A stretch of DNA of 64,000 nt from Dehalococcoidia bacterium (lineage in GTDB: Bacteria > Chloroflexota > Dehalococcoidia > Lucifugimonadales > UBA3495), in contig CBDESR010000005.1 in the NCBI GenBank assembly GCA_965242615.1, positions 1,300,768 to 1,364,767 of the forward strand, written 5' to 3'. The position numbers were made by a program, and so were the translations under genes. A model generated the notes under the pieces. The model was not told the DNA's origin. It saw nothing but the letters and a program-made list of their open reading frames with translations, and ran no database searches. The first letter of the stretch is position 1, and each line of letters opens with the position of its first letter. Shown here one piece after another: positions 1-64,000 of this stretch.

Positions 1-2048
1 CTGTTGATGGACAGGACATACATCTCGCCGGCGGCGTCCGTGGCAAAGGAAACAATCGGCACCGGTAACTTTCCCACCGTCCGCCGCTGCCAGCCGCTTG
101 CGGCGTCTCCGGACAAGGCCAAAATGCGGCCGCTGCAATAGTCGCCAAAAAGATAGTCCCCGGCCAGTTGCGGCAATGCCGCGCCGTGATACTGCCCGCC
201 CCAAATGATGGCGCAGCCCACATCACGACCATAGGTAGTTACCGGCAGCGTGGCATCAGTCAAAGCGGCGCATTGCGGCGCGGCGGCGTGGCACTGGTCG
301 CCCTCAAACACCGGCCAACCCATATTGGCGCCGGCCGCTACAATGGAAACTTCCTCGACCTTATGCAGGCCCACATCGCCGACCCACAGCCGCCCGTCAG
401 CGTCAAAGGACATCCGCCAGGGATTCCGCAAACCGTAAGCCCAGATCTCCCCGCGAGCTTCCGGCATTGCCAGCAGGGGGTTGTCCTCAGGAATGCGATA
501 GGGTCGCTCCGGCGTGGCGAAACGCACATCAATGCGGATTATTTTGCCGTGCAGACTGCTCAGCCTTTGGGCGTCCTCGTGGAACAGATTGATGCCTAGC
601 CCCAGATACAACATCCCGTCCGGGCCGAACCTGATCGCGCCGCCGTGGACAAATAGGGTAGGCATCGGCACTTCCAGCAGTACCAGTTCCGCCGCCCGGT
701 CCGCATAGCCGTCGACCACCGGGAAACGGGACAAGCGGATGTTCTTGCGGTCATCCGGCACATTGTAATAGACATAGAGGAAAGGGAAACGGTCAAAATC
801 CGGGTCGAGGGCGGCGCTGAGCATACCCTTTTCACCGTCGCAGCAATCGGTCTGGTCCGTCAAATCGAGGATTGGCGGCGTTGCCCCCTGCGCGCAAAAG
901 AAGTCCGGGGTCGGGTTGCAGCGCATGATATAGCCATCCCGCTCGACCACCGCCAAGCCGCCCGCCGGCCAGGGAATTAACTCGACCGGCCGCCGGATCC
1001 TTCTGCCTAACCCCTCGGCTCGCGATAATTCGGCTGGCTGGACCACCGGCGTCGGCAAACCGGAGCTGTAGCTCCAACATTCCGGGTAGCCGTCCGCCCG
1101 CAGCCCGCAGGTATCAGACCAGCCGGCGCTAATGGCCGTGAACTGCCCGGCCGGCGCCCTTAACCCCGCGCTCAGTCCATTGCCCCAACACTTCACCCGC
1201 CCGTCCGTCCTGATTCCGCACCCGTGATTTTCCCCGGCGGCGATTTGGGTGAAAGTTCCGGCGGGCGGGCGAGCTTGCTCCGGGGACTTGTCGCCTTGGC
1301 AGACGGTGACCCCATCTTGCCGCAAGGCGCAGGTAGTGTGTACGCCCAAAGCCAGGGCTTGGAAATTGCCGCTGAGCAAATTAGCCTGCCCATATCGATT
1401 GCTCCCCCAGCAGCGCAAGCCGCCGCCGGCGGTCAATCCGCAGCTATGGCCGCCGCCGGCGGCGATGGCGGTAAAGGTTACGCCCGGCGGCGGCGTGGCG
1501 CGCCCGTATTTTTCCCAGCCCCAACATTGAGCGCGTCCGTCAACGCGCAAGGCGCAACTGTGCTGCTTCCCGGCGTCCACCATCGTAAATTGTCCCGGCG
1601 GGGGAATAGCTTTGTTATGTAAGTTCTCGCCCCAACAATAAAGGCTGCCGTCAACTTTCAGACCGCAGGCAAAGGACAGCCCCACGGTTATCTGCGTGAA
1701 TCTCTCCCCCTCCGGAGCGTCCTTCAGGTCATAAACATTATCATCCCCCCAGCAAACCGCCTTGCCGTCGGCTTGCAAGCCGCAGGTATGATATTTGCCG
1801 ACCGCTACCTGTACCAGCGGGACGAAATCCGGCGGAGGGGTAGCCGCCGGATTTGCTGACGGGACGCCGGGCGCCGTTGACGGCGTTGCTGGGGTGGTAG
1901 AACAAGCGGCGGTCAACAGCAGGAGCAGGAACAGAGCCGCCAAGCCAATAGGAAATAGCCGGCTTTGGCGCGGCGGGCGCGCAACAGCATATTCAGCAGT
2001 CGACTGTTGCCGCCCCGGACGCTGACGGTAGTAATGAAAACGGGGCAT
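1..2048 (-). CDS. Lipoprotein with RCC1-like repeats fused to a PQQ-dependent sugar (glucose/sorbosone) dehydrogenase propeller; 3' end lies outside the window
   Basis: Absent from the ORF track because no stop lies in the window. Manual minus-strand translation from ATG 2048..2046 gives MPRFHYYRQRPGRQQ...LFLLLLLTAAC (lipobox). Repeats follow, such as KYHTCGLQADGKAVCWGDD, FACGLKVDGSLYCWGEN and HSCALRVDGRAQCWGW. Then come HGGAIRFGPDGMLYLGLG, GKIIRID, EIWAYGLRNPWRMSFD, LWVGDVG..EEV and GANMGWP. Confidence 0.8.
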   Translation of the reverse strand, partial: MPRFHYYRQRPGRQQSTAEYAVARPPRQSRLFPIGLAALFLLLLLTAACSTTPATPSTAPGVPSANPAATPPPDFVPLVQVAVGKYHTCGLQADGKAVCWGDDNVYDLKDAPEGERFTQITVGLSFACGLKVDGSLYCWGENLHNKAIPPPGQFTMVDAGKQHSCALRVDGRAQCWGWEKYGRATPPPGVTFTAIAAGGGHSCGLTAGGGLRCWGSNRYGQANLLSGNFQALALGVHTTCALRQDGVTVCQGDKSPEQARPPAGTFTQIAAGENHGCGIRTDGRVKCWGNGLSAGLRAPAGQFTAISAGWSDTCGLRADGYPECWSYSSGLPTPVVQPAELSRAEGLGRRIRRPVELIPWPAGGLAVVERDGYIMRCNPTPDFFCAQGATPPILDLTDQTDCCDGEKGMLSAALDPDFDRFPFLYVYYNVPDDRKNIRLSRFPVVDGYADRAAELVLLEVPMPTLFVHGGAIRFGPDGMLYLGLGINLFHEDAQRLSSLHGKIIRIDVRFATPERPYRIPEDNPLLAMPEARGEIWAYGLRNPWRMSFDADGRLWVGDVGLHKVEEVSIVAAGANMGWPVFEGDQCHAAAPQCAALTDATLPVTTYGRDVGCAIIWGGQYHGAALPQLAGDYLFGDYCSGRILALSGDAASGWQRRTVGKLPVPIVSFATDAAGEMYVLSIN

Positions 2049-2825
2049 AAGTCAGCGCAGCAACGCGGCTAAACCGGGCCGGTCAAGCTGGCAATCACCG
2101 TGTCCAGCCGGGCGGCGGCCTGGGCCGTTACCGCCGCCGGTCAGCCGCCGTGGGGATTTAGTATTCCAGAGAAAGCCGACAGCTCGGCCGCGCCGGTAGA
2201 GCCGCCGCGCCACCCTAGCCCGCCCCAGTTCCCGCGGCCGGGCAGTGGGGTTAAGGACGGTGATCTGGCTCGGGGTTGCGGATGGCATTTCGTCAACTCT
2301 TGCTGGATGGCAAGGGGTATGCTATAGAGGCGCAACGGGAATTATAGGGCTAAACCAAACCAATGGCAAGGCAGAGCAACGGCCAGAATGATTGCCTTGG
2401 AAAGCGCCGGGGTTCCGGACCGGTCAACCCAAACGACGTCGGACTAAACCAGTTCAGAATTGGGGCGGCAAGTTGCCGCCGGAGGGCTTGCCGGGCGGCC
2501 AAGGCGAAGGCTCAACCGGCCACGGCCACGCCAGATATAAGACTTTGTCGTTCTTGGATGAGGTAACTTGGGGCGCGCCGCCGAAGTTACTGGTTTCCTC
2601 CGGCGATATGACCGGAACGACTTGCGCGTCGGGCTCGTCCGCCGCTGTCCTGAGGTTCTCCTTGTTCCAGTGTCCGCTACGACATCGTATCATATACCGT
2701 ATCCAACTCCCGGCAGGGTTTTTTTTAAGGGAGTTATATGCCTGTTCACACAGCCTATCTGGAAACCGCCGGCAATCGGAACGCATCCCTAGCCAATGCG
2801 CAAACAAGTATATAATTCCCTTTCC

Positions 2826-2854
2826 TTGACACTTATGCGGGTTGATTGTATGCT
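2826..2854 (+). promoter_or_regulatory. Putative sigma70-type promoter for the MaoC/SDR cluster
   Basis: TTGACA (2826-2831), 17-nt spacer, TATGCT (2849-2854), about 35 nt upstream of the GTG start at 2888. Confidence 0.3.
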
Positions 2855-2887
2855 TTTGCCGTTCAGTCAAGGGGGAGGTTTTTTGTT

Positions 2888-3346
2888 GTGTCCAGTCAGG
2901 AAGCTTTGATTAGCGAGGAGATGCGGCGGCAGGCTATCGGGTTGGAAGGGGCGCCGGCGGTTATGGAAGTGGAAAAAGGCCACATCCTGCGCTTTGCCGA
3001 GGCGATTGGCGACCCTAATATCCAGTGGACGGAGGAGGCAACCGCGCGTAAGGGCCGCTACGGGGGGATTACGGCGCCGCCGACTTTTTTGCGGGCAATG
3101 CGGGGGGCAACGGTGGATTTGCCCTTTGAGTTGTCCTTCAGCCGGCGGTTGGACGCCGGCAGCGATTGGGAGTATTTTCAACCGGTACGGCCGGGAGACC
3201 GGATTACGGCGGTGGCGCGGATTGCCGATTTGACGGAGCGGAGCGGCCGGTTAGGGCGGATGGTTTTTATGACGACGGTGACTACTTACCGCAATCAGTT
3301 TGAGGAAGTGGTGGCGACGCAGACCAATACGCTGATTGCCTACTAA
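2888..3346 (+). CDS. MaoC/FAS1-like dehydratase N-terminal-type hotdog subunit
   Basis: ORF 2846..3346. I prefer the in-frame GTG at 2888, preceded by the GGGGGAGG RBS (2871-2878). Hotdog-fold-like sequence (ILRFAEAIGDPN, GGITAPPTF) paired with the next gene. Confidence 0.75.
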   Translation: MSSQEALISEEMRRQAIGLEGAPAVMEVEKGHILRFAEAIGDPNIQWTEEATARKGRYGGITAPPTFLRAMRGATVDLPFELSFSRRLDAGSDWEYFQPVRPGDRITAVARIADLTERSGRLGRMVFMTTVTTYRNQFEEVVATQTNTLIAY

Positions 3347-3368
3347 TTCCGAAGCGGGAGGGGGGTAT

Positions 3369-3803
3369 ATGGCCGAGCAAGTTTATTGGGAGGATGTGGC
3401 CGAGGGTATGGAACTGCCCGCCTTGGTCAAGGAGACGACGACGCGGCAGCTGGTGCAGTATGCCGGGGCGTCGGGGGATTTTTACGAAATCCACTACGAT
3501 AAGGACTTTGCCATCGGCAATCAGCTGGACGGCCCCATCCTGCACGGGGCGTTGAAAAGTGCCTTTCTGGGGCAGCTGGTGACCGATTGGATGGGGCCGT
3601 TGGGGACGCTGAAACGGCTGCAATGCCAGTATCGGGGGATGGATGCGCCGGGGCAACCGATTACGGTTAAGGGGAGCGTGACCCGGAAGTATGCGGCGGA
3701 TGGGGAGTATCTGGTGGAGTGCGAGCTGCGGTTGGAGAATGCCCAAGGGCAGAATACTACGCCGGGGACGGCGACGGTGGCGCTGCCGAGCCGGGGCGGG
3801 TAG
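3369..3803 (+). CDS. MaoC-like (R)-specific enoyl-CoA hydratase/dehydratase subunit
   Basis: ORF 3336..3803 with ATG 3369 after the GGGAGGGGGG RBS. Motifs YAGASGDFYEIHYD and ILHGAL are typical of the MaoC hydratase motif region. Confidence 0.8.
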   Translation: MAEQVYWEDVAEGMELPALVKETTTRQLVQYAGASGDFYEIHYDKDFAIGNQLDGPILHGALKSAFLGQLVTDWMGPLGTLKRLQCQYRGMDAPGQPITVKGSVTRKYAADGEYLVECELRLENAQGQNTTPGTATVALPSRGG

Positions 3804-3934
3804 AGGGGCTTTTACGCTATCCCCGGTCATCCCCGGCATCGCAGGGCGGTCGGGATGGCATAGCGGGGTGACTTCCGTTCTTTGCTTTTAAGGAAATTAC
3901 GCCAACTAAACCAGAAATCGAGGTTAGAACTGAT

Positions 3935-4855
3935 ATGGCAGAGATACTGCAAGACAAGGTAGCCATTGTGACCGGGGCCGGGCGCGGCGTGGGTCGGGGG
4001 GTTGCTATGCTGATGGCGGCCGAGGGGGCCAAGGTAGTCGTGGTGGACCCGGGGGTGAATGTGGACGGGAGCGGCTTTGACCAGTCCATCGCCGAGGAGA
4101 TGGTGGGGGAAATCCGGCAGGCGGGCGGTACGGCCGTGGCTTGTATGGAGTCGGTGGCGACGATGGCGGGCGGGGAGAAAATCGTCCAGACGGCCATTGA
4201 CGCCTATGGCAAGCTGGACATCGTCGTTACCTGCGCCGGCATCCTGCGGGATCGGATGATTTTCAATATGACGGAGCAGGAGTGGGATGATGTGATTGCC
4301 GTCCACCTGAAGGGGACTTTCAGCGTGGTCAAGAACGCCTGCATCCTGTTTCGGCAGCAGCGTTCCGGGCGCATCATCACTTTCAGCAGCCAGTCGGGGT
4401 TGCAGGGCAATTCGGGGCAAGCCAACTATGGGGCGGCCAAGTCGGGCATCGCCGGGTTCACCAAGGTGGTGGCGCGGGATATGGGGCGCTATGGGGTCAC
4501 GGCTAATGCCATTGCGCCGCGGGCAACGACCCGGATGATTGGGGCGATACCGGACAGCGCGGCGGAAATTCGGGCGCGCGGCGGGGTGCAAGGTCTGGAC
4601 CAGGGGGATGAGCCGGAGACGATGAACCCGGATGACATTGCGCCCTTTGTCTGCTATCTGGCGAGCGACTATGCGGCCAATGTGAACGGGCAGACTTTCC
4701 TAGTCTATGCCAGTGAAATATCGTTGATGTCGCAGCCGCGGCCGCAGCGTTCCATCTATAACCCGGAAGGGCATTGGAGTATGGCGGCGATTGCGCCGCA
4801 AGCCCGGAATCATTTGACCCGGAACATTTATAACCCGGCGCCGCCGCGGGGGTAG
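3935..4855 (+). CDS. SDR-family NAD(P)-dependent oxidoreductase (hydroxyacyl-CoA dehydrogenase-like)
   Basis: TGAGRGVG glycine-rich loop; catalytic S...YGAAK (NYGAAKSG); 306 aa. Confidence 0.9.
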   Translation: MAEILQDKVAIVTGAGRGVGRGVAMLMAAEGAKVVVVDPGVNVDGSGFDQSIAEEMVGEIRQAGGTAVACMESVATMAGGEKIVQTAIDAYGKLDIVVTCAGILRDRMIFNMTEQEWDDVIAVHLKGTFSVVKNACILFRQQRSGRIITFSSQSGLQGNSGQANYGAAKSGIAGFTKVVARDMGRYGVTANAIAPRATTRMIGAIPDSAAEIRARGGVQGLDQGDEPETMNPDDIAPFVCYLASDYAANVNGQTFLVYASEISLMSQPRPQRSIYNPEGHWSMAAIAPQARNHLTRNIYNPAPPRG

Positions 4856-4893
4856 CGCGGCGGCGGGACGCCGGGAAAAGGGCAGGCAAAGCG

Positions 4894-5625
4894 ATGGCAA
4901 CCAAGGCGACATTGGAACGGGCGCAGGAGGCGGAGGAACTGCTGCACGCGGCGGAGGTGGACTTGGCGGCCGGCCGGGAGCAGCCGGGCGCGCTGAAGGC
5001 GTGGGATGCCGCGGTTATTGCAGTGAAGGCAGTAGCGGAGCCGCGGGGGTGGGATTGCGACGGCTGGGGGGAAATTAACGCTGCCGTCAAGAAGTTGGAA
5101 AAGGAGAGCGGCGTTAAGGGTTTGACCAGCGGGTTCGGCACGGCGGATGCGCTGCGCACCCAAGGGGAGTACGGCCTTATGTACGAGGGGGATGGCGTGG
5201 AGGTCGATTTTCCGCGGGTGCAACAGTTCGTGGTGCAGATGCTGGATTTGGCGGCTCCTGACCGGCCAAAGAAAGTTGTTCCGGAGAAAGCCCGATTGGC
5301 CCGGGAGTTGCTGGAGAATGTCCATTACGATTTTGGAGAGGGCAAGGGGGAAAAGGGTTCGGAAAATATGTGGCAGGCGGTATCCGGCGCGCTGCAAGCG
5401 GTAGCTGAGGAACGGCGTTGGCGGTGTGGTACTGTGGCGGAAATGCGGGAAGTTGCGGCGGCCTTGGCCCGGGAAACCGGGGACTGCCGGTTCATTGGCG
5501 GGTTTGCGGTGGCAGAAACCTACTTTGCCAACTTTGCCCGGGAGTTTTTCTCTGACGAACATGATGATTACGCCCGACCGCTGGTGCGACGGTTCGTCAT
5601 CCGGGTACTGCACCGGCTATCCTGA
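4894..5625 (+). CDS. Hypothetical protein with two PaREP1-like helical repeats
   Basis: Two internal copies of the pattern A.E.L..A...L..G....A.KAW.A...A.KA.A (ALKAWDAAVIAVKAVAE and SENMWQAVSGALQAVAE). The family assignment is from memory of the PaREP1 pattern. Confidence 0.5.
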   Translation: MATKATLERAQEAEELLHAAEVDLAAGREQPGALKAWDAAVIAVKAVAEPRGWDCDGWGEINAAVKKLEKESGVKGLTSGFGTADALRTQGEYGLMYEGDGVEVDFPRVQQFVVQMLDLAAPDRPKKVVPEKARLARELLENVHYDFGEGKGEKGSENMWQAVSGALQAVAEERRWRCGTVAEMREVAAALARETGDCRFIGGFAVAETYFANFAREFFSDEHDDYARPLVRRFVIRVLHRLS

Positions 5626-5639
5626 CCAAGAGAGGTTAG

Positions 5640-5996
5640 ACCATCGAACCGGAGGAACACATAACGACGGCCCGGCTTTTTCTGGAGGAATCCGACCGGG
5701 AATTTGCGACCGGGGATAAACTGCAAGGCTCGGAAAAGCTGTGGGGGGCGGCGGCGCATATCATTATTGCCATCGCTCAACGGGAGGGACGCCGTTACAA
5801 CAAGCATCCGCATTTGGAAGAGGCAGTACTGAGGCTAAGTCGAAATCCCGGCAATGGGGTTTCGGTGCAGGACTTCAAAATCGCTGAGCGGCTCCATGTC
5901 TATTTCTATCACGCTCAGTTGTCCGACACTGAACTGATGGACTACCGCCGGCAAGTGCAGTCTTTCGTGAACCGGTTGTTGCAAATCGCAACCTGA
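5640..5996 (+). CDS. PaREP1-like protein; open frame lacks a canonical start until 5814
   Basis: The frame is open from 5640 (after TAG 5637-5639): TIEPEEHITTARLFLEESDREFATGDKLQGSEKLWGAAAHIIIAIAQREG...LHVYFYHAQL. The homology starts far upstream of the first TTG (5814). AGAGAGG lies at about 5629-5635. Confidence 0.4.
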   Translation, partial: TIEPEEHITTARLFLEESDREFATGDKLQGSEKLWGAAAHIIIAIAQREGRRYNKHPHLEEAVLRLSRNPGNGVSVQDFKIAERLHVYFYHAQLSDTELMDYRRQVQSFVNRLLQIAT

Positions 5997-6081
5997 CCGG
6001 GTAAATCCCGGATTGAGCGGCCTAAAACCAGCCAATCCCGTAACCCAAACCTAAACTTAACTCCAGAGAGGGAGCGCAGCA

Positions 6082-7002
6082 ATGCCCGATTTGTTGAAGG
6101 ATAAGGTAGCAATCGTAACCGGCTCTGGCCGCGGTGTCGGCAAGGGGGTGGCTTTGCAAATGGCCGCTGAGGGGGCCAAGGTGGTCGTGGTCGACCCCGG
6201 GGTGAACCTGGATGGCAGCGGGGCGGACCAGTCCGTGGCCCAGGAGGTGGTCGAGGAAATCAAGGCGGCCGGGGGGGGCGGGACGGCGTGTATGGAGTCG
6301 GTGGCGACGATGGCGGGCGGGGAGAAAATCGTGCAGACGGCCATTGACGCTTACGGCCAGCTGGACATTGTGGTTACTTGCGCCGGCATTTTGCGGGATC
6401 GGATGATTTTCAATATGTCGGAACAGGAGTGGGATGATGTGATTGCGGTTCACCTGAAGGGGACGTTCAGCGTGGTCAAGAACGCCTGCATCCTGTTTCG
6501 GCAGCAGCGTTCCGGGCGGGTCATCACTTTCAGCTCGACTTCCGGGCTGTATGGCAATTCGGGGCAAGCCAACTACGGGGCGGCCAAGGATGGCATTGCC
6601 GGCTTTACCCGGGTAGTGGCGCGGGATATGGGGCGTTACGGGGTGACGGCTAATTCCATTGCGCCCAGCGCGTCGACGCGGATGATTGGCAGCGTGCCGG
6701 AGGAAGCGCGGGATTTACGGGCAGCCCGGGGGATGACCGGCGGCAATGTGGGGGAATTGCGCGGTCAGCCGGAGGATATTGCGCCCTTTGTTACCTGGCT
6801 GGCTTCCGACGAGGCGGCGTCGGTGAACGGGCATATCTTTTATGTTACCGCCGGGTTGGTAAGCCTGCTGAATGAGCCGGAGCCGGTGCGGACGATGCAT
6901 AAGGAAGGGCGGTGGACGATTGAGGAAATCATCCGGGTGTTTCCGGCGACTTTAGGGGTGGAACTGCATAACCCGGCGCCGGCGCCCCCGCCGGCGGGTT
7001 AG
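6082..7002 (+). CDS. SDR-family oxidoreductase, paralog of 3935..4855
   Basis: Same length (306 aa), roughly 75% aa identity by eye. The central section is near-identical at the DNA level. Confidence 0.9.
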   Translation: MPDLLKDKVAIVTGSGRGVGKGVALQMAAEGAKVVVVDPGVNLDGSGADQSVAQEVVEEIKAAGGGGTACMESVATMAGGEKIVQTAIDAYGQLDIVVTCAGILRDRMIFNMSEQEWDDVIAVHLKGTFSVVKNACILFRQQRSGRVITFSSTSGLYGNSGQANYGAAKDGIAGFTRVVARDMGRYGVTANSIAPSASTRMIGSVPEEARDLRAARGMTGGNVGELRGQPEDIAPFVTWLASDEAASVNGHIFYVTAGLVSLLNEPEPVRTMHKEGRWTIEEIIRVFPATLGVELHNPAPAPPPAG

Positions 7003-7014
7003 GGTCGGGCAGGA

Positions 7015-7725
7015 ATGGCAACGGTTTTCGGGACGGTCCGAGACCGGCGGCCGGGCAAGTCGCCGCCGGTGGAGTGGCCGTTGCCGTTGAATCAGCGCAA
7101 CCGCTATGACGGCTTGCAGCTGCTGGCGGAAATGGCGGCGGAGTCGGTTCCGCTGTGCATTTTCGACCCGCAGTATCGGGGCATCCTGGACAAGATGCAG
7201 TATGGCAATGAAGGGGTGAGCCGGGGGCGGCGGCGGAGCGGGTTGCCGCAGATGCCGGAGGATACTATCGCCGCCTTTATTGAGGGCATTGGGCGGGTAT
7301 TGACGCCCTCCGGGCATCTGCTGCTGTGGATTGACAAGTTTCACCTGTGTACCGGCATTCAGCTGCGGCCGGAGTTGGAACAGTCGGGCTTGGAAGTGGT
7401 GGATTTGGTGACCTGGAACAAGGGTCGGATGGGGATGGGCTACCGCACCCGGCGTTTCGGCGAACACCTGCTAATCATCCAGAAACAGCCCAAACGGGCC
7501 AAGGGGGTATGGCAACGGCACGACATCCCGGATGTGTGGACGGAATCGGTGCCGCAACAAGCCGGCGTACATCCCAAGCCTGTAAAACTGCAAGCGGCGT
7601 TGATTGAGGCGGTGACGGACCCGGGGGATGTGGTATTAGACCCGGCGGCGGGGAGTTATTCGGTGTTGGCGGCGGCGCAGTTGGCGGGGCGGGAGTTTTT
7701 GGGGTGTGATATATGGTCAGAATAG
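7015..7725 (+). CDS. Beta-class DNA methyltransferase (N6-adenine or N4-cytosine)
   Basis: Motif IV variant IFDPQYRG near the N-terminus and motif I VVLDPAAGSYSVLAAAQLAGREFLGCDI near the C-terminus. This is the permuted beta order seen in PF01555-type enzymes. Confidence 0.8.
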   Translation: MATVFGTVRDRRPGKSPPVEWPLPLNQRNRYDGLQLLAEMAAESVPLCIFDPQYRGILDKMQYGNEGVSRGRRRSGLPQMPEDTIAAFIEGIGRVLTPSGHLLLWIDKFHLCTGIQLRPELEQSGLEVVDLVTWNKGRMGMGYRTRRFGEHLLIIQKQPKRAKGVWQRHDIPDVWTESVPQQAGVHPKPVKLQAALIEAVTDPGDVVLDPAAGSYSVLAAAQLAGREFLGCDIWSE

Positions 7726-8405
7726 ACGCGGGAAAACCCGGCCGCCGGGATGGCGGTTACGCCCGGATGTTTGACGACGCGGAAATTGGGGCGCTCATTT
7801 CCCGTATCCACGCCACCAGCATCCGGGCCGGGAACGAACTGGAGCATATCGTCGAGCGGGAGGCACGAGCGAACCAAACCCGCATAGCTGACCTGGACCG
7901 TTTCTTGGCAAACGGCGTTGACGGCGTGTTTATCGCCGACAAAAAGACCATCAAAGCGGCAAAGCGCATTGACTTCCCCGGCGCGGAACCGGATTATCTC
8001 ATATTCGTGCGCCAAGGAACCCGCCGTCTTTGCTATGTGGTGGAACTGAAAGACGGCGACCAGTTCGACACCAAGAAATCCAGCGGCGAAGTTGACTCGC
8101 TTACCCGGTTCAGCACTACTGTGGGTTCCACTTTGCCCTACGAAACCGCCATCAGGATTTGCTCGTTCAATCAGGACGATAAAGAGGCTATCGTTACCGG
8201 ATTCAAGCGTACTGTCGACAAGAGTCTGGTATGGACGGGCCGGGAGTTTTGCGAATTGCTGGGCTTCGACTATGACGCTATCCTGGAGGAGCGGCGAGCA
8301 GACGCCGCAGCCAATCGCCGGTTTCTGGTGCAGCAATTATTTGATATGCCGGCGGTAAGGGACATATTGCGGGATACCGTACTCGAGCAAATCGAGGGCG
8401 GTTAA
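7713..8405 (+). CDS. Putative type II restriction endonuclease (PD-(D/E)XK)
   Basis: Overlaps the methyltransferase stop by 13 nt. Candidate catalytic motif EPDYLIF...x...VVELKDG. An alternative start is ATG 7770. Confidence 0.55.
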   Translation: MVRIDAGKPGRRDGGYARMFDDAEIGALISRIHATSIRAGNELEHIVEREARANQTRIADLDRFLANGVDGVFIADKKTIKAAKRIDFPGAEPDYLIFVRQGTRRLCYVVELKDGDQFDTKKSSGEVDSLTRFSTTVGSTLPYETAIRICSFNQDDKEAIVTGFKRTVDKSLVWTGREFCELLGFDYDAILEERRADAAANRRFLVQQLFDMPAVRDILRDTVLEQIEGG

Positions 8406-8838
8406 AGCGTAGCTATGATAATTCCAGAGTGTCATCTGGGGTTTCCCTTCATTGAAAACGGTTACTTGGAAACTGTGGGCAGCGACCGCCCGAGGCTTGG
8501 GGGCAGTTTTTACTCATCCCCAAGTGGCCCAGTTTATGGCGCAGGGGGTTGCGACGGTTGGCCGTGCATTTACCGGAACGATGGCGACAAATGACCCTGC
8601 CCCAAAGGGAACCCGGAGTGCCTGATACTACTAACCGGCTGGAGGGACGGTTTTCGGACAGATTAAACCCCGCTATCGGTTGACCCGGGGCTGAAAGCGC
8701 CGCCCGGGGCGGCTAACTTTATGGTGGTGTTGGACGATGTATTGCAATAGACCAGCACAAATTGACCGCCCAACCCGGCCGCCGCCCGGAATGCCAACAC
8801 TTTCTGAAACAGTGCACGGTCCGGGCTGAAAGGGCTGG

Positions 8839-9231
8839 TCAGTAGATAGTCTCTACATAGGGATACTGGCGTATCAGCCGGTCGGAAGTTACTAACGGGC
8901 ATTGGTAGATTCGGGCGGTCGCCACGATAATCTGGTCGGATGGGTCTCGATGGAAACCGCCCGGCAACTGGGTGGACGCTACGGCAATTTCCGGCGTCAA
9001 GTCCAGCAGCTCCACGCCCGGGTAGCGCAATGCGGTATCCATCCATTCGGACACCGGCACGGCAAACTGCAACCGGCCGATCTGCGCCAGTTTGGCAACT
9101 TCCCAACAAGAGATGACGCTGACCCCAATATGCCCGCGCTCGTTGTCGGCAATGGCTCGGATTTGCGCCGAAGTCAGTCGGGTAATATCCAAGGTCCACT
9201 GAACCCAGATATTGGTGTCCAGCATAATCAT
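8839..9231 (-). CDS. vapC: PIN-domain toxin VapC
   Basis: MIMLDTNIWV (D5), CWEV, DPSDQIIVATA and LVTSDRL supply the conserved acidic residues of PIN domains. Confidence 0.85.
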   Translation of the reverse strand: MIMLDTNIWVQWTLDITRLTSAQIRAIADNERGHIGVSVISCWEVAKLAQIGRLQFAVPVSEWMDTALRYPGVELLDLTPEIAVASTQLPGGFHRDPSDQIIVATARIYQCPLVTSDRLIRQYPYVETIY

Positions 9232-9458
9232 TTCAGGGCGTCCCAGTCCTCCAACGGCACGGCCGGGTCGAAAGGCCGCTCGTACTTGTAGGGCAAGCCG
9301 CGCAAGGGGTAGCGTTCCGCTTCGGACTGCTCTGCCGCCGGCGGAGGCGGCAAGGGCTTCACTACCACTTCCACTTGCTCCCCCGCCGCAAAGGGCAGTC
9401 CGTCAATTTGGATGATGCCGCCGTCAGTTACTGCGGTCCGGGTAGTGAATGTAACCAT
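9228..9458 (-). CDS. Putative VapB-type antitoxin
   Basis: 76-aa ORF with a 4-nt overlap on the vapC start; small beta-rich N-terminus (GGIIQIDGLPFAAGEQVEVVV). Confidence 0.6.
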   Translation of the reverse strand: MVTFTTRTAVTDGGIIQIDGLPFAAGEQVEVVVKPLPPPPAAEQSEAERYPLRGLPYKYERPFDPAVPLEDWDALK

Positions 9459-9585
9459 TGGAATTAGCCCTCTCTTGCCGGGTTTTCGTCATTATACACT
9501 ATAACCGCAACCGCCCCTTGTTAGCAATGGCGCGGCCAGTTATAATGGCGGAGAGCCGGCAACGAAATCACAAGGGGGAAAATTA

Positions 9586-9933
9586 GTGGCAACTATCTTT
9601 GACACCCACCGGGCTGTCCGGAATCTGCAAGCGGCCGGGATCGACGAATCCCAAGCCGAGGCTATGGTCGAAATGGTGTGCGATGCTCTCGGAGAAGGCG
9701 TAGCCACCAAGTCGGACATCGACCGGTTGGAACAAAGCACTAAAGCCGACACCGACCGGTTGGAACAGAGCACCAAAGCCGATACCGACCGGTTGGAACA
9801 GAAAGTTGACGCGCTGGAGAAAAACCTTATCCAGCGCATTGACACAGCGGAGATGAGGGCTACGCTGCGTTTCACCGTCATCTACCTCGCCGGCTTAGGG
9901 TTATTGTTCGCCGCCTTGCGTTTCCTCTCCTGA
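9586..9933 (+). CDS. DUF1640-like coiled-coil protein with C-terminal TM anchor
   Basis: GTG start after a GGGGGA RBS; FDTHRAVRNLQAAGIDESQAEAMVE N-terminus; hydrophobic tail VIYLAGLGLLFAALRFL. Confidence 0.6.
   Translation: MATIFDTHRAVRNLQAAGIDESQAEAMVEMVCDALGEGVATKSDIDRLEQSTKADTDRLEQSTKADTDRLEQKVDALEKNLIQRIDTAEMRATLRFTVIYLAGLGLLFAALRFLS
9715..9802 (+). repeat. 33-bp in-frame tandem repeat (about 2.6 copies, DxDRLEQSTKA)
   Basis: Units at 9715-9747, 9748-9780 and a partial third; near-identical DNA. Confidence 0.8.
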
Positions 9934-9953
9934 AAGCAGAGGAGTGCCGGCTC

Positions 9954-12173
9954 CTATTCCCCCCGCCCCTTTTGCCGCCGCCAAATGCGCGCCAACCGCA
10001 GCTCGTCATAAGTAAATTGGCCGGCCAGGTATTCCCACGCCGGGTTAAGGAAATCGTCGCCGCAGGCGTCAAAGGCGGCGTTGATTTGGTCGAACCGTTC
10101 CGCAGCCGGCAGCAAGTGGGCTAAATCCAGAGTTTCCCCCTGCATCGTCAGCCGCTCCAGATGCCCCAAGATAGTCTGCTCCGCCAAGTTGCGCCGGCGG
10201 GCGATTTCGGATAGGGAAAGTTTTTGTTCCAGCAGAGCGCGGGTGGCGGCGTAGGTATTGCTTCGCCGGGGTTCCAAGGTCGGTTGCCGGCCTTCCCGTT
10301 CCCGGCCGCTGCGATTCGCCGCCGCCGCCAGCGGCCGCGCCGCCGTGCGGTCGGCAATGCCCCGGGCCGCCGCATACTGGCGGATGGCGGCCACAAAGCG
10401 CGGGCCGTACTGCTCCAACTTGGCCGCCCCTACGCCGGGGATTTGGGCAAAGCTGTCCAGACTTTGCGGAAAGAGGGCCGCCATCTGGCGCAGGGATACA
10501 TCGCCGAAAACCACATACGCCGGCACATCCTGCTCCTCCGCCAACTGACGGCGCAGGTTCCGCAGTTCCGCAAACAGAGCCGTATCATATTCCGCGGCGG
10601 CCGCCGCCTTGCCGGCCAATGGCGCAGTAGCGGCTTCCGTCTCCGGCCGGGGACGGGGCAGCGTCAGCTTTTGCCGTTCCTGGAGAAACCGCCGCCCCTT
10701 ATCGGTTACGCCCAGAGTAGGAAACTCCCCTTCATTGCGCGCCAGCAAACCCCGGGCCTGCAACTGTCCCATCAATTCCCGCAGTTCCGACCGTCCGAAA
10801 TCCCGGACGACGCCGTACACGCTCAACTGGTTATGCCCCAACTCCAGAACCCGCTTTTCCTGGCTGCCGGTCAGCACTTGGGCAATGTGCAATGCACCAA
10901 AACGCTGGCCGGTGCGGATGACGGCGGAGAGTATCTTTTGGGCTATTTCGGTAGCGTCAAACTCCTCGGACGCGGCCAGGCAGACATCGCAGCCGCCGCA
11001 GTTGTCCGTCGTCCAGTGTTCCCCGAAATACTCCAAAATGTAGCGGCGGCGGCAAGCCGGCAACTCGGCAAACTGCACCATCTGCGCCAGTTTCAACCGG
11101 GCGTTGCGCTGCTCGGCGGTATCCTCCATCTGGTTGATGAAATAGTCCTGCTTGGCTTTGTCGGCGTAGTTGTAGAACAGGACGCACTGGCTGGGCAAGC
11201 CATCCCGCCCGGCCCGGCCGGTTTCCTGATAGTAGCCTTCCAGCGACTTGGGCAGGCTGTAGTGAACCACCAGGCGAATATCCGGCTTGTCAATGCCCAT
11301 CCCGAAAGCAATCGTAGCAACGATAATCGGTACCCGGTCGCGGATAAAATCCTCTTGATTTTGCCGGCGGGAATCAGCGTTTAGTCCGGCGTGGTAAGGG
11401 CGGGCCGACAAGCCCCGGGCGTTCAAGTCATCAGCCAGTTCCTCGGTGTCCCGCCGGGAAAAGCAGTAAATGATAGTTGACTGCTGTCGCTGTTCCTGCA
11501 ACAGGGTGAGCAGCGCGCCCCAGGAGTTGCCTTTGGGCATTACGGCGTAGCTGAGATTGTCCCGGTTAAAGCTGGACAGGAAAACCCGCCCCGGCTGCAA
11601 ATCCAGTTGGCTGCTGATGTCGGCCCGCACCCGTTCCGTAGCGGTGGCGGTGAGGGCAATGACCGGCGTTTGGGGAAAGTCCCGCCGCAAGGCCCGCAGA
11701 TTGCGGTAATCCGGGCGAAACTCATGCCCCCATTCGGAAATGCAGTGGGCTTCGTCAATGGCAATGAGGCTCAACTCCAGATGTTCCAGAAAGTTGCGGA
11801 AACCGGGCAAAGCCAAGCGTTCCGGGGCCACATAGAGGATTTTGACTTCGCCCCGGGCCGTGGCGGCCTGCACCTGGTCAACTTCCGAAATGGGCAAAGA
11901 GCTGTTGATAAACCGGGCGGCGATGCCGTTGGCGTTCAGGGCATCCACCTGGTCTTTCATCAGGGCAATCAAGGGGGAAACCACCAGGGTAATGCCGGGG
12001 AAAAGCAGGGCCGGCAGCTGATAGCACAGGGATTTGCCGCCGCCGGTCGGCATCAACACCAGGCTATCCCCGCCCGCCAGGGTATGGCCGATAATCTCCT
12101 CCTGCAAGGGCCGGAAAGCGGCATACCCGAAATGGGATTTAAGCAGGTCGAGGGGGGCGGGGACGGCGTTCAT
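9954..12173 (-). CDS. recQ: ATP-dependent DNA helicase RecQ with C-terminal HRDC/HTH extension
   Basis: FGYAAFRPLQEEII, MPTGGGKSLCYQLPA, DEAHCISEWGHEFRPDY, Zn-binding CRRR...CGGCDVC; 739 aa. Confidence 0.95.
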   Translation of the reverse strand: MNAVPAPLDLLKSHFGYAAFRPLQEEIIGHTLAGGDSLVLMPTGGGKSLCYQLPALLFPGITLVVSPLIALMKDQVDALNANGIAARFINSSLPISEVDQVQAATARGEVKILYVAPERLALPGFRNFLEHLELSLIAIDEAHCISEWGHEFRPDYRNLRALRRDFPQTPVIALTATATERVRADISSQLDLQPGRVFLSSFNRDNLSYAVMPKGNSWGALLTLLQEQRQQSTIIYCFSRRDTEELADDLNARGLSARPYHAGLNADSRRQNQEDFIRDRVPIIVATIAFGMGIDKPDIRLVVHYSLPKSLEGYYQETGRAGRDGLPSQCVLFYNYADKAKQDYFINQMEDTAEQRNARLKLAQMVQFAELPACRRRYILEYFGEHWTTDNCGGCDVCLAASEEFDATEIAQKILSAVIRTGQRFGALHIAQVLTGSQEKRVLELGHNQLSVYGVVRDFGRSELRELMGQLQARGLLARNEGEFPTLGVTDKGRRFLQERQKLTLPRPRPETEAATAPLAGKAAAAAEYDTALFAELRNLRRQLAEEQDVPAYVVFGDVSLRQMAALFPQSLDSFAQIPGVGAAKLEQYGPRFVAAIRQYAAARGIADRTAARPLAAAANRSGREREGRQPTLEPRRSNTYAATRALLEQKLSLSEIARRRNLAEQTILGHLERLTMQGETLDLAHLLPAAERFDQINAAFDACGDDFLNPAWEYLAGQFTYDELRLARIWRRQKGRGE

Positions 12174-12221
12174 ACGGGGCGGAACCTTTGGGAAAGGTTA
12201 GGTTTGGCGGGTAGTTTGGGA

Positions 12222-13922
12222 TTATATACCAACTAAACGCCGGTTATCTTGCTTTTCCGGCAATTGCCCTATAGGTTCACAGCTCAGCTCGAACATTTCC
12301 CCCAACCGCCGGATTTCCGGGTCGTCCCAAGCCCATACCTTGCCGGCTTGCCCCTGGGCAATCAGATCCTTGACTTGGGCGATAATCCGGGCGCGGTTAG
12401 CGGCGCTGACCCACCAGGGATAAGGCATCCGCTCCAAGTCTTTGCTCTGGATATTCTGCGTGTGGTTGATAACCGTTTTCAGGATGCGGTTAGCCAGGGG
12501 CGACAAGAGCCAGCCCAAGGTGAAAAAAAGCTCCTCCCGGTCAATCCCTTCCCGCAGGAAAGCGCAGGGGGCGCCGCTGTCCAGCGCATAGCCCTCCGGG
12601 ATGTAGCGGGCAATGAACCGGGATGCGACCAGATGCCAGGTCAGCCCCTCTTTGCCAAAATAAGGCTGTCCGCCAACGCCGCGCAGGTACCAATTCCCGG
12701 TTTTCTTGTAGGTAAGCACCGCATCGCCGTCATTTTCCCAAAATATGTAATGGGTGGGCGGCGAGAATATCAGACGACTGTTCCCGATATTGTAAGGACG
12801 ATAGCGGGCATTGGGCAGGGGGATGACCAGGGGATTTTCCCGGGGCAATACCCGGACCCGCCGCTCGGTAGCGCCGCGGGCTTCGGCGTCTTTCAGCATA
12901 GCGCGGCGTTTCGGCGACAGCTTGCCCAGCCGGGCCCGTTCCAGTTCGTAATCCAGCGTAACCGGGGCTTCATAGAACTCGAAGCGATAGGGTTCGACTA
13001 TTCTCTGCTGTTCGTCAACGCGGCGGACAAAGAGCCGGTTTTTGCCGGTGGTCATACCACTGGACGCGACAAAATAATCGCCCAGCAGGGGGCCGGAGAA
13101 AAACCTTGCCAATTCCTCGGTAATTCCCCAAGACAAGTGGGGCGTGGATTTGATGATTTGCTTGGCCAGGGGGCGGGCGTTGTGTACCACGACGCCCCGG
13201 TTGACGCCCTTTTGGAAGTTCAGGGTCAGCGTGGGGTAATCGGTTTCCGCCGAGAACTGCTGAATATCGGTCAAGGTTACTGCGCCCTGCTCCATAATCA
13301 GCTGCCGCAAGCCGGCCATGGTCGGTATCGTCAGCAGGGTATTGCTGCATACGAATAGCAACCGCCCGCCGGGACGGAGCAAATCCAGGGCGGCCACGAT
13401 AAAAAAGGCGTAGGTTTCCTTCTTGATTTTCCGCCCCAGCCGCTTGCCCAGGATACGGTCCAGGGTGTCCTCAATAGCCGGGTCAAAAGTGCCGCCGAAA
13501 GGGGGATTGCCGATTATCAGGTCAAAACCTTCGGCTTGCAGGCCGGACTGGTCGGCGGGGGACATCCCGTTGACGATGCCCGACAGATACTCCCGGAAAA
13601 AATCGGCTTGGCGGACTTCTCCGCGCCAAGCGCACGGGAACTGCCGGGATTTTCCGGCCAGGATACGGTCAGACCTTGCCGCCAGTTCCGGGTCAATTTC
13701 AATGCCCAGCAACTCGACGCCCCGGCCGCTTTGGGCTGTCTCCGACGCGGTAAGACGGTCGGCAATAGCGGAAAGAAAGGCTCCGTCGCCGCAGGAAGGC
13801 TCCAGAATCCGCCGGCAACCCTCCAAGGGAACGCCAGCCACTATATCCCGCGCCAACCACTGCGGGGTCATATACTGCCCGGTCTGCCGCTTCATCGCCC
13901 GGTGGCGTTTGCTTTGGCTCAT
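12222..13922 (-). CDS. Gamma-class N6-adenine DNA methyltransferase (Eco57I/TaqI-like, stand-alone)
   Basis: YMTPQWLARDIV (motif X), ILEPSCGDGAFL (motif I), LIIGNPPFGG (motif IV), C-terminal TRD-like region. Confidence 0.85.
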   Translation of the reverse strand: MSQSKRHRAMKRQTGQYMTPQWLARDIVAGVPLEGCRRILEPSCGDGAFLSAIADRLTASETAQSGRGVELLGIEIDPELAARSDRILAGKSRQFPCAWRGEVRQADFFREYLSGIVNGMSPADQSGLQAEGFDLIIGNPPFGGTFDPAIEDTLDRILGKRLGRKIKKETYAFFIVAALDLLRPGGRLLFVCSNTLLTIPTMAGLRQLIMEQGAVTLTDIQQFSAETDYPTLTLNFQKGVNRGVVVHNARPLAKQIIKSTPHLSWGITEELARFFSGPLLGDYFVASSGMTTGKNRLFVRRVDEQQRIVEPYRFEFYEAPVTLDYELERARLGKLSPKRRAMLKDAEARGATERRVRVLPRENPLVIPLPNARYRPYNIGNSRLIFSPPTHYIFWENDGDAVLTYKKTGNWYLRGVGGQPYFGKEGLTWHLVASRFIARYIPEGYALDSGAPCAFLREGIDREELFFTLGWLLSPLANRILKTVINHTQNIQSKDLERMPYPWWVSAANRARIIAQVKDLIAQGQAGKVWAWDDPEIRRLGEMFELSCEPIGQLPEKQDNRRLVGI

Positions 13923-14029
13923 GGCACGAATCGCATACTGGACTGGTTCACCGCAAAGTCGGCACGCAAAAACGCGGTGAGTTGTTGTCTTTGGTTATGG
14001 AGCCGCGGGGGCGGGGGGTGTAGGGGGGA

Positions 14030-16102
14030 TTATTTTGCCAGACTGGAGGACTTGGAGCCGGCTACTGTCGGCTCCATACACCACTGATTCCGCAGGATTG
14101 CCAACTGCTCTACTGCAACTTTATCCAGCCGAAGCACCTCTACCAGCAGCCGGCGGTCCAGTTCCTGCCGTACCGGGTCATGATAGGCTTCATTAGCCGG
14201 CAGCATTCGCTCTTGACACAGTTCGTCGTAGATTTGCACCGCGGCCTCCATTTGCTCCTGCGTCAACCGCCGCAAGTCCAGCGTAGGAATGTTTGGAATG
14301 GCCGTAGCGGAAATGCTACCCCGCCCACCGGTAATCCGATTGCTCTCCAGCCAATAGCTGATTAGTCCCAGAGTGCCATTCAGCCAGGCACAAGTAGCTT
14401 TTTCCCGGGCAACCGTACTCATTCTCAGGTTGGGCCAAGCCCGCCCGCCGGCAGTTACCCGGCTAGTAAAAGCGGCGGCAATGGGATTGGAGTTAAAGCG
14501 AAAGTCCACATTGATATGGAGATGGCTGGCTTGCGCCCAAACGTTTCTGGCTTCCGACTCCGACGCATCGTCCTTTATGGTACCGGTGCTGTCCGGGGCT
14601 GTTTCCATACAGAACTGAACATCACTGTCCTTATTCCACAGCATCGGCCATTCAGCTCCAGAGCTAGCCCCCGCTTTGACCTGGAAAGGCCCCCGCTCCT
14701 CGATGTCCCGGGCTATCGGCCCGACAATGCCGATCGCTCCGGCCGGCGCAATGGGGATACGAACCGGCGCATAGTGTTGGGGCAGGCGCAGGATTCCCCG
14801 GGATAACTCCTCTACCGTCCGCACCAACCCCAAGTCAACTACACGGACAGACCCCCACCGGCCTAAAGGATGCACTCCCGTCAAGCGCACACTACCGACG
14901 ATGTTATCGCCGACTTTGAGGTCAGAGTGGTTGTTCAATTCCCTCAAACCGGAGATGGCTTGCCGGATAGCTTTGGCGGTCTCTTGGGCTTCCAGCTTGT
15001 TGGCGGGGCGTTCTTTCAGGTTGACGAAATGCGCCTGCCGCCTCGGCGACTCCCCGCGCCCCAAACGACGGGCGATGAGAATAACTTCGCCGATTTCAGT
15101 ATCGGCGGAAAAAGCCGCCTCCCGGTTTTCCGCTTGGGCAATGCTGATAACTACGATGTCATTGTAGCTTTCGCTGACCAAGCGGCGCAGCTTCTGCCAA
15201 CTCCAGCTTTGCTCGCCGTCATAACTGCCGCCCTGCATCGACGACATCGGCAATATCAAGGCAATATGGCCATTAGGCTTGACCATATTATGGGCAATAG
15301 CCGTGAAATGAGACCCTAGCCCGGCGTTGCCATCGCCAATCGTCTTTTTACTCAGTTTCTTGGTGCGGACGCTCATCGCCTTCTGCACTGCCGGCGTAGT
15401 CTGGAAAGCGGCGAAAGGCAGATTGACGGTGCTTTTCTCGTTATTCTTTCGTTTAGTGGGCGACGTAAAGGGCGGGTTCATAATTACCAAGTCTTGGCTC
15501 AAGGGAGACATATCCACTTCAATGGGCTTTTGTTCCCCGGCTGCCCCCATTGCCATTTGCTGAGACAACGGCAAGATTGCCTGCTTACGGGCGTTTTTCA
15601 AGTCCAGCAGTTCCAAGGAACCGATGGACACTACCGGCTTGCCCTTTTTGTCCTTTGACCCGGTATCGCCATAGTCGTACAATACGCTGCGGGTCTTTTC
15701 GTAATGCTCCCGGGGAGCAACCGAGGAAAGCAAGGACGCGGTCAGATGGACACCGGCCGGCATAATATCGCAGGCGGTCAAGCAGTTCTCCATCATATAG
15801 GAATGAACGGAATCGGGGTTGCCACCGTGGTTGCGATGCAGTTCCCGCGCCCGTTGGTAGGCGGCCAGAGGCAACCCGCCGGTGCCGCAGGCATAGTCGG
15901 CGATGTGGTAATTTTTCAAGGTTTCCGGATTGGCCCAATCCAGGCTTTCCGGTACCGCCAGATACGCCGCTAAAGTGGTCGACTCCGGCCGGGTGTAGTA
16001 AGTAGCCAGGGTTCTCCGGTCGGAAATGAGTTTCTGAAATACGGTGCCGGCCACGTCGTTGGTACGAATGGCTATCTGTATCTGGTTGGCCGTTCGGTTC
16101 AT
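14030..16102 (-). CDS. N6-adenine DNA methyltransferase-like protein with large C-terminal TRD
   Basis: ORF track gives 14030..16210. I prefer the internal ATG 16102..16100 (MNRTANQ), which forms an ATGA start/stop overlap with the upstream gene. Motifs YYTRPEST, ADYACGTGG, VIMNPPF. Confidence 0.75.
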   Translation of the reverse strand: MNRTANQIQIAIRTNDVAGTVFQKLISDRRTLATYYTRPESTTLAAYLAVPESLDWANPETLKNYHIADYACGTGGLPLAAYQRARELHRNHGGNPDSVHSYMMENCLTACDIMPAGVHLTASLLSSVAPREHYEKTRSVLYDYGDTGSKDKKGKPVVSIGSLELLDLKNARKQAILPLSQQMAMGAAGEQKPIEVDMSPLSQDLVIMNPPFTSPTKRKNNEKSTVNLPFAAFQTTPAVQKAMSVRTKKLSKKTIGDGNAGLGSHFTAIAHNMVKPNGHIALILPMSSMQGGSYDGEQSWSWQKLRRLVSESYNDIVVISIAQAENREAAFSADTEIGEVILIARRLGRGESPRRQAHFVNLKERPANKLEAQETAKAIRQAISGLRELNNHSDLKVGDNIVGSVRLTGVHPLGRWGSVRVVDLGLVRTVEELSRGILRLPQHYAPVRIPIAPAGAIGIVGPIARDIEERGPFQVKAGASSGAEWPMLWNKDSDVQFCMETAPDSTGTIKDDASESEARNVWAQASHLHINVDFRFNSNPIAAAFTSRVTAGGRAWPNLRMSTVAREKATCAWLNGTLGLISYWLESNRITGGRGSISATAIPNIPTLDLRRLTQEQMEAAVQIYDELCQERMLPANEAYHDPVRQELDRRLLVEVLRLDKVAVEQLAILRNQWCMEPTVAGSKSSSLAK

Positions 16103-17031
16103 CCGCTCCAGGATCGGCTCGGCTCGGCCTGAAAAGGCGTAACCTCTAACAGCAGTTCTTTTGCGATATGAAAGATGGGCCAATAGTTGATGGACAGGAT
16201 ATACTCCCACTGCTCAATCACGGCGTCTTGGGTCAGCCCAGATTCGGCCCTGACCTGAGCCAGGTTTTTAATGCCCCGGTAGCCGGCCAAGTTCTGCTGG
16301 CAAGCTAGAGCGTTAATCATAATGACCGCCGCCATTTTAGCCGTCTGCTCCCGCTGGGTTTTCTTATCCCAAGCTTCCTGCGCCTTATCTTTCTCGTCGA
16401 TAGGCGGGTAGGGCTGGCGGAGTTTGGCGGCGATTGCGATACATACCTCCGCAGGACAAGCCATCAGCATAGCTGCGGCGTCCTCAGTTCCTTGGCGCAG
16501 AGAAGTAACTGCCCTTTCGATTACATTAGGGGCTTCCGCCGCCGGCTTGATGAAATCTATCAGATGGCGGATGTCGCCGGAAATGAAACCCTGTTGCGGA
16601 AACCGGGTGTAATTGTTCGCAGTGCCTTGATAGGCGGCATAATCCAGATGCTCGCCATCTTTCAGCATTTGCTCGGCGATTGACCCGGTAGCGCACTGGT
16701 GGAGAGATTCAGGTGAACGGATAGCAATAACCGTGCTAACCGTGCCGAATCCTTCGGCAACCGGCGGGTTGAGTTCCCGCCCCAATCGCGTAAGACAGTC
16801 GTCAACGACGGTACGGGCCGGACGGTATTCGTTCTCCAGCACTATCGGTGGACTGTCCGCCCGGGTAATGAGTACGTCCGGCTTGTCTTGGGGGCCGCGC
16901 AATGCCCCCCTAAGCTCCTCCCGCACTCTCCAGCCCAAGCTGCCCGTCAGTTCACCTATGACACTGGCAATGCGCCCGTTCAGCTGCGGCTCTTCCAAGG
17001 CCATAAAGAATCCTCGCAATTTTAGGGGCAT
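16099..17031 (-). CDS. Hypothetical 310-aa partner of the methyltransferase; possible nuclease-like N-terminus
   Basis: Translationally coupled (ATGA) to 14030..16102. The segment DKPDVLITRADSPPIVLENEY resembles a PD...ExE/K arrangement (weak). Confidence 0.5.
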   Translation of the reverse strand: MPLKLRGFFMALEEPQLNGRIASVIGELTGSLGWRVREELRGALRGPQDKPDVLITRADSPPIVLENEYRPARTVVDDCLTRLGRELNPPVAEGFGTVSTVIAIRSPESLHQCATGSIAEQMLKDGEHLDYAAYQGTANNYTRFPQQGFISGDIRHLIDFIKPAAEAPNVIERAVTSLRQGTEDAAAMLMACPAEVCIAIAAKLRQPYPPIDEKDKAQEAWDKKTQREQTAKMAAVIMINALACQQNLAGYRGIKNLAQVRAESGLTQDAVIEQWEYILSINYWPIFHIAKELLLEVTPFQAEPSRSWSG

Positions 17032-17083
17032 TATATACCACTTTGCCCGGCCCGCAACCGCCGGGCGTCACTAACTGCCCGAT

Positions 17084-18331
17084 TCACCCTCCCCCAATCA
17101 ACACCACTTCCCGCTGCACCGGGCTGGTCGCATCAGGGCCGCTGGCTGACATATAGGCGTCAATTTCCGAGCGGACGCCAAAGTCCGGCAGGTAGATGCC
17201 CGGTTCAATGGAAAAGCCGACGCCGGGGATGATGCGGCGGGTGTCATAAGTCTCAAAGCCGTCCAGGTTCACCGCCTCGCCGTGCACTTCGCAGCTGATG
17301 CTGTGGCCCAAGCGATGGGTAAAGTAGTCGCCATAGCCGCGTTCCCCAATGTAGTTGCGGGCCGCCGCATCCGCCTGCCAGCCCGGCACCGCAACGCCGG
17401 CTTGATAGCAGTCTTTCAGGTACTGCAGGGCGGCGTCCCGCGCCCCGGTAACGATGTCAAAAATTTCCTGCTGCCGCTGCGGGACGCTAGCGCCCACATA
17501 CGCCGTCCAGGTAATATCGGCATAGACGCTGTCGCCGCCGCTCTCCTTGGCCCACAGGTCAATCAATACCCAATCGCCGGGTTGAAAGACACTGCTGCCC
17601 GCCGGCTCCGGTTCATAGTGGGGATCGGAGCAGTGGGCGTTGACCGACACTATCGGCCCGTCCGCCGTTTCCAAACTTTCCTCCCGAAAGCGGCGGCGGA
17701 TGAACTCGGCGATTTCGTATTCGGTAGGGCTATCGGGCAGCCGGGCCCCGATGCGGCGGAAAGCCTCATTGACAATCTGCCCCAACTTGGCGGCGGCCCG
17801 TTGGTGGCTGGCCAACTGCTGCGGCGTCCAACGCTGGGTAGCATACTGCATCAAATCCGCCGAGGAGACCACCGCCGGCCCCAAGCTGCGTACCAGTTCC
17901 ACGGTGCCGGCGTCCACCCGGGAAACCCGGGGCATCGCGTTCTGCGGCGAGTATTCCATTGCCACCTGCGGCGCGGCGGCCAGTAGCGGCGTCAGTTGAT
18001 CGAGCAGGCTTTGGCGGCTGCTATAGACCAGCAACTCGAAACCGGGCGCGGCGTCTCCGTCCCCAATGGCAGCATCCCCGGCAATGGCGGCCGATTGAGC
18101 TACGGCGGCAAACTTGCCGGCGTCCACATAATGAGTCAGCAGCCGGGACGGGCCGGCTTGCGGGATGTAGAGAAAGCAGGGGCGGGTTACATGGCCGGAG
18201 GCGGTAATCACCTGCCCAAAGATGGGATTGGACTGGCGGTAGTCGTAAATCAACCAGCCGGGCAGCCCTTCCTGAGCCATAAACTCCCGGGCCGACCGGA
18301 CAATGGATTGAAAGCTGTGGGCTTGGGGCAT
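17084..18331 (-). CDS. M24-family metallopeptidase (Xaa-Pro aminopeptidase-like)
   Basis: DLWAKE..YADITWT, HRLGHSISCEVHGE, FSIEPGIY metal-ligand pattern. Confidence 0.85.
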   Translation of the reverse strand: MPQAHSFQSIVRSAREFMAQEGLPGWLIYDYRQSNPIFGQVITASGHVTRPCFLYIPQAGPSRLLTHYVDAGKFAAVAQSAAIAGDAAIGDGDAAPGFELLVYSSRQSLLDQLTPLLAAAPQVAMEYSPQNAMPRVSRVDAGTVELVRSLGPAVVSSADLMQYATQRWTPQQLASHQRAAAKLGQIVNEAFRRIGARLPDSPTEYEIAEFIRRRFREESLETADGPIVSVNAHCSDPHYEPEPAGSSVFQPGDWVLIDLWAKESGGDSVYADITWTAYVGASVPQRQQEIFDIVTGARDAALQYLKDCYQAGVAVPGWQADAAARNYIGERGYGDYFTHRLGHSISCEVHGEAVNLDGFETYDTRRIIPGVGFSIEPGIYLPDFGVRSEIDAYMSASGPDATSPVQREVVLIGGG

Positions 18332-18350
18332 AAGTTTCTCCCGTCCCGCC

Positions 18351-19028
18351 CTACTCCCGAAACCGAAACTCCCGCAAATCCTCGGGAATAATCAGTTGGG
18401 CGGCGGTCAATTCCTGAATTTCCGCGGGCGTCCAGCCCGGGGCGTATTCCCGCAGCGCAAAGCCCTGCGGCGTTACCGCAAACAAGCCCAGGTCGGTGGC
18501 GACCAGCGTAACCGCGCCGGGCGCGGTAATGGGCAAGGCGCAGCGTTTCAGCAGCCGGGGCTGGCCGTCCCGGGTGCAATGCTCCATCGCGATAAAGACC
18601 CGCTGGGCGCAGGCGGCCAAATCCATTGCGCCGCCGATGCCGCCGCCCTTACGGGTGGGGATGCGCCAGTTGGCAAAGTCGCCGTTTTCCGCTACCTCAT
18701 AAGCCCCCATCACGGTAACATCCACCATCCCCTTGCGAATCAGGGCAAAGGAGTCGGCGTGGTGGACGATAGCCATTCCGGGCATAGCGGTAACATTCTG
18801 GCCGCCGGCGTTGACCAGGTGTTTGTCCTCTTGACCGGACGGGGCCAGCGGCCCGTAGCCGATGACGCCGTTTTCCGAATGAAAGACGAGGCTTTTGCCG
18901 GGGTCAACATAGTTGGAGCAGAGGGTAGGCATCCCTACGCCCAGGTTGACAATCCACTCATCCTGGAACTCCATAGCCAAGCGGTCGCACATAGCCTGGC
19001 GTTGCAGACGGGGCTTATCGGTTGCCAT
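18351..19028 (-). CDS. 3-oxoacid CoA-transferase subunit B
   Basis: ORF 18351..19178; real start ATG 19028 after an AAGGAGGA RBS. FHSENGVIGYGP (catalytic Glu), GGAMDL. Confidence 0.85.
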   Translation of the reverse strand: MATDKPRLQRQAMCDRLAMEFQDEWIVNLGVGMPTLCSNYVDPGKSLVFHSENGVIGYGPLAPSGQEDKHLVNAGGQNVTAMPGMAIVHHADSFALIRKGMVDVTVMGAYEVAENGDFANWRIPTRKGGGIGGAMDLAACAQRVFIAMEHCTRDGQPRLLKRCALPITAPGAVTLVATDLGLFAVTPQGFALREYAPGWTPAEIQELTAAQLIIPEDLREFRFRE

Positions 19029-19310
19029 GGGTTTCCTCCTTGCCGGAGCGGGATAGAGGCGCGGCCTAATAGTAGTGCGGCTGGGGTTCATCCTTGACCG
19101 GAGCCGGGGCCGGCTTGGCTTTAGCGGCCGGCTTTCCGCAAGGCACAGTGTATCACAAGTTAAGCAAAGGCCGGTCAAGGGCGCTTTCCTTATAATACAA
19201 CATTAAGCCGGGCGGGGTTCGGCACTGGGCGGGCGGTTGCCGTTGGGCTAATGCTTTGCTATTATTGGGCGGGACGGGCGGAAAATCTGACGGCAAAGGA
19301 TGGCAAGGCA

Positions 19311-20009
19311 ATGGCGCAGGATGCGGCGGCGCGGGACTTCGTTAAGTATTCCTTTTATAAGGTGGCGCCGGAGTGGCGGCTGCTGGCACCGGCGGTACGG
19401 GAGCGGAGCAAGGCGGAGTTCGCGGCGGTTCTGGAGGAGTTTGACGACCGGGTGGCTTGGAGCAGCTACAGTATGACGGCGACCCGGGGGGATGTGGACT
19501 TTCTGCTGTGGAAAATCAGTCCGACGCTGGAAGCCATTGACGCGCTGACTGGGCGGCTGAATCATACCGAGTTGGCCGGGTATCTGGATACGCCCCATTC
19601 CTATCTGGCGATGACGCGGCGGTCGCCCTATGTGGCGGAGCATCAGCACCCGGGGCAGGAGGGGACGGGGGCGACGATGCGGATGGTGGGCCGGAAGTAT
19701 CTGTTCGTTTATCCCTTTGTCAAGACGCACGAGTGGTATCAGCGCAGCCAAGAGGAGCGGCAGCGGCTGATGAATGAGCATTTCGAGATTGGGCATCGCT
19801 TCCCGGAGGTGAAAATCAGCACTTCCTATTCCTTTGGGTTGGATGACCAGGAGTTTGTGCTGGGGTTTGAGACGGATGAGCCGGGGGCGTTTCTGGATTT
19901 GGTGATGGCACTGCGGGAGTCGGCGGCGCGGCCCTACACGCTGCGGGACACGCCGATATTTACGGGTTTGCGGAAGTCGGTGCGGGAGTGTTTGGATGGG
20001 GTGGGGTAG
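19311..20009 (+). CDS. Chlorite dismutase-family protein (coproheme decarboxylase ChdC/HemQ-like)
   Basis: ORF 19251..20009, ATG 19311 after AAAGGA. YSFYKV...W, KYLFVYPFVKTHEWY, FGLDDQEFVLGFETD. Confidence 0.8.
   Translation: MAQDAAARDFVKYSFYKVAPEWRLLAPAVRERSKAEFAAVLEEFDDRVAWSSYSMTATRGDVDFLLWKISPTLEAIDALTGRLNHTELAGYLDTPHSYLAMTRRSPYVAEHQHPGQEGTGATMRMVGRKYLFVYPFVKTHEWYQRSQEERQRLMNEHFEIGHRFPEVKISTSYSFGLDDQEFVLGFETDEPGAFLDLVMALRESAARPYTLRDTPIFTGLRKSVRECLDGVG
19841..20009 (+). repeat. Direct repeat copy 1 (3' 169 bp of the ChdC-like gene)
   Basis: 161/169 identical to 22043..22211 in my manual alignment. Confidence 0.9.
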
Positions 20010-20024
20010 GCTAAAGGATACCGC

Positions 20025-21758
20025 CTACCCGGTGGAAGTAGCGCTTTCCGCTACCCGAGCAATGGCATCAAGAACTTCGGTGATTTCCGGGTCGATTTCC
20101 TCGCGGGGTACATACTGGGCCAGTTCGTAAAAGTCCTTCTTGTTCATCAAGTTGGGCAGGTCCAGTTTGGCGAAGTAAGCCCGGAACAAGGGCGTCAGAA
20201 AGTCGTCGCTTACTTTGGTGTCGGCATCCCAAGGGGAGCCTTTGCCGATGGTTTGCAAGGCGCTCTCCACATCCGCAATGGCTTCCCGCATTGCCCGCAG
20301 TCGACGGTCGGCTTCACTGGCGGCAAACAAAGGCTCGGCGGCGTCCCCTTCCGCGGCGGCCCGAGCATAGGCGGTCAGGGTAGACTGGGAACAAAGGTAG
20401 TTCTCAATTTCCCGGCGCCGCCAGGATATAATTTCCAAGCCGTCCCCACTCCTTGCCGGCGGCGTATCCAGCCGGTCGAATATGGCTACTCCTTTCAAGT
20501 CAGGGAGGGCTTCCCGCAAACCATAGTAATGGTTTTGGGCTTTGCTGGGTTGGTTCTCTACATAGGAAACGAAAGCCATCGACAAGGATTTCCGGGCCTT
20601 ATCGTGGCCCAGCTTGAGGGCAAAGGCTTGCAATATCGCCAAGTCGGTGGAACCTTCCAAATAGAGGTTCCAACCGGTCTGTTCGGCTTGGTAATACTGG
20701 TCGAAGCCGATTTCCCGCAGGGATTTCAGAACTTGGCGGCCCCGGTCATCAATGCGATGGGGTTGACCGACGAAAGCGATGACCATATCCCGACCGGCGG
20801 CTTCGTTGAGCAACACTTCGGAGTGACTGGCGGCAATTATCTGGCTGTTGCTGGCGGCGGCTACTTCGCTAATCTGGCGGTAGATTTGCCGCTGGCGCAA
20901 TATCTCGAGATGGGCGTCCGGTTCATCCAGCAAGAGAACCGCGCCGGGGTTGGCGTACATATAAGCCAGGATGAGCAAAGTCTGCTGCAAGCCGCGGCCG
21001 GTGGAGGACAAATCCAGAGCTACGCCGCGCTCTCGGTAGCTCATTACAATTTCGCCCCGTTCCGCTACATAGCGGGGAGCTTCAAGGTCAACGCGAAACA
21101 AATCCTGTATCTGGGCAACCAAATTGGCCCATTGACCGAGCTGCTCGTTGTAAATGCGGAAACATAGATTCCGCAGCACCTCGGCGGTGCGCCCTTCACC
21201 GACCCGGACATTTACCGCACCTACATCTAATCGGGTTTCAGTGGCCGCTAACCCGGACATCGGGGGTAGGAAGGCAATCTGCAACCCCTTTACTTCGGCT
21301 TCCGGAATTTCCATCCGCTCCGAACCCGCAGCGTCAGAGCGCAAAGGGCGGCAATAGAAAGACTCCTCGTTAGCGTAGTCGAACTCCAACCCGCAATTCC
21401 AGTGGAGGTCATTGTTCACCCCGGATACGGTGACATCGATACGCACGTTTTCCGTGTGCTGCTGACCCTGGTTATACTGGCTGTTCCGCACATGGAGTTC
21501 GTACCACAGCAAACGGGCGCTGGGTACGGGAATAGCAACCAAATCCCGGCGGTTGACGGTAATGCCGCGGCTGGAGCCGGCGGCTTTACCGGAGCGGCGT
21601 TCCAGCCACCGTTTCAGGCCAATGTCCCACAGGGCCAAAGCCTGCATCGCTGAAGTCTTGCCGGAGTTGTTAGGCCCGATAAATACTACCGGGTTTCCCA
21701 ACTCGATTTCGACTTCGCCAAGCCGTTTGAAGTTGCGTATGACGATGTTGGTAAGCAT
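20025..21758 (-). CDS. ABC/AAA-type ATPase fused to a Toprim/DUF4435-like domain (OLD-family, PARIS AriA-AriB-like fusion)
   Basis: Walker A GPNNSGKTS (aa 28-36), signature-like LSSTGRGLQQ, Walker B VLLLDEPDAHL, AASHS. C-terminal LYLEGSTDLAILQAFA and WRRREIENYL resemble Toprim/DUF4435. Confidence 0.7.
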   Translation of the reverse strand: MLTNIVIRNFKRLGEVEIELGNPVVFIGPNNSGKTSAMQALALWDIGLKRWLERRSGKAAGSSRGITVNRRDLVAIPVPSARLLWYELHVRNSQYNQGQQHTENVRIDVTVSGVNNDLHWNCGLEFDYANEESFYCRPLRSDAAGSERMEIPEAEVKGLQIAFLPPMSGLAATETRLDVGAVNVRVGEGRTAEVLRNLCFRIYNEQLGQWANLVAQIQDLFRVDLEAPRYVAERGEIVMSYRERGVALDLSSTGRGLQQTLLILAYMYANPGAVLLLDEPDAHLEILRQRQIYRQISEVAAASNSQIIAASHSEVLLNEAAGRDMVIAFVGQPHRIDDRGRQVLKSLREIGFDQYYQAEQTGWNLYLEGSTDLAILQAFALKLGHDKARKSLSMAFVSYVENQPSKAQNHYYGLREALPDLKGVAIFDRLDTPPARSGDGLEIISWRRREIENYLCSQSTLTAYARAAAEGDAAEPLFAASEADRRLRAMREAIADVESALQTIGKGSPWDADTKVSDDFLTPLFRAYFAKLDLPNLMNKKDFYELAQYVPREEIDPEITEVLDAIARVAESATSTG

Positions 21759-21817
21759 AGCGCACGACCATCATGTGGATTATTGGGCCAATTATAGCAC
21801 AGCACAGTATAAAAGCA

Positions 21818-21869
21818 GGGGCGCACCCCGCGGGATGCGCCCCCTAATCCATTGCCGGCTGATGGACTG
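21818..21869. repeat. 52-bp hairpin-containing repeat, copy 1
   Basis: GGGGCGCACCCCGCGGGATGCGCCCCCTAATCCATTGCCGGCTGATGGACTG; 50/52 identical to 35255..35306. Contains the 8-bp stem GGGGCGCA/TGCGCCCC. Confidence 0.9.
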
Positions 21870-22042
21870 CCCTCCCAGCAGGTCGACAGTGGTAACGACA
21901 ACGCCCCTTAATCACTGCGCCGGCTAAGACTGTCCTACCTCATCGCTATTGTTGCTCAGCCCACGGCAAGACAGCCCGAATGCCTGGGGCAGGAGGGGAC
22001 GAGTGCCGCCAGCCTTTTACCACCCTGCGTTGCTGGCTGGCG

Positions 22043-22211
22043 GGATGGACAGGAGTTTGTGCCGGGGTTTGAGACGGATGAGCCGGGGGCGTTTCTGGAT
22101 TTGGTGATGGCGCTGCGGGAGTTGGCGGCGCGGCCCTACACGCTGCGGGACACGCCGATATTTACGGGTTTGCGGAAGTCGGTGCGGGAGTGTTTGGAGG
22201 GGGTGGGGTGA
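22043..22211 (+). pseudogene. Orphan 3' fragment of a ChdC-like gene (direct repeat copy 2)
   Basis: Encodes ..QEFVPGFETDEPGAFLDLVMALRELAARPYTLRDTPIFTGLRKSVRECLEGVG* in frame with its own stop but no 5' part. Confidence 0.85.
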
Positions 22212-22237
22212 TGCAGAAAATTCTGCGTAGGCCAACG

Positions 22238-23236
22238 TCAGAACGGAAGGTCGTCAATATCCCTTTCTGCCCTTGCTACGGGGCGCGCAGGCCGCAACAT
22301 TCGCTCGAAATGTGCCTTCAGGTCTTCCATGACCTCTGGCACGTATTCAGGCAACACGCGTTGCGTCCTGGTTATCAGGTTGACCATATCTTGGAAAGAC
22401 CTCCGGGCCTTCGCAGAATCGCCATCTCTCGCACTTCGATAGGCATCCATACCAAGATCGTAAAGCCAAGGCGAACTCTCTTTAAGATCACTAAGCAGCA
22501 CGAGGAAACCGGGAGCACCCGAGAGCCTCATTGCAATCACCCTAGATTGCTCTGACGAAACGAAATATGACCTTCCTTGCGGTATGCGGAGGGCCATTAC
22601 TTCGTCCAGTCTTGCCGAAAGACGACGGAGTTCCCGACTTTCCAGCCTACTGCCTACAATCTCCACCAAGTTTGACAGTTCGCTACGCACTTCAGATATG
22701 GTGGATAGCATATCTGCTATGGTGCGTTGCTCCGGGTCCTCGCTCTGGCGCAATCGTTGGAGGTCTAGGGCAACTGAGATAGGGGTCTCCAAGTCGTTGG
22801 GGTTGGCTTGCAGAGCCTTGACTTGTTCAGCAATGGACGTCTTCGCTTTCGCCACGTTGTCAAGGTCGTGGAGATCGATAAATACCGTTCGATTTCCTGC
22901 AACGTCAAAAGGTATTTCCTCACCCACCCGTATAATTTGCACGAACGGCTTAACTATGGCGTGGCGGAGGGCCAGTTCATAAAATACATTGGGATTCCGG
23001 TCAGTCAGGTCGGCGATGACAAGGTCGTCATCTACGATATGTTGAATTACCTGGCTCGTAATAATGCCAGGCTTGTCGATCTCGTCAGCCCGAGTAGACA
23101 CGTACCCCAGAGGCTCCACCGCCGGGCGAATGATGTGCTGGAGGACTTGATCGGAGTGCTTGCGGATCTCCGAATCAGGCTCACCAATCGGCGCGATAAC
23201 GAAACAGGACTTGCTGCCAGACTCTACCATCATCAT
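22238..23236 (-). CDS. Hypothetical protein with N-terminal TIR-like / nucleoside 2-deoxyribosyltransferase-like Rossmannoid domain and helical C-terminal half
   Basis: CFVIAPIGEPDSEIR...IIRPA...RADEI..PGIIT..VI..I...DLVIADLTDRNPNVFYELALRHA..KP pattern. Confidence 0.45.
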   Translation of the reverse strand: MMMVESGSKSCFVIAPIGEPDSEIRKHSDQVLQHIIRPAVEPLGYVSTRADEIDKPGIITSQVIQHIVDDDLVIADLTDRNPNVFYELALRHAIVKPFVQIIRVGEEIPFDVAGNRTVFIDLHDLDNVAKAKTSIAEQVKALQANPNDLETPISVALDLQRLRQSEDPEQRTIADMLSTISEVRSELSNLVEIVGSRLESRELRRLSARLDEVMALRIPQGRSYFVSSEQSRVIAMRLSGAPGFLVLLSDLKESSPWLYDLGMDAYRSARDGDSAKARRSFQDMVNLITRTQRVLPEYVPEVMEDLKAHFERMLRPARPVARAERDIDDLPF

Positions 23237-23614
23237 CTCCCGTTCGTCTGCCCTTACCTCTGGTCTTACTGGGGTAAAGATGCCGTAAGAATTTATACGG
23301 CCGCCAGATTTTATTATATGTGATTATCGTATGTCAAGCACATTGTGTCCATTTTATAGCCCCGTGCAAAAATCCTCTAGATTTCTTTTCCGTCCACCAA
23401 TGAAGACGAATTCCGCCGTTTTTCGCAGGAATTGTGACGGGGTGGAAATTTTGTGAAGGAGGAGTATTCTGCCTGTTTGGACTTTTGTTGGGGCGATTTC
23501 TATGACCGAATGGCTTATCCACTTGAAGGAACCAAGTGGTATTCAGACCGCGAGATAGAGTACGTTGTGACATCGATAGGGATTTAACCGTGGCTAGTTG
23601 TCCCGCCCTTTTGC

Positions 23615-24475
23615 CTATGGGCTTAGGCCGAAGGTGTTGATCCAGATGAGGGCTGTGGTACGGGATCGTTCTGCCTCAGATTTGGTTATGTTCCACTCTT
23701 GAGAGATGGCGCTGTAAGCATCCTCATCAGTCTGGCTTGCGGTGGCAAGCACACTTTCGATGAATGGTGATGCTTGCAGGGATAAACGAACCCAAGCGTT
23801 GAACTGCTCCTTGGCCAAGCCGGAGGGGATAGCTAATATCCCGACTTCCCTGATGGCGATTTCCTGTTGCTCGAGCGTAGGAATTTCAAGCCCACGCTGC
23901 TGGTATGCCAACCATAGGTAATCCGGATTTCGGGTGAGCGGCTTCCAGCCATCAAAGGATTCTGCGGTGTCTTGCCGTTCCAGCGGCGTATCAGAATGGA
24001 GGGTCGGGATAATCTGGTTCCAAGCATCGAACTCGGCATCGGAGACTTCGTGGGCTTTCAGGAATAGGAGGTGTTCAAACCATTCCGCGTCAAAGTCGGC
24101 CGGAGGTGGGCAAAGGATTTCCACGTTGCCGTTGCCATAAATGCTCATGCCAGCGTTGGTGAGGTTGGCCGAGCCTACCAAGACATTACTGTCGAAGCGG
24201 TAGTACTTGGCGTGAAGCCGGTTGTGGAGCAAAAAAGTTCCGTTGAGGCCCAGCACGAGAGGCCGGCAAGCCAAGTCAGTTGTTCCGGCTTGGATGTCCT
24301 GCGGAGTCCAGCGCGACACGCAGGTTATGCTGGCATCCGGAGCGATGGAGTTCAGGACAAGCGTCAGCGGTTGCTCCTTGATGTAAGGAGCAACTATGAC
24401 TGCTTCTTGGGCGTTGGCACAGGAAGCAGTTAATATTTCCCAGCAAGTGGGGTTATTCGGGAGAGTCGACGACAC
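23615..24475 (-). CDS. Phospholipase D-family (HxK) nuclease
   Basis: LHAKYYRFDSNVLVGSANLTNAG = HxK(x4)D(x6)GSxN (H88 codon at 24214..24212). GTG start overlaps the upstream stop by 23 nt. Confidence 0.8.
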   Translation of the reverse strand: MSSTLPNNPTCWEILTASCANAQEAVIVAPYIKEQPLTLVLNSIAPDASITCVSRWTPQDIQAGTTDLACRPLVLGLNGTFLLHNRLHAKYYRFDSNVLVGSANLTNAGMSIYGNGNVEILCPPPADFDAEWFEHLLFLKAHEVSDAEFDAWNQIIPTLHSDTPLERQDTAESFDGWKPLTRNPDYLWLAYQQRGLEIPTLEQQEIAIREVGILAIPSGLAKEQFNAWVRLSLQASPFIESVLATASQTDEDAYSAISQEWNITKSEAERSRTTALIWINTFGLSP

Positions 24476-26300
24476 CCTCGTCCATCAGCCTGCTTAAGAT
24501 GCGGCCCCATCGCCGACAAGTGTCTTGGAAATCGACTCGGGTTCGCTGGTCCTGGATTTCGTCTTCCATCCGGGCCAAGGCCAAGATGATAAGCCGGAGG
24601 GCACTGGCCGGGCGGCTGTCTTGCTCGTTGTTTTCCGAGCCAGCCTGGTTTTCCAGGAATTCAAGGTAGTCGTATGCCGGGTGATTGATGTTGAGTTTGA
24701 CCACCAATACCCCGGATTGGGAGGTTTCAACTTCAAACACCGCAGAGCCGCTGAGGCTCGCGTTGATGAACTTGTAACGGTATCGGCGTTCTACCGTTAT
24801 CTGGGCCTGCCTCTGGGCTTCCTCTAACGGGAGTCCCGATTCAGTAAGGTCTTTGGTGAGCTCTTCTATTTTCACGGTGTCTTCCACCGTGTCGAAAAGG
24901 TCATCGGTAGGCGTCCGCTCGGACTCTGAGTTGCGGAGAGCTTCCTCAATTGCTTGAGTGCCCAGTTCTTCCGCTTTTTGAACGGTGGTTACCGAGGAGA
25001 TGTCAACCGGACTGGATGGGCGAGGGCGCTGACTGAATTTGCGCTGGATCTCGCGCATCATATAGCGGACGGTGTTCCGGATATGTTCCGCTATGCCGTA
25101 CAGGTCGGTTTCCAGCCCGTCGGTCTCGTCTCGGGCCTCGGTGTCGCCGCTGTCTGACAAGTTCAGGTCTCGAAGTGCCCTGACAAAATGGGACACCGTT
25201 TGTTTGTTGTGGTCTACTCCGAAAAGGTCGTCGCACCCCTCGTTGAATTTTACTTCGCAGCCCCACCACCGGTTCAAAGGATGTGATCCACCTCCTTGGT
25301 CGGTGGTTGCCATGGTGCGGTCCAGAGTTATCTCGCGGTTTTCCCGAATGATGGAAACTCCCATGTTTTTGTTGGCGTGTTGACCGTAGTCGCGCTGGCC
25401 AGGCAGGTCACGGTAATTGCCTAAGGGTTCGCTTTTGACTAAGGAATACGTGACGGTGACGGTCTCCTCTTTGCCGTCAACTATGACGGTAAAATCCTGT
25501 GTGCGGAGGAGGTCGAACATAGGTTGGGCACCCCAGACTCCTGGGGTGTTTGAGGTTGGCATCAGATAAAGGGGATCGTTAGGTCGGACCTGCGCCTCGG
25601 CTATGATGGTGTTGTCCGGTTCCCAGAAGGAAGCCATCCGAATTGTCAAGGATTGGCTGTTGATGTAATGCCGGTAGATCCGCCCGATTTCCTCCTCGAT
25701 ATGTCGGAATACTGTGTCGGATCGCATAGTGATGCGGTCGATGTCGGACCACACTACCAGGGTGCCGCTGGAACTGACATTTTGTTTGGCTAGTTGCAGC
25801 CATTCTTGCGGGACAGGTTGCCGATCGGGAAAGATTAGGGACTGTTGACCGGCTTCCACTTCTTCTATGGATAGATAGGCGTGGTGGGAGCTGTCGGGGC
25901 CGTCTTGCCAGGACCAGACGTCTAATTTCTTGCACTGGGATGCGGACGACGTAGGCAACCCCATGCCATACTTTCCGATGGTTCTGACGCTTTGGAGAGG
26001 CTTGTGGCCTCCGAAGGACAGGGCTAAGGATAACGTCTCGGGAGACATACCTTCACCATTGTCGAGGACGGCGATTTTTTGAATCCGCTGGACGGTCCTG
26101 GTGGGGCCGGGGACTTGGGCTTCTTTAACCAAGAGTTCTACTTGGGAAGCGTTGGCATCAATGGAGTTGTCGATGAGTTCGGCGATGGCGTTGGCAGCAT
26201 GGGGGTAACGGCTGTCCCGGAGGGCCCTTATGAGCATCGCGGGCTGGAAGATGGGATTTGAGTCCGAGGAGCCGCTTTGGATACTTACGTCGGTTGCCAT
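24453..26300 (-). CDS. GHKL-superfamily ATPase, MORC/paraMORC-like
   Basis: ORF 24453..26477; I prefer ATG 26300 (MATDVSIQ), a 16-nt overlap with the helicase stop. N-box ELIDNSIDA, G1 VLDNGEGM, G2 IGKYGMGLPTSS. Confidence 0.8.
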   Translation of the reverse strand: MATDVSIQSGSSDSNPIFQPAMLIRALRDSRYPHAANAIAELIDNSIDANASQVELLVKEAQVPGPTRTVQRIQKIAVLDNGEGMSPETLSLALSFGGHKPLQSVRTIGKYGMGLPTSSASQCKKLDVWSWQDGPDSSHHAYLSIEEVEAGQQSLIFPDRQPVPQEWLQLAKQNVSSSGTLVVWSDIDRITMRSDTVFRHIEEEIGRIYRHYINSQSLTIRMASFWEPDNTIIAEAQVRPNDPLYLMPTSNTPGVWGAQPMFDLLRTQDFTVIVDGKEETVTVTYSLVKSEPLGNYRDLPGQRDYGQHANKNMGVSIIRENREITLDRTMATTDQGGGSHPLNRWWGCEVKFNEGCDDLFGVDHNKQTVSHFVRALRDLNLSDSGDTEARDETDGLETDLYGIAEHIRNTVRYMMREIQRKFSQRPRPSSPVDISSVTTVQKAEELGTQAIEEALRNSESERTPTDDLFDTVEDTVKIEELTKDLTESGLPLEEAQRQAQITVERRYRYKFINASLSGSAVFEVETSQSGVLVVKLNINHPAYDYLEFLENQAGSENNEQDSRPASALRLIILALARMEDEIQDQRTRVDFQDTCRRWGRILSRLMDEGVVDSPE

Positions 26301-27535
26301 ATTTGCTCCCAGTTCTGGAAGGCTTCGGTTATCGAACCGAATTCCAGTAGTTTGGAGTCGAGCAGGGTATAAATCTGACACCTGCGGTTTCCGCCGGATC
26401 GTTCGCCCCGCATCGCCCGTCCTATCATCTGGGAGTATAGGACGAGAGATGTAGTTGGTCTGGCGACTATTACGCAACTGGTGCGCGGAGCATCAAAGCC
26501 TGCGGTTAATACGCCATAGTTTAGCAAAGCCATCGCCTCGGAGTCAATACTCCGGAAGCGGTCGATCGTTGATTGGCGTTGCTCCGATGGGGTACTACCA
26601 GTGATGCTTTCGGCGTGATGTCCCATCCCATTCAGGATGCCGGTGCAGTGATGGACGCTGGCCAGGGATGGGCAGAACACTATGACCCGGCGATGAGTGA
26701 CCAGTGCCCGGGAGGTTACCCGGATTATTTCCTGCTGCCAATTGGGGTCTTGGCCGATTTGGCGTAGGGTTGACCCGGAGTAATCTCGATCCTCGGACAC
26801 ATTCTGAAGCGGCAAGGTCGAGGTCAAGGATATAGGTGTGAACTGTGGGGCAGCCAAGTACCCATTCTTAATGAGATAGGTTACCGGATCAGGGTGTCCT
26901 TTTGGGTCTATAGTTACCTTTTGGAAGTTGAAAAACTCCGCTAGTTGCTGGTCCTGCTCCCCGGGTGTTGCAGAGCGTCCCGGCGTTGCCGTGAGTCCCA
27001 GCAAAGGCGGCTCATAGGTGAGGAGTTGCTTTGTGACGAACTGATAGGTGTTGGCAATGGACTGATGGGCTTCGTCAAATATCACCGCTGCAGCGCGGTC
27101 TGCCAAGTTTATGAGCAATTGCTGGTTGCTCCCGGATACGGAGTAGAGCTTGGCCAATCCAGTAACCAAGAAGCCGGGTTCGTAAGCAATGTCTCTGGCG
27201 TCTCCCCAATAGCGTTGGATGTGGGCCGGGCGGTTGCCCAAATACGACCAAGCAGTCGCGAGATTTTCTGCCGCTTGTTCGCACAGCTCCTCGCTGGCCG
27301 CCAGCCAGATCAGGATTTTTCCTTCGTTGGCCTTCTGGTTCAGAATGTGGCAAGCCACGTGGCAGGCCAACCGGGTCTTGCCGGCGCCGGTAGGCAGATG
27401 GGCAATGGCTCGGGGGCCTGTCCCGAAACGGGGCGGTGTAGTAGGGCACAGGAAATCAAGCAGGTCGTGCATGACCTGCCTCTGATAGGGGTACAGCTGG
27501 TAATTGGGTTGGACTACGTTCGGATTAGATACCAC
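26285..27535 (-). CDS. SF2 DEAD/DEAH-box helicase
   Basis: LPTGAGKT (Walker A), VIFDEAHQS (motif II), GLTATPGR (III), QMIGRAMRG (VI). Confidence 0.85.
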   Translation of the reverse strand: MVSNPNVVQPNYQLYPYQRQVMHDLLDFLCPTTPPRFGTGPRAIAHLPTGAGKTRLACHVACHILNQKANEGKILIWLAASEELCEQAAENLATAWSYLGNRPAHIQRYWGDARDIAYEPGFLVTGLAKLYSVSGSNQQLLINLADRAAAVIFDEAHQSIANTYQFVTKQLLTYEPPLLGLTATPGRSATPGEQDQQLAEFFNFQKVTIDPKGHPDPVTYLIKNGYLAAPQFTPISLTSTLPLQNVSEDRDYSGSTLRQIGQDPNWQQEIIRVTSRALVTHRRVIVFCPSLASVHHCTGILNGMGHHAESITGSTPSEQRQSTIDRFRSIDSEAMALLNYGVLTAGFDAPRTSCVIVARPTTSLVLYSQMIGRAMRGERSGGNRRCQIYTLLDSKLLEFGSITEAFQNWEQIWQPT

Positions 27536-29156
27536 AGACGCCCTCGCATTCGTCGAGCATAATGCTATCGTAATCCGGAGTGTCAGTCAAGTCAATCTCC
27601 GACAAGGGCCGCCGTTCCCGATGCAGGTAGGCATAGCCTTTCCTGCTGATGCCGTTCCTGACGGTTTGGTCGTTGCGGAGGGCGTGGTCAACCAGAATGG
27701 CATCTTGGAAAGACTCAGGGTCATGGTCTTTAAGCCACTTCCATTCAGCGTTGGTGTGGTAAGGGCAGCCGATGCAGGAACTGCGCGGCAAATAGCGGTC
27801 GGGGTAACGTTCCTTGAACCAGATCAACGCTTGGACCCGGCTTATCCCCAGATCTACGAGGGGAAACCGGTTTTCAATCCATTCCTCCTGGCTTTTTTTG
27901 GCCCGTATGGCCTCGTCGGAACTGATACCCATCCAGACTTCGGCATAGACAGGTTTTTGTGCCCGGCGTCCGGGTTGCAGCCCCATGCGTTGACGCAGCA
28001 GGTCGTGAATGGGCTTGATTTTGTACTTGCTGGTGCATTGGCGGCGGGCCAGCGCCGAGCTGCCGTCCGGGTTGGTGATGAAAGCCGGGATGGTCAGGTA
28101 GGGTTTGCCTTCGGGACTGACGCCTTTCAAGATGTTCTCGCGGAGGCTGCCGTTATTGACCCGTACTATCTCAAAGGATACTTGGGATTGCAGCCACTCC
28201 AAGTGTTCGTAGATATGAGGAGGTTCCCATCCGGTGTCGGCGAATATAGCTAGGTCAGGCTTTTCGAGTCCAGAATAGCCTTGCTCGGCCATCAAAGCAA
28301 GAACGGTGGACTGGACGCCGGCACCCAGACTAAGGGACCTGATAGTGGGCGTACGGTTCAGCAACCTTTTGCGGTCGCTGACGAAGTCGGGGTTTGCCAT
28401 AATGTCAGCCAAGTGGGCTTGCAGCAGGCCCCTGATTTCGTCGCGGGGCAAGGCTTCCAGTATTTGCGTGCCGGCGTCGAGGTTGATGCGGCGGAACAGT
28501 TCCATGCCTCCGGCTTCGGCTTTCATGCCTTTGCCTTCATTGAGGAGAGCCCGGACGAATTCTGCTAACAGAATCGGCGAGCGTAGAACAGCGGAGCGGA
28601 GCAGTATGTGGTAATGGACAGCGAACTTGGCAAAGTGTTCCAGAGCCTGTTCTGCGTTGAAGGCTCCGGCCGACGCTTCAGCCGCTTTGACGGCGGTGTG
28701 GGCAATCCACCAGGTCCGGCCGGCTGTGTTGCTGTTCCAAAGGGCGGTTCCCTGGTTCTCTATGAACCAGTGGGCTTTGATGTAGTCCGGCAGATTTGTG
28801 GCCCTGGTGCGACGCCAGCGCTTCAAGCCATAGGCGTGGAGCTTGAAATGGGCCAGCCAAGTCCACATCCTGGTATCGGTCGCGGTTGCTGGAGTGATGC
28901 CCGGCAGGGAATTATAGAAACCCAGCGCTTGCCGATCGGCCAAATTGGCGTTGCCGGAACTGACCGGTTCCAAGATGAGAGGATGGATGGTGTTGATTCC
29001 CGTTTCCTCTGTCGTGCGGGTTACGCCCTCGGCGGCGAGGATTTCGGCAAAGTCGGTTTCGGGATTAAGGTAGGTTTCCGGACTCTGCTCGGCTACCAAC
29101 CGGAGGCAGTCGTAAGCCTCTTGGGTTAGTTTGAGGATGGGGAAACCTGCTGACAT
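27525..29156 (-). CDS. PAPS-reductase-like PP-loop enzyme (DndC/IbrA-like) with about 265-aa uncharacterised N-terminal domain
   Basis: aa 274-284 SLSLGAGVQST (variant of the SGGxDS PP-loop), RRQCTSKYKIKP, C-terminal CIGCPYH. The N-domain is Trp-rich helical (RMWTWLAHFKLH..., RTWWIAHTAV). Confidence 0.7.
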   Translation of the reverse strand: MSAGFPILKLTQEAYDCLRLVAEQSPETYLNPETDFAEILAAEGVTRTTEETGINTIHPLILEPVSSGNANLADRQALGFYNSLPGITPATATDTRMWTWLAHFKLHAYGLKRWRRTRATNLPDYIKAHWFIENQGTALWNSNTAGRTWWIAHTAVKAAEASAGAFNAEQALEHFAKFAVHYHILLRSAVLRSPILLAEFVRALLNEGKGMKAEAGGMELFRRINLDAGTQILEALPRDEIRGLLQAHLADIMANPDFVSDRKRLLNRTPTIRSLSLGAGVQSTVLALMAEQGYSGLEKPDLAIFADTGWEPPHIYEHLEWLQSQVSFEIVRVNNGSLRENILKGVSPEGKPYLTIPAFITNPDGSSALARRQCTSKYKIKPIHDLLRQRMGLQPGRRAQKPVYAEVWMGISSDEAIRAKKSQEEWIENRFPLVDLGISRVQALIWFKERYPDRYLPRSSCIGCPYHTNAEWKWLKDHDPESFQDAILVDHALRNDQTVRNGISRKGYAYLHRERRPLSEIDLTDTPDYDSIMLDECEGVCGI

Positions 29157-29159
29157 TTT

Positions 29160-30008
29160 CTACTCCGTTTCCGCAACGTTGGTCACGCTGGTCAAGAGCC
29201 GGCCTATAGGCGCCTCCAGTATGATTTGGGCATAGTGGGGCGCATTGCGGCGGATGCTTTCGGCATCGTGGTCTATTTTATACCGTTCCAGCGCGGATTG
29301 TATAGCTTGGGACCAGAGGGATTCCGGGTAATCTTGGTAGCAGTGGAGCGCTTGGGTGACTACGTTCAAATAGAACGCGGAGATTAGGGCTGCCTGCCCC
29401 ATTTTGCTGTGGGTCTGGCTTCTTACCCGTTCCAGTGTGATTTTATCTACGGGATTGACGTAGATTTTTATTCGGTCGGAATTGAAGTCCAACTCGTATA
29501 AACCGGGCTTGGTAGCGGGATTTGGCACCAAGTCAATCACCGAGCTGGCATTGGTTTCCTTGATGATGACTCGCTTTGAGGCTGCGACGGCCAAGATGGC
29601 TCCCCGGGGCAGGTCAAAACCTTCAGGCTTCAGTTCCCGTATTTCCGGGTTATGTTCAGGGGCTTGGAAATCGGATACCGGCTTGACGGTGATGATATAT
29701 GGGGTGACGACTATTTCGTCGGCGTAGTTTTCCGCGGGCAGCGAGAGGTAATGCTGCCGGTTCTGTCCCGAGAGGTGCAGCTCTCGGCTATAAGTGCGGA
29801 CGCACGTGGTTTGTACCGCGTAATCTGCTCCTCCTTGACCAATCAAGGATTGCAGGGTTTCGCTGTTCAGCAAATACTCCAGCGTAAGGTTGATTACCTC
29901 CCCGTTGCTGAGTACGCTGTTGCGCACTTGGCAACTGAAGCCCGATTGGGGGTAATCGTCGGTATCATCCGACAGGAGCGGGTAGGGCAGGAGGCGTTGA
30001 CGCCACAT
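29160..30008 (-). CDS. Hypothetical protein (282 aa), operon member
   Basis: Clean ORF, 3-nt and 9-nt gaps to its neighbours; no motif I recognise. Confidence 0.5.
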   Translation of the reverse strand: MWRQRLLPYPLLSDDTDDYPQSGFSCQVRNSVLSNGEVINLTLEYLLNSETLQSLIGQGGADYAVQTTCVRTYSRELHLSGQNRQHYLSLPAENYADEIVVTPYIITVKPVSDFQAPEHNPEIRELKPEGFDLPRGAILAVAASKRVIIKETNASSVIDLVPNPATKPGLYELDFNSDRIKIYVNPVDKITLERVRSQTHSKMGQAALISAFYLNVVTQALHCYQDYPESLWSQAIQSALERYKIDHDAESIRRNAPHYAQIILEAPIGRLLTSVTNVAETE

Positions 30009-30017
30009 ATACGTTAC

Positions 30018-31787
30018 CTATTCCGGCTGTAGAGTGAAAGCCATCCGGCTGATGTCTTGCCCGGCAGTAATTTTAAGCCGGACGCGTTCGTTAGGTTTGG
30101 TGGTCAGGGTAATGGCGCCCGCCTCCACTTGTATTGGCTCTTCGGGGCGGTCGAGGCTCTCGGCGCTGATGATGAGTAGAGGGGTATCATTCTTTCTTTC
30201 ACCCCCGGTCGGAAACAGCTTTACCGTGGTACTGCCGGCCTGCATAGCAGTGAAACCGACGACCGCTTCGTTGACGCCGGTACAGACGACCCGTTGATCC
30301 TTCAGCGCCGGCGGATGGTGGTCGTCTAATAAGCTTGGAGCCAGGGGTCGCAACATAGATGAAACTCCTGACCTGATTTCCACCGTAGTCAGGTTGCGTT
30401 CCTTAGTTTCTTCTGCATACTGCTCCGGCAAAGCGTATGCCAGTTCAGTCAAGTTGCTGACGCCCGGATACTCAGAGATGTCGAATATCTCCTCGTAGGT
30501 CACGTTCAAAGTGTTTCTGGCGTGGGTCAAAGTCGCTTCGGCAAATTGACGCTCACTGGCCTCCGCGATTTTCTCCGAAGTGATGGCGTCGTGTCCCGGG
30601 TTTTCCATACTGCGGAGCCAAGCATCGCCCTCATTTGTTGCCGGGATGACAACGGCGGCGTAGTCGGGCCAATAGCTATGGTTTGGCGGAGAGAGCGGGT
30701 TGTGCTTGCGCTCCCGGCTGTCGGTAATGAGCATACCGTTGCGGTTCAGGCAAGCCGTTCGCCGGGGACCTTCTCCTTTGAGGATATATGCTTTCAGGAC
30801 TCCCAGTGGCGAGTCCGTTGATACGCTCGTCGCGGTTCGATCGCGGATTGCCCGATAGTAAGCGTAGGAGGAGCTGTTGCTGGCTAAGGCAAAGTGCTGG
30901 TCGAGGGTCTCGTGGTTAATGAGTACCGACGGTTGTTCCGGCTGCCCCTGGATGGCAACCGTCAAATCCTGATTGTGGATCGCAAAGAAATAGTTTTCGA
31001 TGACGGCCAAGACAGCGGTTGCGACCCAATTGGAGCACCGCGGGTTGAAACCGAGAATAAACACGCCGGTGCCGGTCTCTGCCAGTCGGAAGCAGGAAGG
31101 TATTTCCGTTCCGCGCAGTGGTCGGCCGGATGCCGTACGGTAGAATCCGATGTGCTGGAGCGGCGTAGGCTTCGCTTCAGGCAAGGCGTGAGTTATCAGG
31201 CGGCTCTTTCCTTGCGTCTTTTCTTCGCGTCCTTGTCGCCGGGCCAAGTACCGCGTCGAGTATATGACGGAATACAGGTCACTGACATTGAAAACAGCGT
31301 TCTTGCCCATCCCGTAAGAACCGCCGGCGGCGTTTTTGTCCTTGCGGACTATCCCTTCTTGGGTTACCAGAGCATTCCATTTCTCGCCGACCAGCCCGGT
31401 TGTGCCGGTATCGACAACGCTGAGACAAGGGATGGTCGGGTTATCGATGCAGTTTAGGGCTTTGGCATAGGCAGCTACGGCATCGGTCTCGTTCCGTGCT
31501 TTGGTAATTTCCAAGCAAGCTGCGATGTGGGCGGAGAGCGCCGGGCCGCCCATGGCATCAGTAGGCACTTCGACCTCAGTAAAGGTCAAGTGAACTGGTT
31601 GAATCAGCCCATCAACTTTGGCATCCAGCGCGTTCTGGAGCAGCTCGCGCACCAAGTGGACCATCGGGGAGGCTTGAAAATGCGCGGCGGCGGCGTTTTC
31701 GAAGCCGTATTCGACGCCATCGTTGTTGGGCGGGAACTGCCAAGTGGCCTGCTGTTTGGGAGATGCAGTCAAAATCATTTGCTCCAA
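30018..31787 (-). CDS. GHKL-superfamily ATPase (HSP90/sacsin-like N-terminal module) with large C-terminal region
   Basis: RELLQNALDA (N-box), VVDTGTTGL (G1), GGSYGMGKNA (G2). The start may be ATG 31778. Confidence 0.65.
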   Translation of the reverse strand: MEQMILTASPKQQATWQFPPNNDGVEYGFENAAAAHFQASPMVHLVRELLQNALDAKVDGLIQPVHLTFTEVEVPTDAMGGPALSAHIAACLEITKARNETDAVAAYAKALNCIDNPTIPCLSVVDTGTTGLVGEKWNALVTQEGIVRKDKNAAGGSYGMGKNAVFNVSDLYSVIYSTRYLARRQGREEKTQGKSRLITHALPEAKPTPLQHIGFYRTASGRPLRGTEIPSCFRLAETGTGVFILGFNPRCSNWVATAVLAVIENYFFAIHNQDLTVAIQGQPEQPSVLINHETLDQHFALASNSSSYAYYRAIRDRTATSVSTDSPLGVLKAYILKGEGPRRTACLNRNGMLITDSRERKHNPLSPPNHSYWPDYAAVVIPATNEGDAWLRSMENPGHDAITSEKIAEASERQFAEATLTHARNTLNVTYEEIFDISEYPGVSNLTELAYALPEQYAEETKERNLTTVEIRSGVSSMLRPLAPSLLDDHHPPALKDQRVVCTGVNEAVVGFTAMQAGSTTVKLFPTGGERKNDTPLLIISAESLDRPEEPIQVEAGAITLTTKPNERVRLKITAGQDISRMAFTLQPE

Positions 31788-31804
31788 CAGTATATGGATA
31801 AGCC

Positions 31805-31833
31805 AGTTTAAGTAATCCAGCGCGGAATTGCAA
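31805..31833 (-). promoter_or_regulatory. Putative promoter of the six-gene operon
   Basis: Minus strand: TTGCAA (31833..31828), 17-nt spacer, TAAACT (31810..31805). Confidence 0.3.
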
Positions 31834-32113
31834 GGATAACAAGAAGATACCCGTTTCAGGTCCTATTCACTGTTATTGACTGGTGGGATAAAAGGGTAGC
31901 GCTTGAGCAAAGGGAGGGTCTCGATTGGCGTAGCAGTGCGGCTGTAAGCTGCCTAGTCCGCCTAGCGGATGATGGGTTATACCGGCAAGGGTAAGCGGTT
32001 CTGGAACGAGGCGGCGGGATAATTGGCTGGAGGCGGGGCTGAGCCGGCCGGCTGGCTTGTTGCAGCACGGTGGAGGGCTTGGGGGTGATTGGCCGGCTGG
32101 CAGTTGCTCCTGA

Positions 32114-32398
32114 TTAGAGCTCGATATTTTCGAGGAAGTCCAGCCACGGCGGCGGCCAAGCGGCGGGCTCGCCAGTTTCCGTGGTGGTTGGAGCCGGGGT
32201 GCCGCCCGAGGATTGGGCGGCTAGTTGACGGCCAATATCGTTCCAAGCTGCGGCAATGTCCAGATAGTACGGGATGGCGGCTTGGTCGGCCGGTTGTTCC
32301 GTCGCTATGTTCAGGGCGAAGGCCAGAGCGTTGACGGTGCCGATGGCGGCCAGGGCGGCCGGCGCCGGCAGGGCGATGAACTGGTTGGCCCGGGTCAT
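32114..32398 (-). CDS. Hypothetical protein (94 aa)
   Basis: ATGA overlap with the upstream 150-aa ORF; no recognisable motif. Confidence 0.4.
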   Translation of the reverse strand: MTRANQFIALPAPAALAAIGTVNALAFALNIATEQPADQAAIPYYLDIAAAWNDIGRQLAAQSSGGTPAPTTTETGEPAAWPPPWLDFLENIEL

Positions 32399-32847
32399 GG
32401 GCCGGGACTCCAGCAGGCGTCCAATGCGTTCAAGTCCTGCTGGTCCGGGCGGGTGGTCGCGACTAGGGCGTTCAGGAAGGTCTGCGGGTTCTGTACGAAG
32501 TACTCCAGTCCCAGGTCGGTGACGGCCTGGCGTTGGCCGGCGGCTTGGGCCTGTTGGCTCAGTTCCGGGACCTCGGCGTAGGCGACGCTGCGCGCGATGC
32601 GAAGCATATAGCTGGCTTTGGCCTCCCGGCCGGCAGCGCTGCCCTGTTCTATGACGATGCGCAACAGGTTGGCAGCGTGTTCCTCCTGTTGCTGGTCCAA
32701 GTCGGCGATGTAGCGTTGCAGCAGCAGGTCGATTTCGGCCCGGGGCTGGTCGGACAGAGCTAAACCGGTAATGGCTTGGGCAATGCTGCTTGCCCGGGCA
32801 CTTACGGCGTTGGGCTGGTAGCGGCTGGGGATGTTTTCGTATGGCAT
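32395..32847 (-). CDS. Hypothetical protein (150 aa)
   Basis: Coupled to 32114..32398; helical-looking; no recognisable motif. Confidence 0.4.
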   Translation of the reverse strand: MPYENIPSRYQPNAVSARASSIAQAITGLALSDQPRAEIDLLLQRYIADLDQQQEEHAANLLRIVIEQGSAAGREAKASYMLRIARSVAYAEVPELSQQAQAAGQRQAVTDLGLEYFVQNPQTFLNALVATTRPDQQDLNALDACWSPGP

Positions 32848-33192
32848 GGCTTTGGTTCGAGGATAGGCCGTTGGCTGCCGGAGATTATAGTCCGCTGGCT
32901 GGGTGCGGTCAAGGAATGGGATTATGGAGAGGGTAGTCCGTGGTTTGAGCCTTTAATTTGGTGGTTTCTTTACCGGTTGCTCAGGTGGGAGCTGATTATT
33001 CCGGCTGAGAGCGCCATTCCAAAAGTTCTGCTGGCTGCTTCGGTGAAAGTCAGTCTTTCTGGCCGGAGAGCGCCGGGCATCGTTTTGGTCAACCAACAAA
33101 AACATTTCAGGAATGCATTTATGAGTGTTGGCTTTTCCCGGTTCTACCTTGCCAGTCATTAATCTTGGGAAGCTCTGTGGGCCGGGACCGCT

Positions 33193-33333
33193 TTACGGCC
33201 GTTGCCGTGGCCGGTTCCAGTAAGGGTTTTTGCACTTGGGGCAAACCTTGGGTTCAGCTATGGACTTTCGGTTCGGCACCCATTCGTGGCCGCAGCGTTC
33301 GCAGCGGTATCCGATGACGGTGATGATTGCCAT
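33193..33333 (-). CDS. Small zinc-ribbon protein (46 aa), below the ORF-track cutoff
   Basis: Manual translation gives MAIITVIGYRCERCGHEWVPNRKSIAEPKVCPKCKNPYWNRPRQRP* with a GGAGGAACC RBS 5 nt upstream. Two CxxC pairs. Confidence 0.5.
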   Translation of the reverse strand: MAIITVIGYRCERCGHEWVPNRKSIAEPKVCPKCKNPYWNRPRQRP

Positions 33334-33561
33334 TAAGGTTCCTCCGATGGCTTCTCTATTTTCCTGATAGTATCATAGTATAAGGGTATCCCTTTGGAGT
33401 GCTTGGGGAAAGTTCTTGCAGGGGTCGGATTCGCCAAGTTTCATAGCGGGACGGGATCCTGCCATTAAAATCAGCGGGGTTTCCGGTCGATAATTTACCC
33501 GCAAGGAAACTGACATAAAATTCGTCCATTTCACTCTTGACTTCGGTTGCCGCACTAATGT

Positions 33562-34959
33562 TTGACTAATATAATGGCGGCAACAAGAGAGACCGTCGGG
33601 CAGCCCCCCGACGGCCTCAGTATGACGCACCCCAGACCCCGAGAAGGCGAGATGGTCATCGCTTATCCTACATTATCTTATGGCCCTTTGCAACCGACCC
33701 AGTCGGGCTCGGCCAAGTTGGAGAGCCTCGAGTTTTTCGTCGGGCAATGGGACTTGGAGAGGGTTTTCGCGGAGTTGAACCTGCCATCCTTGGCTCAGAG
33801 CTTGGAACCAGATCGCTCCGACCCAAGGGGGCGGCCGCGGTACTCGCGGTTGGCGTTTCTGAAGGGATTTTTCCTGGCCAGGGCCAGGGGCTGGGAGAGC
33901 ACGGCGCAATTGGTTAGGGAGCTGCGGCTGAACCCGTCGTTCGCATATTTCTGTGGCTTCGGAGAGGAGGATAACGAGAGGCCTGTCATCAGGATACCGC
34001 ATCGGACCACTTTCTCCCGGGTCTTTGCCGAGGTTTGCCAGGTGTTTCCTCTACTCGAAAGCCAGCTCCGAGAGATTGCGTGGGGGTACGCTTCCCTTGT
34101 CGAGGGTTTTGGGCACGATCTGGTAGTGGACGCTTCGGTGGTGCCGACCAATTCCAATCCCAACAAACGTCCTAAGGGAGGGCTATCCCGGTATACTGAT
34201 CCGGAGGCTGGCATTGCGGTGAAAAACTCGCCGCGTTCTCTGGCCGGCAAGGTAAAAGTGCTTGGCTACGGCTGTCATTCGGCAGTGGATGCGAAGACCG
34301 GTTGTTTGCTGGACTTGGTAGTTTCGCCGGGCGGAGTCCATGAAACAACATTGCTGGGCGGGGTGGTTGACCGGCTACTGGAGCGGTATCCGCAACTGCC
34401 TTTCAACACTTTGATTGCCGATCGGGGTTATGACTCCAAGCTGAATAATGTGAATCTTCATAAACTGGGGATTACTCCGGTGATTCACAAGCGGCGGCCG
34501 CGGGGAGGAGCCTTGCACGTTGGGATTTATAATACCGCAGGGACACCCACTTGTGTCGGCAGGCAGCTAATGATTTTTGCGGGTACTGACCCGCGGACTG
34601 GGCAACGGTTATATCGGTGTCCTCCAGGGGGTTGTCATTTGCAGGGCCGGGTTCTGGTTACCAAGTTCTGCGATAGTGAGGTAAGGGTGAACCCGGAGGA
34701 TGACGTTCGCCTTTTCGGAGGCGCGTTGCGCCGGGACGGACCGGAGTGGCAGGCCAAGTACTGGATGCGCTGGACGGTGGAGCGGCTGTTTTCCGAGTGG
34801 AAAAGGGAGGGGCATATCGAACGACACCACTTCCGGGGGAAGGATAAAGTTGAAACCTTAGTCATCCTCCAAGCGATGTTCTCGGCGGCTAAGGTTTTGA
34901 GCCGGGTGCGCCAAGGAGAAGTTTCCGGGCTGCATCGGGGGATGTGGCCGGTAAAGTGA
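33562..34959 (+). CDS. IS5/IS1182-type DDE transposase
   Basis: DUF772-like N-terminal region (YSRLAFLKGFFLARARGWESTAQLVRELRLNPSFAYFCGF), DASVVPTN, IADRGYDS, YWMRWTVERLFSEWKR (Y-R-E-K signature). Element ends not confidently found. Confidence 0.85.
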   Translation: MTNIMAATRETVGQPPDGLSMTHPRPREGEMVIAYPTLSYGPLQPTQSGSAKLESLEFFVGQWDLERVFAELNLPSLAQSLEPDRSDPRGRPRYSRLAFLKGFFLARARGWESTAQLVRELRLNPSFAYFCGFGEEDNERPVIRIPHRTTFSRVFAEVCQVFPLLESQLREIAWGYASLVEGFGHDLVVDASVVPTNSNPNKRPKGGLSRYTDPEAGIAVKNSPRSLAGKVKVLGYGCHSAVDAKTGCLLDLVVSPGGVHETTLLGGVVDRLLERYPQLPFNTLIADRGYDSKLNNVNLHKLGITPVIHKRRPRGGALHVGIYNTAGTPTCVGRQLMIFAGTDPRTGQRLYRCPPGGCHLQGRVLVTKFCDSEVRVNPEDDVRLFGGALRRDGPEWQAKYWMRWTVERLFSEWKREGHIERHHFRGKDKVETLVILQAMFSAAKVLSRVRQGEVSGLHRGMWPVK

Positions 34960-35254
34960 GCGCGGGTCGCGGAATCGTGTCCGGGCAAGCGATTAGTCGA
35001 CTGTCCCAGTCGATCGGAGCAGGCTGAAGGCAGGTCGGGGTAGTCTGGGTGTTTGATCTGGACAAGAACTTTATGTTTTACGGGGCGTCTTAAAGACGTC
35101 CTGAATTTTTGTGGGGCGATGCCAGTGTTTTCAGGTTATGTGGAATTACGGAATTCGTCACAATGGGTTAATAATTTTCTTGGAGTGCTGATTTTTGCAC
35201 GGAGCTAATTTTAGGAATTGCGAGCAAAACTTTGATTACACAAGAATTATGTAT

Positions 35255-35306
35255 GGGGCGCACCCCGCAGGATGCGCCCCCTAATCCATTGCCGGCTGAC
35301 GGACTG
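35255..35306 (-). terminator. 52-bp hairpin repeat copy 2, directly after the aconitase stop (probable terminator)
   Basis: Lies 1 nt downstream of the TAA (35310..35308). Stem GGGGCGCA/TGCGCCCC; same element as 21818..21869. Confidence 0.6.
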
Positions 35307-35307
35307 A

Positions 35308-37578
35308 TTACCCGTGAAACAGGTTCAGGGCCGAGCCCTTCCGGAACCATTCCAGTTGGGACTCGCCGTAGGAGTGGTTCAGTTGCAGGGTTTCGTTGCT
35401 GCCGTCGCTGTGCTGCACCCGGCACTCGACCGGCTGGCCGGGGGCGAGGTTTTGCAGGCCGACGAGGCTGATGCGGTCGTCCTCCCGGATGCGGTCGTAG
35501 TCGTCCGGGTTGGGGAAAGTCAGCGCCAGCAAGCCCTGCTTTTTGAGGTTGCTTTCGTGGATGCGGGCGAAGCTGCGGACAATGACGGCCGCGCCGCCGA
35601 GGAGTCGGGGCGACAAGGCGGCGTGTTCCCGGCTGCTGCCTTCGCCGTAGTTGAAATCGCCGACGACGACCCACTTGACGCCCTGGCTCTGGTAGTCCCG
35701 GGCGATGCGGGAAAAGCCGACGCCCTCTGCGCCGCTGACCACATTTTTGCCCTTGCCGGCCGCCCCGTCATAGGCGTTAATCGCGCCCATAAACATATTG
35801 TCGCTGAACTTGTCGAGATGGCCGCGGTAGCGCAGCCAGACGCCGGCCGGGGAGATGGAGTCGGTGGTGGTTTTGCCCTGACACTTGACCAACACCGGCA
35901 TATCGAGGAAATCCTGCCCGTCCCAAGCCGGCCAGGGTTCGAGCAATTGGATGCGCTCACTGTCCGGGGCTACGGTCAGCTCGATGTTGCTGCCATCCGC
36001 CGGCGGATCCTCGTAGGAAGTGCTGCCCCGGTCGAAGTTCTGCGGCGGCACATCCGGGGCCGGCGCGGGCGGCGTCAAGCTGAAGGGCTGGCCGTCGGCG
36101 CCGGTCAGGGTGTCGGTCAAGGGGTTGAAAGACAAGCGGCCGGCCAAGGCCAGGGCGGTAACGATTTCCGGGCTGCCGATCAGGTTCATCGTGGCGGCTT
36201 CGCCGTCGTTGCGGGCCGGGAAGTTGCGATTGTAAGAGGTTACGATGGTGTTGGGCCGCCCTACCGGGTCGCCAATCCGCCGCCACTGGCCGATGCAGGG
36301 GCCGCAGGCGTTAGCCAATACCGTGGCGTTAATGTCTTGCAGGGACTGCATTTGCCCATCCCGCTCGATGGTAGCGCGCACCTGTTCGGAGCCGGGCGTT
36401 ACCATAAAAGGCACCGCCGCCTTGAGGCCGTGGGACTTGGCTTGCTCGGCGACATCGGCGGAGCGGCTCATATCCTCATAAGAGGAGTTGGTGCAGCTGC
36501 CAATGAGGGCTGAGGAGATTTCATCGACCAAGCCGGCGTCCTGCTGCAATTCGGCCGCCATTTGGGAGATGGGGCGGGCCCGGTCGGGAGAGTGGGGGCC
36601 GACCAGATGCGGCTCCAGTTCGGACAGGTTGATTTCCACCACCTGGTCATAATGCTGCGCCGGGTTTTCGTAACATTCCGGGTCGGCAGCCAGCAGATGG
36701 CGATACTGTTCCGCCAGTTCGGCCAGTTCCGCCCGGCCGGTGGCCGCCAGGTAGCGGGCCATCGTTTCGTCATAGGGAAAAGTGGAGGAGGTAGCCCCCA
36801 GTTCGGCGCCCATATTGCAGATGGTGCCTTTGCCGGTGGCGCTGATGCTGGCGGCGCCGGGGCCGAAGTATTCGATGATGGCGTTGGTAGCGCCGGAGAC
36901 GGTGAGCAAGCCAGCCAGACGCAGGATAATGTCTTTGGGGGCGGTCCAGCCGTTCAGTTCCCCGGTCAGGCGCACGCCGATAAAGCGGGGGTAAAGGACT
37001 TCCCAGGGCAAGCCGGCCATCACTTCCACGGCGTCAGCGCCGCCGACGCCGACGGAGATGGAGCCGAGGCCGCCGCCGTTGGGGGTGTGGGAATCGGTGC
37101 CAAGCATCAGTTGAGCGGGAAAGGCGTAGTTTTCCAGGGCGACCTGGTGGATGATGCCGGCGCCCGGCCCCCAGAAGCCGACGCCGTATTTGGCGGCCGC
37201 CGTCCGCAGGAAGTTATAGACTTCGCTGTTTTCGCCGAGGGATTCCTGCAAATCCTGCGCGCCCTCGACCCGGGCTTGAATCAGATGGTCGCAGTGGACG
37301 GAAGTAGGCACGGCGGTGGCGGCGCGGCGGGTCTGCATAAACTGGAGCATCGCGGTTTGCCCCAGGACATCTTGCAGGATGACCCGGTCGGGGCGCAGCT
37401 GGATATAGGTTTCGCCGCGGGTCAGGTCGGTATTGGCCGGGTCGTCGAGATGGGACAGAAGGATTTTGTCGGCCAGGGTGAGCGGGGTTTGGCGGGTTTG
37501 GCGGACCGTCTGCAAGTTCTGGTCCAGTCGCTGGTAAATCCCGGAAACGGATTCCCGGGTGGGCGCTATAGTTGGCAT
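35308..37578 (-). CDS. acn: Aconitate hydratase (about 750-aa, mitochondrial-type length)
   Basis: GTDSHTPNGG, GSCTNSSYEDM and NACGPCIGQW Fe-S ligand motifs; full-length domain order. Confidence 0.95.
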   Translation of the reverse strand: MPTIAPTRESVSGIYQRLDQNLQTVRQTRQTPLTLADKILLSHLDDPANTDLTRGETYIQLRPDRVILQDVLGQTAMLQFMQTRRAATAVPTSVHCDHLIQARVEGAQDLQESLGENSEVYNFLRTAAAKYGVGFWGPGAGIIHQVALENYAFPAQLMLGTDSHTPNGGGLGSISVGVGGADAVEVMAGLPWEVLYPRFIGVRLTGELNGWTAPKDIILRLAGLLTVSGATNAIIEYFGPGAASISATGKGTICNMGAELGATSSTFPYDETMARYLAATGRAELAELAEQYRHLLAADPECYENPAQHYDQVVEINLSELEPHLVGPHSPDRARPISQMAAELQQDAGLVDEISSALIGSCTNSSYEDMSRSADVAEQAKSHGLKAAVPFMVTPGSEQVRATIERDGQMQSLQDINATVLANACGPCIGQWRRIGDPVGRPNTIVTSYNRNFPARNDGEAATMNLIGSPEIVTALALAGRLSFNPLTDTLTGADGQPFSLTPPAPAPDVPPQNFDRGSTSYEDPPADGSNIELTVAPDSERIQLLEPWPAWDGQDFLDMPVLVKCQGKTTTDSISPAGVWLRYRGHLDKFSDNMFMGAINAYDGAAGKGKNVVSGAEGVGFSRIARDYQSQGVKWVVVGDFNYGEGSSREHAALSPRLLGGAAVIVRSFARIHESNLKKQGLLALTFPNPDDYDRIREDDRISLVGLQNLAPGQPVECRVQHSDGSNETLQLNHSYGESQLEWFRKGSALNLFHG

Positions 37579-37671
37579 AACCGGTTCTCCCCTACGCTGT
37601 TTTGCGGTGTGTTTGCGCGGCCCGCCGCCCCCGGTGGAACAGGGAAGCGGGCGGGACGGGTTAATAGCGGT

Positions 37672-37700
37672 AGTGTAAAAGGATCTGGGGGTGGTGTCAA
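37672..37700 (-). promoter_or_regulatory. Putative sigma70-type promoter of aconitase
   Basis: Minus strand: TTGACA (37700..37695), 17-nt spacer, TACACT (37677..37672); about 90 nt upstream of the ATG. Confidence 0.4.
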
Positions 37701-37820
37701 TGCGCTTTTGGCAAAACGGCAGCGTTCCCCTTTAAGTGGTTTGATTGGCAAATTCGGGTTTTACAGTAAGAGTACGAGCCAAATCGCCGGCTAAACCACC
37801 TAAAATACAACGCTATCTAG

Positions 37821-38335
37821 GGCCTGTTGATAAACCCGTTTCTCCTGATTAGATTACCAGCAATTTAATCAGGATGGAATGGCTTGGCGCGTAAGATGTT
37901 ATCCGACCGGCAATGGGAACGGCTGGAGCCGGCTTTGCCGGGCGACCCCAGAAAAGGCGGCCGGCCGCCACTGCAAGCTAATCGGAACACGGTTGAGGGC
38001 ATTCTGTGGATTGCCCGCACCGGAGCTCCCTGGCGGGACTTGCCCCCGGAGTTTGGGAATGGAACCTGGTGTATCAACGGTTCCGTCGCTGGACTAAAGC
38101 CGGCGTCTTTGAGCAGTTGTTCAACAGCTTGGCCGGCGAGCTTCAGCTGGATACGGTAATGGTGGACGGGACTTTTGTAAAAGGGCATCAGCACGGGGCT
38201 GGGGCCCCAAAAGGGGACGCTCCCGCGACCAATCCCGGGTCGCCCAAGCCATCGGGCGGAGTCGCGGCGGGCTGAATACCCGGATTGTGGCCTTGGTTGA
38301 TGCCATGGGCCGCTTGGTCAAGTTTGTTCTGCTCA
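37821..38335 (+). pseudogene. IS5-family (IS427/IS1031-like) element remnant: frameshifted and 3'-truncated transposase
   Basis: Left end GGCCTGTTGATAAACC sits after CTAG (37817-37820). LSDRQWERLEPALPG...GRPP..NR..VEGILWIARTGAPWRDLPPEFG, then a frame change to WNLVYQRFRRWTKAGVFE. A second frame change comes before IGRSRGGLNTRIVALVDAMGRLVKFVLLS. The homology stops near 38335-38360. Confidence 0.7.
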
Positions 38336-39369
38336 GCCGCAATTTTCATTACCGGCAACGATTTGATTTCCGGCAACGGCATTAGCGAATACCGGCTTTC
38401 GATAGGGTAGTTGCCATAAACCCCGGTATGTTTCTGATAGTTCTGATGACGCTGGCTCGGCCAAGGCGGGTCAACGACAATCGTAGCGTAACCACCCGGC
38501 GGCGGGGCGGGAAAGTTAATCATCCCTTGCCCCCCTTTATCGCCTATCGCCGCTACATCCCCCCAATCCTCAAAGGGCAATTCCGCCCCGGCCGCCTCCG
38601 CCGGCCGCTTGCCGTCTAAACTCTCGTGGGGCCGAAAGTAGTTGTAATGGAGTACCAAGCCATCTACGTAGGCTTGCCCGGTATCCCTACCCTCCAGTCC
38701 CCGCAGGGTTTTATCCCTATCCCGGAATGTTCCTTGTAACCGCTCCGACATATTGTTGTTGATTTGCGCTTTGATTCCCTGGCTAACCGTATGCTTGACC
38801 GGGCGGGTCGGGAAAGCCCGCGGCAATGCTTGCCGGTAAGACCGCAGCCCATCCGTCTTTACAACCGCCGGCGCATTGTTTGACTTGTCCCTTGCCATTG
38901 CCAGGGCAGTTTGCGCTGCCCTTGCCGTCCGTTCCGGCGTCAGATAGGCCGCCAGCACAAACCGGGTGTCGCTGTCCATAACATTGAATAGCCACATCTT
39001 TTCCCCTCCCACATTGACCATCATCTCATCCGCCACCCACTCCCGCCCGGTGTCAACCTTCATCGGCCGCAGGATTTCATCCGCCGTCCCGGACAATTCC
39101 CTGACCCAGCGATAAATACTGGTCGCGCCGGTTTCCTTGCCGAAATACTGCTCCATATTCCGGGCAATGCGCCGGTAAGACAGTCCGTCAAAATACATAT
39201 CCACTGCTGCGCCCTTTTCGTGCGGCGTCGCGTGTCGCTTGCCCGCCGGCTTAACCGGCTTGCCATTGGCGTCGAGCATTACCAGCCGCGCCCCGCCGCC
39301 AACGCGGCAAGTATCGCAGCGTTCCCCCGTCCGCCGCTTGCAATTGGGCGATTTGCATTTATGCCCCAT
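38188..39369 (-). CDS. IS6-family DDE transposase with N-terminal zinc finger; ORF reads through into the MT-A70 fragment and the antisense IS5 remnant
   Basis: MGHKCKSPNCKRRTGERCDTCR; ADEMMVNVGGEKMWLFNVMDSDTRFVL (D), VKTDGLRSYRQAL (D), NNNMSERLQGTFRDRDK (E). The transposase homology ends at about 38530. Confidence 0.65.
   Translation of the reverse strand: MGHKCKSPNCKRRTGERCDTCRVGGGARLVMLDANGKPVKPAGKRHATPHEKGAAVDMYFDGLSYRRIARNMEQYFGKETGATSIYRWVRELSGTADEILRPMKVDTGREWVADEMMVNVGGEKMWLFNVMDSDTRFVLAAYLTPERTARAAQTALAMARDKSNNAPAVVKTDGLRSYRQALPRAFPTRPVKHTVSQGIKAQINNNMSERLQGTFRDRDKTLRGLEGRDTGQAYVDGLVLHYNYFRPHESLDGKRPAEAAGAELPFEDWGDVAAIGDKGGQGMINFPAPPPGGYATIVVDPPWPSQRHQNYQKHTGVYGNYPIESRYSLMPLPEIKSLPVMKIAAEQNKLDQAAHGINQGHNPGIQPAATPPDGLGDPGLVAGASPFGAPAPC
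38340..38523 (-). pseudogene. N-terminal fragment of an MT-A70-family N6-adenine methyltransferase
   Basis: MINFPAPPPGGYATIVVDPPWPSQ...YSLMPLPEIKSLPV (DPPW motif and the Y.tM....i..LPV pattern); only about 60 aa remain. Confidence 0.55.
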
Positions 39370-39387
39370 CCCACTATGATATACTAT

Positions 39388-39413
39388 CCCCCCCAGCAAA
39401 ATGGAACAGAACC
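39388..39413. repeat. Right terminal inverted repeat of the IS6-family element
   Basis: CCCCCCAGCAAAATGGAACAGAACC matches 48668..48693 at all but one position. IS6-family ends (IS26/IS257), as I recall them, begin GG(C/T)(A/T)CTGTT. Confidence 0.7.
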
Positions 39414-39852
39414 CTTTTCACTGCCGGGACTGCCGCAAGTTCTTTTCAGTGAAAACCGGCACGGTGATGCAGTCCTCCAAGTGGTAAAGTCCACCGATGC
39501 GCCGACCTTGCAGCGGTTTGTGGAAAGCCGCGCCCGGGATATGGCGACGGTTTACACCGACGCGGCCCGGTCTTATGCGGGGCTGTCCCGTCCGCACGAG
39601 GTAGTCAAGCCCTCGGCGGGGGAGTATGTGCGGGCCATGGCGCATACCAATGGGGTGGAGTCCTTCTGGTCAATGCTGAAGCGGGGCTATATCGGGATAT
39701 ACCACCATTTCAGCTCCAAGCACTTGCACCGGTATGTCTGCGAGTTTGAGGGGCGGCACAATCAGCGGCCGTTGGACACCCTGGAGCAGATGGTCATGAT
39801 GGCCCGGGGAATGGTCGGCAAGCGGCTGCGCTACGCCGACCGGATTGCCTGA
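39414..39852 (+). pseudogene. IS1595-family transposase remnant (5'-truncated by the IS6 element and internally deleted)
   Basis: ..FHCRDCRKFFSVKTGTVMQSSKW* (second half of the Zn ribbon), then in another frame VKSTDAPTLQRFV...VYTDAARSYAGL...HTNGVESFWSMLKRGYIGIYHHFSSKHLHRYVCEFEGRHNQR. About 100 aa between the two parts are missing. Confidence 0.65.
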
Positions 39853-40045
39853 ACGGATGTCGGCTGGAACGCCGGCAACCGGCCGGGCAGTTCGGCGCGA
39901 GATAGCGTAAAGGGGCAGGATAAGCGGGAAGTTTGGGAGCGAAAGAAGGGGAATTGGCAGGGGTGTCCCCAACCTATTCCGTTTAGGTTGGTATATAATT
40001 CCCAAACGGACCATCAAAGCAACCAGGAGGACATCAGCCTCCCTA

Positions 40046-41701
40046 TTACTCCAAGTAAAGCTCGATGGGGTCGCCCGGGGTCAAATCCAGATTTTGCAAG
40101 CCGGGGTAATCCGGGGGGTAGCGAAAGACGCGAAAGACGCGGTTGTCCTCCGGCGGCATTATATAGCCCTGATTTACCGGGCCGGATTCGATTAAGGGAC
40201 TTACATACCGCCAAACGGTTTTTCCGGCAGGGGTGACTTCTTTGAAGTCACCACGGGGGCCGTCGTTAATCAGGGTATTGCCGTTGGGCAGCCGTTGGGC
40301 GTTGGAGAGAAAGCTGGCGTAAAAGTCGGTGGGATTGGCAGCGGTATAAGTCCAGACCGGTTCCGCCGGACCGTAGGGCGCGCCCGGCTCCCGTCGGTAA
40401 TTATAGCCGTCCGCCGGCAATGTCAGTTCAACCACCGATGAATAGCCGCGCTCCAATCCCGGCCGTTCCCGACCGTTGTTGAAAATCAGGACATTGCCGG
40501 CTCCCGGCAATCCCGGGGCAATCCAATGGGCATCGTGATGCCAGAAAAGTCGCTGGTCAGCGTAATCACCGGCCCGCCAAGCCCGGGGATTGCCCCAGCG
40601 ATAGAGCAGGTCGCCGCCGCCGCGGCCCTTGCCGCCGCTATGTCCGGCGGCCTCTGCCGTAGTCGTGCTGTGGTCAATTATCCACACTTCGCTGAAATTA
40701 CGGGCGGAAATCATAATTTGTTGCAGCTCCGGGTGGTAGTCCAGCGCATTGGCGTGAATCCAGCCATGCCGGTCATTCCCGGTAGTATCCAGCGCAAAGT
40801 TCAGGTCAATCCGCTCAGGATGTTCCGCCACCGCCCCGTAGTTGGGTTTAGCCGGGTCAAAGTCTTGAATCAGATGATCCCAGATATGCCACTGCCAAAC
40901 TATGCTCCCGGAGGTCGGCCCGGTGGGCTGCACTTCGACCAAGTAGTCCACCAGTACCCCCCGATTGCTCAGGGTGGCGGGATTTGCCCCGGCGGCGATT
41001 GCTTCCTGCCGGGTTTTGCGTTCCCGGGCCAGCAGCAGGATGTTGCCGTTGGGCAGTTTGAGGAAGTCGTGATGCACCGGGTAATGGTATTCCCAAACCA
41101 CGGTCCCGTCGGGAGCCACTTCCTTTACGCCGCGCCGAATCGACTCCCCGTACTTGCCGATTCGGTTTCCGATAAGCAGGTTGCCGTTCCGCAGCAGAAC
41201 GGCGTCAGTACCGCTCTGCGGCCAAGCGTATGCCACTCGTCCCTGATTGTCAATCAAGTAAAAGTTGCGCTCCGGGAAAGGAAAGGCGGTAACCGGCCCC
41301 TTGAAAAGAGTATAGCCGGGATATGACTCCGGTTCATTCAGCAACAGTCCTACCGTGGGGCGGCCCCAACTGGCCACAGTTGGCGCCGGTAGCGGGATGG
41401 GAGTTGGCCGCCGGGTTGGCGGCGGCAACCGGGTTGGGGACGGGATGCTCTGGCTCGGCAGTGATACGGGCGCCGTTCCCGATCCGGTGCCCGGCGCAAC
41501 CGGGTCGGCGGGAGCAGGAACGGCGCCGCCGCAAGCCAACACCCCGGCGAACAGGCAACTTAAAGCGCCATAAAGAAAAAATGCCTTCCAGTCGGACAGT
41601 CGCAGCAAACCTTGATGCAGGGCCATCGGAATCCCAGCCGAGGATTTTGAGGGGCAGTCATAGGAATTATAGATCCGGCGGTAAAAGGCTGACATTTTCA
41701 T
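40046..41701 (-). CDS. Arylsulfotransferase (ASST)-family beta-propeller protein, secreted/lipoprotein
   Basis: ORF 40046..41719; ATG 41701 follows a GGAGGGG RBS. Signal/lipobox-like FAGVLACGG, PT-rich linker, HHDFLKLPNGNILLL, HANALDY, NNGRERP. Confidence 0.65.
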   Translation of the reverse strand: MKMSAFYRRIYNSYDCPSKSSAGIPMALHQGLLRLSDWKAFFLYGALSCLFAGVLACGGAVPAPADPVAPGTGSGTAPVSLPSQSIPSPTRLPPPTRRPTPIPLPAPTVASWGRPTVGLLLNEPESYPGYTLFKGPVTAFPFPERNFYLIDNQGRVAYAWPQSGTDAVLLRNGNLLIGNRIGKYGESIRRGVKEVAPDGTVVWEYHYPVHHDFLKLPNGNILLLARERKTRQEAIAAGANPATLSNRGVLVDYLVEVQPTGPTSGSIVWQWHIWDHLIQDFDPAKPNYGAVAEHPERIDLNFALDTTGNDRHGWIHANALDYHPELQQIMISARNFSEVWIIDHSTTTAEAAGHSGGKGRGGGDLLYRWGNPRAWRAGDYADQRLFWHHDAHWIAPGLPGAGNVLIFNNGRERPGLERGYSSVVELTLPADGYNYRREPGAPYGPAEPVWTYTAANPTDFYASFLSNAQRLPNGNTLINDGPRGDFKEVTPAGKTVWRYVSPLIESGPVNQGYIMPPEDNRVFRVFRYPPDYPGLQNLDLTPGDPIELYLE

Positions 41702-41828
41702 TTCGGGATTCCCCTCCAAGATCGATAATACTATGGATTAAGGCCGGGACGGTAGTAAAACCCGCCCCGGCTTTAATCGGGCAATTCCGTTAAAACTTGC
41801 CTCGAACAGCCCTAGCCGGCCGGGCGGG

Positions 41829-43382
41829 TTAGCGGACGTTCCAGAGTTGGGCGCGCTGCATAAATACGGTGGAATCAGCCAGCCAGTGGGCGTAGCCGAG
41901 GCGGCGGTTGTCGGTCAGCCAGTTAATCCGCTGGTTAAGACAGGTCAGCAGGGCGGTGTTGTCGGCGGCGACGGTGAAACCGCCGTTTTCGGTCTGCGGG
42001 TCGAGGGCGGTTACGGCAAAGTTCCAGTCGGGGTTTTGCGCTGCGTCCTGATTGCCGATTTCGCCGCGGGCCAAGGCGTCGACAGCGCCGTCAGCCAGGG
42101 CGGCGAGCAGTTCGGCTTCGCCCAGATGGTCGCCCAAGTAAATAATGGTCGGCAGGTCGGCAGAGGGCGGCGGGTAAAGGGCGGTGCGGCCTTGCATATT
42201 TGCGGTGACCCGGGCGGAGGTGATGGTGTAGTTGGGGCTGCCATCGGCGGTTACGGCGCCGTTGGGGGTGTCCACCCGGACGCCGCTAATCAGTGCGCCC
42301 TGGGCATCGACCAAGCCCAGCAGCTGCAACAAGCGGTGTTCTCCGGTAGTGGCGGCCAATACGCCGACTTTCATCTCCCCGGTCAGGTCGGAGTGGGCGC
42401 GGATGCGGTCGGCATCCTCCGTCCGCACCAGCAGGGACTGGCGGAAGTGGACATGGCCGTCGGTAAAGGCAATCTGCAAGTTGCCGTCAGCGTCCCGGGT
42501 GCGGGCATCCAGAATAGTGATGCCGCCGCTAATCAGGTCAAATTCCGGGGCGGCGGACTTTAGCCAGATGCCATCCCACGCATCTATGCCGGTGCGGGAA
42601 AGGGTAATGCGGGGGCCGTTCATCGCCGCGAGGGCGTCGAGCAAGTCGGCTTCGTAGCCCTGCTGGGTGTTGAAAGCGGCGGCGTTGGGGTCGCTGTCGG
42701 CGCTGTTGCTGAGGGGGTCAAAAAAGGCGTAGAAACCGACATTAAGCGTCAGATCTTGGGCGCCGCAAGCCGGGATGCTGGCGTTGACCCGGGCAGTGAG
42801 GGCGGCCAGTTGGCGCTCGAGTTGGGCGATAATGGCTTCGTCGGTCAGGATGCGGCTGAGCAGGGCGTCGATTTGTTCCTGCTCGGCTTCGATAAGGGCG
42901 AGTTCGGCGGCGACTTCCCGCTGCAACTCGGCGATGGCGTCCTCGTCCACCTGTAGGCGTTCGAGGATCGCGTTGATTTGTTCGTGGTCGGCGTGGATGG
43001 CGGCTTGCTCGGCGTCGACATCCTTGCGGAGTTCGGCGATGGCGTCCTCGTCCACCTGGAGGCGGTCGAGCAGGGCGTCGATTTGTTTCTGTTCGGCTTC
43101 GATAAGGGCAAGTTCGGCATCGACGTCCTTACGGAGTTCGGCAATTTCATCCTCGTCCAGCTGGATGCGGTCGATGAGCTGGTTGATTTGCTCGTGGTCG
43201 GCGTGGATGGTTTGCTGGTCGGCGGCGATTTCCTGCCGCAGTTCGGCAATGGCGGCGGCGTTGGCGGTGGTACGCTGTTCGAGGCCGCTGAGGTCGGGGG
43301 CCGCGCAGGCGGCCAGGGTCAAGGTAAGGAGAACGGCGGCCAGCAGGGCCGGCAAAAAGCGGGGAATGGAAGGCTTTCGCAT
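41829..43382 (-). CDS. Lipoprotein: coiled-coil repeats fused to a family-3 solute-binding-protein-like domain
   Basis: Signal peptide with LTLAAC lipobox, four 35-aa repeats, C-terminal SBP_bac_3-like region (GITILDARTR, KVGVLAATTGE). Confidence 0.65.
   Translation of the reverse strand: MRKPSIPRFLPALLAAVLLTLTLAACAAPDLSGLEQRTTANAAAIAELRQEIAADQQTIHADHEQINQLIDRIQLDEDEIAELRKDVDAELALIEAEQKQIDALLDRLQVDEDAIAELRKDVDAEQAAIHADHEQINAILERLQVDEDAIAELQREVAAELALIEAEQEQIDALLSRILTDEAIIAQLERQLAALTARVNASIPACGAQDLTLNVGFYAFFDPLSNSADSDPNAAAFNTQQGYEADLLDALAAMNGPRITLSRTGIDAWDGIWLKSAAPEFDLISGGITILDARTRDADGNLQIAFTDGHVHFRQSLLVRTEDADRIRAHSDLTGEMKVGVLAATTGEHRLLQLLGLVDAQGALISGVRVDTPNGAVTADGSPNYTITSARVTANMQGRTALYPPPSADLPTIIYLGDHLGEAELLAALADGAVDALARGEIGNQDAAQNPDWNFAVTALDPQTENGGFTVAADNTALLTCLNQRINWLTDNRRLGYAHWLADSTVFMQRAQLWNVR
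42790..43215 (-). repeat. 105-bp in-frame tandem repeats (x4) inside the lipoprotein gene
   Basis: For example, GCGTCCTCGTCCACCTG recurs at 42937 and 43042 (period 105); protein units ..EQ.QIDALL.RLQVDEDAIAELRKDVDAE. Confidence 0.7.
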
Positions 43383-43636
43383 AGGGGACGCTCCTGATCG
43401 GCAGGTTTTACGGCGGGCGGCGGGGCAACTTGACGCCCCGGCTGATTTATACCATAATCCAGCATTGCTAACCGGTCAAGGGACTGGGGAAAATGGGTTT
43501 AGCGCCTTTTAATTGTCCATACCGATCCCTACGTTGTCCCTACATTGCCCATTGACAACGGGCGGGACGGTTATAGACTACCCGGGCAGTTGAACAAAGG
43601 CAACGGAAGGTAGTGCCAGCCATTTTGGGGGAGCGG

Positions 43637-44449
43637 ATGGCCGCCCGATTAGACCAGTTTTATACCAATCCCGAACTGGCCCGCCAGTATGCCGGTCAAG
43701 TGCTGGACGCCTACGGCTCGACTACCGACTGTTTTGTGGAGCCGGCGGCCGGGGCCGGGGCTTTTGTGCAACCGCTGCGGGCGGCCGGCAAGCCGATTAT
43801 CGCCGTGGATATTGCGCCGCGGGCGGCGGATATTCGGCAAGCCGACTTTCTGCGGGATGAGCTGTGGCCGGATTGGGGCAAAATCGCGGTGGTGGGCAAC
43901 CCGCCCTTCGGCAAGAATTCGTCCCTGGCGGTCAAGTTTTTTAACCGGGCGGCGGAACGGGCTGACACCATCGCTTTTATTGTGCCGCGCACTTTCCGCA
44001 AACATTCGGTTCAGCGCCGCTTGAATCCCTGGTTTGCGCTGGTGGTGGATGAGGATGTGCCGGATAACGCCTTTGTCAAAGATGGCAGTCCCTATGCTGT
44101 GCCGTGCGCCTGGCAGATTTGGGAACGCCGCGCCGTCTGCCGGCGGGATAAGGATACGCCGGATGTGTCGCACCTGATTCGCTATGTGGTGGACCCGGGA
44201 GCGGGCGAGTTCGCGATGCGCCGGGTGGGGTTTTATGCCGGGCAGGTGAAAGAACCGCCGGAGTGGCGGCTGGCTGACCTGTCGCCGAGTACCCACTATT
44301 TCCTGCAAAGTGTCCGGGCCGACGCCCGGCAGTTGCTCCGTAGCATTGATTGGCGCGATGTTTGCCAGGCTACCGCCGGCTCCCGCTCCTTGTCCAAGCA
44401 CGAAGTGGCGGTAAAGATGGCGGCGGCGGCGCGCAATGCCCCGGATTAA
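43637..44449 (+). CDS. Small NPPF-motif SAM-dependent methyltransferase (orphan N6-adenine DNA MTase-like)
   Basis: ORF 43613..44449; ATG 43637 after GGGGAG. DQFYTNPELA, FVEPAAGAGAF (motif I), VVGNPPFG (motif IV). Confidence 0.6.
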   Translation: MAARLDQFYTNPELARQYAGQVLDAYGSTTDCFVEPAAGAGAFVQPLRAAGKPIIAVDIAPRAADIRQADFLRDELWPDWGKIAVVGNPPFGKNSSLAVKFFNRAAERADTIAFIVPRTFRKHSVQRRLNPWFALVVDEDVPDNAFVKDGSPYAVPCAWQIWERRAVCRRDKDTPDVSHLIRYVVDPGAGEFAMRRVGFYAGQVKEPPEWRLADLSPSTHYFLQSVRADARQLLRSIDWRDVCQATAGSRSLSKHEVAVKMAAAARNAPD

Positions 44450-44492
44450 CTTTCGGATGGGACACCGGTACGAAATTGACTTGCAGGGCAAG

Positions 44493-44643
44493 CTAGGGCG
44501 TGTTCACACTAATTATTTTCAGATAGGAATTGACCGCCCAAATTCCCGCCGGGCGCGCTCTTGCCACCGACGGAATCCGTTATTTCGTAGGGGCAACCCT
44601 TGTGGTTGCCCTGCTCTCGGCAATTAGCGTGAACACGCCCTAG
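44493..44643. repeat. 151-bp IR-bounded MITE-like element
   Basis: CTAGGGCGTGTTCACACTAATT (44493-44514) versus AATTAGCGTGAACACGCCCTAG (44622-44643), 21/22 complementary. Internal 8-bp hairpin GGGCAACC-CTTGT-GGTTGCCC (44591-44611). Confidence 0.55.
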
Positions 44644-44764
44644 TTCACAGGTGTACGAAAAAATCGTACAGTTGAAAGGGCTGTCTGTACCCTGACAGCA
44701 AGCGGAAACCGTCAGAATGCCCCTTGCCGACCCCTTGCCCGGTGTGTTATACTACCGGCAGTGT

Positions 44765-44841
44765 CGGGGCGTGGCGCAGCCCGGGAGCGCACTTGCATGG
44801 GGTGCAAGGGGTCGCCGGTTCGAATCCGGCCGCCCCGACCA
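44765..44841 (+). tRNA. tRNA-Pro (anticodon GGG), CCA encoded
   Basis: Manual cloverleaf: acceptor CGGGGCG/CGCCCCG, D-stem GCGC/GCGC, anticodon stem CTTGC/GCAAG with loop ATGGGGT (U33, GGG, G37), T-arm GCCGG-TTCGAAT-CCGGC, discriminator A, CCA. Confidence 0.9.
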
Positions 44842-44860
44842 GTTACCGCAGAGACCACCA

Positions 44861-45055
44861 ATGCCGACTGTAAAGGTTCGTTACGCCATCCGCATTGTAG
44901 AAGCGGATGGCTGGTATTTAGTCCGAATACGGGGCAGCCACCGCCATTTTCATCATCCGCATAAACGCGGCACCGTAACCATTCCCGGCAAGCCGGGGGA
45001 TGATTTGTCCCCGCGGGACTGGTCCAGCATCCGCAGCCAGGCTCAGTTGAAGTGA
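44861..45055 (+). CDS. hicA: HicA mRNA-interferase toxin
   Basis: [46 protein letters not shown], embedded in track ORF 44717..45055. Starts 20 nt after the tRNA. Confidence 0.8.
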
Positions 45056-45360
45056 TGAGAGAAATGAAGTACGTTATCATCCTCGAACCCGCCCCGAACA
45101 ACTGGTGCGCGTTCTCTCCGGATGTGCTTGGCTGTGTCTCGACCGGGGCCACGCCGCAGGAAACTCTGTCCAACTTTCTGGAAGCCCTGGAGTTTCACTT
45201 GGAGGATATGGAGGAGAGCGGCGAGCCGATTCCGCCGGAACACGTCGATTCTCCGGAGGATATCGAGCCTTACGCCGATAAGGGCGTATTTTTCCCGTGG
45301 GGGCCGCGGCCGCCGGAGCCGGTAGAGGAGCCGACCGCCGCTGAAACGGCGGCGGTCTGA
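45052..45360 (+). CDS. hicB: HicB-family antitoxin
   Basis: KYVIILEPAPNNWCAFSPDVLGCVSTGATPQETLSNFLEALEFHLE; overlaps the hicA stop. The start may be 45055 or 45064. Confidence 0.8.
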   Translation: MMREMKYVIILEPAPNNWCAFSPDVLGCVSTGATPQETLSNFLEALEFHLEDMEESGEPIPPEHVDSPEDIEPYADKGVFFPWGPRPPEPVEEPTAAETAAV

Positions 45361-45370
45361 CCCGCGCCGT

Positions 45371-46399
45371 TCAGGAAGTCAATACAATCCGTCCCAAGGG
45401 CGGGTTTTCCCGCAGACGGGCCAAGGCTTGCTCGGCTTGCTGCCGGGGGTAAAGTTCCGACACTACCGGCTTTAACTGGCCCCGTTCCACCAGCCGCGCC
45501 ACTTCCACTACATCCTGCAAGGTCGAAGCCCGCGCGCCGAGGATGCTCCACTGTCCATAAATCAGGTCGGCGGTGTCCACAGCCAAGGGGATGCCGTAGT
45601 TGTAGCCCAGAACGACCAGGCGGCCGCCCAGTTTGAGGCAGCCGATACTTTGCGGCAGTACGGCGGCTACGGCGTTGCCGCCCACCGTTTCCACTACCAC
45701 ATCCGCGCCTATCCCGCCGGTCAGTTCCTTAACCCGCTGCGGCAAATCCTGCTCCCGGCTGTTGATGATGGCATCCGGGCTGAACTCGGCGGCGCCGTCC
45801 AGTTTGTCCGGGGCTACATCGGCGGCGATAACCCGCGCGCCCATTAGCCCGGCGACCTGTATGGCGTGGATGCCCAAGCCGCCGACGCCAATGATTGCCA
45901 CCGTTTCCCCGGCCTGCACCTTGGCCCGGTAAGTGAGGGCGTGATAGACGCTGGCAATGGCGTCGGGGATGATAGCGGCTTCCGCCCAAGGAACTTCCGG
46001 CGAAATCTTGACGGCGTTGCGGCCGGACACCCGCATATATTCGCCAAAACCGCCGTTCAGCTCAAAGCCGGTGCGGGGCGCGTCGGAGCAGTAATTTTCC
46101 AGTCCCCGGCGGCAGTAGTCGCAAAATCCGCAGCTTTCGGTGGGATAGACGGTGATATGGTCGCCGGGTTGCAGTCCCGGGGTCGCCGCGCCGACCGCTA
46201 CCACTTCGCCGGCGGCTTCGTGGCCGGGGATATGCGGCAGGGTCACCGTCGGCACCAAGCCGTCGGCGATTTTCAGGTCGGTAGCGCACAAGCCATTGGC
46301 GGCTACCCGGATCAGCACATCCCGGGGGCCGATTTCCGGCTCCGGGACTTCCTGCCAGGACAGGGGACTGCCGAACTGTTGCAAGGTCATTGCTTGCAT
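45371..46399 (-). CDS. Zn-dependent alcohol dehydrogenase (MDR family)
   Basis: GLCATDLK, GHEAAGEVV, CGFCDYCRRG structural-Zn cysteines, GVGGLG NAD-binding loop. Confidence 0.9.
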   Translation of the reverse strand: MQAMTLQQFGSPLSWQEVPEPEIGPRDVLIRVAANGLCATDLKIADGLVPTVTLPHIPGHEAAGEVVAVGAATPGLQPGDHITVYPTESCGFCDYCRRGLENYCSDAPRTGFELNGGFGEYMRVSGRNAVKISPEVPWAEAAIIPDAIASVYHALTYRAKVQAGETVAIIGVGGLGIHAIQVAGLMGARVIAADVAPDKLDGAAEFSPDAIINSREQDLPQRVKELTGGIGADVVVETVGGNAVAAVLPQSIGCLKLGGRLVVLGYNYGIPLAVDTADLIYGQWSILGARASTLQDVVEVARLVERGQLKPVVSELYPRQQAEQALARLRENPPLGRIVLTS

Positions 46400-46458
46400 C
46401 GGGTTTGGTTCCTTTTTAGCGGCGGGTAGAGTCCCGCAGCGCCGGGGTTAGTAGGCGG

Positions 46459-46815
46459 CTATTTCAGCAGGAAGTTCACCGGCAGCAGCTCTTGGCTTAC
46501 CGGGTTCACCGCCAGCCCCAAGATTTCCAGGGTGGTCGCGCCGATAAGGGGTTCAACATCGTTGGGCGTGAACACTACCGGCACGATGCCGGACTTGCCA
46601 TTGTACCGCATACGGGTATAGCCGACCGGATACTCGACAATGCGGCCATCGCCCAACTCGAACCGGGAACTGTTCTCCGCAACTACCCGCAACGAGTTAA
46701 GCAAACCCTCCGGCGCGGCGGTATGGGTACTGGCGGTGTCCACGATGCCGTCCAGCGCAACGAACTCCCGGCCGGCCGGGTCGCCAATTTCCATAATAAC
46801 ATTAAAGATGCCCAT
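46459..46815 (-). CDS. Retropepsin-like (clan AA) aspartyl protease family protein, variant active site DTAS
   Basis: GIVDTASTHT in place of DTGS; paralog of the next gene. Confidence 0.65.
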   Translation of the reverse strand: MGIFNVIMEIGDPAGREFVALDGIVDTASTHTAAPEGLLNSLRVVAENSSRFELGDGRIVEYPVGYTRMRYNGKSGIVPVVFTPNDVEPLIGATTLEILGLAVNPVSQELLPVNFLLK

Positions 46816-46880
46816 AACATCCCTTCCGTTCCGACTAGCCGGGCTGAAAGCACTGCCGGGTATGGGATAAGCGACCCGGG

Positions 46881-47264
46881 TTACTCCGCAGCAGTTTCCG
46901 GCCCGTGCCGCCGCATCAGGTTGTTGACCGGCAGCAGTTTCTTGCCGATGGGGTCAACGCCCAGATTGAGATTTTCCAGGGTAGTTGCGCCGATGCTGGC
47001 GCCTACTGCTTCGGGCGCAAAGACTACCTGCACCAAGGCTTGGTCGCCATTGTACCGCACCCAGGCAAAGCCGGTAGGGTATTCCACAATCCGGCCGTCC
47101 GCCAACTCGAAGCGGCGGCTGCGCTCCGGGGTTATCTGCAAACGGTTCAGCAGGCTTTCCGGCATAGTGGTGTGGGTGCTGCCGGTATCCACCAGAGCAT
47201 TAACGGCTACGAATTCGCGCCGGTTCAAGCCGCCGATTTCCACATCAACATAGAAAGTTCCCAT
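46881..47264 (-). CDS. Retropepsin-like (clan AA) aspartyl protease
   Basis: ALVDTGSTHT (D-T-G-S), IGATTLENL flap-like region. Confidence 0.7.
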   Translation of the reverse strand: MGTFYVDVEIGGLNRREFVAVNALVDTGSTHTTMPESLLNRLQITPERSRRFELADGRIVEYPTGFAWVRYNGDQALVQVVFAPEAVGASIGATTLENLNLGVDPIGKKLLPVNNLMRRHGPETAAE

Positions 47265-47486
47265 AACATCCCTCCCGTTCCAACGAGTTGGGTTGAAAGC
47301 ATTGTAGGGTATGGGGCGGTTAGGGGCAAGGGGCGGGCATATTCCGCGTGCGGCTGGTGGCTAAATCCGGCTCTGCCGAAGCCGGGAGAGATGATTGCCT
47401 TTTCCTCGGACGCGGCCGCTGTCCCTGATTTAGTGACGCTTACCCCCTTTCCCGCCAGTGGATGGTTGTGCTTTAATAGTCCTATA

Positions 47487-48038
47487 ATGCTTAAAGACCA
47501 GCGGCCGCCGCCGGAAAGAGAATCGGTCTGGAGTGTGGCCCGGGCGTGGCTGCCTTGGTGCTTGGCTCTGATTTTCCTGCTGACTTTTGTCTGGACGGGA
47601 TTTGTGGCGTGGGTGCAAATCACCACGGGCAACCACCCGTCGGTAGGCCCGCTGGTGGAGTCCATAGTAATTAAAGGCGCGAGCGGCGTCCCGTTGATTT
47701 TGGTAATCTCCATTGCCGCCGTGACCATAGCCGACATAGCGGGAGGCGCTATCGTGGTAACTTACCGGTATCTGAACAACAAGTTTGTCGAACCCCTGCG
47801 CCGCCAGTTGCGCGAGGAGGGCAAAAAGGAAGGCCGGGAGGAGGGCAAAAAAGAAGGGCGCGAGGAGGGCAAGAAAGAAGGCCGGAAGGAGGGCGTTGCC
47901 GTTGGCGAAATGCAAGCCAACCAGCGTTGGCGGGACTGGCTGCGGCGGCAGGACGAAGCTCAGGCCAAGGGCGAACCCTTCGACGAACCGCCGCCGGATA
48001 GCATATCCCCCAACGGGAAAGACCCGGCCGGAGAGTAG
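47487..48038 (+). CDS. Membrane protein with EG(K/R)KEGRE repeat tail
   Basis: Real part of track ORF 46905..48038 (whose 5' part is antisense to the protease gene). ATG 47487; 2-3 TM segments; REEGKKEGREEGKKEGREEGKKEGRKEG. Confidence 0.55.
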   Translation: MLKDQRPPPERESVWSVARAWLPWCLALIFLLTFVWTGFVAWVQITTGNHPSVGPLVESIVIKGASGVPLILVISIAAVTIADIAGGAIVVTYRYLNNKFVEPLRRQLREEGKKEGREEGKKEGREEGKKEGRKEGVAVGEMQANQRWRDWLRRQDEAQAKGEPFDEPPPDSISPNGKDPAGE

Positions 48039-48383
48039 CCGGCTCCGGGTCGCGCCGCCATTGCGCATCCGCACATCTGGCGGCCCAGCCGACTGGTGCC
48101 ATCCCCAACGGCGGCAAAATCCCCCAACAAATCCCCGCGGGAGGCGCTATCGTGGTAACTTACCGGTATCTGAACAACAAGTTTGTCGAACCCCTGCGCC
48201 GCCAGTTGCGCGAGGAAGGCAAAAAAGAAGGCCGGAAAGAGGGCGTTGCCGTTGGCGAAATGCAAGCCAACCAGCGTTGGCGGGACTGGCTGCGGCGGCG
48301 GGAGGAAGCTCTGGCCAAGGGCGAACCCTTCGACGAACCGCCGCCGGACAGCGTATCGCCCAACGGGAAAGACCCGGCCGGAG

Positions 48384-48693
48384 GGTTCTGTTCAATTTTG
48401 CTGGGGGAATTGTCCGCGCTACACCCCAGCGAATTCCCGGATGCCCTCGATGACCCGCCGATTGTAGCCGTACTGCTCGACGATATACCGGTGGATTTCC
48501 TCCTCCGGCTCCGCCGATTTGAGCCGTGTCACTATGTCGGAATAGACCTCCGTCCGCAGATACATATAGGCCGTCATCTGCCCATCCATCGGGCGGAGCA
48601 GCCTGACTTTAATGGGGCCGACCTCTTGACGCTTGGCTTTGTTAGTGGTCATTTTCTACCTCCTCTATTTCCCCCAGCAAAATTGAACAGAAC
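48384..48693. mobile_element. 310-bp non-autonomous IS6-type element (perfect 26-bp IRs, 8-bp TSD) carrying a 77-aa ORF
   Basis: IR-L GGTTCTGTTCAATTTTGCTGGGGGAA 48384-48409; IR-R is its exact reverse complement at 48668-48693. TSD GGCCGGAG at 48376-48383 and 48694-48701. The empty site is visible in duplicate copy 1 at 48026-48033. Confidence 0.8.
48419..48652 (-). CDS. Hypothetical 77-aa protein, cargo of the IS6-type element
   Basis: ATG 48652 preceded by an AGAGGAGG RBS, abutting IR-R; no recognisable motif. Confidence 0.5.
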   Translation of the reverse strand: MTTNKAKRQEVGPIKVRLLRPMDGQMTAYMYLRTEVYSDIVTRLKSAEPEEEIHRYIVEQYGYNRRVIEGIREFAGV

Positions 48694-48846
48694 CGGCCGG
48701 AGAGTAGCCCCCAATAGCGGCAAAATCCCCCACAAATCCCCGGTCACTGACACTTGCCCCTTGCGCCGCCGCCGCACATCCGTTCACAATGTCCCCCAGC
48801 TGCATTAACATAACGGCGGCATTGACCGCTGCAAGGGGATGAATTT

Positions 48847-49638
48847 ATGGTTATTGCCCTGGCGCCGCAAGTGGAACCGGTGGACTGGACGGATCTTGAC
48901 CTCATCGACCTCGACAACCCGGCCGCCGCCGCCCCGCCGCCCGAAATCTATCAGCCCAAACTGCGCGACTTGCCCCAGGGTGAGCGGCCCCGGGAACGGC
49001 TCCGCGACTACGGCCCCGGCCACCTCAGCAACGCCGAACTTATCGCCATCCTGCTCCGCACCGGCATCCAGGGCGAAAATGTCCTCGCTATGTCCCAACG
49101 CCTGCTCACCCGCTTTCAGGGCCTCGACGGCTTGGGCCGCAGCGCCTTCGCCGAACTCTGCGCCGAACGCGGCCTCAGCGAAGCCAAAGCCTGCCAACTG
49201 ATGGCCGCCCTCGAACTCGGCCGCCGCTTCATCTCCCTCGCCCCCCAAGACCGGGCCGTCATCCACTCCCCCCAGGATGTCGCCAACCTGCTCCAAGCCG
49301 AAATGTCCACTCTCGAACAGGAACACCTGCGCGCCCTCCTGCTCAACACCAAAAATCAGGTGCTGCGCGTCCACAACATCTATATCGGCAATGTCAACAG
49401 CTCCATCGTCCGCCCCGCCGAAGTCTTTCGCCCCGCCGTGCGCGAAAACGCCCCATCGGTTATAATCGTACACAACCACCCCTCCGGCGACCCCACGCCC
49501 AGCCCGGAGGACGCCGCCGTAACCCGTGAACTGGTCGCCGCCGGCAAACTGCTGAACATCGAACTCCTCGACCATATCGTCATCGGCAGCGGCGGCCGCT
49601 ATGTCAGCCTCAATGAGAAAAAGTTGGGATTCGGTTAG
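48847..49638 (+). CDS. radC: RadC-family JAB/MPN domain protein
   Basis: ERPRERL...[28 protein letters not shown] (JAMM motif). Confidence 0.9.
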
Positions 49639-49640
49639 TT

Positions 49641-50966
49641 TTGAGCAGCTTTATCCGGCCAACTTTATCCGCCCTGGCCCTGACCCTTGGCTTGCTGCTG
49701 CTGGCCGGCTGCATTGCCGCACCCCCGACCGCCTTCCCGACCAGCGCCCCTACTCCTACCCCGGAGCCGGCTACCGCTACCCCCACGCCCACCGTCCGGC
49801 CCCCTCCTACTCTGCCGCCTACCGCTACCCCCACGCCCACGCCGGAACCCACCGCCACCGCCCTTCCCACGCCGCGCCCCCGTCCGACTCCCACTCGGCG
49901 GCCCACCCCCACGCCCACCGCTACCCCCACCCCGACGCCAACTCCGACCCCCACGCCGCTGCCGACTCCGCTGCCCACCCCCACGCCATTGCCGCCCACC
50001 CCGGAACCGCCGCCTACCGCTACCCCTACTCCCACACCGCCGCCCGTCCCTACCCCTACTCCCCTGCCCGGGCCGGAACTTGTCGATCTCGTCGGCACCA
50101 ACTTTGGCTACCAGGTAACTTTGCGCCTCTACCTGCCCGCCGCTGCCGAACCGCGGATCCTCCGCCGGGTAACTATGGATTTTCCCAACCGGGACGCCGG
50201 CGTCTATCTGGTCAGCCTGGAGCGGCAGCGCGGCGGCTACTACCGCGGCCAATGGTACATCGACCAATCCCGACTCCGCCGCGCCGACCTTTCCTGGGTG
50301 CGGCGGAATGTGCCGCTCTCCGTAGATGAATTTCCGGTACGCCTGACCTGCGCCGGCAGTATGCGCCCCACCCTCTACTGCGGCGACGCCGTCCATTACG
50401 AACTGCCGCCCTTCTCCAAACCCCTGCAAGTCGGCGAAGTCGTCGCCTACCGTTTCAACCCGGCCGACGCCGTTTCCGGCCGGGACTGCGCCAACCTCTT
50501 TACCGTTGCCAACCTGCGCGGCGCGCCCTACCGCTTGGCCCGCATCGACCGCCAGATTCAAGGCTCCAGCCGCAGCTACTTCACCAAAGGCGACAACAAC
50601 TATGAACTAGACCCCTGCCCGGTTCACCAACGGGACATCATCTTTAAGGCCGTAACCCGCGGCCCCGACGCCTATGTCCGCGACCCGCAGCAGTACGACC
50701 GCTATCTGGAGGAACACGACGACCTACTGTTCGCTTTCCGTCAAGCCCGGGACGATTACCACGACCTGCTCCACCGCTACGACATTACTTTTGGCGAATA
50801 CATCCGCCTGCTGAAATTTCCCGACACCCCGCAAGAAACCCTCGACAACTACGACCGCAACCTGCGAACAATGCGCCAAAGAATGACCCGCCTTTACGAC
50901 CAGTCCAACCGCCTCTGGCGCGACCTCCTGACCGTCCAAGCCAAACTGGAACAAACCGTCCGTTAG
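49641..50966 (+). CDS. Lipoprotein with PT-rich linker and S26 (SipW-type) signal-peptidase-like domain plus helical tail, copy 1
   Basis: LLLAGC lipobox, about 110-aa P/T linker, [13 protein letters not shown] (Ser motif), [12 protein letters not shown]. The position of the general-base His reads YRLARID. Confidence 0.6.
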
Positions 50967-50981
50967 CCGGCGGGGGTTAAT

Positions 50982-52382
50982 ATGCTGAGCAAGTTCATCC
51001 GGTTGCTCTTGCCGCCCCTTGCCCGGCTACCCTTGCCGCTCCTTCCCCGGTTGCCGATACCGCCCCTTTCCCTGCTGCCCCGGCCGCTCTTTGCCTTGCT
51101 GGTCTTGCTGGCATTGACCGGCTGCGTCAACCCCCCGCCCACCCCAATCCCGGCGCCGCCAACTCCTACTCCCACCGCCCGCCCCACGGCAACGGCTACC
51201 GTTGCGCCTACTCCAACGCCTACTGCCCTCCCTACCCCGACGCCGCGCCCCACGCCGACCGCTACCCCAACCCGTACACCCACGCCGGTTCCTACCCCGA
51301 CTCCGACGCCGACGCCGACGCCCACACCCACCCCAACTCCAACACCGACGCCCACGCCTACCCCAACTCCCACACCGACGCCGACGCCCACTCCCTTGCC
51401 TACCGCTACGCCCACGCCGCGGCCAACTCCCACACCAACCCCTACCCTAACACCAACGCCCCGGCCGACGCCCACGCCCATTTTGGCACCGCAGGTTACT
51501 GCCTTCGTGGGCAGCAACTTCGGCTACCGCGTGGATTTAAGCATCTACCTGCCCGGAGTTGCCGATGAACAGGTCATCCGCAAAGTGGAAATGTGGTTCC
51601 CCGATTGGGATTTCGAGGAATATATCGTCATCTTTACCCGCCAGCGCAGCGGCTACTACCGGGGACAAACCTATGTGGAACGGGACAATGTGGAACGGCC
51701 CACCCAAGCTTGGTTTCAGGAAAATGTTGATATTGACATTGAGGAGTTCCCGGTACGCATTGCCTGCACCGGCAGTATGCGCCCGGTAATCCACTGCGGC
51801 GACGAAGTTATCTTTGAGCCAGCGCCCCGCAACGGCCAGCTGCAAGTAGGCGATATAGTAACCTTCCGTTTCAGCCGCCGGGATGTGGCCGTTGACCAGG
51901 ATTGTTCCTCCCTGTTCACCACGCCCAACCTGCGCGGCACCAAGTATATAATTCACCGCATCCATCAGAAAGTGCGCGGCTCCAGCCCGCCCCGCTATGT
52001 TACCAAGGGCGACAACAACCCGACCCGCGACCCCTGCGCCGTCAGCGAAACCAGCATCATCTTTCGGGTAGTCCAAGTCAACAAGGATGTTTATGTCCTT
52101 GACCCGACCTTGTATGCTGAATATGTCCAGGAACACCAACGGCTGCTGACCGAATACCGGGAAAAGCGGGATGAGCGGGCGGACTTGCTGGAACGCTACT
52201 ACGCTATGCGGGGTGATTACTATAGCTTGTGGTACTCCGGGGCCAGCCAAGCCGAGCTGGATCGCTTTTATAGCAGTTTGGAAAGCCTGCGGCGGCGGAT
52301 CAACCGCTTGACTGACCAACTGAACCAACTGCGCCGCGACCTGCGAACCGCCCAAGACCGCATCGCCAGCGTCGTCCGCTGA
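50982..52382 (+). CDS. Lipoprotein with PT-rich linker and S26 (SipW-type) signal-peptidase-like domain plus helical tail, copy 2
   Basis: LALTGC lipobox, (TP)n linker, [20 protein letters not shown] (His retained), [12 protein letters not shown]. Confidence 0.6.
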
Positions 52383-52502
52383 CCCGAAACCGCCCATCGA
52401 TACCATCGGAGGGAAACAAGGTCCTACTTCAAAGATGCCTCAAACCGTGAACCCAAAGAACTGGCCCCCGGCGCGCGCATCCGCACCTTTTGGGGCGACA
52501 AT

Positions 52503-52748
52503 ATGCTCCTGTCCCTGGTGGAAATTGACGCCCATTCCGAAGTCCCCCTGCACACCCACCCCCACGAACAGGGCGGCATCCTGGTCTCCGGGGAAATGGA
52601 AATGGGCATCGGCGGCGAAGTGAAAACCCTGCAACCCGGCGATCTGTACCTCATCCCCGGCAACATCCCCCACTACGCCAAGTGCAATGCAACCCCCGCC
52701 TTGGCCTTGGATATTTTCAGCCCGGTACGCGAGGAATTCCTGTATTAG
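52503..52748 (+). CDS. Cupin-domain protein (N-terminus unresolved)
   Basis: PLHTHPHEQGGILVSGEMEM..G.....PGD.YLIPGNIPH. Cupin-like sequence continues upstream in frame to 52383 without a canonical start. Confidence 0.6.
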   Translation: MLLSLVEIDAHSEVPLHTHPHEQGGILVSGEMEMGIGGEVKTLQPGDLYLIPGNIPHYAKCNATPALALDIFSPVREEFLY

Positions 52749-52842
52749 CGGGCATTCGTATCGGGCAATGGCATACTAAAACCGTCCTTCCCCTTTTCCC
52801 GGGAAGGACGGCAAGCAAGCCGCCAAGTTATGCCCTTGCCTT

Positions 52843-53277
52843 TTACGCCGCCAAATCCTCCACCACCAGACGGCAGCCCAGCAAATCCAAGGCGCGAGTT
52901 ACCTGGCTCCAGGGGGTAATGCAGTCGGGATGCACCAGCTTTTTAATCGAGGCTTCCTGCAACCCCAACTGTCCGGCCAAGTCGGCGTAGCTGATGCCCT
53001 GGCGGCGCATTGCGGTATAAATCGACAGCTTGGTCGCCACCATCGGCGGCACGGGAATCAGTTCCTGCCCCGCCTTAACCGGGCTGGGGATGGGCAAATC
53101 CTCCTCGCACCGCACATACGCCCCCAACGCGGCCACCAGGCAATCGTGAGCTTGAAAATGGGCTTCGGTGTAGGTGTCGCCCCCGGTATGGGCGCCCTTG
53201 ACGCCGGGGAAGCTAACAGTGAACCCGCCATCGGCATAGGCGCTGGCGGTAATAAGGCACGGATAGGCGTAACGCAT
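52843..53277 (-). CDS. hicB: HicB-family antitoxin with C-terminal HTH
   Basis: YAYPCLITASAYADGGFTVSFPGVKGAHTGGDTYTEAHFQAHDCLVAAL, then an XRE-like GISYADLAGQLGLQEASIKKL. Confidence 0.7.
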   Translation of the reverse strand: MRYAYPCLITASAYADGGFTVSFPGVKGAHTGGDTYTEAHFQAHDCLVAALGAYVRCEEDLPIPSPVKAGQELIPVPPMVATKLSIYTAMRRQGISYADLAGQLGLQEASIKKLVHPDCITPWSQVTRALDLLGCRLVVEDLAA

Positions 53278-53279
53278 AA

Positions 53280-53432
53280 TCAGAACTCCCTCCGGTCGAT
53301 GCCCAACTCTCGAAACATCTGCATCAGCGTACCGGTTTTAATCTCGCCGTACTGTACTTGGGTACGACGGTCGCCCAAGTAAAAAGTGCCGTGGCTCCCC
53401 CGGCCTTTACGGGTTTCGTACCGCCATTCCAA
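53280..53432 (-). CDS. hicA: HicA-like toxin, short (about 50 aa, TTG start), below the ORF-track cutoff
   Basis: Manual translation gives ..EWRYETRKGRGSHGTFYLGDRRTQVQYGEIKTGTLMQMFRELGIDRREF*. The stop lies 2 nt before the hicB ATG. The N-terminus looks truncated. Confidence 0.45.
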   Translation of the reverse strand: MEWRYETRKGRGSHGTFYLGDRRTQVQYGEIKTGTLMQMFRELGIDRREF

Positions 53433-53665
53433 CCCGTTGCGCCGGCCCCCTTTTATTCAGTCAACGGCCGCGGCTCCCAAACCTTCTTGATTTCCTGAAA
53501 GTCCTCGTAGGTAGCATGAGGCAGGATGCCCCGATAAATGCCCCGCAGCGAGCGCAGTTCAGGCTTTTCCGCCGGCATCTGCGGAACGGCGGTGAGCTTG
53601 CCGCTGGACAGCCCCGGCGCCAACTGAAACCGCCAAGCAGAGTTGCCGTTCATCCGGTTTCCCCC

Positions 53666-55360
53666 TTACTGCTGATTGCCCAACTCCGGATCCAGTTCGG
53701 CGGCCCGCCGCAAATCGGCAACGGCCAGGGTTTCGTTACCTAGTTGCCGCTGTGCCAATCCCCGATTGCGGTGAGCAACGGCATCACTGGGGCTTCGGAC
53801 AATAGCCCGTGTGCAATCGGCAATGGCCAAGTCATACTCACCTTTATTGAGATAGGCATAGCCCCGGCCGTTGTAGGCAAGGGCATCTCCGGGTCTCAAG
53901 GCAATGGCTTGGCTGAGGTCAGCAATGGCCAAGTCATGCTCCCCTTTGTCGGAGTAAGCCAAGCCCCGACCGTAGTAGGCAAAGGCATAACGGGGGTTCA
54001 AGGCAATGGCTTGGCTGAAGTCAGCAATGGCTACGTCATACTCTCCTTTGAGGCGATAAGTATCACCCCGGTAGATGTAAGCAGTTGCAAACCGGGGGTA
54101 CCGGGCAATGGCTTGGCTGTAGTCAGCAATGGCCGAGTCATGCCCCCCTTTGTTCAGATAGGCACTGCCCCTGTCGAAGTAGGCATCCGCATCGTCGGGA
54201 TTCAGGACAATGGCTTGGCTGAAGTCAGCAATGGCTAAGTCATGCTCCCCTTTAATCCCATAAGTATCGCCCCGGTAGATGTAAGCAGTTGTAAAACCGG
54301 GGTTTAGAGCAATAGCTTGACTGTAGTCAGCAATCGCCAAGTCATGCTCCCCCTTCCGGCGATAGGCACCGCCCCTGTCGAAGTAGGCATCCGCATCGTC
54401 GGGGTTCAGGGCAATGGCTTGGCTGTAATCGGCAATAGCCAAGTCATACGCACCCTTGTTGGAGTAGGCATCACCCCGGCTGTAGTAGGTATCGGCATCG
54501 CCGGGGTCCAAGTCAATGGTTTGGCTGAAGTCGGCAATCGCCAACTCGTAATCTCCCTTGTCACTGTAGGCAGAGCCTCGAAAGAAGTAGGCATCGGCAT
54601 CGCCGGAGTTCAGGGCAATGGCTTGGCTGAAGTCGGCGATTGCCAAGTCGTGATCCCCCTTGTCACTGTAGGCAATGCCCCGGCTACGGTATGTGTCTGC
54701 ATAGCCAAAGTTCAGGGCGATGGCTTGGCTGAAGTCGGCAACAGACAACTCATACTCACCATTGCGGAGATATGCCATGCCCCGATAGCAGTAGGCAACA
54801 GCAAAGTCAGGGTTCAGAGTAATGGAGCGATTGTAGTCAGCAATGGCCAAGTCGTCCGCTCCCTTGCCGGAGCAGGCGTTTCCCCGGATGTAGTAGGCAT
54901 AGGCATCGTCGGGGTCCACGGCAATAATCTGACTGAAATCTGCAATCGCCGCGTCGTATTCTCCTTTGTCATGATAGGCATAGCCCCGACTGTAGTAGTA
55001 GGCAGACGCATTGCCGGGGTTCAGGACAAGGGCTTGGCTGAAGTCGGCAATCGCCAAGTCATGCTCGCCTTTGCTGAGGTAGGCATCGCCACGGGTGTCC
55101 CAAGCAAAGTCGTCCTCGGGAGTCAAGACGATAACTTGGCTGAAGTCGGCGAGTGCCGAGGCATACTCTCCATTTTCAAGATAGGCAACGCCCCGGTTGT
55201 AGTAAGCAGTCGCATCGCCAAGGTCCAAGGCGATGGCTTGGCTGTATCTGGCAATTGCCAAGTCGCACTCAAATTTGTTCCGATAGACGTTGACCCGGTT
55301 GCGGTACGCCGCCGCATCCCCCAAGTCGCCGCCCCGCTCCAACCCGCTGAACTTCACCAT
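53666..55360 (-). CDS. Tetratricopeptide repeat protein (about 16 tandem TPRs)
   Basis: 34-aa periodicity with AIADFSQAIALNP.DADAYY.RG.AY..KGEHDL throughout. Confidence 0.9.
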   Translation of the reverse strand: MVKFSGLERGGDLGDAAAYRNRVNVYRNKFECDLAIARYSQAIALDLGDATAYYNRGVAYLENGEYASALADFSQVIVLTPEDDFAWDTRGDAYLSKGEHDLAIADFSQALVLNPGNASAYYYSRGYAYHDKGEYDAAIADFSQIIAVDPDDAYAYYIRGNACSGKGADDLAIADYNRSITLNPDFAVAYCYRGMAYLRNGEYELSVADFSQAIALNFGYADTYRSRGIAYSDKGDHDLAIADFSQAIALNSGDADAYFFRGSAYSDKGDYELAIADFSQTIDLDPGDADTYYSRGDAYSNKGAYDLAIADYSQAIALNPDDADAYFDRGGAYRRKGEHDLAIADYSQAIALNPGFTTAYIYRGDTYGIKGEHDLAIADFSQAIVLNPDDADAYFDRGSAYLNKGGHDSAIADYSQAIARYPRFATAYIYRGDTYRLKGEYDVAIADFSQAIALNPRYAFAYYGRGLAYSDKGEHDLAIADLSQAIALRPGDALAYNGRGYAYLNKGEYDLAIADCTRAIVRSPSDAVAHRNRGLAQRQLGNETLAVADLRRAAELDPELGNQQ

Positions 55361-55437
55361 TTGCTCCGCTCCTGCTCCCGTTCCTTGTCCGGTATAACCG
55401 TTCCAGCATTACCCGCCCATTATACCCACCGCCCCGC

Positions 55438-56376
55438 CTACTCCGCCAGCAGGCCGATACCCGTCCACCAGTGCTTGCCCTTGCCGCGCCGCCGCCGTTG
55501 AAAGCCCTGGGCCGTCAACTGCATCCCGAAAGTGCGCTGCGGCAGCGGCTCCCGCCCCTGTTCCTGACACCAATCGCTATAAGCCTGATAAAAGTCTTTG
55601 GCAATTATCAGGGCATCATTGCCCACCACGCAGCGGGCGGTGACGAACTCGGCAACTTCGGTCAGCGGCGATTTCTCCCCGGACTCCGCCGCCCGGGCGG
55701 CCGCCGCCGCGGCTTTAGCCGCCGCTTCCCGTTCCGCTTCGGCCTGCGCGGCGGCCAGAGCCTTGGCTTCCTCCGCCAAATGCGCCTTTTCCACCTGCTC
55801 GCTGCAATACTGGAGCAGCGCCATATAGCGTTGCAGCCCGCCGAAATCGTCCCACAGCACTTCCTTGCCATCGAGGATCGAGGCGTCGAGGGTAAATTCC
55901 ACCGGCTTGACCTCGAAGCGATGCCGGTAATCCGGGGGGCAGACCCACACCGGGGAAAGCAAATCCCGGCTCATCGTGTTGCTGAGCAGGTACAGAGCGC
56001 AGCGGGCGGCTTTAAGGTCCGGATCCGGGTCTTGCAGCGGCTGACCCTTGTAGGTCATTTCCATCGTGCGGTGGGTCTGGATAGCGGAGAAGGCGAACGA
56101 GCCGCGTATCTGGTTGTTGATGCAGCGCACCAGTTCCCGGTTGTCCCGCAGCTTCAAGGGCGCATCCACCTCCACCGTGTCATCATTCAACGCCTTGAAC
56201 TCCGTCTTGCCCGGCACATAGGCGGCGGTGATGACCCCGCGCTGCGCGGCCGCCCACAACGCAATGGACAGGGCCAAGTTCTCCTTGACCATCTTAATGT
56301 TCGATGCGGATGGCACCACGGCAATACCCCCTGAACTAGCGGAAGGGTTTCCGCTTCCCCCATTTTCCTGCTGCAA
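55438..56376 (-). CDS. Hypothetical protein; C-terminus resembles the phage/plasmid primase C-terminal region
   Basis: Ala-rich coiled segment, then FYQAYSDWCQEQGREPLPQRTFGMQLTAQGFQRRRRGKGKHWWTGIGL. The start is uncertain. Confidence 0.35.
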   Translation of the reverse strand: MQQENGGSGNPSASSGGIAVVPSASNIKMVKENLALSIALWAAAQRGVITAAYVPGKTEFKALNDDTVEVDAPLKLRDNRELVRCINNQIRGSFAFSAIQTHRTMEMTYKGQPLQDPDPDLKAARCALYLLSNTMSRDLLSPVWVCPPDYRHRFEVKPVEFTLDASILDGKEVLWDDFGGLQRYMALLQYCSEQVEKAHLAEEAKALAAAQAEAEREAAAKAAAAAARAAESGEKSPLTEVAEFVTARCVVGNDALIIAKDFYQAYSDWCQEQGREPLPQRTFGMQLTAQGFQRRRRGKGKHWWTGIGLLAE

Positions 56377-56482
56377 CCCGTCCTACCTCCTGGCGGCGGC
56401 AAGCCGCCCCGGATGTGGCTAATCAGCAACGCCGCCGGCCGCGCCGGAATTAAACCGGCGCCCTAACCCGGCGGCCCGCCGG

Positions 56483-57454
56483 CTACTGGTTAATGTCCAT
56501 CACCACTTTGATGATGTTGTCCTGACGCTGTTCGTACATATCGTACGCCTGCTGCACCTGGGAAAAGGGCAGCCGGTGGGTAATCATCTGGGCCGGGTCG
56601 CACCAGCCGCGCTGCCGCAATCCCACCAAATCCTGAATCTGGCTGATCGGATCGCCGCTGCGCGCCCCGGTCGTCGGGATGATGATGGGCTGCTTTTCCA
56701 TCAGCAGGTTATGCTCCAGCGGCACATAATGGTCGCTCTGGATGCCGAACAGAATAACCTGCCCGAACTGTTTAACCAGCCCGAAAGCCAGGTTAAAGGT
56801 GTCCGGGTAGCCAGCCGCCTCGACCACCACATCCGCGCCCTGGCCCCGGGTAATTTCCATTACCGCTTCCCGCAAATCCTCTTTATCCGGGTTGACGGTA
56901 TGGGTTGCGCCCATAGTGCGCGCCTTGTCCAGCCGGTAGTCCAGCAAATCGGCGGCGATAACATTCCGCGCCCCCATATTGGCCGTCAGCATCGTAAAGC
57001 TCAGCCCGATACTGCCTTGCCCCAACACCAGCACATTCTTTTGCAGCACCGTCCCCATCTGCCGGCAAGAGTATAGCACGGTGCCGGTCGGCTGGCACAT
57101 CACCCACTCCTCCAGCGGCCCCTCCTCCGGCAGCAGAATCATCCGCCCGGGATGGGAAACCAGATACTCCATCAGCCCGCCGGTGCCGCGTTCCGGGATG
57201 ACGATAACCCGCTGCCCTTCGTGGTAGGCGTCGGTGCGGCTTTCCACCACCACGCCGGCCAATTCGTGGCAGGGGCGGCCCGGCTGCATCGGATAATTCT
57301 CCTCCGGCTCAATGGGCCCGTAGCCGTGGCGGATGTCGCTGCCGCAGACCGAAACCCGCTCCAGCTTAATCAGGCACTGGCCGTCATTGGCTTGGGGCAT
57401 CTCCAGTTCCACGAAGTCAAACTGCTTGGGGGCGGCCAGTCGGGCTGCTTTCAT
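56483..57454 (-). CDS. Zn-dependent dehydrogenase (MDR, threonine/sorbitol dehydrogenase-like)
   Basis: VSVCGSDIRH, PCHELAGVV, GQGSIG nucleotide-binding loop. Confidence 0.85.
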   Translation of the reverse strand: MKAARLAAPKQFDFVELEMPQANDGQCLIKLERVSVCGSDIRHGYGPIEPEENYPMQPGRPCHELAGVVVESRTDAYHEGQRVIVIPERGTGGLMEYLVSHPGRMILLPEEGPLEEWVMCQPTGTVLYSCRQMGTVLQKNVLVLGQGSIGLSFTMLTANMGARNVIAADLLDYRLDKARTMGATHTVNPDKEDLREAVMEITRGQGADVVVEAAGYPDTFNLAFGLVKQFGQVILFGIQSDHYVPLEHNLLMEKQPIIIPTTGARSGDPISQIQDLVGLRQRGWCDPAQMITHRLPFSQVQQAYDMYEQRQDNIIKVVMDINQ

Positions 57455-57692
57455 AACTTTCTCTGCTCCGGCAAGTCAAAATTGTCCGGTTCCAGTCCGG
57501 TCAAAGCGGTCAAAATCCCGGCGGCCCCGCCGCCGCTAGGTTCCGCCTGTAATAATAATTGCTAACTTGCCGCGGGGCAAGACACTTGGGCAACTTAATT
57601 GGCAGATTATTGCCGTTTGATTTTGGGGAATTGGGGGATGTAGGGCTAATTCCGTCCCGTCCCTACAATGTCCGTTGCTGTTATCCCCCCTT

Positions 57693-59090
57693 TCACTCCC
57701 CCGTCCCCTCCACATACTCCACAAACTCTCGGTAACTGCCGAATTGGGCGGCCCTTTCCAGAAAATCCTTCAAGCTCGCACTGCGCCGCCGCAGCTCCCA
57801 TACTTGCCCCCCGATGGGGCTGACCGAACCCGGCCCGGTGGCATAGCTGCCGTAAAAGGCAAAATAGGCTTGGTTCAGCTTGCGAATGTAGTAGTTATTG
57901 GCGACAAAGTATTGCCGCCGCCGCTCCATATACGCCTCCGCCGCCTCAATCTCCCCGGCCGCCAGCAGCTCCTCAGTGCGGATGCGGGTCTGCCGCATCT
58001 CGGCGGTAAAGTCAAAGCCGCCGGCCGGTACGACCGGCAACGGCGGCGGCTCGTCTGATGATGCGGCGGCAGTAATCAGGTTCGGCGGCCGTGGCCGACC
58101 GGTCATCGCCGCCCACGCCAAATCGCCCAACTCCGCGCCCGCTACGGACGCCACCGTTTCATTCAGCGTCAGCATCTCCGGGCTGGCTTGAAAGTTGCGG
58201 CCCAAAGGTCGAAAAAACAGCCACTGGTGCAGCCATTCGTGGGCCGTGATTTCCAGAGCGTAGCGCAGTCCCACCGTATCCAGCACGATGCTGGGATAGA
58301 CCGACAACCCGCCGGTGTCCTCGACCAGGGCCGACAAGTTAGCCGCGCGCAACAGTTCCTCCTCAATCTCCCCTTTGACCGCGACGCTGAGCCCGGGACG
58401 CAGCAGTACCGACTGCTGCCGCGCGATGCGCTCCCGCGGGGAAACCACCAGTACGCTCGGCGGCCCGCCAAACACCGCATCCACCGGGGGAAAGACGCCG
58501 CCCCAGGGCGCGGTTATGCCCTGCGCCGCCAAAACCTCGGACAGTTCCGCCTCAACCGTCGCCTCCGCCGCCGGCCGCAGTTGTTGCCGCCGCCGCTCCC
58601 GGCGGGACAGCGCGGTCAGTTCCTGTACCGTCGTCGGCCGGTAGGCAACGGTGTTTTGTCGCTGCCGCCGCGCCCAACGCCGCTGTTCCTGTCCCAGGGC
58701 AAAGAATTCCTGAGCTTGCGCCAGCCGCTCCGCCCGGGGCAATTCCTCCCGGCCCGGCCACAAAGCCGCCAACCACCGCAGCCCCTTATCCGGCAGGTGG
58801 TTCAACTCCCAAGCAACAATGCTGTAGCGGTAAGGGGCGGCCGCCAAATCTACCGCCGAAGGCCGATAATCGCCGCCGCCGGCCGCCAGCAGCACCCCGC
58901 TCAATAGCAGCAGCAGCAACGCCCGGCGCAACCGCCGCCAAACCCGCCGGGCCAGATCCCGGCCCCCGGCCGGCGCCGCCGTTTCAGAGCTATAGCCAGG
59001 AAAGCAATCCACCCCAAAATGATACCACGCCGCTACCGCCCGTTGCCCCAGCGGTCCAAATGGCAGCAGCCCACCGCCAAAGCCGCCCAT
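57693..59090 (-). CDS. Putative membrane-anchored HExxH metallopeptidase-like protein
   Basis: ORF 57693..59243, whose 5' part overlaps the upstream gene; I tentatively use ATG 59090. TM LLLLLLSGVLLAAGG; ITAHEWLHQW (HExxH). Confidence 0.45.
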   Translation of the reverse strand: MGGFGGGLLPFGPLGQRAVAAWYHFGVDCFPGYSSETAAPAGGRDLARRVWRRLRRALLLLLLSGVLLAAGGGDYRPSAVDLAAAPYRYSIVAWELNHLPDKGLRWLAALWPGREELPRAERLAQAQEFFALGQEQRRWARRQRQNTVAYRPTTVQELTALSRRERRRQQLRPAAEATVEAELSEVLAAQGITAPWGGVFPPVDAVFGGPPSVLVVSPRERIARQQSVLLRPGLSVAVKGEIEEELLRAANLSALVEDTGGLSVYPSIVLDTVGLRYALEITAHEWLHQWLFFRPLGRNFQASPEMLTLNETVASVAGAELGDLAWAAMTGRPRPPNLITAAASSDEPPPLPVVPAGGFDFTAEMRQTRIRTEELLAAGEIEAAEAYMERRRQYFVANNYYIRKLNQAYFAFYGSYATGPGSVSPIGGQVWELRRRSASLKDFLERAAQFGSYREFVEYVEGTGE

Positions 59091-59545
59091 TCCTGCGTGC
59101 TTTTCGGACAGCCAATCAGTTCCAGCCGCACCATCACCGCATAAGCCAGCTGCTCCGGCGGCGCCCGGGAATGTCCCAGCAGCGCCGCCCGTACGACCGT
59201 AGCCGGATAGGTGTAAAGCGGCAAACGGCAGCCCGCCGACCACTGCGCCAACGCCGTATCCAGCAGTTCCAACGCCGGCTCCGGCCAGCGCACCCCCGCC
59301 GGCTGCCCGTAGGCAATGGCCGCCGGCTCACACCACGCCGCCAATTTATCCAACGCCGCCGCCAGATGCCGCACCCGGTCCACGGCGTCCAGCCGCCGCT
59401 GCCGCGGCAGTCGGATGTTGCCGGTCTCCCCGGCCCGCTTTCCCCGGAACACCGCCCAACCGGTTTCCCGCACCCCGGCATTCAACGCCAGCAGCGCCGG
59501 CCCGCCCGCCAAATCCGCCCTTGGCGTATAATGGCCGCCGGTCAC
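59033..59545 (-). CDS. RuvC-like fold protein with substituted catalytic residues
   Basis: LALNAGVRETGWAV (Asn where RuvC has Asp7), AIAYGQP (no Glu66 equivalent), QEWAALAVGCCH (E/A where RuvC has D138/D141). Confidence 0.4.
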   Translation of the reverse strand: MTGGHYTPRADLAGGPALLALNAGVRETGWAVFRGKRAGETGNIRLPRQRRLDAVDRVRHLAAALDKLAAWCEPAAIAYGQPAGVRWPEPALELLDTALAQWSAGCRLPLYTYPATVVRAALLGHSRAPPEQLAYAVMVRLELIGCPKSTQEWAALAVGCCHLDRWGNGR

Positions 59546-59823
59546 CGGATTACCGCCGGGCCCGCCGGATACCCCGTCCCGGATAGAACCGCCGCCTCCT
59601 TTTCCGCCGCCCGGTTCGTTTCCGGCCCGGGCAATGCCGTCCCCGGCAAGACAATGGGAAAGGTCGGACTAGCGGCTGCGGCCGGCGGTTCAGCCGCCGG
59701 TTCGCCCCGCCGGTACAAGCCCACATAGTAGCAACTCCCGCATTGCAGGCAAATCCAGTCCCCGCAATCCCGGGCCAAATCGCCGCCGCATTTCCGGCAG
59801 CCCTTCAACAGATAATCGTTCAT
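59542..59823 (-). CDS. Zinc-ribbon protein
   Basis: ATG 59823 after GGAGG. MNDYLLKGCRKCGGDL....CLQCGS; ATGA overlap with the next gene. Confidence 0.55.
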   Translation of the reverse strand: MNDYLLKGCRKCGGDLARDCGDWICLQCGSCYYVGLYRRGEPAAEPPAAAASPTFPIVLPGTALPGPETNRAAEKEAAVLSGTGYPAGPAVIR

Positions 59824-60087
59824 CCTTGCCTCCGATGTTTGTCCGCTGCCTTGACCAAGCAATAAAGAATTATTGTTCTATATCATCCGTCAATTGTCAA
59901 GACCCCACAGCCGGCAATTTGGAACTGTGAGGAAACCGGATTCCCGTTGGCACGAGCCGGGCGGTAGGCAGAACGGCGAAACGCCTGTAAGGTTCAAGTA
60001 TATGCCACCGCCCTTGACGCCGTCGCCAATCCCCGGCATAATGCCTCCACCAACCAGCCCCCTTAACCCAACAGCAAAGGAGCCACG

Positions 60088-60393
60088 ATGACCACTTTGG
60101 AACGGGAACCGATCCAGCTGCTCGGCTATCTGGAAGGTCGGATTGAGGAGCAGTCCGCCGCCATCCAGGAGATAAAAGACGGGCAGCAGCAAATCCTCGC
60201 CCGCTTTGACCAGATGCAGACCTTTATGGTCAACCGCATGGACCAGATCCAAGCCGAGTCCAACAGCAAGATTGACCAAGTAGAAGCCCGGGTCACTAGC
60301 CGCATCGATCGGGTGTTTATGGCCTTGGCCGGATTGGCCACCGGGATCATTGTCACCCAATTCGGCGTGATAGTTACCCTCCTCTTGCAGTAG
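60088..60393 (+). CDS. Tail-anchored coiled-coil protein, copy 1
   Basis: AAAGGAG RBS; hendecad-like Q/D-rich helix; C-terminal TM LAGLATGIIVTQFGVIVTLLL. Confidence 0.6.
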   Translation: MTTLEREPIQLLGYLEGRIEEQSAAIQEIKDGQQQILARFDQMQTFMVNRMDQIQAESNSKIDQVEARVTSRIDRVFMALAGLATGIIVTQFGVIVTLLLQ

Positions 60394-60452
60394 CCGCCCC
60401 GGCCCGCCGGCGGAACTCCTTACGACCTTAACCCAACAGCAAAGGAGCCACT

Positions 60453-60824
60453 ATGACCACTTTGGAACGGGAACCGATCCAGCTGCTCGGCTATCTGGAA
60501 GGGCGGATTGAGGAGCAGTCCGCCGCCATTCAGGAGATAAAAGACGGGCAGCAGCAAATCCTCGCCCGCTTTGACCAGATGCAGACCTTTATGGTCCATC
60601 GCATGGATCAAATCCACGCCGAGGTCAACGACAAGATTGACCGCGCCCACGCCGAGTCCAACAGCAAGATTGACCGCGCTTACGCCGAGCTCAACAACAA
60701 AATTGACCAGGTGGAAGCTCGGGTCTCCAGCCGCATCGACCGGGTGTTTATGGCCTTGGCCGGATTGGCCACCGGCATCATTGTCACCCAATTCGGCGTG
60801 ATAGTTACCCTCCTCTTGCGGTAG
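60453..60824 (+). CDS. Tail-anchored coiled-coil protein, copy 2 (two extra 11-aa modules)
   Basis: First 44 aa identical to copy 1; insertion HAEVNDKIDRAHAESNSKIDRAYAELNNKID. Confidence 0.6.
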   Translation: MTTLEREPIQLLGYLEGRIEEQSAAIQEIKDGQQQILARFDQMQTFMVHRMDQIHAEVNDKIDRAHAESNSKIDRAYAELNNKIDQVEARVSSRIDRVFMALAGLATGIIVTQFGVIVTLLLR

Positions 60825-60851
60825 CCACCTATCCCGCCGGCGGAACTCCTT

Positions 60852-62204
60852 ATGACCATTCAACCCGACCCTCCCGACAATAGCCCGGCCGACTCTGATA
60901 CCGACGCCGGCCACATCCTCCCCAACCTGCTCCTGTTCGGGGAAACCCTGCGCCGCCTCGGCCTAGACTTCGGCTCCGGCAATATGCTCGACTTGGTGCG
61001 GGCCACCGAAACCATCCCCATCGGCCGCAAGCAGGACTTCCGCCACGCCGCCCGCTGCCTCTTGGTCCACCGCAAACCGGATTTGCCCCTCTTTGATGAC
61101 GCCTTCCAAATCTTTTGGCGCCGCCCGGCCCACGGTATCAGCGCCCGCGACCTGCGCAGTATGGGCGAGGAACGCCGCTACCGCCATCCCCGAGTCGGCC
61201 CGCCCGCCGCCGACTCCGACCCCGGCGCCGCCCTCGGCCGCGCCCCCGAGAACCAGGCCGGCATTGACCTGAGCCAAACCTACAGCGGACGGGAAGTGCT
61301 GCGCCACAAAGACTTCGCCGACTTCACCCCCCTGGAAATCGCCCAAGCCAAAACAATGTTGTCCGAACTTTCCTGGGACTTGGGCCGCCGCCGCTCCCGC
61401 CGCACCGAACCCGGCGCCGGCCGCCTCCCGGACTGGCGGCAAACCCGGCGTCAAAGCCTCCAATACGGCGGCGAACCCCTGACCCTGGCTTACCGCCAAC
61501 GCCGGGAAAAGCCCCGCCCCCTGGTACTGCTCTGCGATGTCAGCGGCTCTATGGAACGCTATACCCGGATGCTGCTCCACTTCATCCACGCCATTGCCGG
61601 CGACCTCGGCCGGGTCGAAGCCTTCCTCTTTGCCACCCGCCTGACCCGCATCACCCGCTGCCTCAACTACCGCAGCATCGACCAAGCCGTCAACGAAGTA
61701 GCCCGCGCCGTCCCCGACTGGGCGGGCGGCACCCGCATTGGCGCCGCCGTCAAAGCCTACAACTACGCCTGGGCCCGCCGCACCCTCGGCAATGGCGCCG
61801 TAGTCCTGATTATCTCCGACGGCTGGGATCGCGGCGAACCGGAACTGCTATCCAAAGAAATGTCCCGTTTGCAGCGCAGTTGCCACCGCCTCATCTGGCT
61901 GAATCCCCTCTTGGGTTCGCCCAACTACCAGCCCCTGACCCAGGGGATGCAAGCCGCCCTCCCTTATGTGGACGATTTCCTGCCGGTGCATAACCTCGAC
62001 AGCCTGGAATCCTTGGCCCAACACCTGAACCAGTTAAGCCCCCGCCGCGCTCCCCTCCGCCGCGGCGCCGCCAAAACCAACTTCGCAGAACCGGATGAAC
62101 CCACAAATCCCCCGGCAACCCCATCCCGCTCCCACGGCCAAATCAATCCGGCCTTAGCCCCCACCTTCCGCCATCCCCGTTGGGGCCAGCCGCCTACCGT
62201 CTAG
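60852..62204 (+). CDS. VWA domain protein, CoxE family
   Basis: LLCDVSGSM (MIDAS), GGTRIG, IISDGWDRG, RLIWLNPLLG. Confidence 0.85.
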   Translation: MTIQPDPPDNSPADSDTDAGHILPNLLLFGETLRRLGLDFGSGNMLDLVRATETIPIGRKQDFRHAARCLLVHRKPDLPLFDDAFQIFWRRPAHGISARDLRSMGEERRYRHPRVGPPAADSDPGAALGRAPENQAGIDLSQTYSGREVLRHKDFADFTPLEIAQAKTMLSELSWDLGRRRSRRTEPGAGRLPDWRQTRRQSLQYGGEPLTLAYRQRREKPRPLVLLCDVSGSMERYTRMLLHFIHAIAGDLGRVEAFLFATRLTRITRCLNYRSIDQAVNEVARAVPDWAGGTRIGAAVKAYNYAWARRTLGNGAVVLIISDGWDRGEPELLSKEMSRLQRSCHRLIWLNPLLGSPNYQPLTQGMQAALPYVDDFLPVHNLDSLESLAQHLNQLSPRRAPLRRGAAKTNFAEPDEPTNPPATPSRSHGQINPALAPTFRHPRWGQPPTV

Positions 62205-62584
62205 CTTTCCGCCAGTTCCTCGGCGTCCCGAATGTAGCTGATGGTCTCCCGGATGTCGGCGATTACCGAATCCTCCGGTTCACACATCCCGTCGTAAAAA
62301 CAAGCCCCGTGCAGCACATAAGCCTTGTGCGTGTAGCGGCTTTCCAAAGGTTTCAGGGCTTCGTCCCCGCGGCTCAACTCCCGCAGACCACGCAAAGTCC
62401 GGCCGGTAGTGCGCGGTTCCCGACCGGCCCGGGCCAGCACCAACGCGTCAGTAGCCCGCTTGGTTGCGCCCCACGCCTTTTCCGCCGCGTTGCGTATCTT
62501 GCCCGACTCCAACTGCTCCAGGGCATCGTCATAAAGCTCCCGAGCATCGGCGAAAAGCACTCCAACCCGTTCCGTTTCCAGCAT
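62201..62584 (-). CDS. PaREP1-like helical protein
   Basis: LYDDALEQLESGKIRNAAEKAWGATKRATDALVLA....YVLHGACFYDG. Confidence 0.45.
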   Translation of the reverse strand: MLETERVGVLFADARELYDDALEQLESGKIRNAAEKAWGATKRATDALVLARAGREPRTTGRTLRGLRELSRGDEALKPLESRYTHKAYVLHGACFYDGMCEPEDSVIADIRETISYIRDAEELAES

Positions 62585-62709
62585 AAAACCTCCCTTGCCC
62601 CGTATCTGCCCGTTATGTTACCACCCTTCGGCAAAGTTACCCGGGCAAACCCCGGTTTGACTCCCGCCGGCATAGCTGTTAATCTCTTACCCCCAAGCGA
62701 GGTAACAAA

Positions 62710-63381
62710 ATGCCCTTTTGCCCCAACTGCGGCCGCGAAACCCAGTCCCAAGCCAACTTTTGCCCCGCTTGCGGTGCCGAATTGGCCGCAGTACCGGTCA
62801 CCTCGAATCCAGTGGAGACGCCCGGGGAATTGCCTTATCACATTTCCTTGAACCGTATCGTATTGATGACGGTATTGTCCCAAGGCCTGTATCTCTTTTA
62901 CTGGTTCTACCTGACCTGGAAGCAGTACCGCGATCATACCGGAGACGTAGCATACCCTGTTTGGCACGTCTTGACCATGTATGTGCCAATCTATGAACTG
63001 TTCCGCATTCATGCCCATGCCCGCACTTACCGGGACTTGATGCGGCTCGCCGGGGTTGCCAGCTCTATCAAGGCATGGTTGGCGGTGGTGCTATGGTTTA
63101 TCTCGGTGAGAATAGTAGTAATCCAATTCTGTATCTCCGTTACCCTCCTTTCCGACGAGGCGAGGGATTTTTACGGAGCTGTCCCACTCCTTGGTATTCT
63201 CGGGTTTGCAATTGGATTGGTCATTGCCTTGCTCTGGCACCTTCAGAGCAACATAAACCGGTACTGGCGGGGATTTCTCAATGCGCGCGTAACCTCAGCT
63301 CGCATCGGAGTAGGCGAGATAATTTTTGCTATTATTGGGGTATTGGCTTGGGCTGCTTTCGTTACGTACATATTCAGATAG
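62710..63381 (+). CDS. Zinc-ribbon plus DUF4234-like multi-pass membrane protein
   Basis: MPFCPNCGRETQSQANFCPACG, then LYLFYWFYLTWKQ and several TM segments. Confidence 0.6.
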   Translation: MPFCPNCGRETQSQANFCPACGAELAAVPVTSNPVETPGELPYHISLNRIVLMTVLSQGLYLFYWFYLTWKQYRDHTGDVAYPVWHVLTMYVPIYELFRIHAHARTYRDLMRLAGVASSIKAWLAVVLWFISVRIVVIQFCISVTLLSDEARDFYGAVPLLGILGFAIGLVIALLWHLQSNINRYWRGFLNARVTSARIGVGEIIFAIIGVLAWAAFVTYIFR

Positions 63382-64000
63382 TCGTGGCGGCTGGGGCTGT
63401 AACCCGCCGCTGTATGACCGTCACCACCCCAAAAGCCGCCCCCGCCAATACCGCCCCGGCCGCCGCATCCAGCACAAAATGATTGCCGGTGATGACGATG
63501 GCGCAAAAAGTCAGTGCCGGGTAAGCCAAGCCTAATGCCTTCCACCCGCCCGGCAGTTCCCGCACAAACAGCGTCCCCAAAACGCAAGTCCAACTGAAAT
63601 GCAGGCTCGGCATTGCCGCGTTGGTGTTGTAAAAGGCCGCCATCCCCGGCCCGCCGTAAAACACCGGCCCATAAACCTGTATCGTATCCACCAAATATGG
63701 CGTCTTAAACGGCGGCGCCACCGGCAGCAGCGCAAAAATCACCAACGCCATTGCCAAATTCACCACCAGCACATTGCGGTAGTAGTAATAGACCCGCCGG
63801 CGGACCAAGTAGCAAACCAGCGCCGCCGCCAGAATAACCGGCCAGTAAGTCAGGATATAAACCCAGTTCAGGGCAATAGCCAGCGGCCGGGCGTACTCAA
63901 CAACCCACCCTTGCATCGCCGGCTCCACGAACAGCCCCAGCGACCGCTCCCAGGCCATCAGCGCGGCGGCATTATCCAAGGCCGCCCTTTCCCCGCCCAC
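63374..64000 (-). CDS. PAP2-superfamily (PAP2_3-like) membrane phosphatase/transferase; 5' end probably outside the window
   Basis: AMPSLHFSW and GNHFVLD motifs. The M at 64000 is only a GTG at the window edge. Confidence 0.7.
   Translation of the reverse strand: MGGERAALDNAAALMAWERSLGLFVEPAMQGWVVEYARPLAIALNWVYILTYWPVILAAALVCYLVRRRVYYYYRNVLVVNLAMALVIFALLPVAPPFKTPYLVDTIQVYGPVFYGGPGMAAFYNTNAAMPSLHFSWTCVLGTLFVRELPGGWKALGLAYPALTFCAIVITGNHFVLDAAAGAVLAGAAFGVVTVIQRRVTAPAATTI

What the first reader, a model, noticed from the sequence alone, without database searches (positions are those of the whole stretch)
22238..23236. TIR/NDT-like Rossmannoid domain protein flanking the operon
The N-terminal 110 aa follow the pattern CFVIAPIG....R......V...II.PA...G....RADEI...G.I...VI..I...DLVIADLT..NPNVFYELALRHA. 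I associate this pattern with nucleoside 2-deoxyribosyltransferase-like/TIR-like domains. Those domains act on NAD or nucleotides in conflict systems. It is followed by a long helical region. The gene lies 378 bp downstream of the PLD gene in the same orientation, so it may be a separate single-gene effector or a seventh component.
Basis: inference. Interest (0 to 1): 0.55.

Follow-up and report, generated by a model that had tools for sequence, protein, structure and literature searches.

The report
Stand-alone TIR/NDT-like immune effector gene
This gene encodes a single protein with an enzyme domain of the TIR/nucleoside-deoxyribosyltransferase type, the kind that cuts NAD or nucleotides in anti-virus immunity, joined to a helical probable sensor part; it belongs to a very large uncharacterised family, works independently of the neighbouring six-gene operon, and carries an unexpected tail that looks like the tip of the bacterial single-strand-DNA-binding protein.

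Summary
An ORF of 332 aa (probably 330 aa) lies on the minus strand at 22238-23236 and carries the quoted motif. All 74 N-terminal domains tested match PADLOC's CBASS 'TIR' effector model (best E 3e-15). The best PDB sequence match is DNPH1/Rcl, which aligns invariant Glu87 with its catalytic Glu. The AlphaFold model's best fold matches are NDT, MilB, DNPH1 and TIR-STING. No Pfam or NCBIfam model covers the family, although it has about 19,000 clusters at 50% identity.

It is not a seventh operon component. It has its own strong promoter. None of 76 genome loci of homologues shares a neighbour with it. None of 40 loci holding the helicase-HATPase-PLD core contains it. Homologues sit in restriction-modification/toxin-antitoxin islands, on plasmids and antisense in prophage early regions. 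Some lie next to SLATT proteins or ThsB-TIR plus caspase genes, and some are fused to TPR, PAS or zinc-ribbon modules.

In the window the gene lies on a 13.4 kb strain-variable island.

My best reading is a single-gene sensor-effector that cleaves NAD+ or a nucleotide when activated.

The new lead is a conserved tail ending DDLPF/W in its subclade. This resembles the SSB C-terminal tip and also occurs on a DUF4062 TIR-like protein.

The parts
23308..23337 (-). Sigma-70-type promoter-like site, TTGACA-18 nt-TAAAAT (11 of 12), about 70 nt upstream of the start codon
   Evidence: promoter scan; sequence. It lies in the AT-richer 378-bp spacer (GC 0.51 for 23001-24000).
23237..23241 (-). Shine-Dalgarno GGGAG, 6 nt before the third ATG (23230), which is the start used by database protein P0001
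22238..23236 (-). Coding sequence of the TIR/NDT-like protein (332 codons from the first ATG; probably 330 aa from 23230; stop codon 22238-22240)
22802..23212 (-). N-terminal Rossmannoid catalytic domain (residues 9-145: b1 9-14, a1 23-43, b2 45-49, a2 56-69, b3 72-77, a3 84-93, b4 98-103, b5 117-120)
   Evidence: AlphaFold2 model; Foldseek hits to NDT, MilB, DNPH1 and TIR; PADLOC TIR effector model.
22976..22978 (-). Codon of Glu87 (GAA), the predicted catalytic glutamate at the N-terminus of helix a3. It sits in the invariant block N81-P-N83-V84-x-Y86-E87.
   Evidence: Invariant in 43 close homologues and in 74 diverse homologues. Aligned to the catalytic Glu of DNPH1/Rcl.
22589..22864 (-). 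Helical stalk/linker (residues 125-216). The first part (PISVxLDLQxLRQS) is conserved; the rest is variable and has low pLDDT.
22295..22555 (-). C-terminal five-helix bundle (residues 228-314) with the PWLYxxGMxAYR motif. It is the predicted sensor or oligomerisation module. No known fold was matched.
   Evidence: pLDDT 90-97. Best Foldseek E-value against the PDB is about 1. In relatives this position is replaced by TPR, PAS_6 or zinc-ribbon modules.
22241..22261 (-). C-terminal tail DIDDLPF: an acidic stretch ending in LPF, resembling the SSB C-terminal tip
   Evidence: The tail is conserved after a variable linker in 15 of the 120 closest homologues. 7 of 84 family ORFs carry it against 1 of 1281 other ORFs, and that one is a DUF4062 TIR-like protein. 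The phage SA13 SSB ends DFSDLPF.
21817..21844 (-). First terminator-like hairpin downstream of the gene (12-bp stem plus a T-run). It is the duplicated aconitase terminator at the island's edge.
21870..35254 (.). The 13.4 kb strain-variable island. It carries the target, the six-gene operon and an IS transposase, and is flanked by 52-nt direct repeats (21818-21869 and 35255-35306).
   Evidence: Relatives L091 and L093 (about 95.6% nucleotide identity) join the aconitase gene directly to the ATPase gene. GC is lower here, 0.51-0.57 against 0.60-0.64.

Best explanation
The gene encodes a stand-alone, single-protein sensor-effector of the TIR/NDT (TIR-DrHyd) superfamily.

Shown:
- The N-terminal Rossmannoid domain has an invariant Glu87 on helix a3, inside a block of invariant polar residues (D76, N81, N83, Y86, E87, D111; nearly invariant R49, D51, T60, Q62, R91, H92).
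- A helical stalk follows, then a compact C-terminal helical bundle that relatives exchange for TPR, PAS or zinc-ribbon modules.
- The gene has its own promoter.
- It has no conserved gene partner.
- It has a patchy distribution across Bacteria and Archaea and occurs on plasmids and in prophages.
- It lies on a strain-variable island.

Inferred:
- The resting protein is inactive.
- A phage-derived cue, perceived by the C-terminal bundle and/or the SSB-like DDLPF tail, drives oligomerisation of the N-terminal domains.
- The oligomer forms competent active sites in which Glu87 catalyses cleavage of an N-glycosidic bond. NAD+ is the most likely substrate (NADase, as in TIR-STING, TIR-SAVED, SARM1 and Swarozyc). 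A nucleotide or deoxynucleotide, as for DNPH1 or MilB, is the alternative.
- Depletion of that metabolite aborts the infection.
- The gene acts independently of the adjacent PDC-M33-like operon.
For: Domain assignment:
- PADLOC 'TIR' effector model: E=3.6e-7 for the window protein; 74 of 74 family N-terminal domains match, best 3e-15.
- PF05014 sub-threshold hits in 6 of 74 domains and in phage homologues.
- DNPH1/Rcl alignment with Glu on Glu.
- AlphaFold2 plus Foldseek top hits are NDT, MilB, DNPH1 and TIR-STING. The BFVD full-length hit is a 'CMP/hydroxymethyl CMP hydrolase' at E=8e-11.

Active-site conservation.

Modularity, which suggests a sensor: TPR, PAS_6 and zinc-ribbon variants; plasmid homologues annotated 'TRAFs-binding domain-containing protein'.

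Independence from neighbours:
- Promoter at 11 of 12 matches.
- No neighbour family shared by more than 8 of 76 loci, and none adjacent in more than 4.
- 0 of 40 loci with the operon core contain the gene.

Conflict context:
- The window island is absent from relatives at 95.6% identity.
- Homologues lie inside a type I restriction-modification operon next to HicB and an IS; next to a type ISP restriction enzyme plus toxin-antitoxin genes; and in an RHS array.
- They are adjacent to SLATT 2TM proteins in 4 loci and to ThsB-TIR plus caspase genes in 2-3 loci.
- They are encoded antisense to lytic genes in temperate Staphylococcus and Streptococcus phages.

Mechanistic analogy from the literature:
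- Swarozyc is a TIR-like domain plus helical stalk plus auxiliary sensor domain. It is activated by the phage portal and depletes NAD+ (bioRxiv 10.64898/2026.05.01.722283).
- The retron Ec86 effector uses an NDT-like domain (bioRxiv 10.1101/2023.08.16.553469).
- Firmicute phage 'distinct TIR' genes with SLATT neighbours were noted by Iyer et al. 2022 (PMC9503650).
Against: - No biochemical or phage-challenge data exist for any member.
- The window protein passes no curated Pfam or NCBIfam threshold.
- The sequence link to solved NDT structures is marginal (E 0.04-0.15).
- The NDT/DNPH1 catalytic Asp (Rcl D69) aligns with Val63, so the chemistry may differ from classic NDT enzymes.
- About a third of the inspected contexts are plain housekeeping neighbourhoods, and many immediate neighbours are metabolic genes. 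I did not quantify enrichment in defence islands.
- The substrate (NAD+ or a nucleotide), the activation by oligomerisation and the sensing role of the C-terminal part are all inferred by analogy.
- The C-terminal bundle has no structural relative.
Confidence: 0.55

Rival explanations
1. It is a nucleotide N-glycosidase of the DNPH1/MilB/BcmB type. It hydrolyses a (deoxy)nucleoside monophosphate, possibly a modified one such as hydroxymethyl-dCMP from phage DNA metabolism, and not NAD+. The role could be defence by nucleotide depletion or nucleotide-pool sanitation.
For: The best Foldseek matches are NDT, MilB (hmCMP hydrolase), DNPH1 and BcmB. The only PDB sequence hit is DNPH1/Rcl. The only Pfam hits in the family are to PF05014. 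The full-length viral structural match is labelled CMP/hydroxymethyl CMP hydrolase. Two immediate neighbours in homologue loci are ribonucleotide reductase small subunits, and one is a class II RNR.
Against: The DNPH1/NDT catalytic Asp is not conserved (V63). The strongest and only universal sequence match is to a TIR-labelled immune effector model. The variable sensor-like C-terminal modules and the contexts with SLATT, ThsB-TIR and caspase genes are typical of immune NADases or signal generators, not of salvage enzymes.
Confidence: 0.22
2. It is a signal-generating enzyme like ThsB and not the killing effector. On sensing phage it makes an ADP-ribose-derived messenger that activates an effector encoded elsewhere, for example a SLATT pore.
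For: Family members are adjacent to SLATT_3+SLATT_1 2TM proteins in L022, L049, L052 and L060, and to ThsB-TIR and caspase genes in L019, L035 and L080. Iyer et al. 2022 predict that SLATT is regulated by ADPr derivatives made by the adjacent TIR (PMC9503650).
Against: No SLATT, SLOG, Macro or other known receptor of ADPr-derived signals was found among the 20 ORFs annotated around the window gene. Most of the 76 loci have no recurrent partner at all.
Confidence: 0.12
3. It is a seventh, accessory component of the neighbouring six-gene PDC-M33-like / helicase / HATPase / PLD operon, co-transcribed by read-through.
For: It has the same orientation, lies 378 bp downstream, and no terminator-like hairpin was found between the PLD gene and the target. 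Both sit on the same 13.4 kb island.
Against: The gene has its own 11-of-12 promoter and Shine-Dalgarno. None of 76 genome loci and none of 6 annotated contigs of homologues carry any operon gene next to it; the only case is one HATPase homologue 4 kb away in L021. None of 40 loci with the HATPase-helicase(-PLD) core contain a relative of the target, although the helicase is present in 37 and the PLD in 27.
Confidence: 0.05
4. It is a catalytically inactive nucleotide-binding sensor or adaptor, or a housekeeping protein unrelated to conflict.
For: Some TIR/DrHyd/SLOG domains are non-catalytic sensors (PMC9503650). Two of six inspected contexts are purely housekeeping.
Against: The putative catalytic Glu and about ten surrounding polar residues are invariant across phyla. 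The distribution is sparse and patchy, with plasmid and prophage copies. The gene is absent from close relatives of the window genome at this locus.
Confidence: 0.06

Closest known systems
CBASS 'TIR' effector family represented by PADLOC model PDLC00733
   Same: The catalytic domain is homologous. The window protein matches at E=3.6e-7, and 74 of 74 family N-terminal domains match, best 3e-15, over model positions about 256-378 of 388.
   Different: In the model the domain is C-terminal; here it is N-terminal and followed by a helical stalk and bundle. No CD-NTase/SMODS cyclase gene is in the neighbourhood. The model's own biochemistry could not be looked up here.
Nucleoside 2-deoxyribosyltransferase / DNPH1 (Rcl) / MilB / BcmB family (Pfam PF05014, clan Nribosyltransf)
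   Same: The fold is the same (top Foldseek hits, target TM-score 0.55-0.66). The glutamate at the start of helix a3 aligns with the catalytic Glu.
   Different: The window protein is below Pfam thresholds, with no hit; relatives reach at most 18 bits against a cutoff of 28.8. The Asp partner of the catalytic Glu aligns with Val63. There is an extra C-terminal region of 190 residues. The context is mobile and conflict-related, not nucleotide salvage.
Swarozyc (DUF4062 TIR-like NADase with helical stalk and auxiliary sensor domain; bioRxiv 10.64898/2026.05.01.722283)
   Same: The single-protein architecture is the same: N-terminal TIR-like domain with a catalytic Glu, a helical stalk and a C-terminal auxiliary domain. 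It also occurs in defence islands. A DUF4062 protein in locus L010 carries the same kind of SSB-like tail, DDDDIPF.
   Different: It is a different sequence family: no PF13271 hit and no hhalign similarity to a DUF4062 sequence. The C-terminal domain is unrelated, and the trigger is unknown.
Firmicute-phage 'distinct TIR' genes with SLATT neighbours (Iyer, Burroughs, Anantharaman, Aravind 2022, PMC9503650)
   Same: Homologues of the N-terminal domain (36-42% identity, E down to 1e-28) occur in temperate Staphylococcus and Streptococcus phages. SLATT genes are adjacent to family members in 4 genome loci. This is probably the same clade that those authors call a distinct version of TIR.
   Different: I could not confirm identity with their examples (Javan281, SN10). 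The phage copies I inspected (SA13, SM1, Javan37) have no SLATT next to them, and neither has the window gene. Their assignment is computational only.
Retron-Eco1 (Ec86) NDT-like effector
   Same: It is an NDT-like N-glycosidase domain used as an anti-phage effector and activated in an oligomeric assembly (bioRxiv 10.1101/2023.08.16.553469).
   Different: There is no reverse transcriptase or msr/msd RNA nearby: Rfam finds nothing in 19000-24500 and no RT domain appears. No PADLOC retron-effector model was matched.
Thoeris ThsB (PF08937)
   Same: It is a TIR-like fold, and ThsB-type genes sit beside some family members.
   Different: There is no PF08937 hit, no hhalign similarity, and no ThsA in the window.

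Membership tests
NDT / DNPH1 family (Pfam PF05014) | Score above the Pfam gathering threshold for PF05014 | tested here: not met
   The window protein has no hit even at E<=5. Only 6 of 74 relatives hit, best E=2.1e-4; phage homologues reach 17-18 bits against a cutoff of 28.8.
NDT / DNPH1 family (Pfam PF05014) | Flavodoxin-like/Rossmannoid fold with parallel sheet, superposable on NDT structures | tested here: met
   AlphaFold2 model plus Foldseek: the top 10 PDB hits are NDT or MilB, with E about 2e-3 and target TM-score 0.47-0.66. The E-values are modest.
NDT / DNPH1 family (Pfam PF05014) | Catalytic glutamate nucleophile at the N-terminus of the helix after strand 3 (E98 in LlNDT, Glu of GYELG in Rcl) | tested here: met
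   Glu87 aligns with the Rcl Glu in phmmer and hmmsearch alignments. It is invariant in 43 and in 74 sequences.
NDT / DNPH1 family (Pfam PF05014) | Conserved Asp on helix 2 (Rcl D69 / NDT D72) that positions the sugar | tested here: not met
   The three Rcl chains differ at this position (D in 2khz, A in 2klh, N in 4fyh). In one search it aligns with Val63. The neighbouring invariant residues are T60 and Q62.
NDT / DNPH1 family (Pfam PF05014) | Glycosidase/transferase activity on (deoxy)nucleosides or nucleotides | not testable with these tools
   This needs enzymology.
TIR domain NADases (Pfam TIR_2, ThsB_TIR, DUF4062; PADLOC TIR effectors) | Significant match to a curated TIR profile | tested here: inconclusive
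   No Pfam TIR, ThsB_TIR or DUF4062 hit. The PADLOC model PDLC00733, labelled TIR, matches all 74 N-terminal domains, best 3e-15. The label is the database's own and I did not verify it.
TIR domain NADases (Pfam TIR_2, ThsB_TIR, DUF4062; PADLOC TIR effectors) | Catalytic Glu after strand C and a TIR-like fold | tested here: met
   TIR-STING, SARM1 TIR and MyD88 TIR are among the Foldseek hits, at E 4e-3 to 4e-2. Glu87 is invariant.
TIR domain NADases (Pfam TIR_2, ThsB_TIR, DUF4062; PADLOC TIR effectors) | NAD+ cleavage that depends on oligomerisation | not testable with these tools
   Inferred by analogy only.
CBASS system | A CD-NTase (SMODS) cyclase gene in the same operon as the effector | tested here: not met
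   No SMODS/CD-NTase was found among 20 annotated ORFs around the gene or among the 135 immediate neighbours of homologues (only the top families are listed there).
Thoeris | ThsA (SIR2/SLOG or Macro/TM) next to a ThsB TIR gene | tested here: not met
   No ThsA-type hit in the window. ThsB_TIR genes are adjacent only in L019, L035 and L080.
TIR-SLATT two-gene modules | Adjacent SLATT 2TM gene | tested here: not met
   Absent in the window. Present in 4 of 76 homologue loci.
Swarozyc (DUF4062) | PF13271 DUF4062 domain | tested here: not met
   No hit. The hhalign probability against a DUF4062 sequence is 0.9%.
PDC-M33-like six-gene operon (as a seventh component) | Conserved co-occurrence with the operon genes | tested here: not met
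   0 of 40 operon-core loci contain it. 0 of 76 loci and 0 of 6 contigs of homologues carry the operon next to it.

The most novel reading that the evidence does not exclude
The conserved C-terminal tail (acidic residues followed by LPF or LPW) is a functional mimic of the SSB C-terminal tip. It either tethers the TIR/NDT-like enzyme to the SSB interactome at replication or recombination intermediates, or acts as a bait that phage SSB-tail-binding proteins engage. In both cases the result would be a switch from autoinhibited to active N-glycosidase. The occurrence of the same tail on an unrelated DUF4062 (Swarozyc-type) TIR-like protein would then make 'SSB-tail decoys' a recurrent sensing principle of TIR-type immunity.
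Probability: 0.2. Interest if true: 0.75.

Novelty: new variant of a known kind. Interest (0 to 1): 0.5.

Why it matters
TIR and NDT-like N-glycosidases are central executioners and signal generators of immunity from bacteria to humans. This gene is a representative of a very large clade of that superfamily: about 19,000 clusters at 50% identity, found in Bacteria, Archaea, plasmids and prophages. The clade has no Pfam or NCBIfam model and no experimental characterisation, so it is invisible to standard annotation. Its active-site constellation differs from that of classic NDT enzymes.

The clade is a tractable single-gene candidate defence system. Its exchangeable C-terminal sensors (helical bundle, TPR, PAS, zinc ribbon) could show how TIR-type enzymes are coupled to different triggers. 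The SSB-tip-like tail, shared with a DUF4062 TIR-like protein, gives a concrete and testable hypothesis for what is sensed.

For this window, the result settles a practical point: the gene should not be counted as part of the six-gene operon.

Tried and rejected
1. Direct Pfam and NCBIfam scans of the full protein and of the N-terminal domain, up to E=5, gave no hit.
2. A profile of 43 full-length homologues against PDB sequences gave only spurious coiled-coil matches. A profile of 74 N-terminal domains recovered only the marginal DNPH1/Rcl hit.
3. A separate AlphaFold2 model of the C-terminal bundle (pLDDT 84.5) was searched against the PDB. Nothing scored better than E about 1, so the fold stays unassigned. 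My impression from the sequence motif that it is TPR-like is not supported by the search.
4. hhalign of the N-terminal-domain profile against single DUF4062 and ThsB_TIR sequences gave no similarity. Single-sequence templates make this a weak test.
5. Rfam on 19000-24500 found no RNA element.
6. All-against-all clustering of 1365 ORFs from 81 loci found no conserved partner.
7. My first idea was that the AAA_15/21 ATPase gene (20025-21758) was a cassette inserted into HemQ between 167-nt repeats. I rejected it after comparison with relatives: the ATPase is ancestrally adjacent to aconitase, and the 13.4 kb segment carrying the target is the insertion.
8. The 79-aa ORF at 23334-23573 in the spacer has no family hit and overlaps the promoter, so I treat it as spurious.
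9. A first scan of metagenome contigs with the single HATPase protein found nothing. The scan with an alignment worked.
10. I could not identify the organism. The closest genome-collection homologues are Dehalococcoidia MAGs.
Full report
OBSERVATION

The translation contains the quoted motif: CFVIAPIGEPDSEIRKHSDQVLQHIIRPAVEPLGYVSTRADEIDKPGIITSQVIQHIVDDDLVIADLTDRNPNVFYELALRHA. Three ATG codons open the ORF. A GGGAG Shine-Dalgarno at 23241-23237 is best spaced for the third ATG (23230), which is also where the identical database protein P0001 (330 aa) starts. The distance to the upstream, same-strand gene with a weak PLD signature (23615-24475; PLDc_2 E=1.3e-3, DrmC E=2.8e-5) is 378 bp, as reported.

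THE PROTEIN

Neither Pfam nor NCBIfam recognises it, not even the N-terminal domain alone at E<=5. Three other lines converge on the assignment.

(i) PADLOC's CBASS effector model PDLC00733, described as TIR, matches residues 26-146 at E=3.6e-7. When 74 N-terminal domains from phylogenetically diverse homologues were scanned one by one, all 74 matched this model, best 3.1e-15. Nothing else matched more than two of them. In the same set, 6 of 74 gave sub-threshold hits to PF05014 Nuc_deoxyrib_tr, best 2.1e-4. Two phage homologues did as well.

(ii) Against all PDB sequences the only relevant hit is DNPH1/Rcl, an NDT-family dNMP N-glycosidase. The hit is marginal: E=0.04 for the single sequence and 0.15 for the profile. 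The alignment puts YELA (Y86-A89) on GYELG, so Glu87 falls on the catalytic glutamate.

(iii) An AlphaFold2 model built on 43 homologues has mean pLDDT 79.5, with the block means for residues 21-50 at 90-97 and lower values (63-87) in parts of the rest of the N-terminal domain. It shows b1 (9-14), a1, b2 (45-49), a2, b3 (72-77), a3 (84-93), b4 (98-103) and b5 (117-120), followed by helices up to residue 314. Foldseek against the PDB ranks Chroococcidiopsis NDT, MilB, TIR-STING, DNPH1, BcmB and the SARM1 and MyD88 TIR domains on top. E-values are 2e-3 to 4e-2 and target TM-scores 0.5-0.66. Against viral models the best hit is a full-length 303-aa protein labelled CMP/hydroxymethyl CMP hydrolase (E=8e-11), followed by NDT- and TIR-labelled proteins.

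Whether the clade is nearer to TIR or to NDT/DrHyd is not resolved.

ACTIVE SITE

Across 74 N-terminal domains at 41-70% identity, the invariant residues are C11, F12, I59, D76, N81, N83, V84, Y86, E87, P109, F110, D111 and P152. Nearly invariant residues include R25, R49, D51, T60, Q62, R91, H92 and R116. [quoted passage not shown] Iyer et al. place the diagnostic active-site residues of the TIR-DrHyd-SLOG clade in exactly that position (PMC9503650). The Asp that partners the Glu in NDT and DNPH1 (Rcl D69) aligns with Val63. This is therefore not a classic NDT active site.

C-TERMINAL HALF

Residues 125-216 form a stalk of long helices. The first part is conserved (PISVxLDLQxLRQS); the rest is variable and has low confidence. 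Residues 228-314 form a compact five-helix bundle with pLDDT 90-97 and the motif PWLYxxGMxAYR. A dedicated model of this bundle finds no structural relative in the PDB, best E about 1.

In other family members the same N-terminal domain is followed by TPR arrays (L053, 610 aa), a PAS_6 domain (L078), a zinc ribbon (the archaeal L066) or shorter helical regions. Some plasmid homologues are annotated 'TRAFs-binding domain-containing protein'. A constant enzymatic head joined to exchangeable tails is the usual layout of sensor-effector immune proteins.

THE TAIL

The window protein ends in ...AERDIDDLPF. Among the 120 closest database homologues, 15 end in an acidic stretch followed by LPF or LPW (for example SDADDLPW, EKDDDLPF, VEPDDLPF), after a linker of unrelated sequence and length.

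Over the 1365 ORFs of all fetched loci, the pattern [DE][DE][LIVM]P[FW]-COOH occurs 8 times. Seven of these are family members. The eighth, L010 17228-18187 ending DDDDIPF, is a DUF4062 protein (PF13271, E=1e-15), which is a member of the recently described Swarozyc family of TIR-like NADases.

From my own knowledge, the motif has the form of the SSB C-terminal tip, which is DDDIPF in E. coli. Searches of the paper library that combined SSB-tail terms with anti-phage defence or TIR-domain terms found no paper describing such a tail on a TIR-type immune protein.

This is the most novel lead, but its function is untested. An alternative is a cis-acting autoinhibitory peptide that docks on the protein's own helical bundle.

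IS IT PART OF THE OPERON?

No, on four grounds.

(a) A TTGACA-18-TAAAAT promoter-like site (11 of 12 matches) lies at 23337-23308, about 70 nt upstream of the start, in an AT-richer spacer. No terminator-like hairpin separates it from the PLD gene, so read-through cannot be excluded.

In the 80 best loci, of which 76 had a callable homologue, clustering of all neighbouring ORFs found no family shared by more than 8 loci and none adjacent in more than 4. No operon gene recurs, except one HATPase homologue 4 kb away in L021.

(c) From the operon side, 40 metagenomic loci have a relative of the HATPase. The helicase is present in 37 of them and the PLD in 27. The target is in none.

(d) Six annotated contigs of the closest homologues show the gene as a solo unit.

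CONTEXT

The picture is mixed but leans clearly towards conflict and mobile contexts. Close homologues lie in these places:
- inside a type I restriction-modification operon next to an IS and HicB;
- after a type ISP restriction enzyme, among toxin-antitoxin genes, MazG and Lit;
- inside an RHS toxin array;
- near AbiEi and DUF433 genes;
- in two plain housekeeping neighbourhoods.

Among 135 immediate neighbours, the most frequent Pfam families are SLATT_1/DUF4231 (4), SLATT_3 (3), ribonucleotide reductase small chain (2) and ThsB_TIR (2); all other families are singletons. The rest are largely metabolic singletons. SLATT_3+SLATT_1 proteins flank the gene in L022, L049, L052 and L060. In L019 and L035 the gene heads a tight operon with one or two ThsB-TIR genes and a caspase. 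Two loci carry two paralogues.

The N-terminal domain also occurs in 60 phage records, in temperate Staphylococcus, Streptococcus and other Firmicute phages, at E down to 1e-28. The weaker matches in Klebsiella phages cover only about 30% of the domain. In SA13, SM1 and Javan37 the gene is encoded antisense to the surrounding early lytic genes, which is the classic position of prophage 'moron' immunity genes. It is on 88 plasmids. [quoted passage not shown] 2022 noted in Firmicute phages, often with SLATT. I could not verify identity with their examples.

THE WINDOW'S ISLAND

Two related assemblies (L091 and L093, about 95.6% nucleotide identity) join the aconitase gene directly to the AAA_15/21 ATPase gene. 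In the window, 13.4 kb (about 21870-35254) is inserted exactly after the aconitase terminator hairpin, and 52 nt of that hairpin are duplicated at both ends: 35255-35306 and 21818-21869, 96% identical.

The insert carries an IS transposase, the six-gene operon, the target and a 167-nt orphan copy of the 3' end of a chlorite-dismutase/HemQ-like gene (22043-22209). The intact copy of that gene lies at 19251-20009. GC content is lower across the insert.

The target and the operon therefore travel on the same variable island, but the family-wide data show that they are independent modules.

MECHANISM

What is shown: a TIR/NDT-type fold, an invariant Glu with a surrounding polar constellation, a modular C-terminus, autonomous transcription signals, a sparse mobile distribution and strain-variable presence.

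What is inferred: the protein is an inducible N-glycosidase. By analogy with TIR-STING, TIR-SAVED, SARM1 and Swarozyc, I take NAD+ as the most likely substrate and oligomerisation driven by the C-terminal sensor as the switch. Swarozyc has the same layout of head, stalk and auxiliary domain and is activated by the phage portal. The outcome would be metabolite depletion and abortive infection.

A DNPH1/MilB-like nucleotide substrate is a serious alternative, because the best structural matches are NDT-family enzymes. A ThsB-like signalling role fits the members paired with SLATT better than it fits this solo gene.

NOVELTY AND SCORE

The kind of system, a TIR/NDT-like single-protein immune effector, is known. 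This particular clade is uncharacterised, is not covered by Pfam or NCBIfam, and is very large: 19,002 representatives at 50% identity at E<=1e-3, 8,193 at <=1e-10 and 1,594 at <=1e-30. Its active-site make-up differs from classic NDT enzymes. Its subclade in the window has an SSB-tip-like tail that recurs on a DUF4062 protein.

I rate it a new variant of a known kind, with interest 0.5. The domain call itself would not surprise a specialist. The size of the unannotated family and the tail motif are worth follow-up.

Noticed in passing
window 21818-21869 and 35255-35306; island about 21870-35254: A 52-nt direct repeat (96% identical) containing the aconitase terminator hairpin flanks a 13.4 kb insertion: IS transposase, six-gene operon, target and a HemQ fragment. 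The insertion is absent from two relatives at about 95.6% nucleotide identity, where aconitase and the ATPase gene are 113 nt apart.
   Followed up: yes
window 19841-20007 and 22043-22209: A 167-nt direct repeat (96% identical). One copy is the 3' end of the intact chlorite-dismutase/HemQ-like gene (19251-20009, + strand). The other is an orphan 50-aa fragment abutting the target's stop codon. Relatives carry a 49-nt remnant of it after the ATPase gene. The rearrangement history is unresolved.
   Followed up: partly
window 20025-21758 (-): A 577-aa AAA_15/AAA_21 ATPase with AriA-, GajA-, OLD- and MAD3-like hits, below equivalog cutoffs. In relatives it is conserved next to aconitase, so it predates the island. 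It has its own TATAAT just after the duplicated hairpin.
   Followed up: partly
L010 17228-18187 (-) (Bryobacterales MAG OZ241997.1): A 318-aa DUF4062 (Swarozyc-type TIR-like) protein ending SSDDDDIPF. It has an SSB-tip-like tail like the target's and lies 6.4 kb from that locus's copy of the target family.
   Followed up: partly
L019 189-3030 and L035 579-2947: A tight same-strand operon: family member, one or two ThsB_TIR-like genes (about 136 aa each) and a caspase (Peptidase_C14). It occurs in a Bacteroidia MAG and a Planctomycetota MAG. L080 has a ThsB_TIR gene upstream.
   Followed up: partly
L022, L049, L052, L060: Proteins of about 300 aa with SLATT_3+SLATT_1 (DUF4231) two-transmembrane domains lie directly adjacent to family members, in a Methanobacteriaceae archaeon and three actinomycetes.
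   Followed up: partly
L088 5998-6648 (Staphylococcus phage SA13 gp16); L089 4492-5151 (Streptococcus phage SM1 gp11); L090 3498-4193 (Javan37_0053): Homologues of about 220 aa in temperate phages are encoded antisense to the early lytic genes. In SA13 the gene lies between the SSB/Erf/Gam recombination module and the replication module. In SM1 two further antisense genes (gp7, gp14) carry DUF4145.
   Followed up: partly
L094-L133 (metagenome loci): The HATPase_c_3 protein of the operon co-occurs with the helicase in 37 of 40 loci and with the PLD-like protein in 27 of 40. Gene order is sometimes rearranged, and DUF6339/M33C-like hits appear in a few loci. Helicase-HATPase-PLD looks like the conserved core of that system.
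   Followed up: no
window 12222-17031 (-): An Eco57I/N6_Mtase-like methylase (566 aa) is followed upstream by a 726-aa protein with a weak Eco57I hit and a 310-aa protein with no family hit. They lie next to a full-length RecQ (9954-12173). This may be a second restriction- or BREX-like module outside the island.
   Followed up: no
window 23334-23573 (-): A 79-aa ORF in the spacer between the PLD gene and the target has no family hit and overlaps the target's promoter. It is probably not a gene.
   Followed up: partly
L079 (5024-5980 and 9896-10879); L062 (4471-5694 and 9986-10735): Two paralogues of the family lie within 5 kb of each other in the same locus. In L014, L022, L029 and L031 the gene appears split into two ORFs, which could be frameshifts or pseudogenes.
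   Followed up: no
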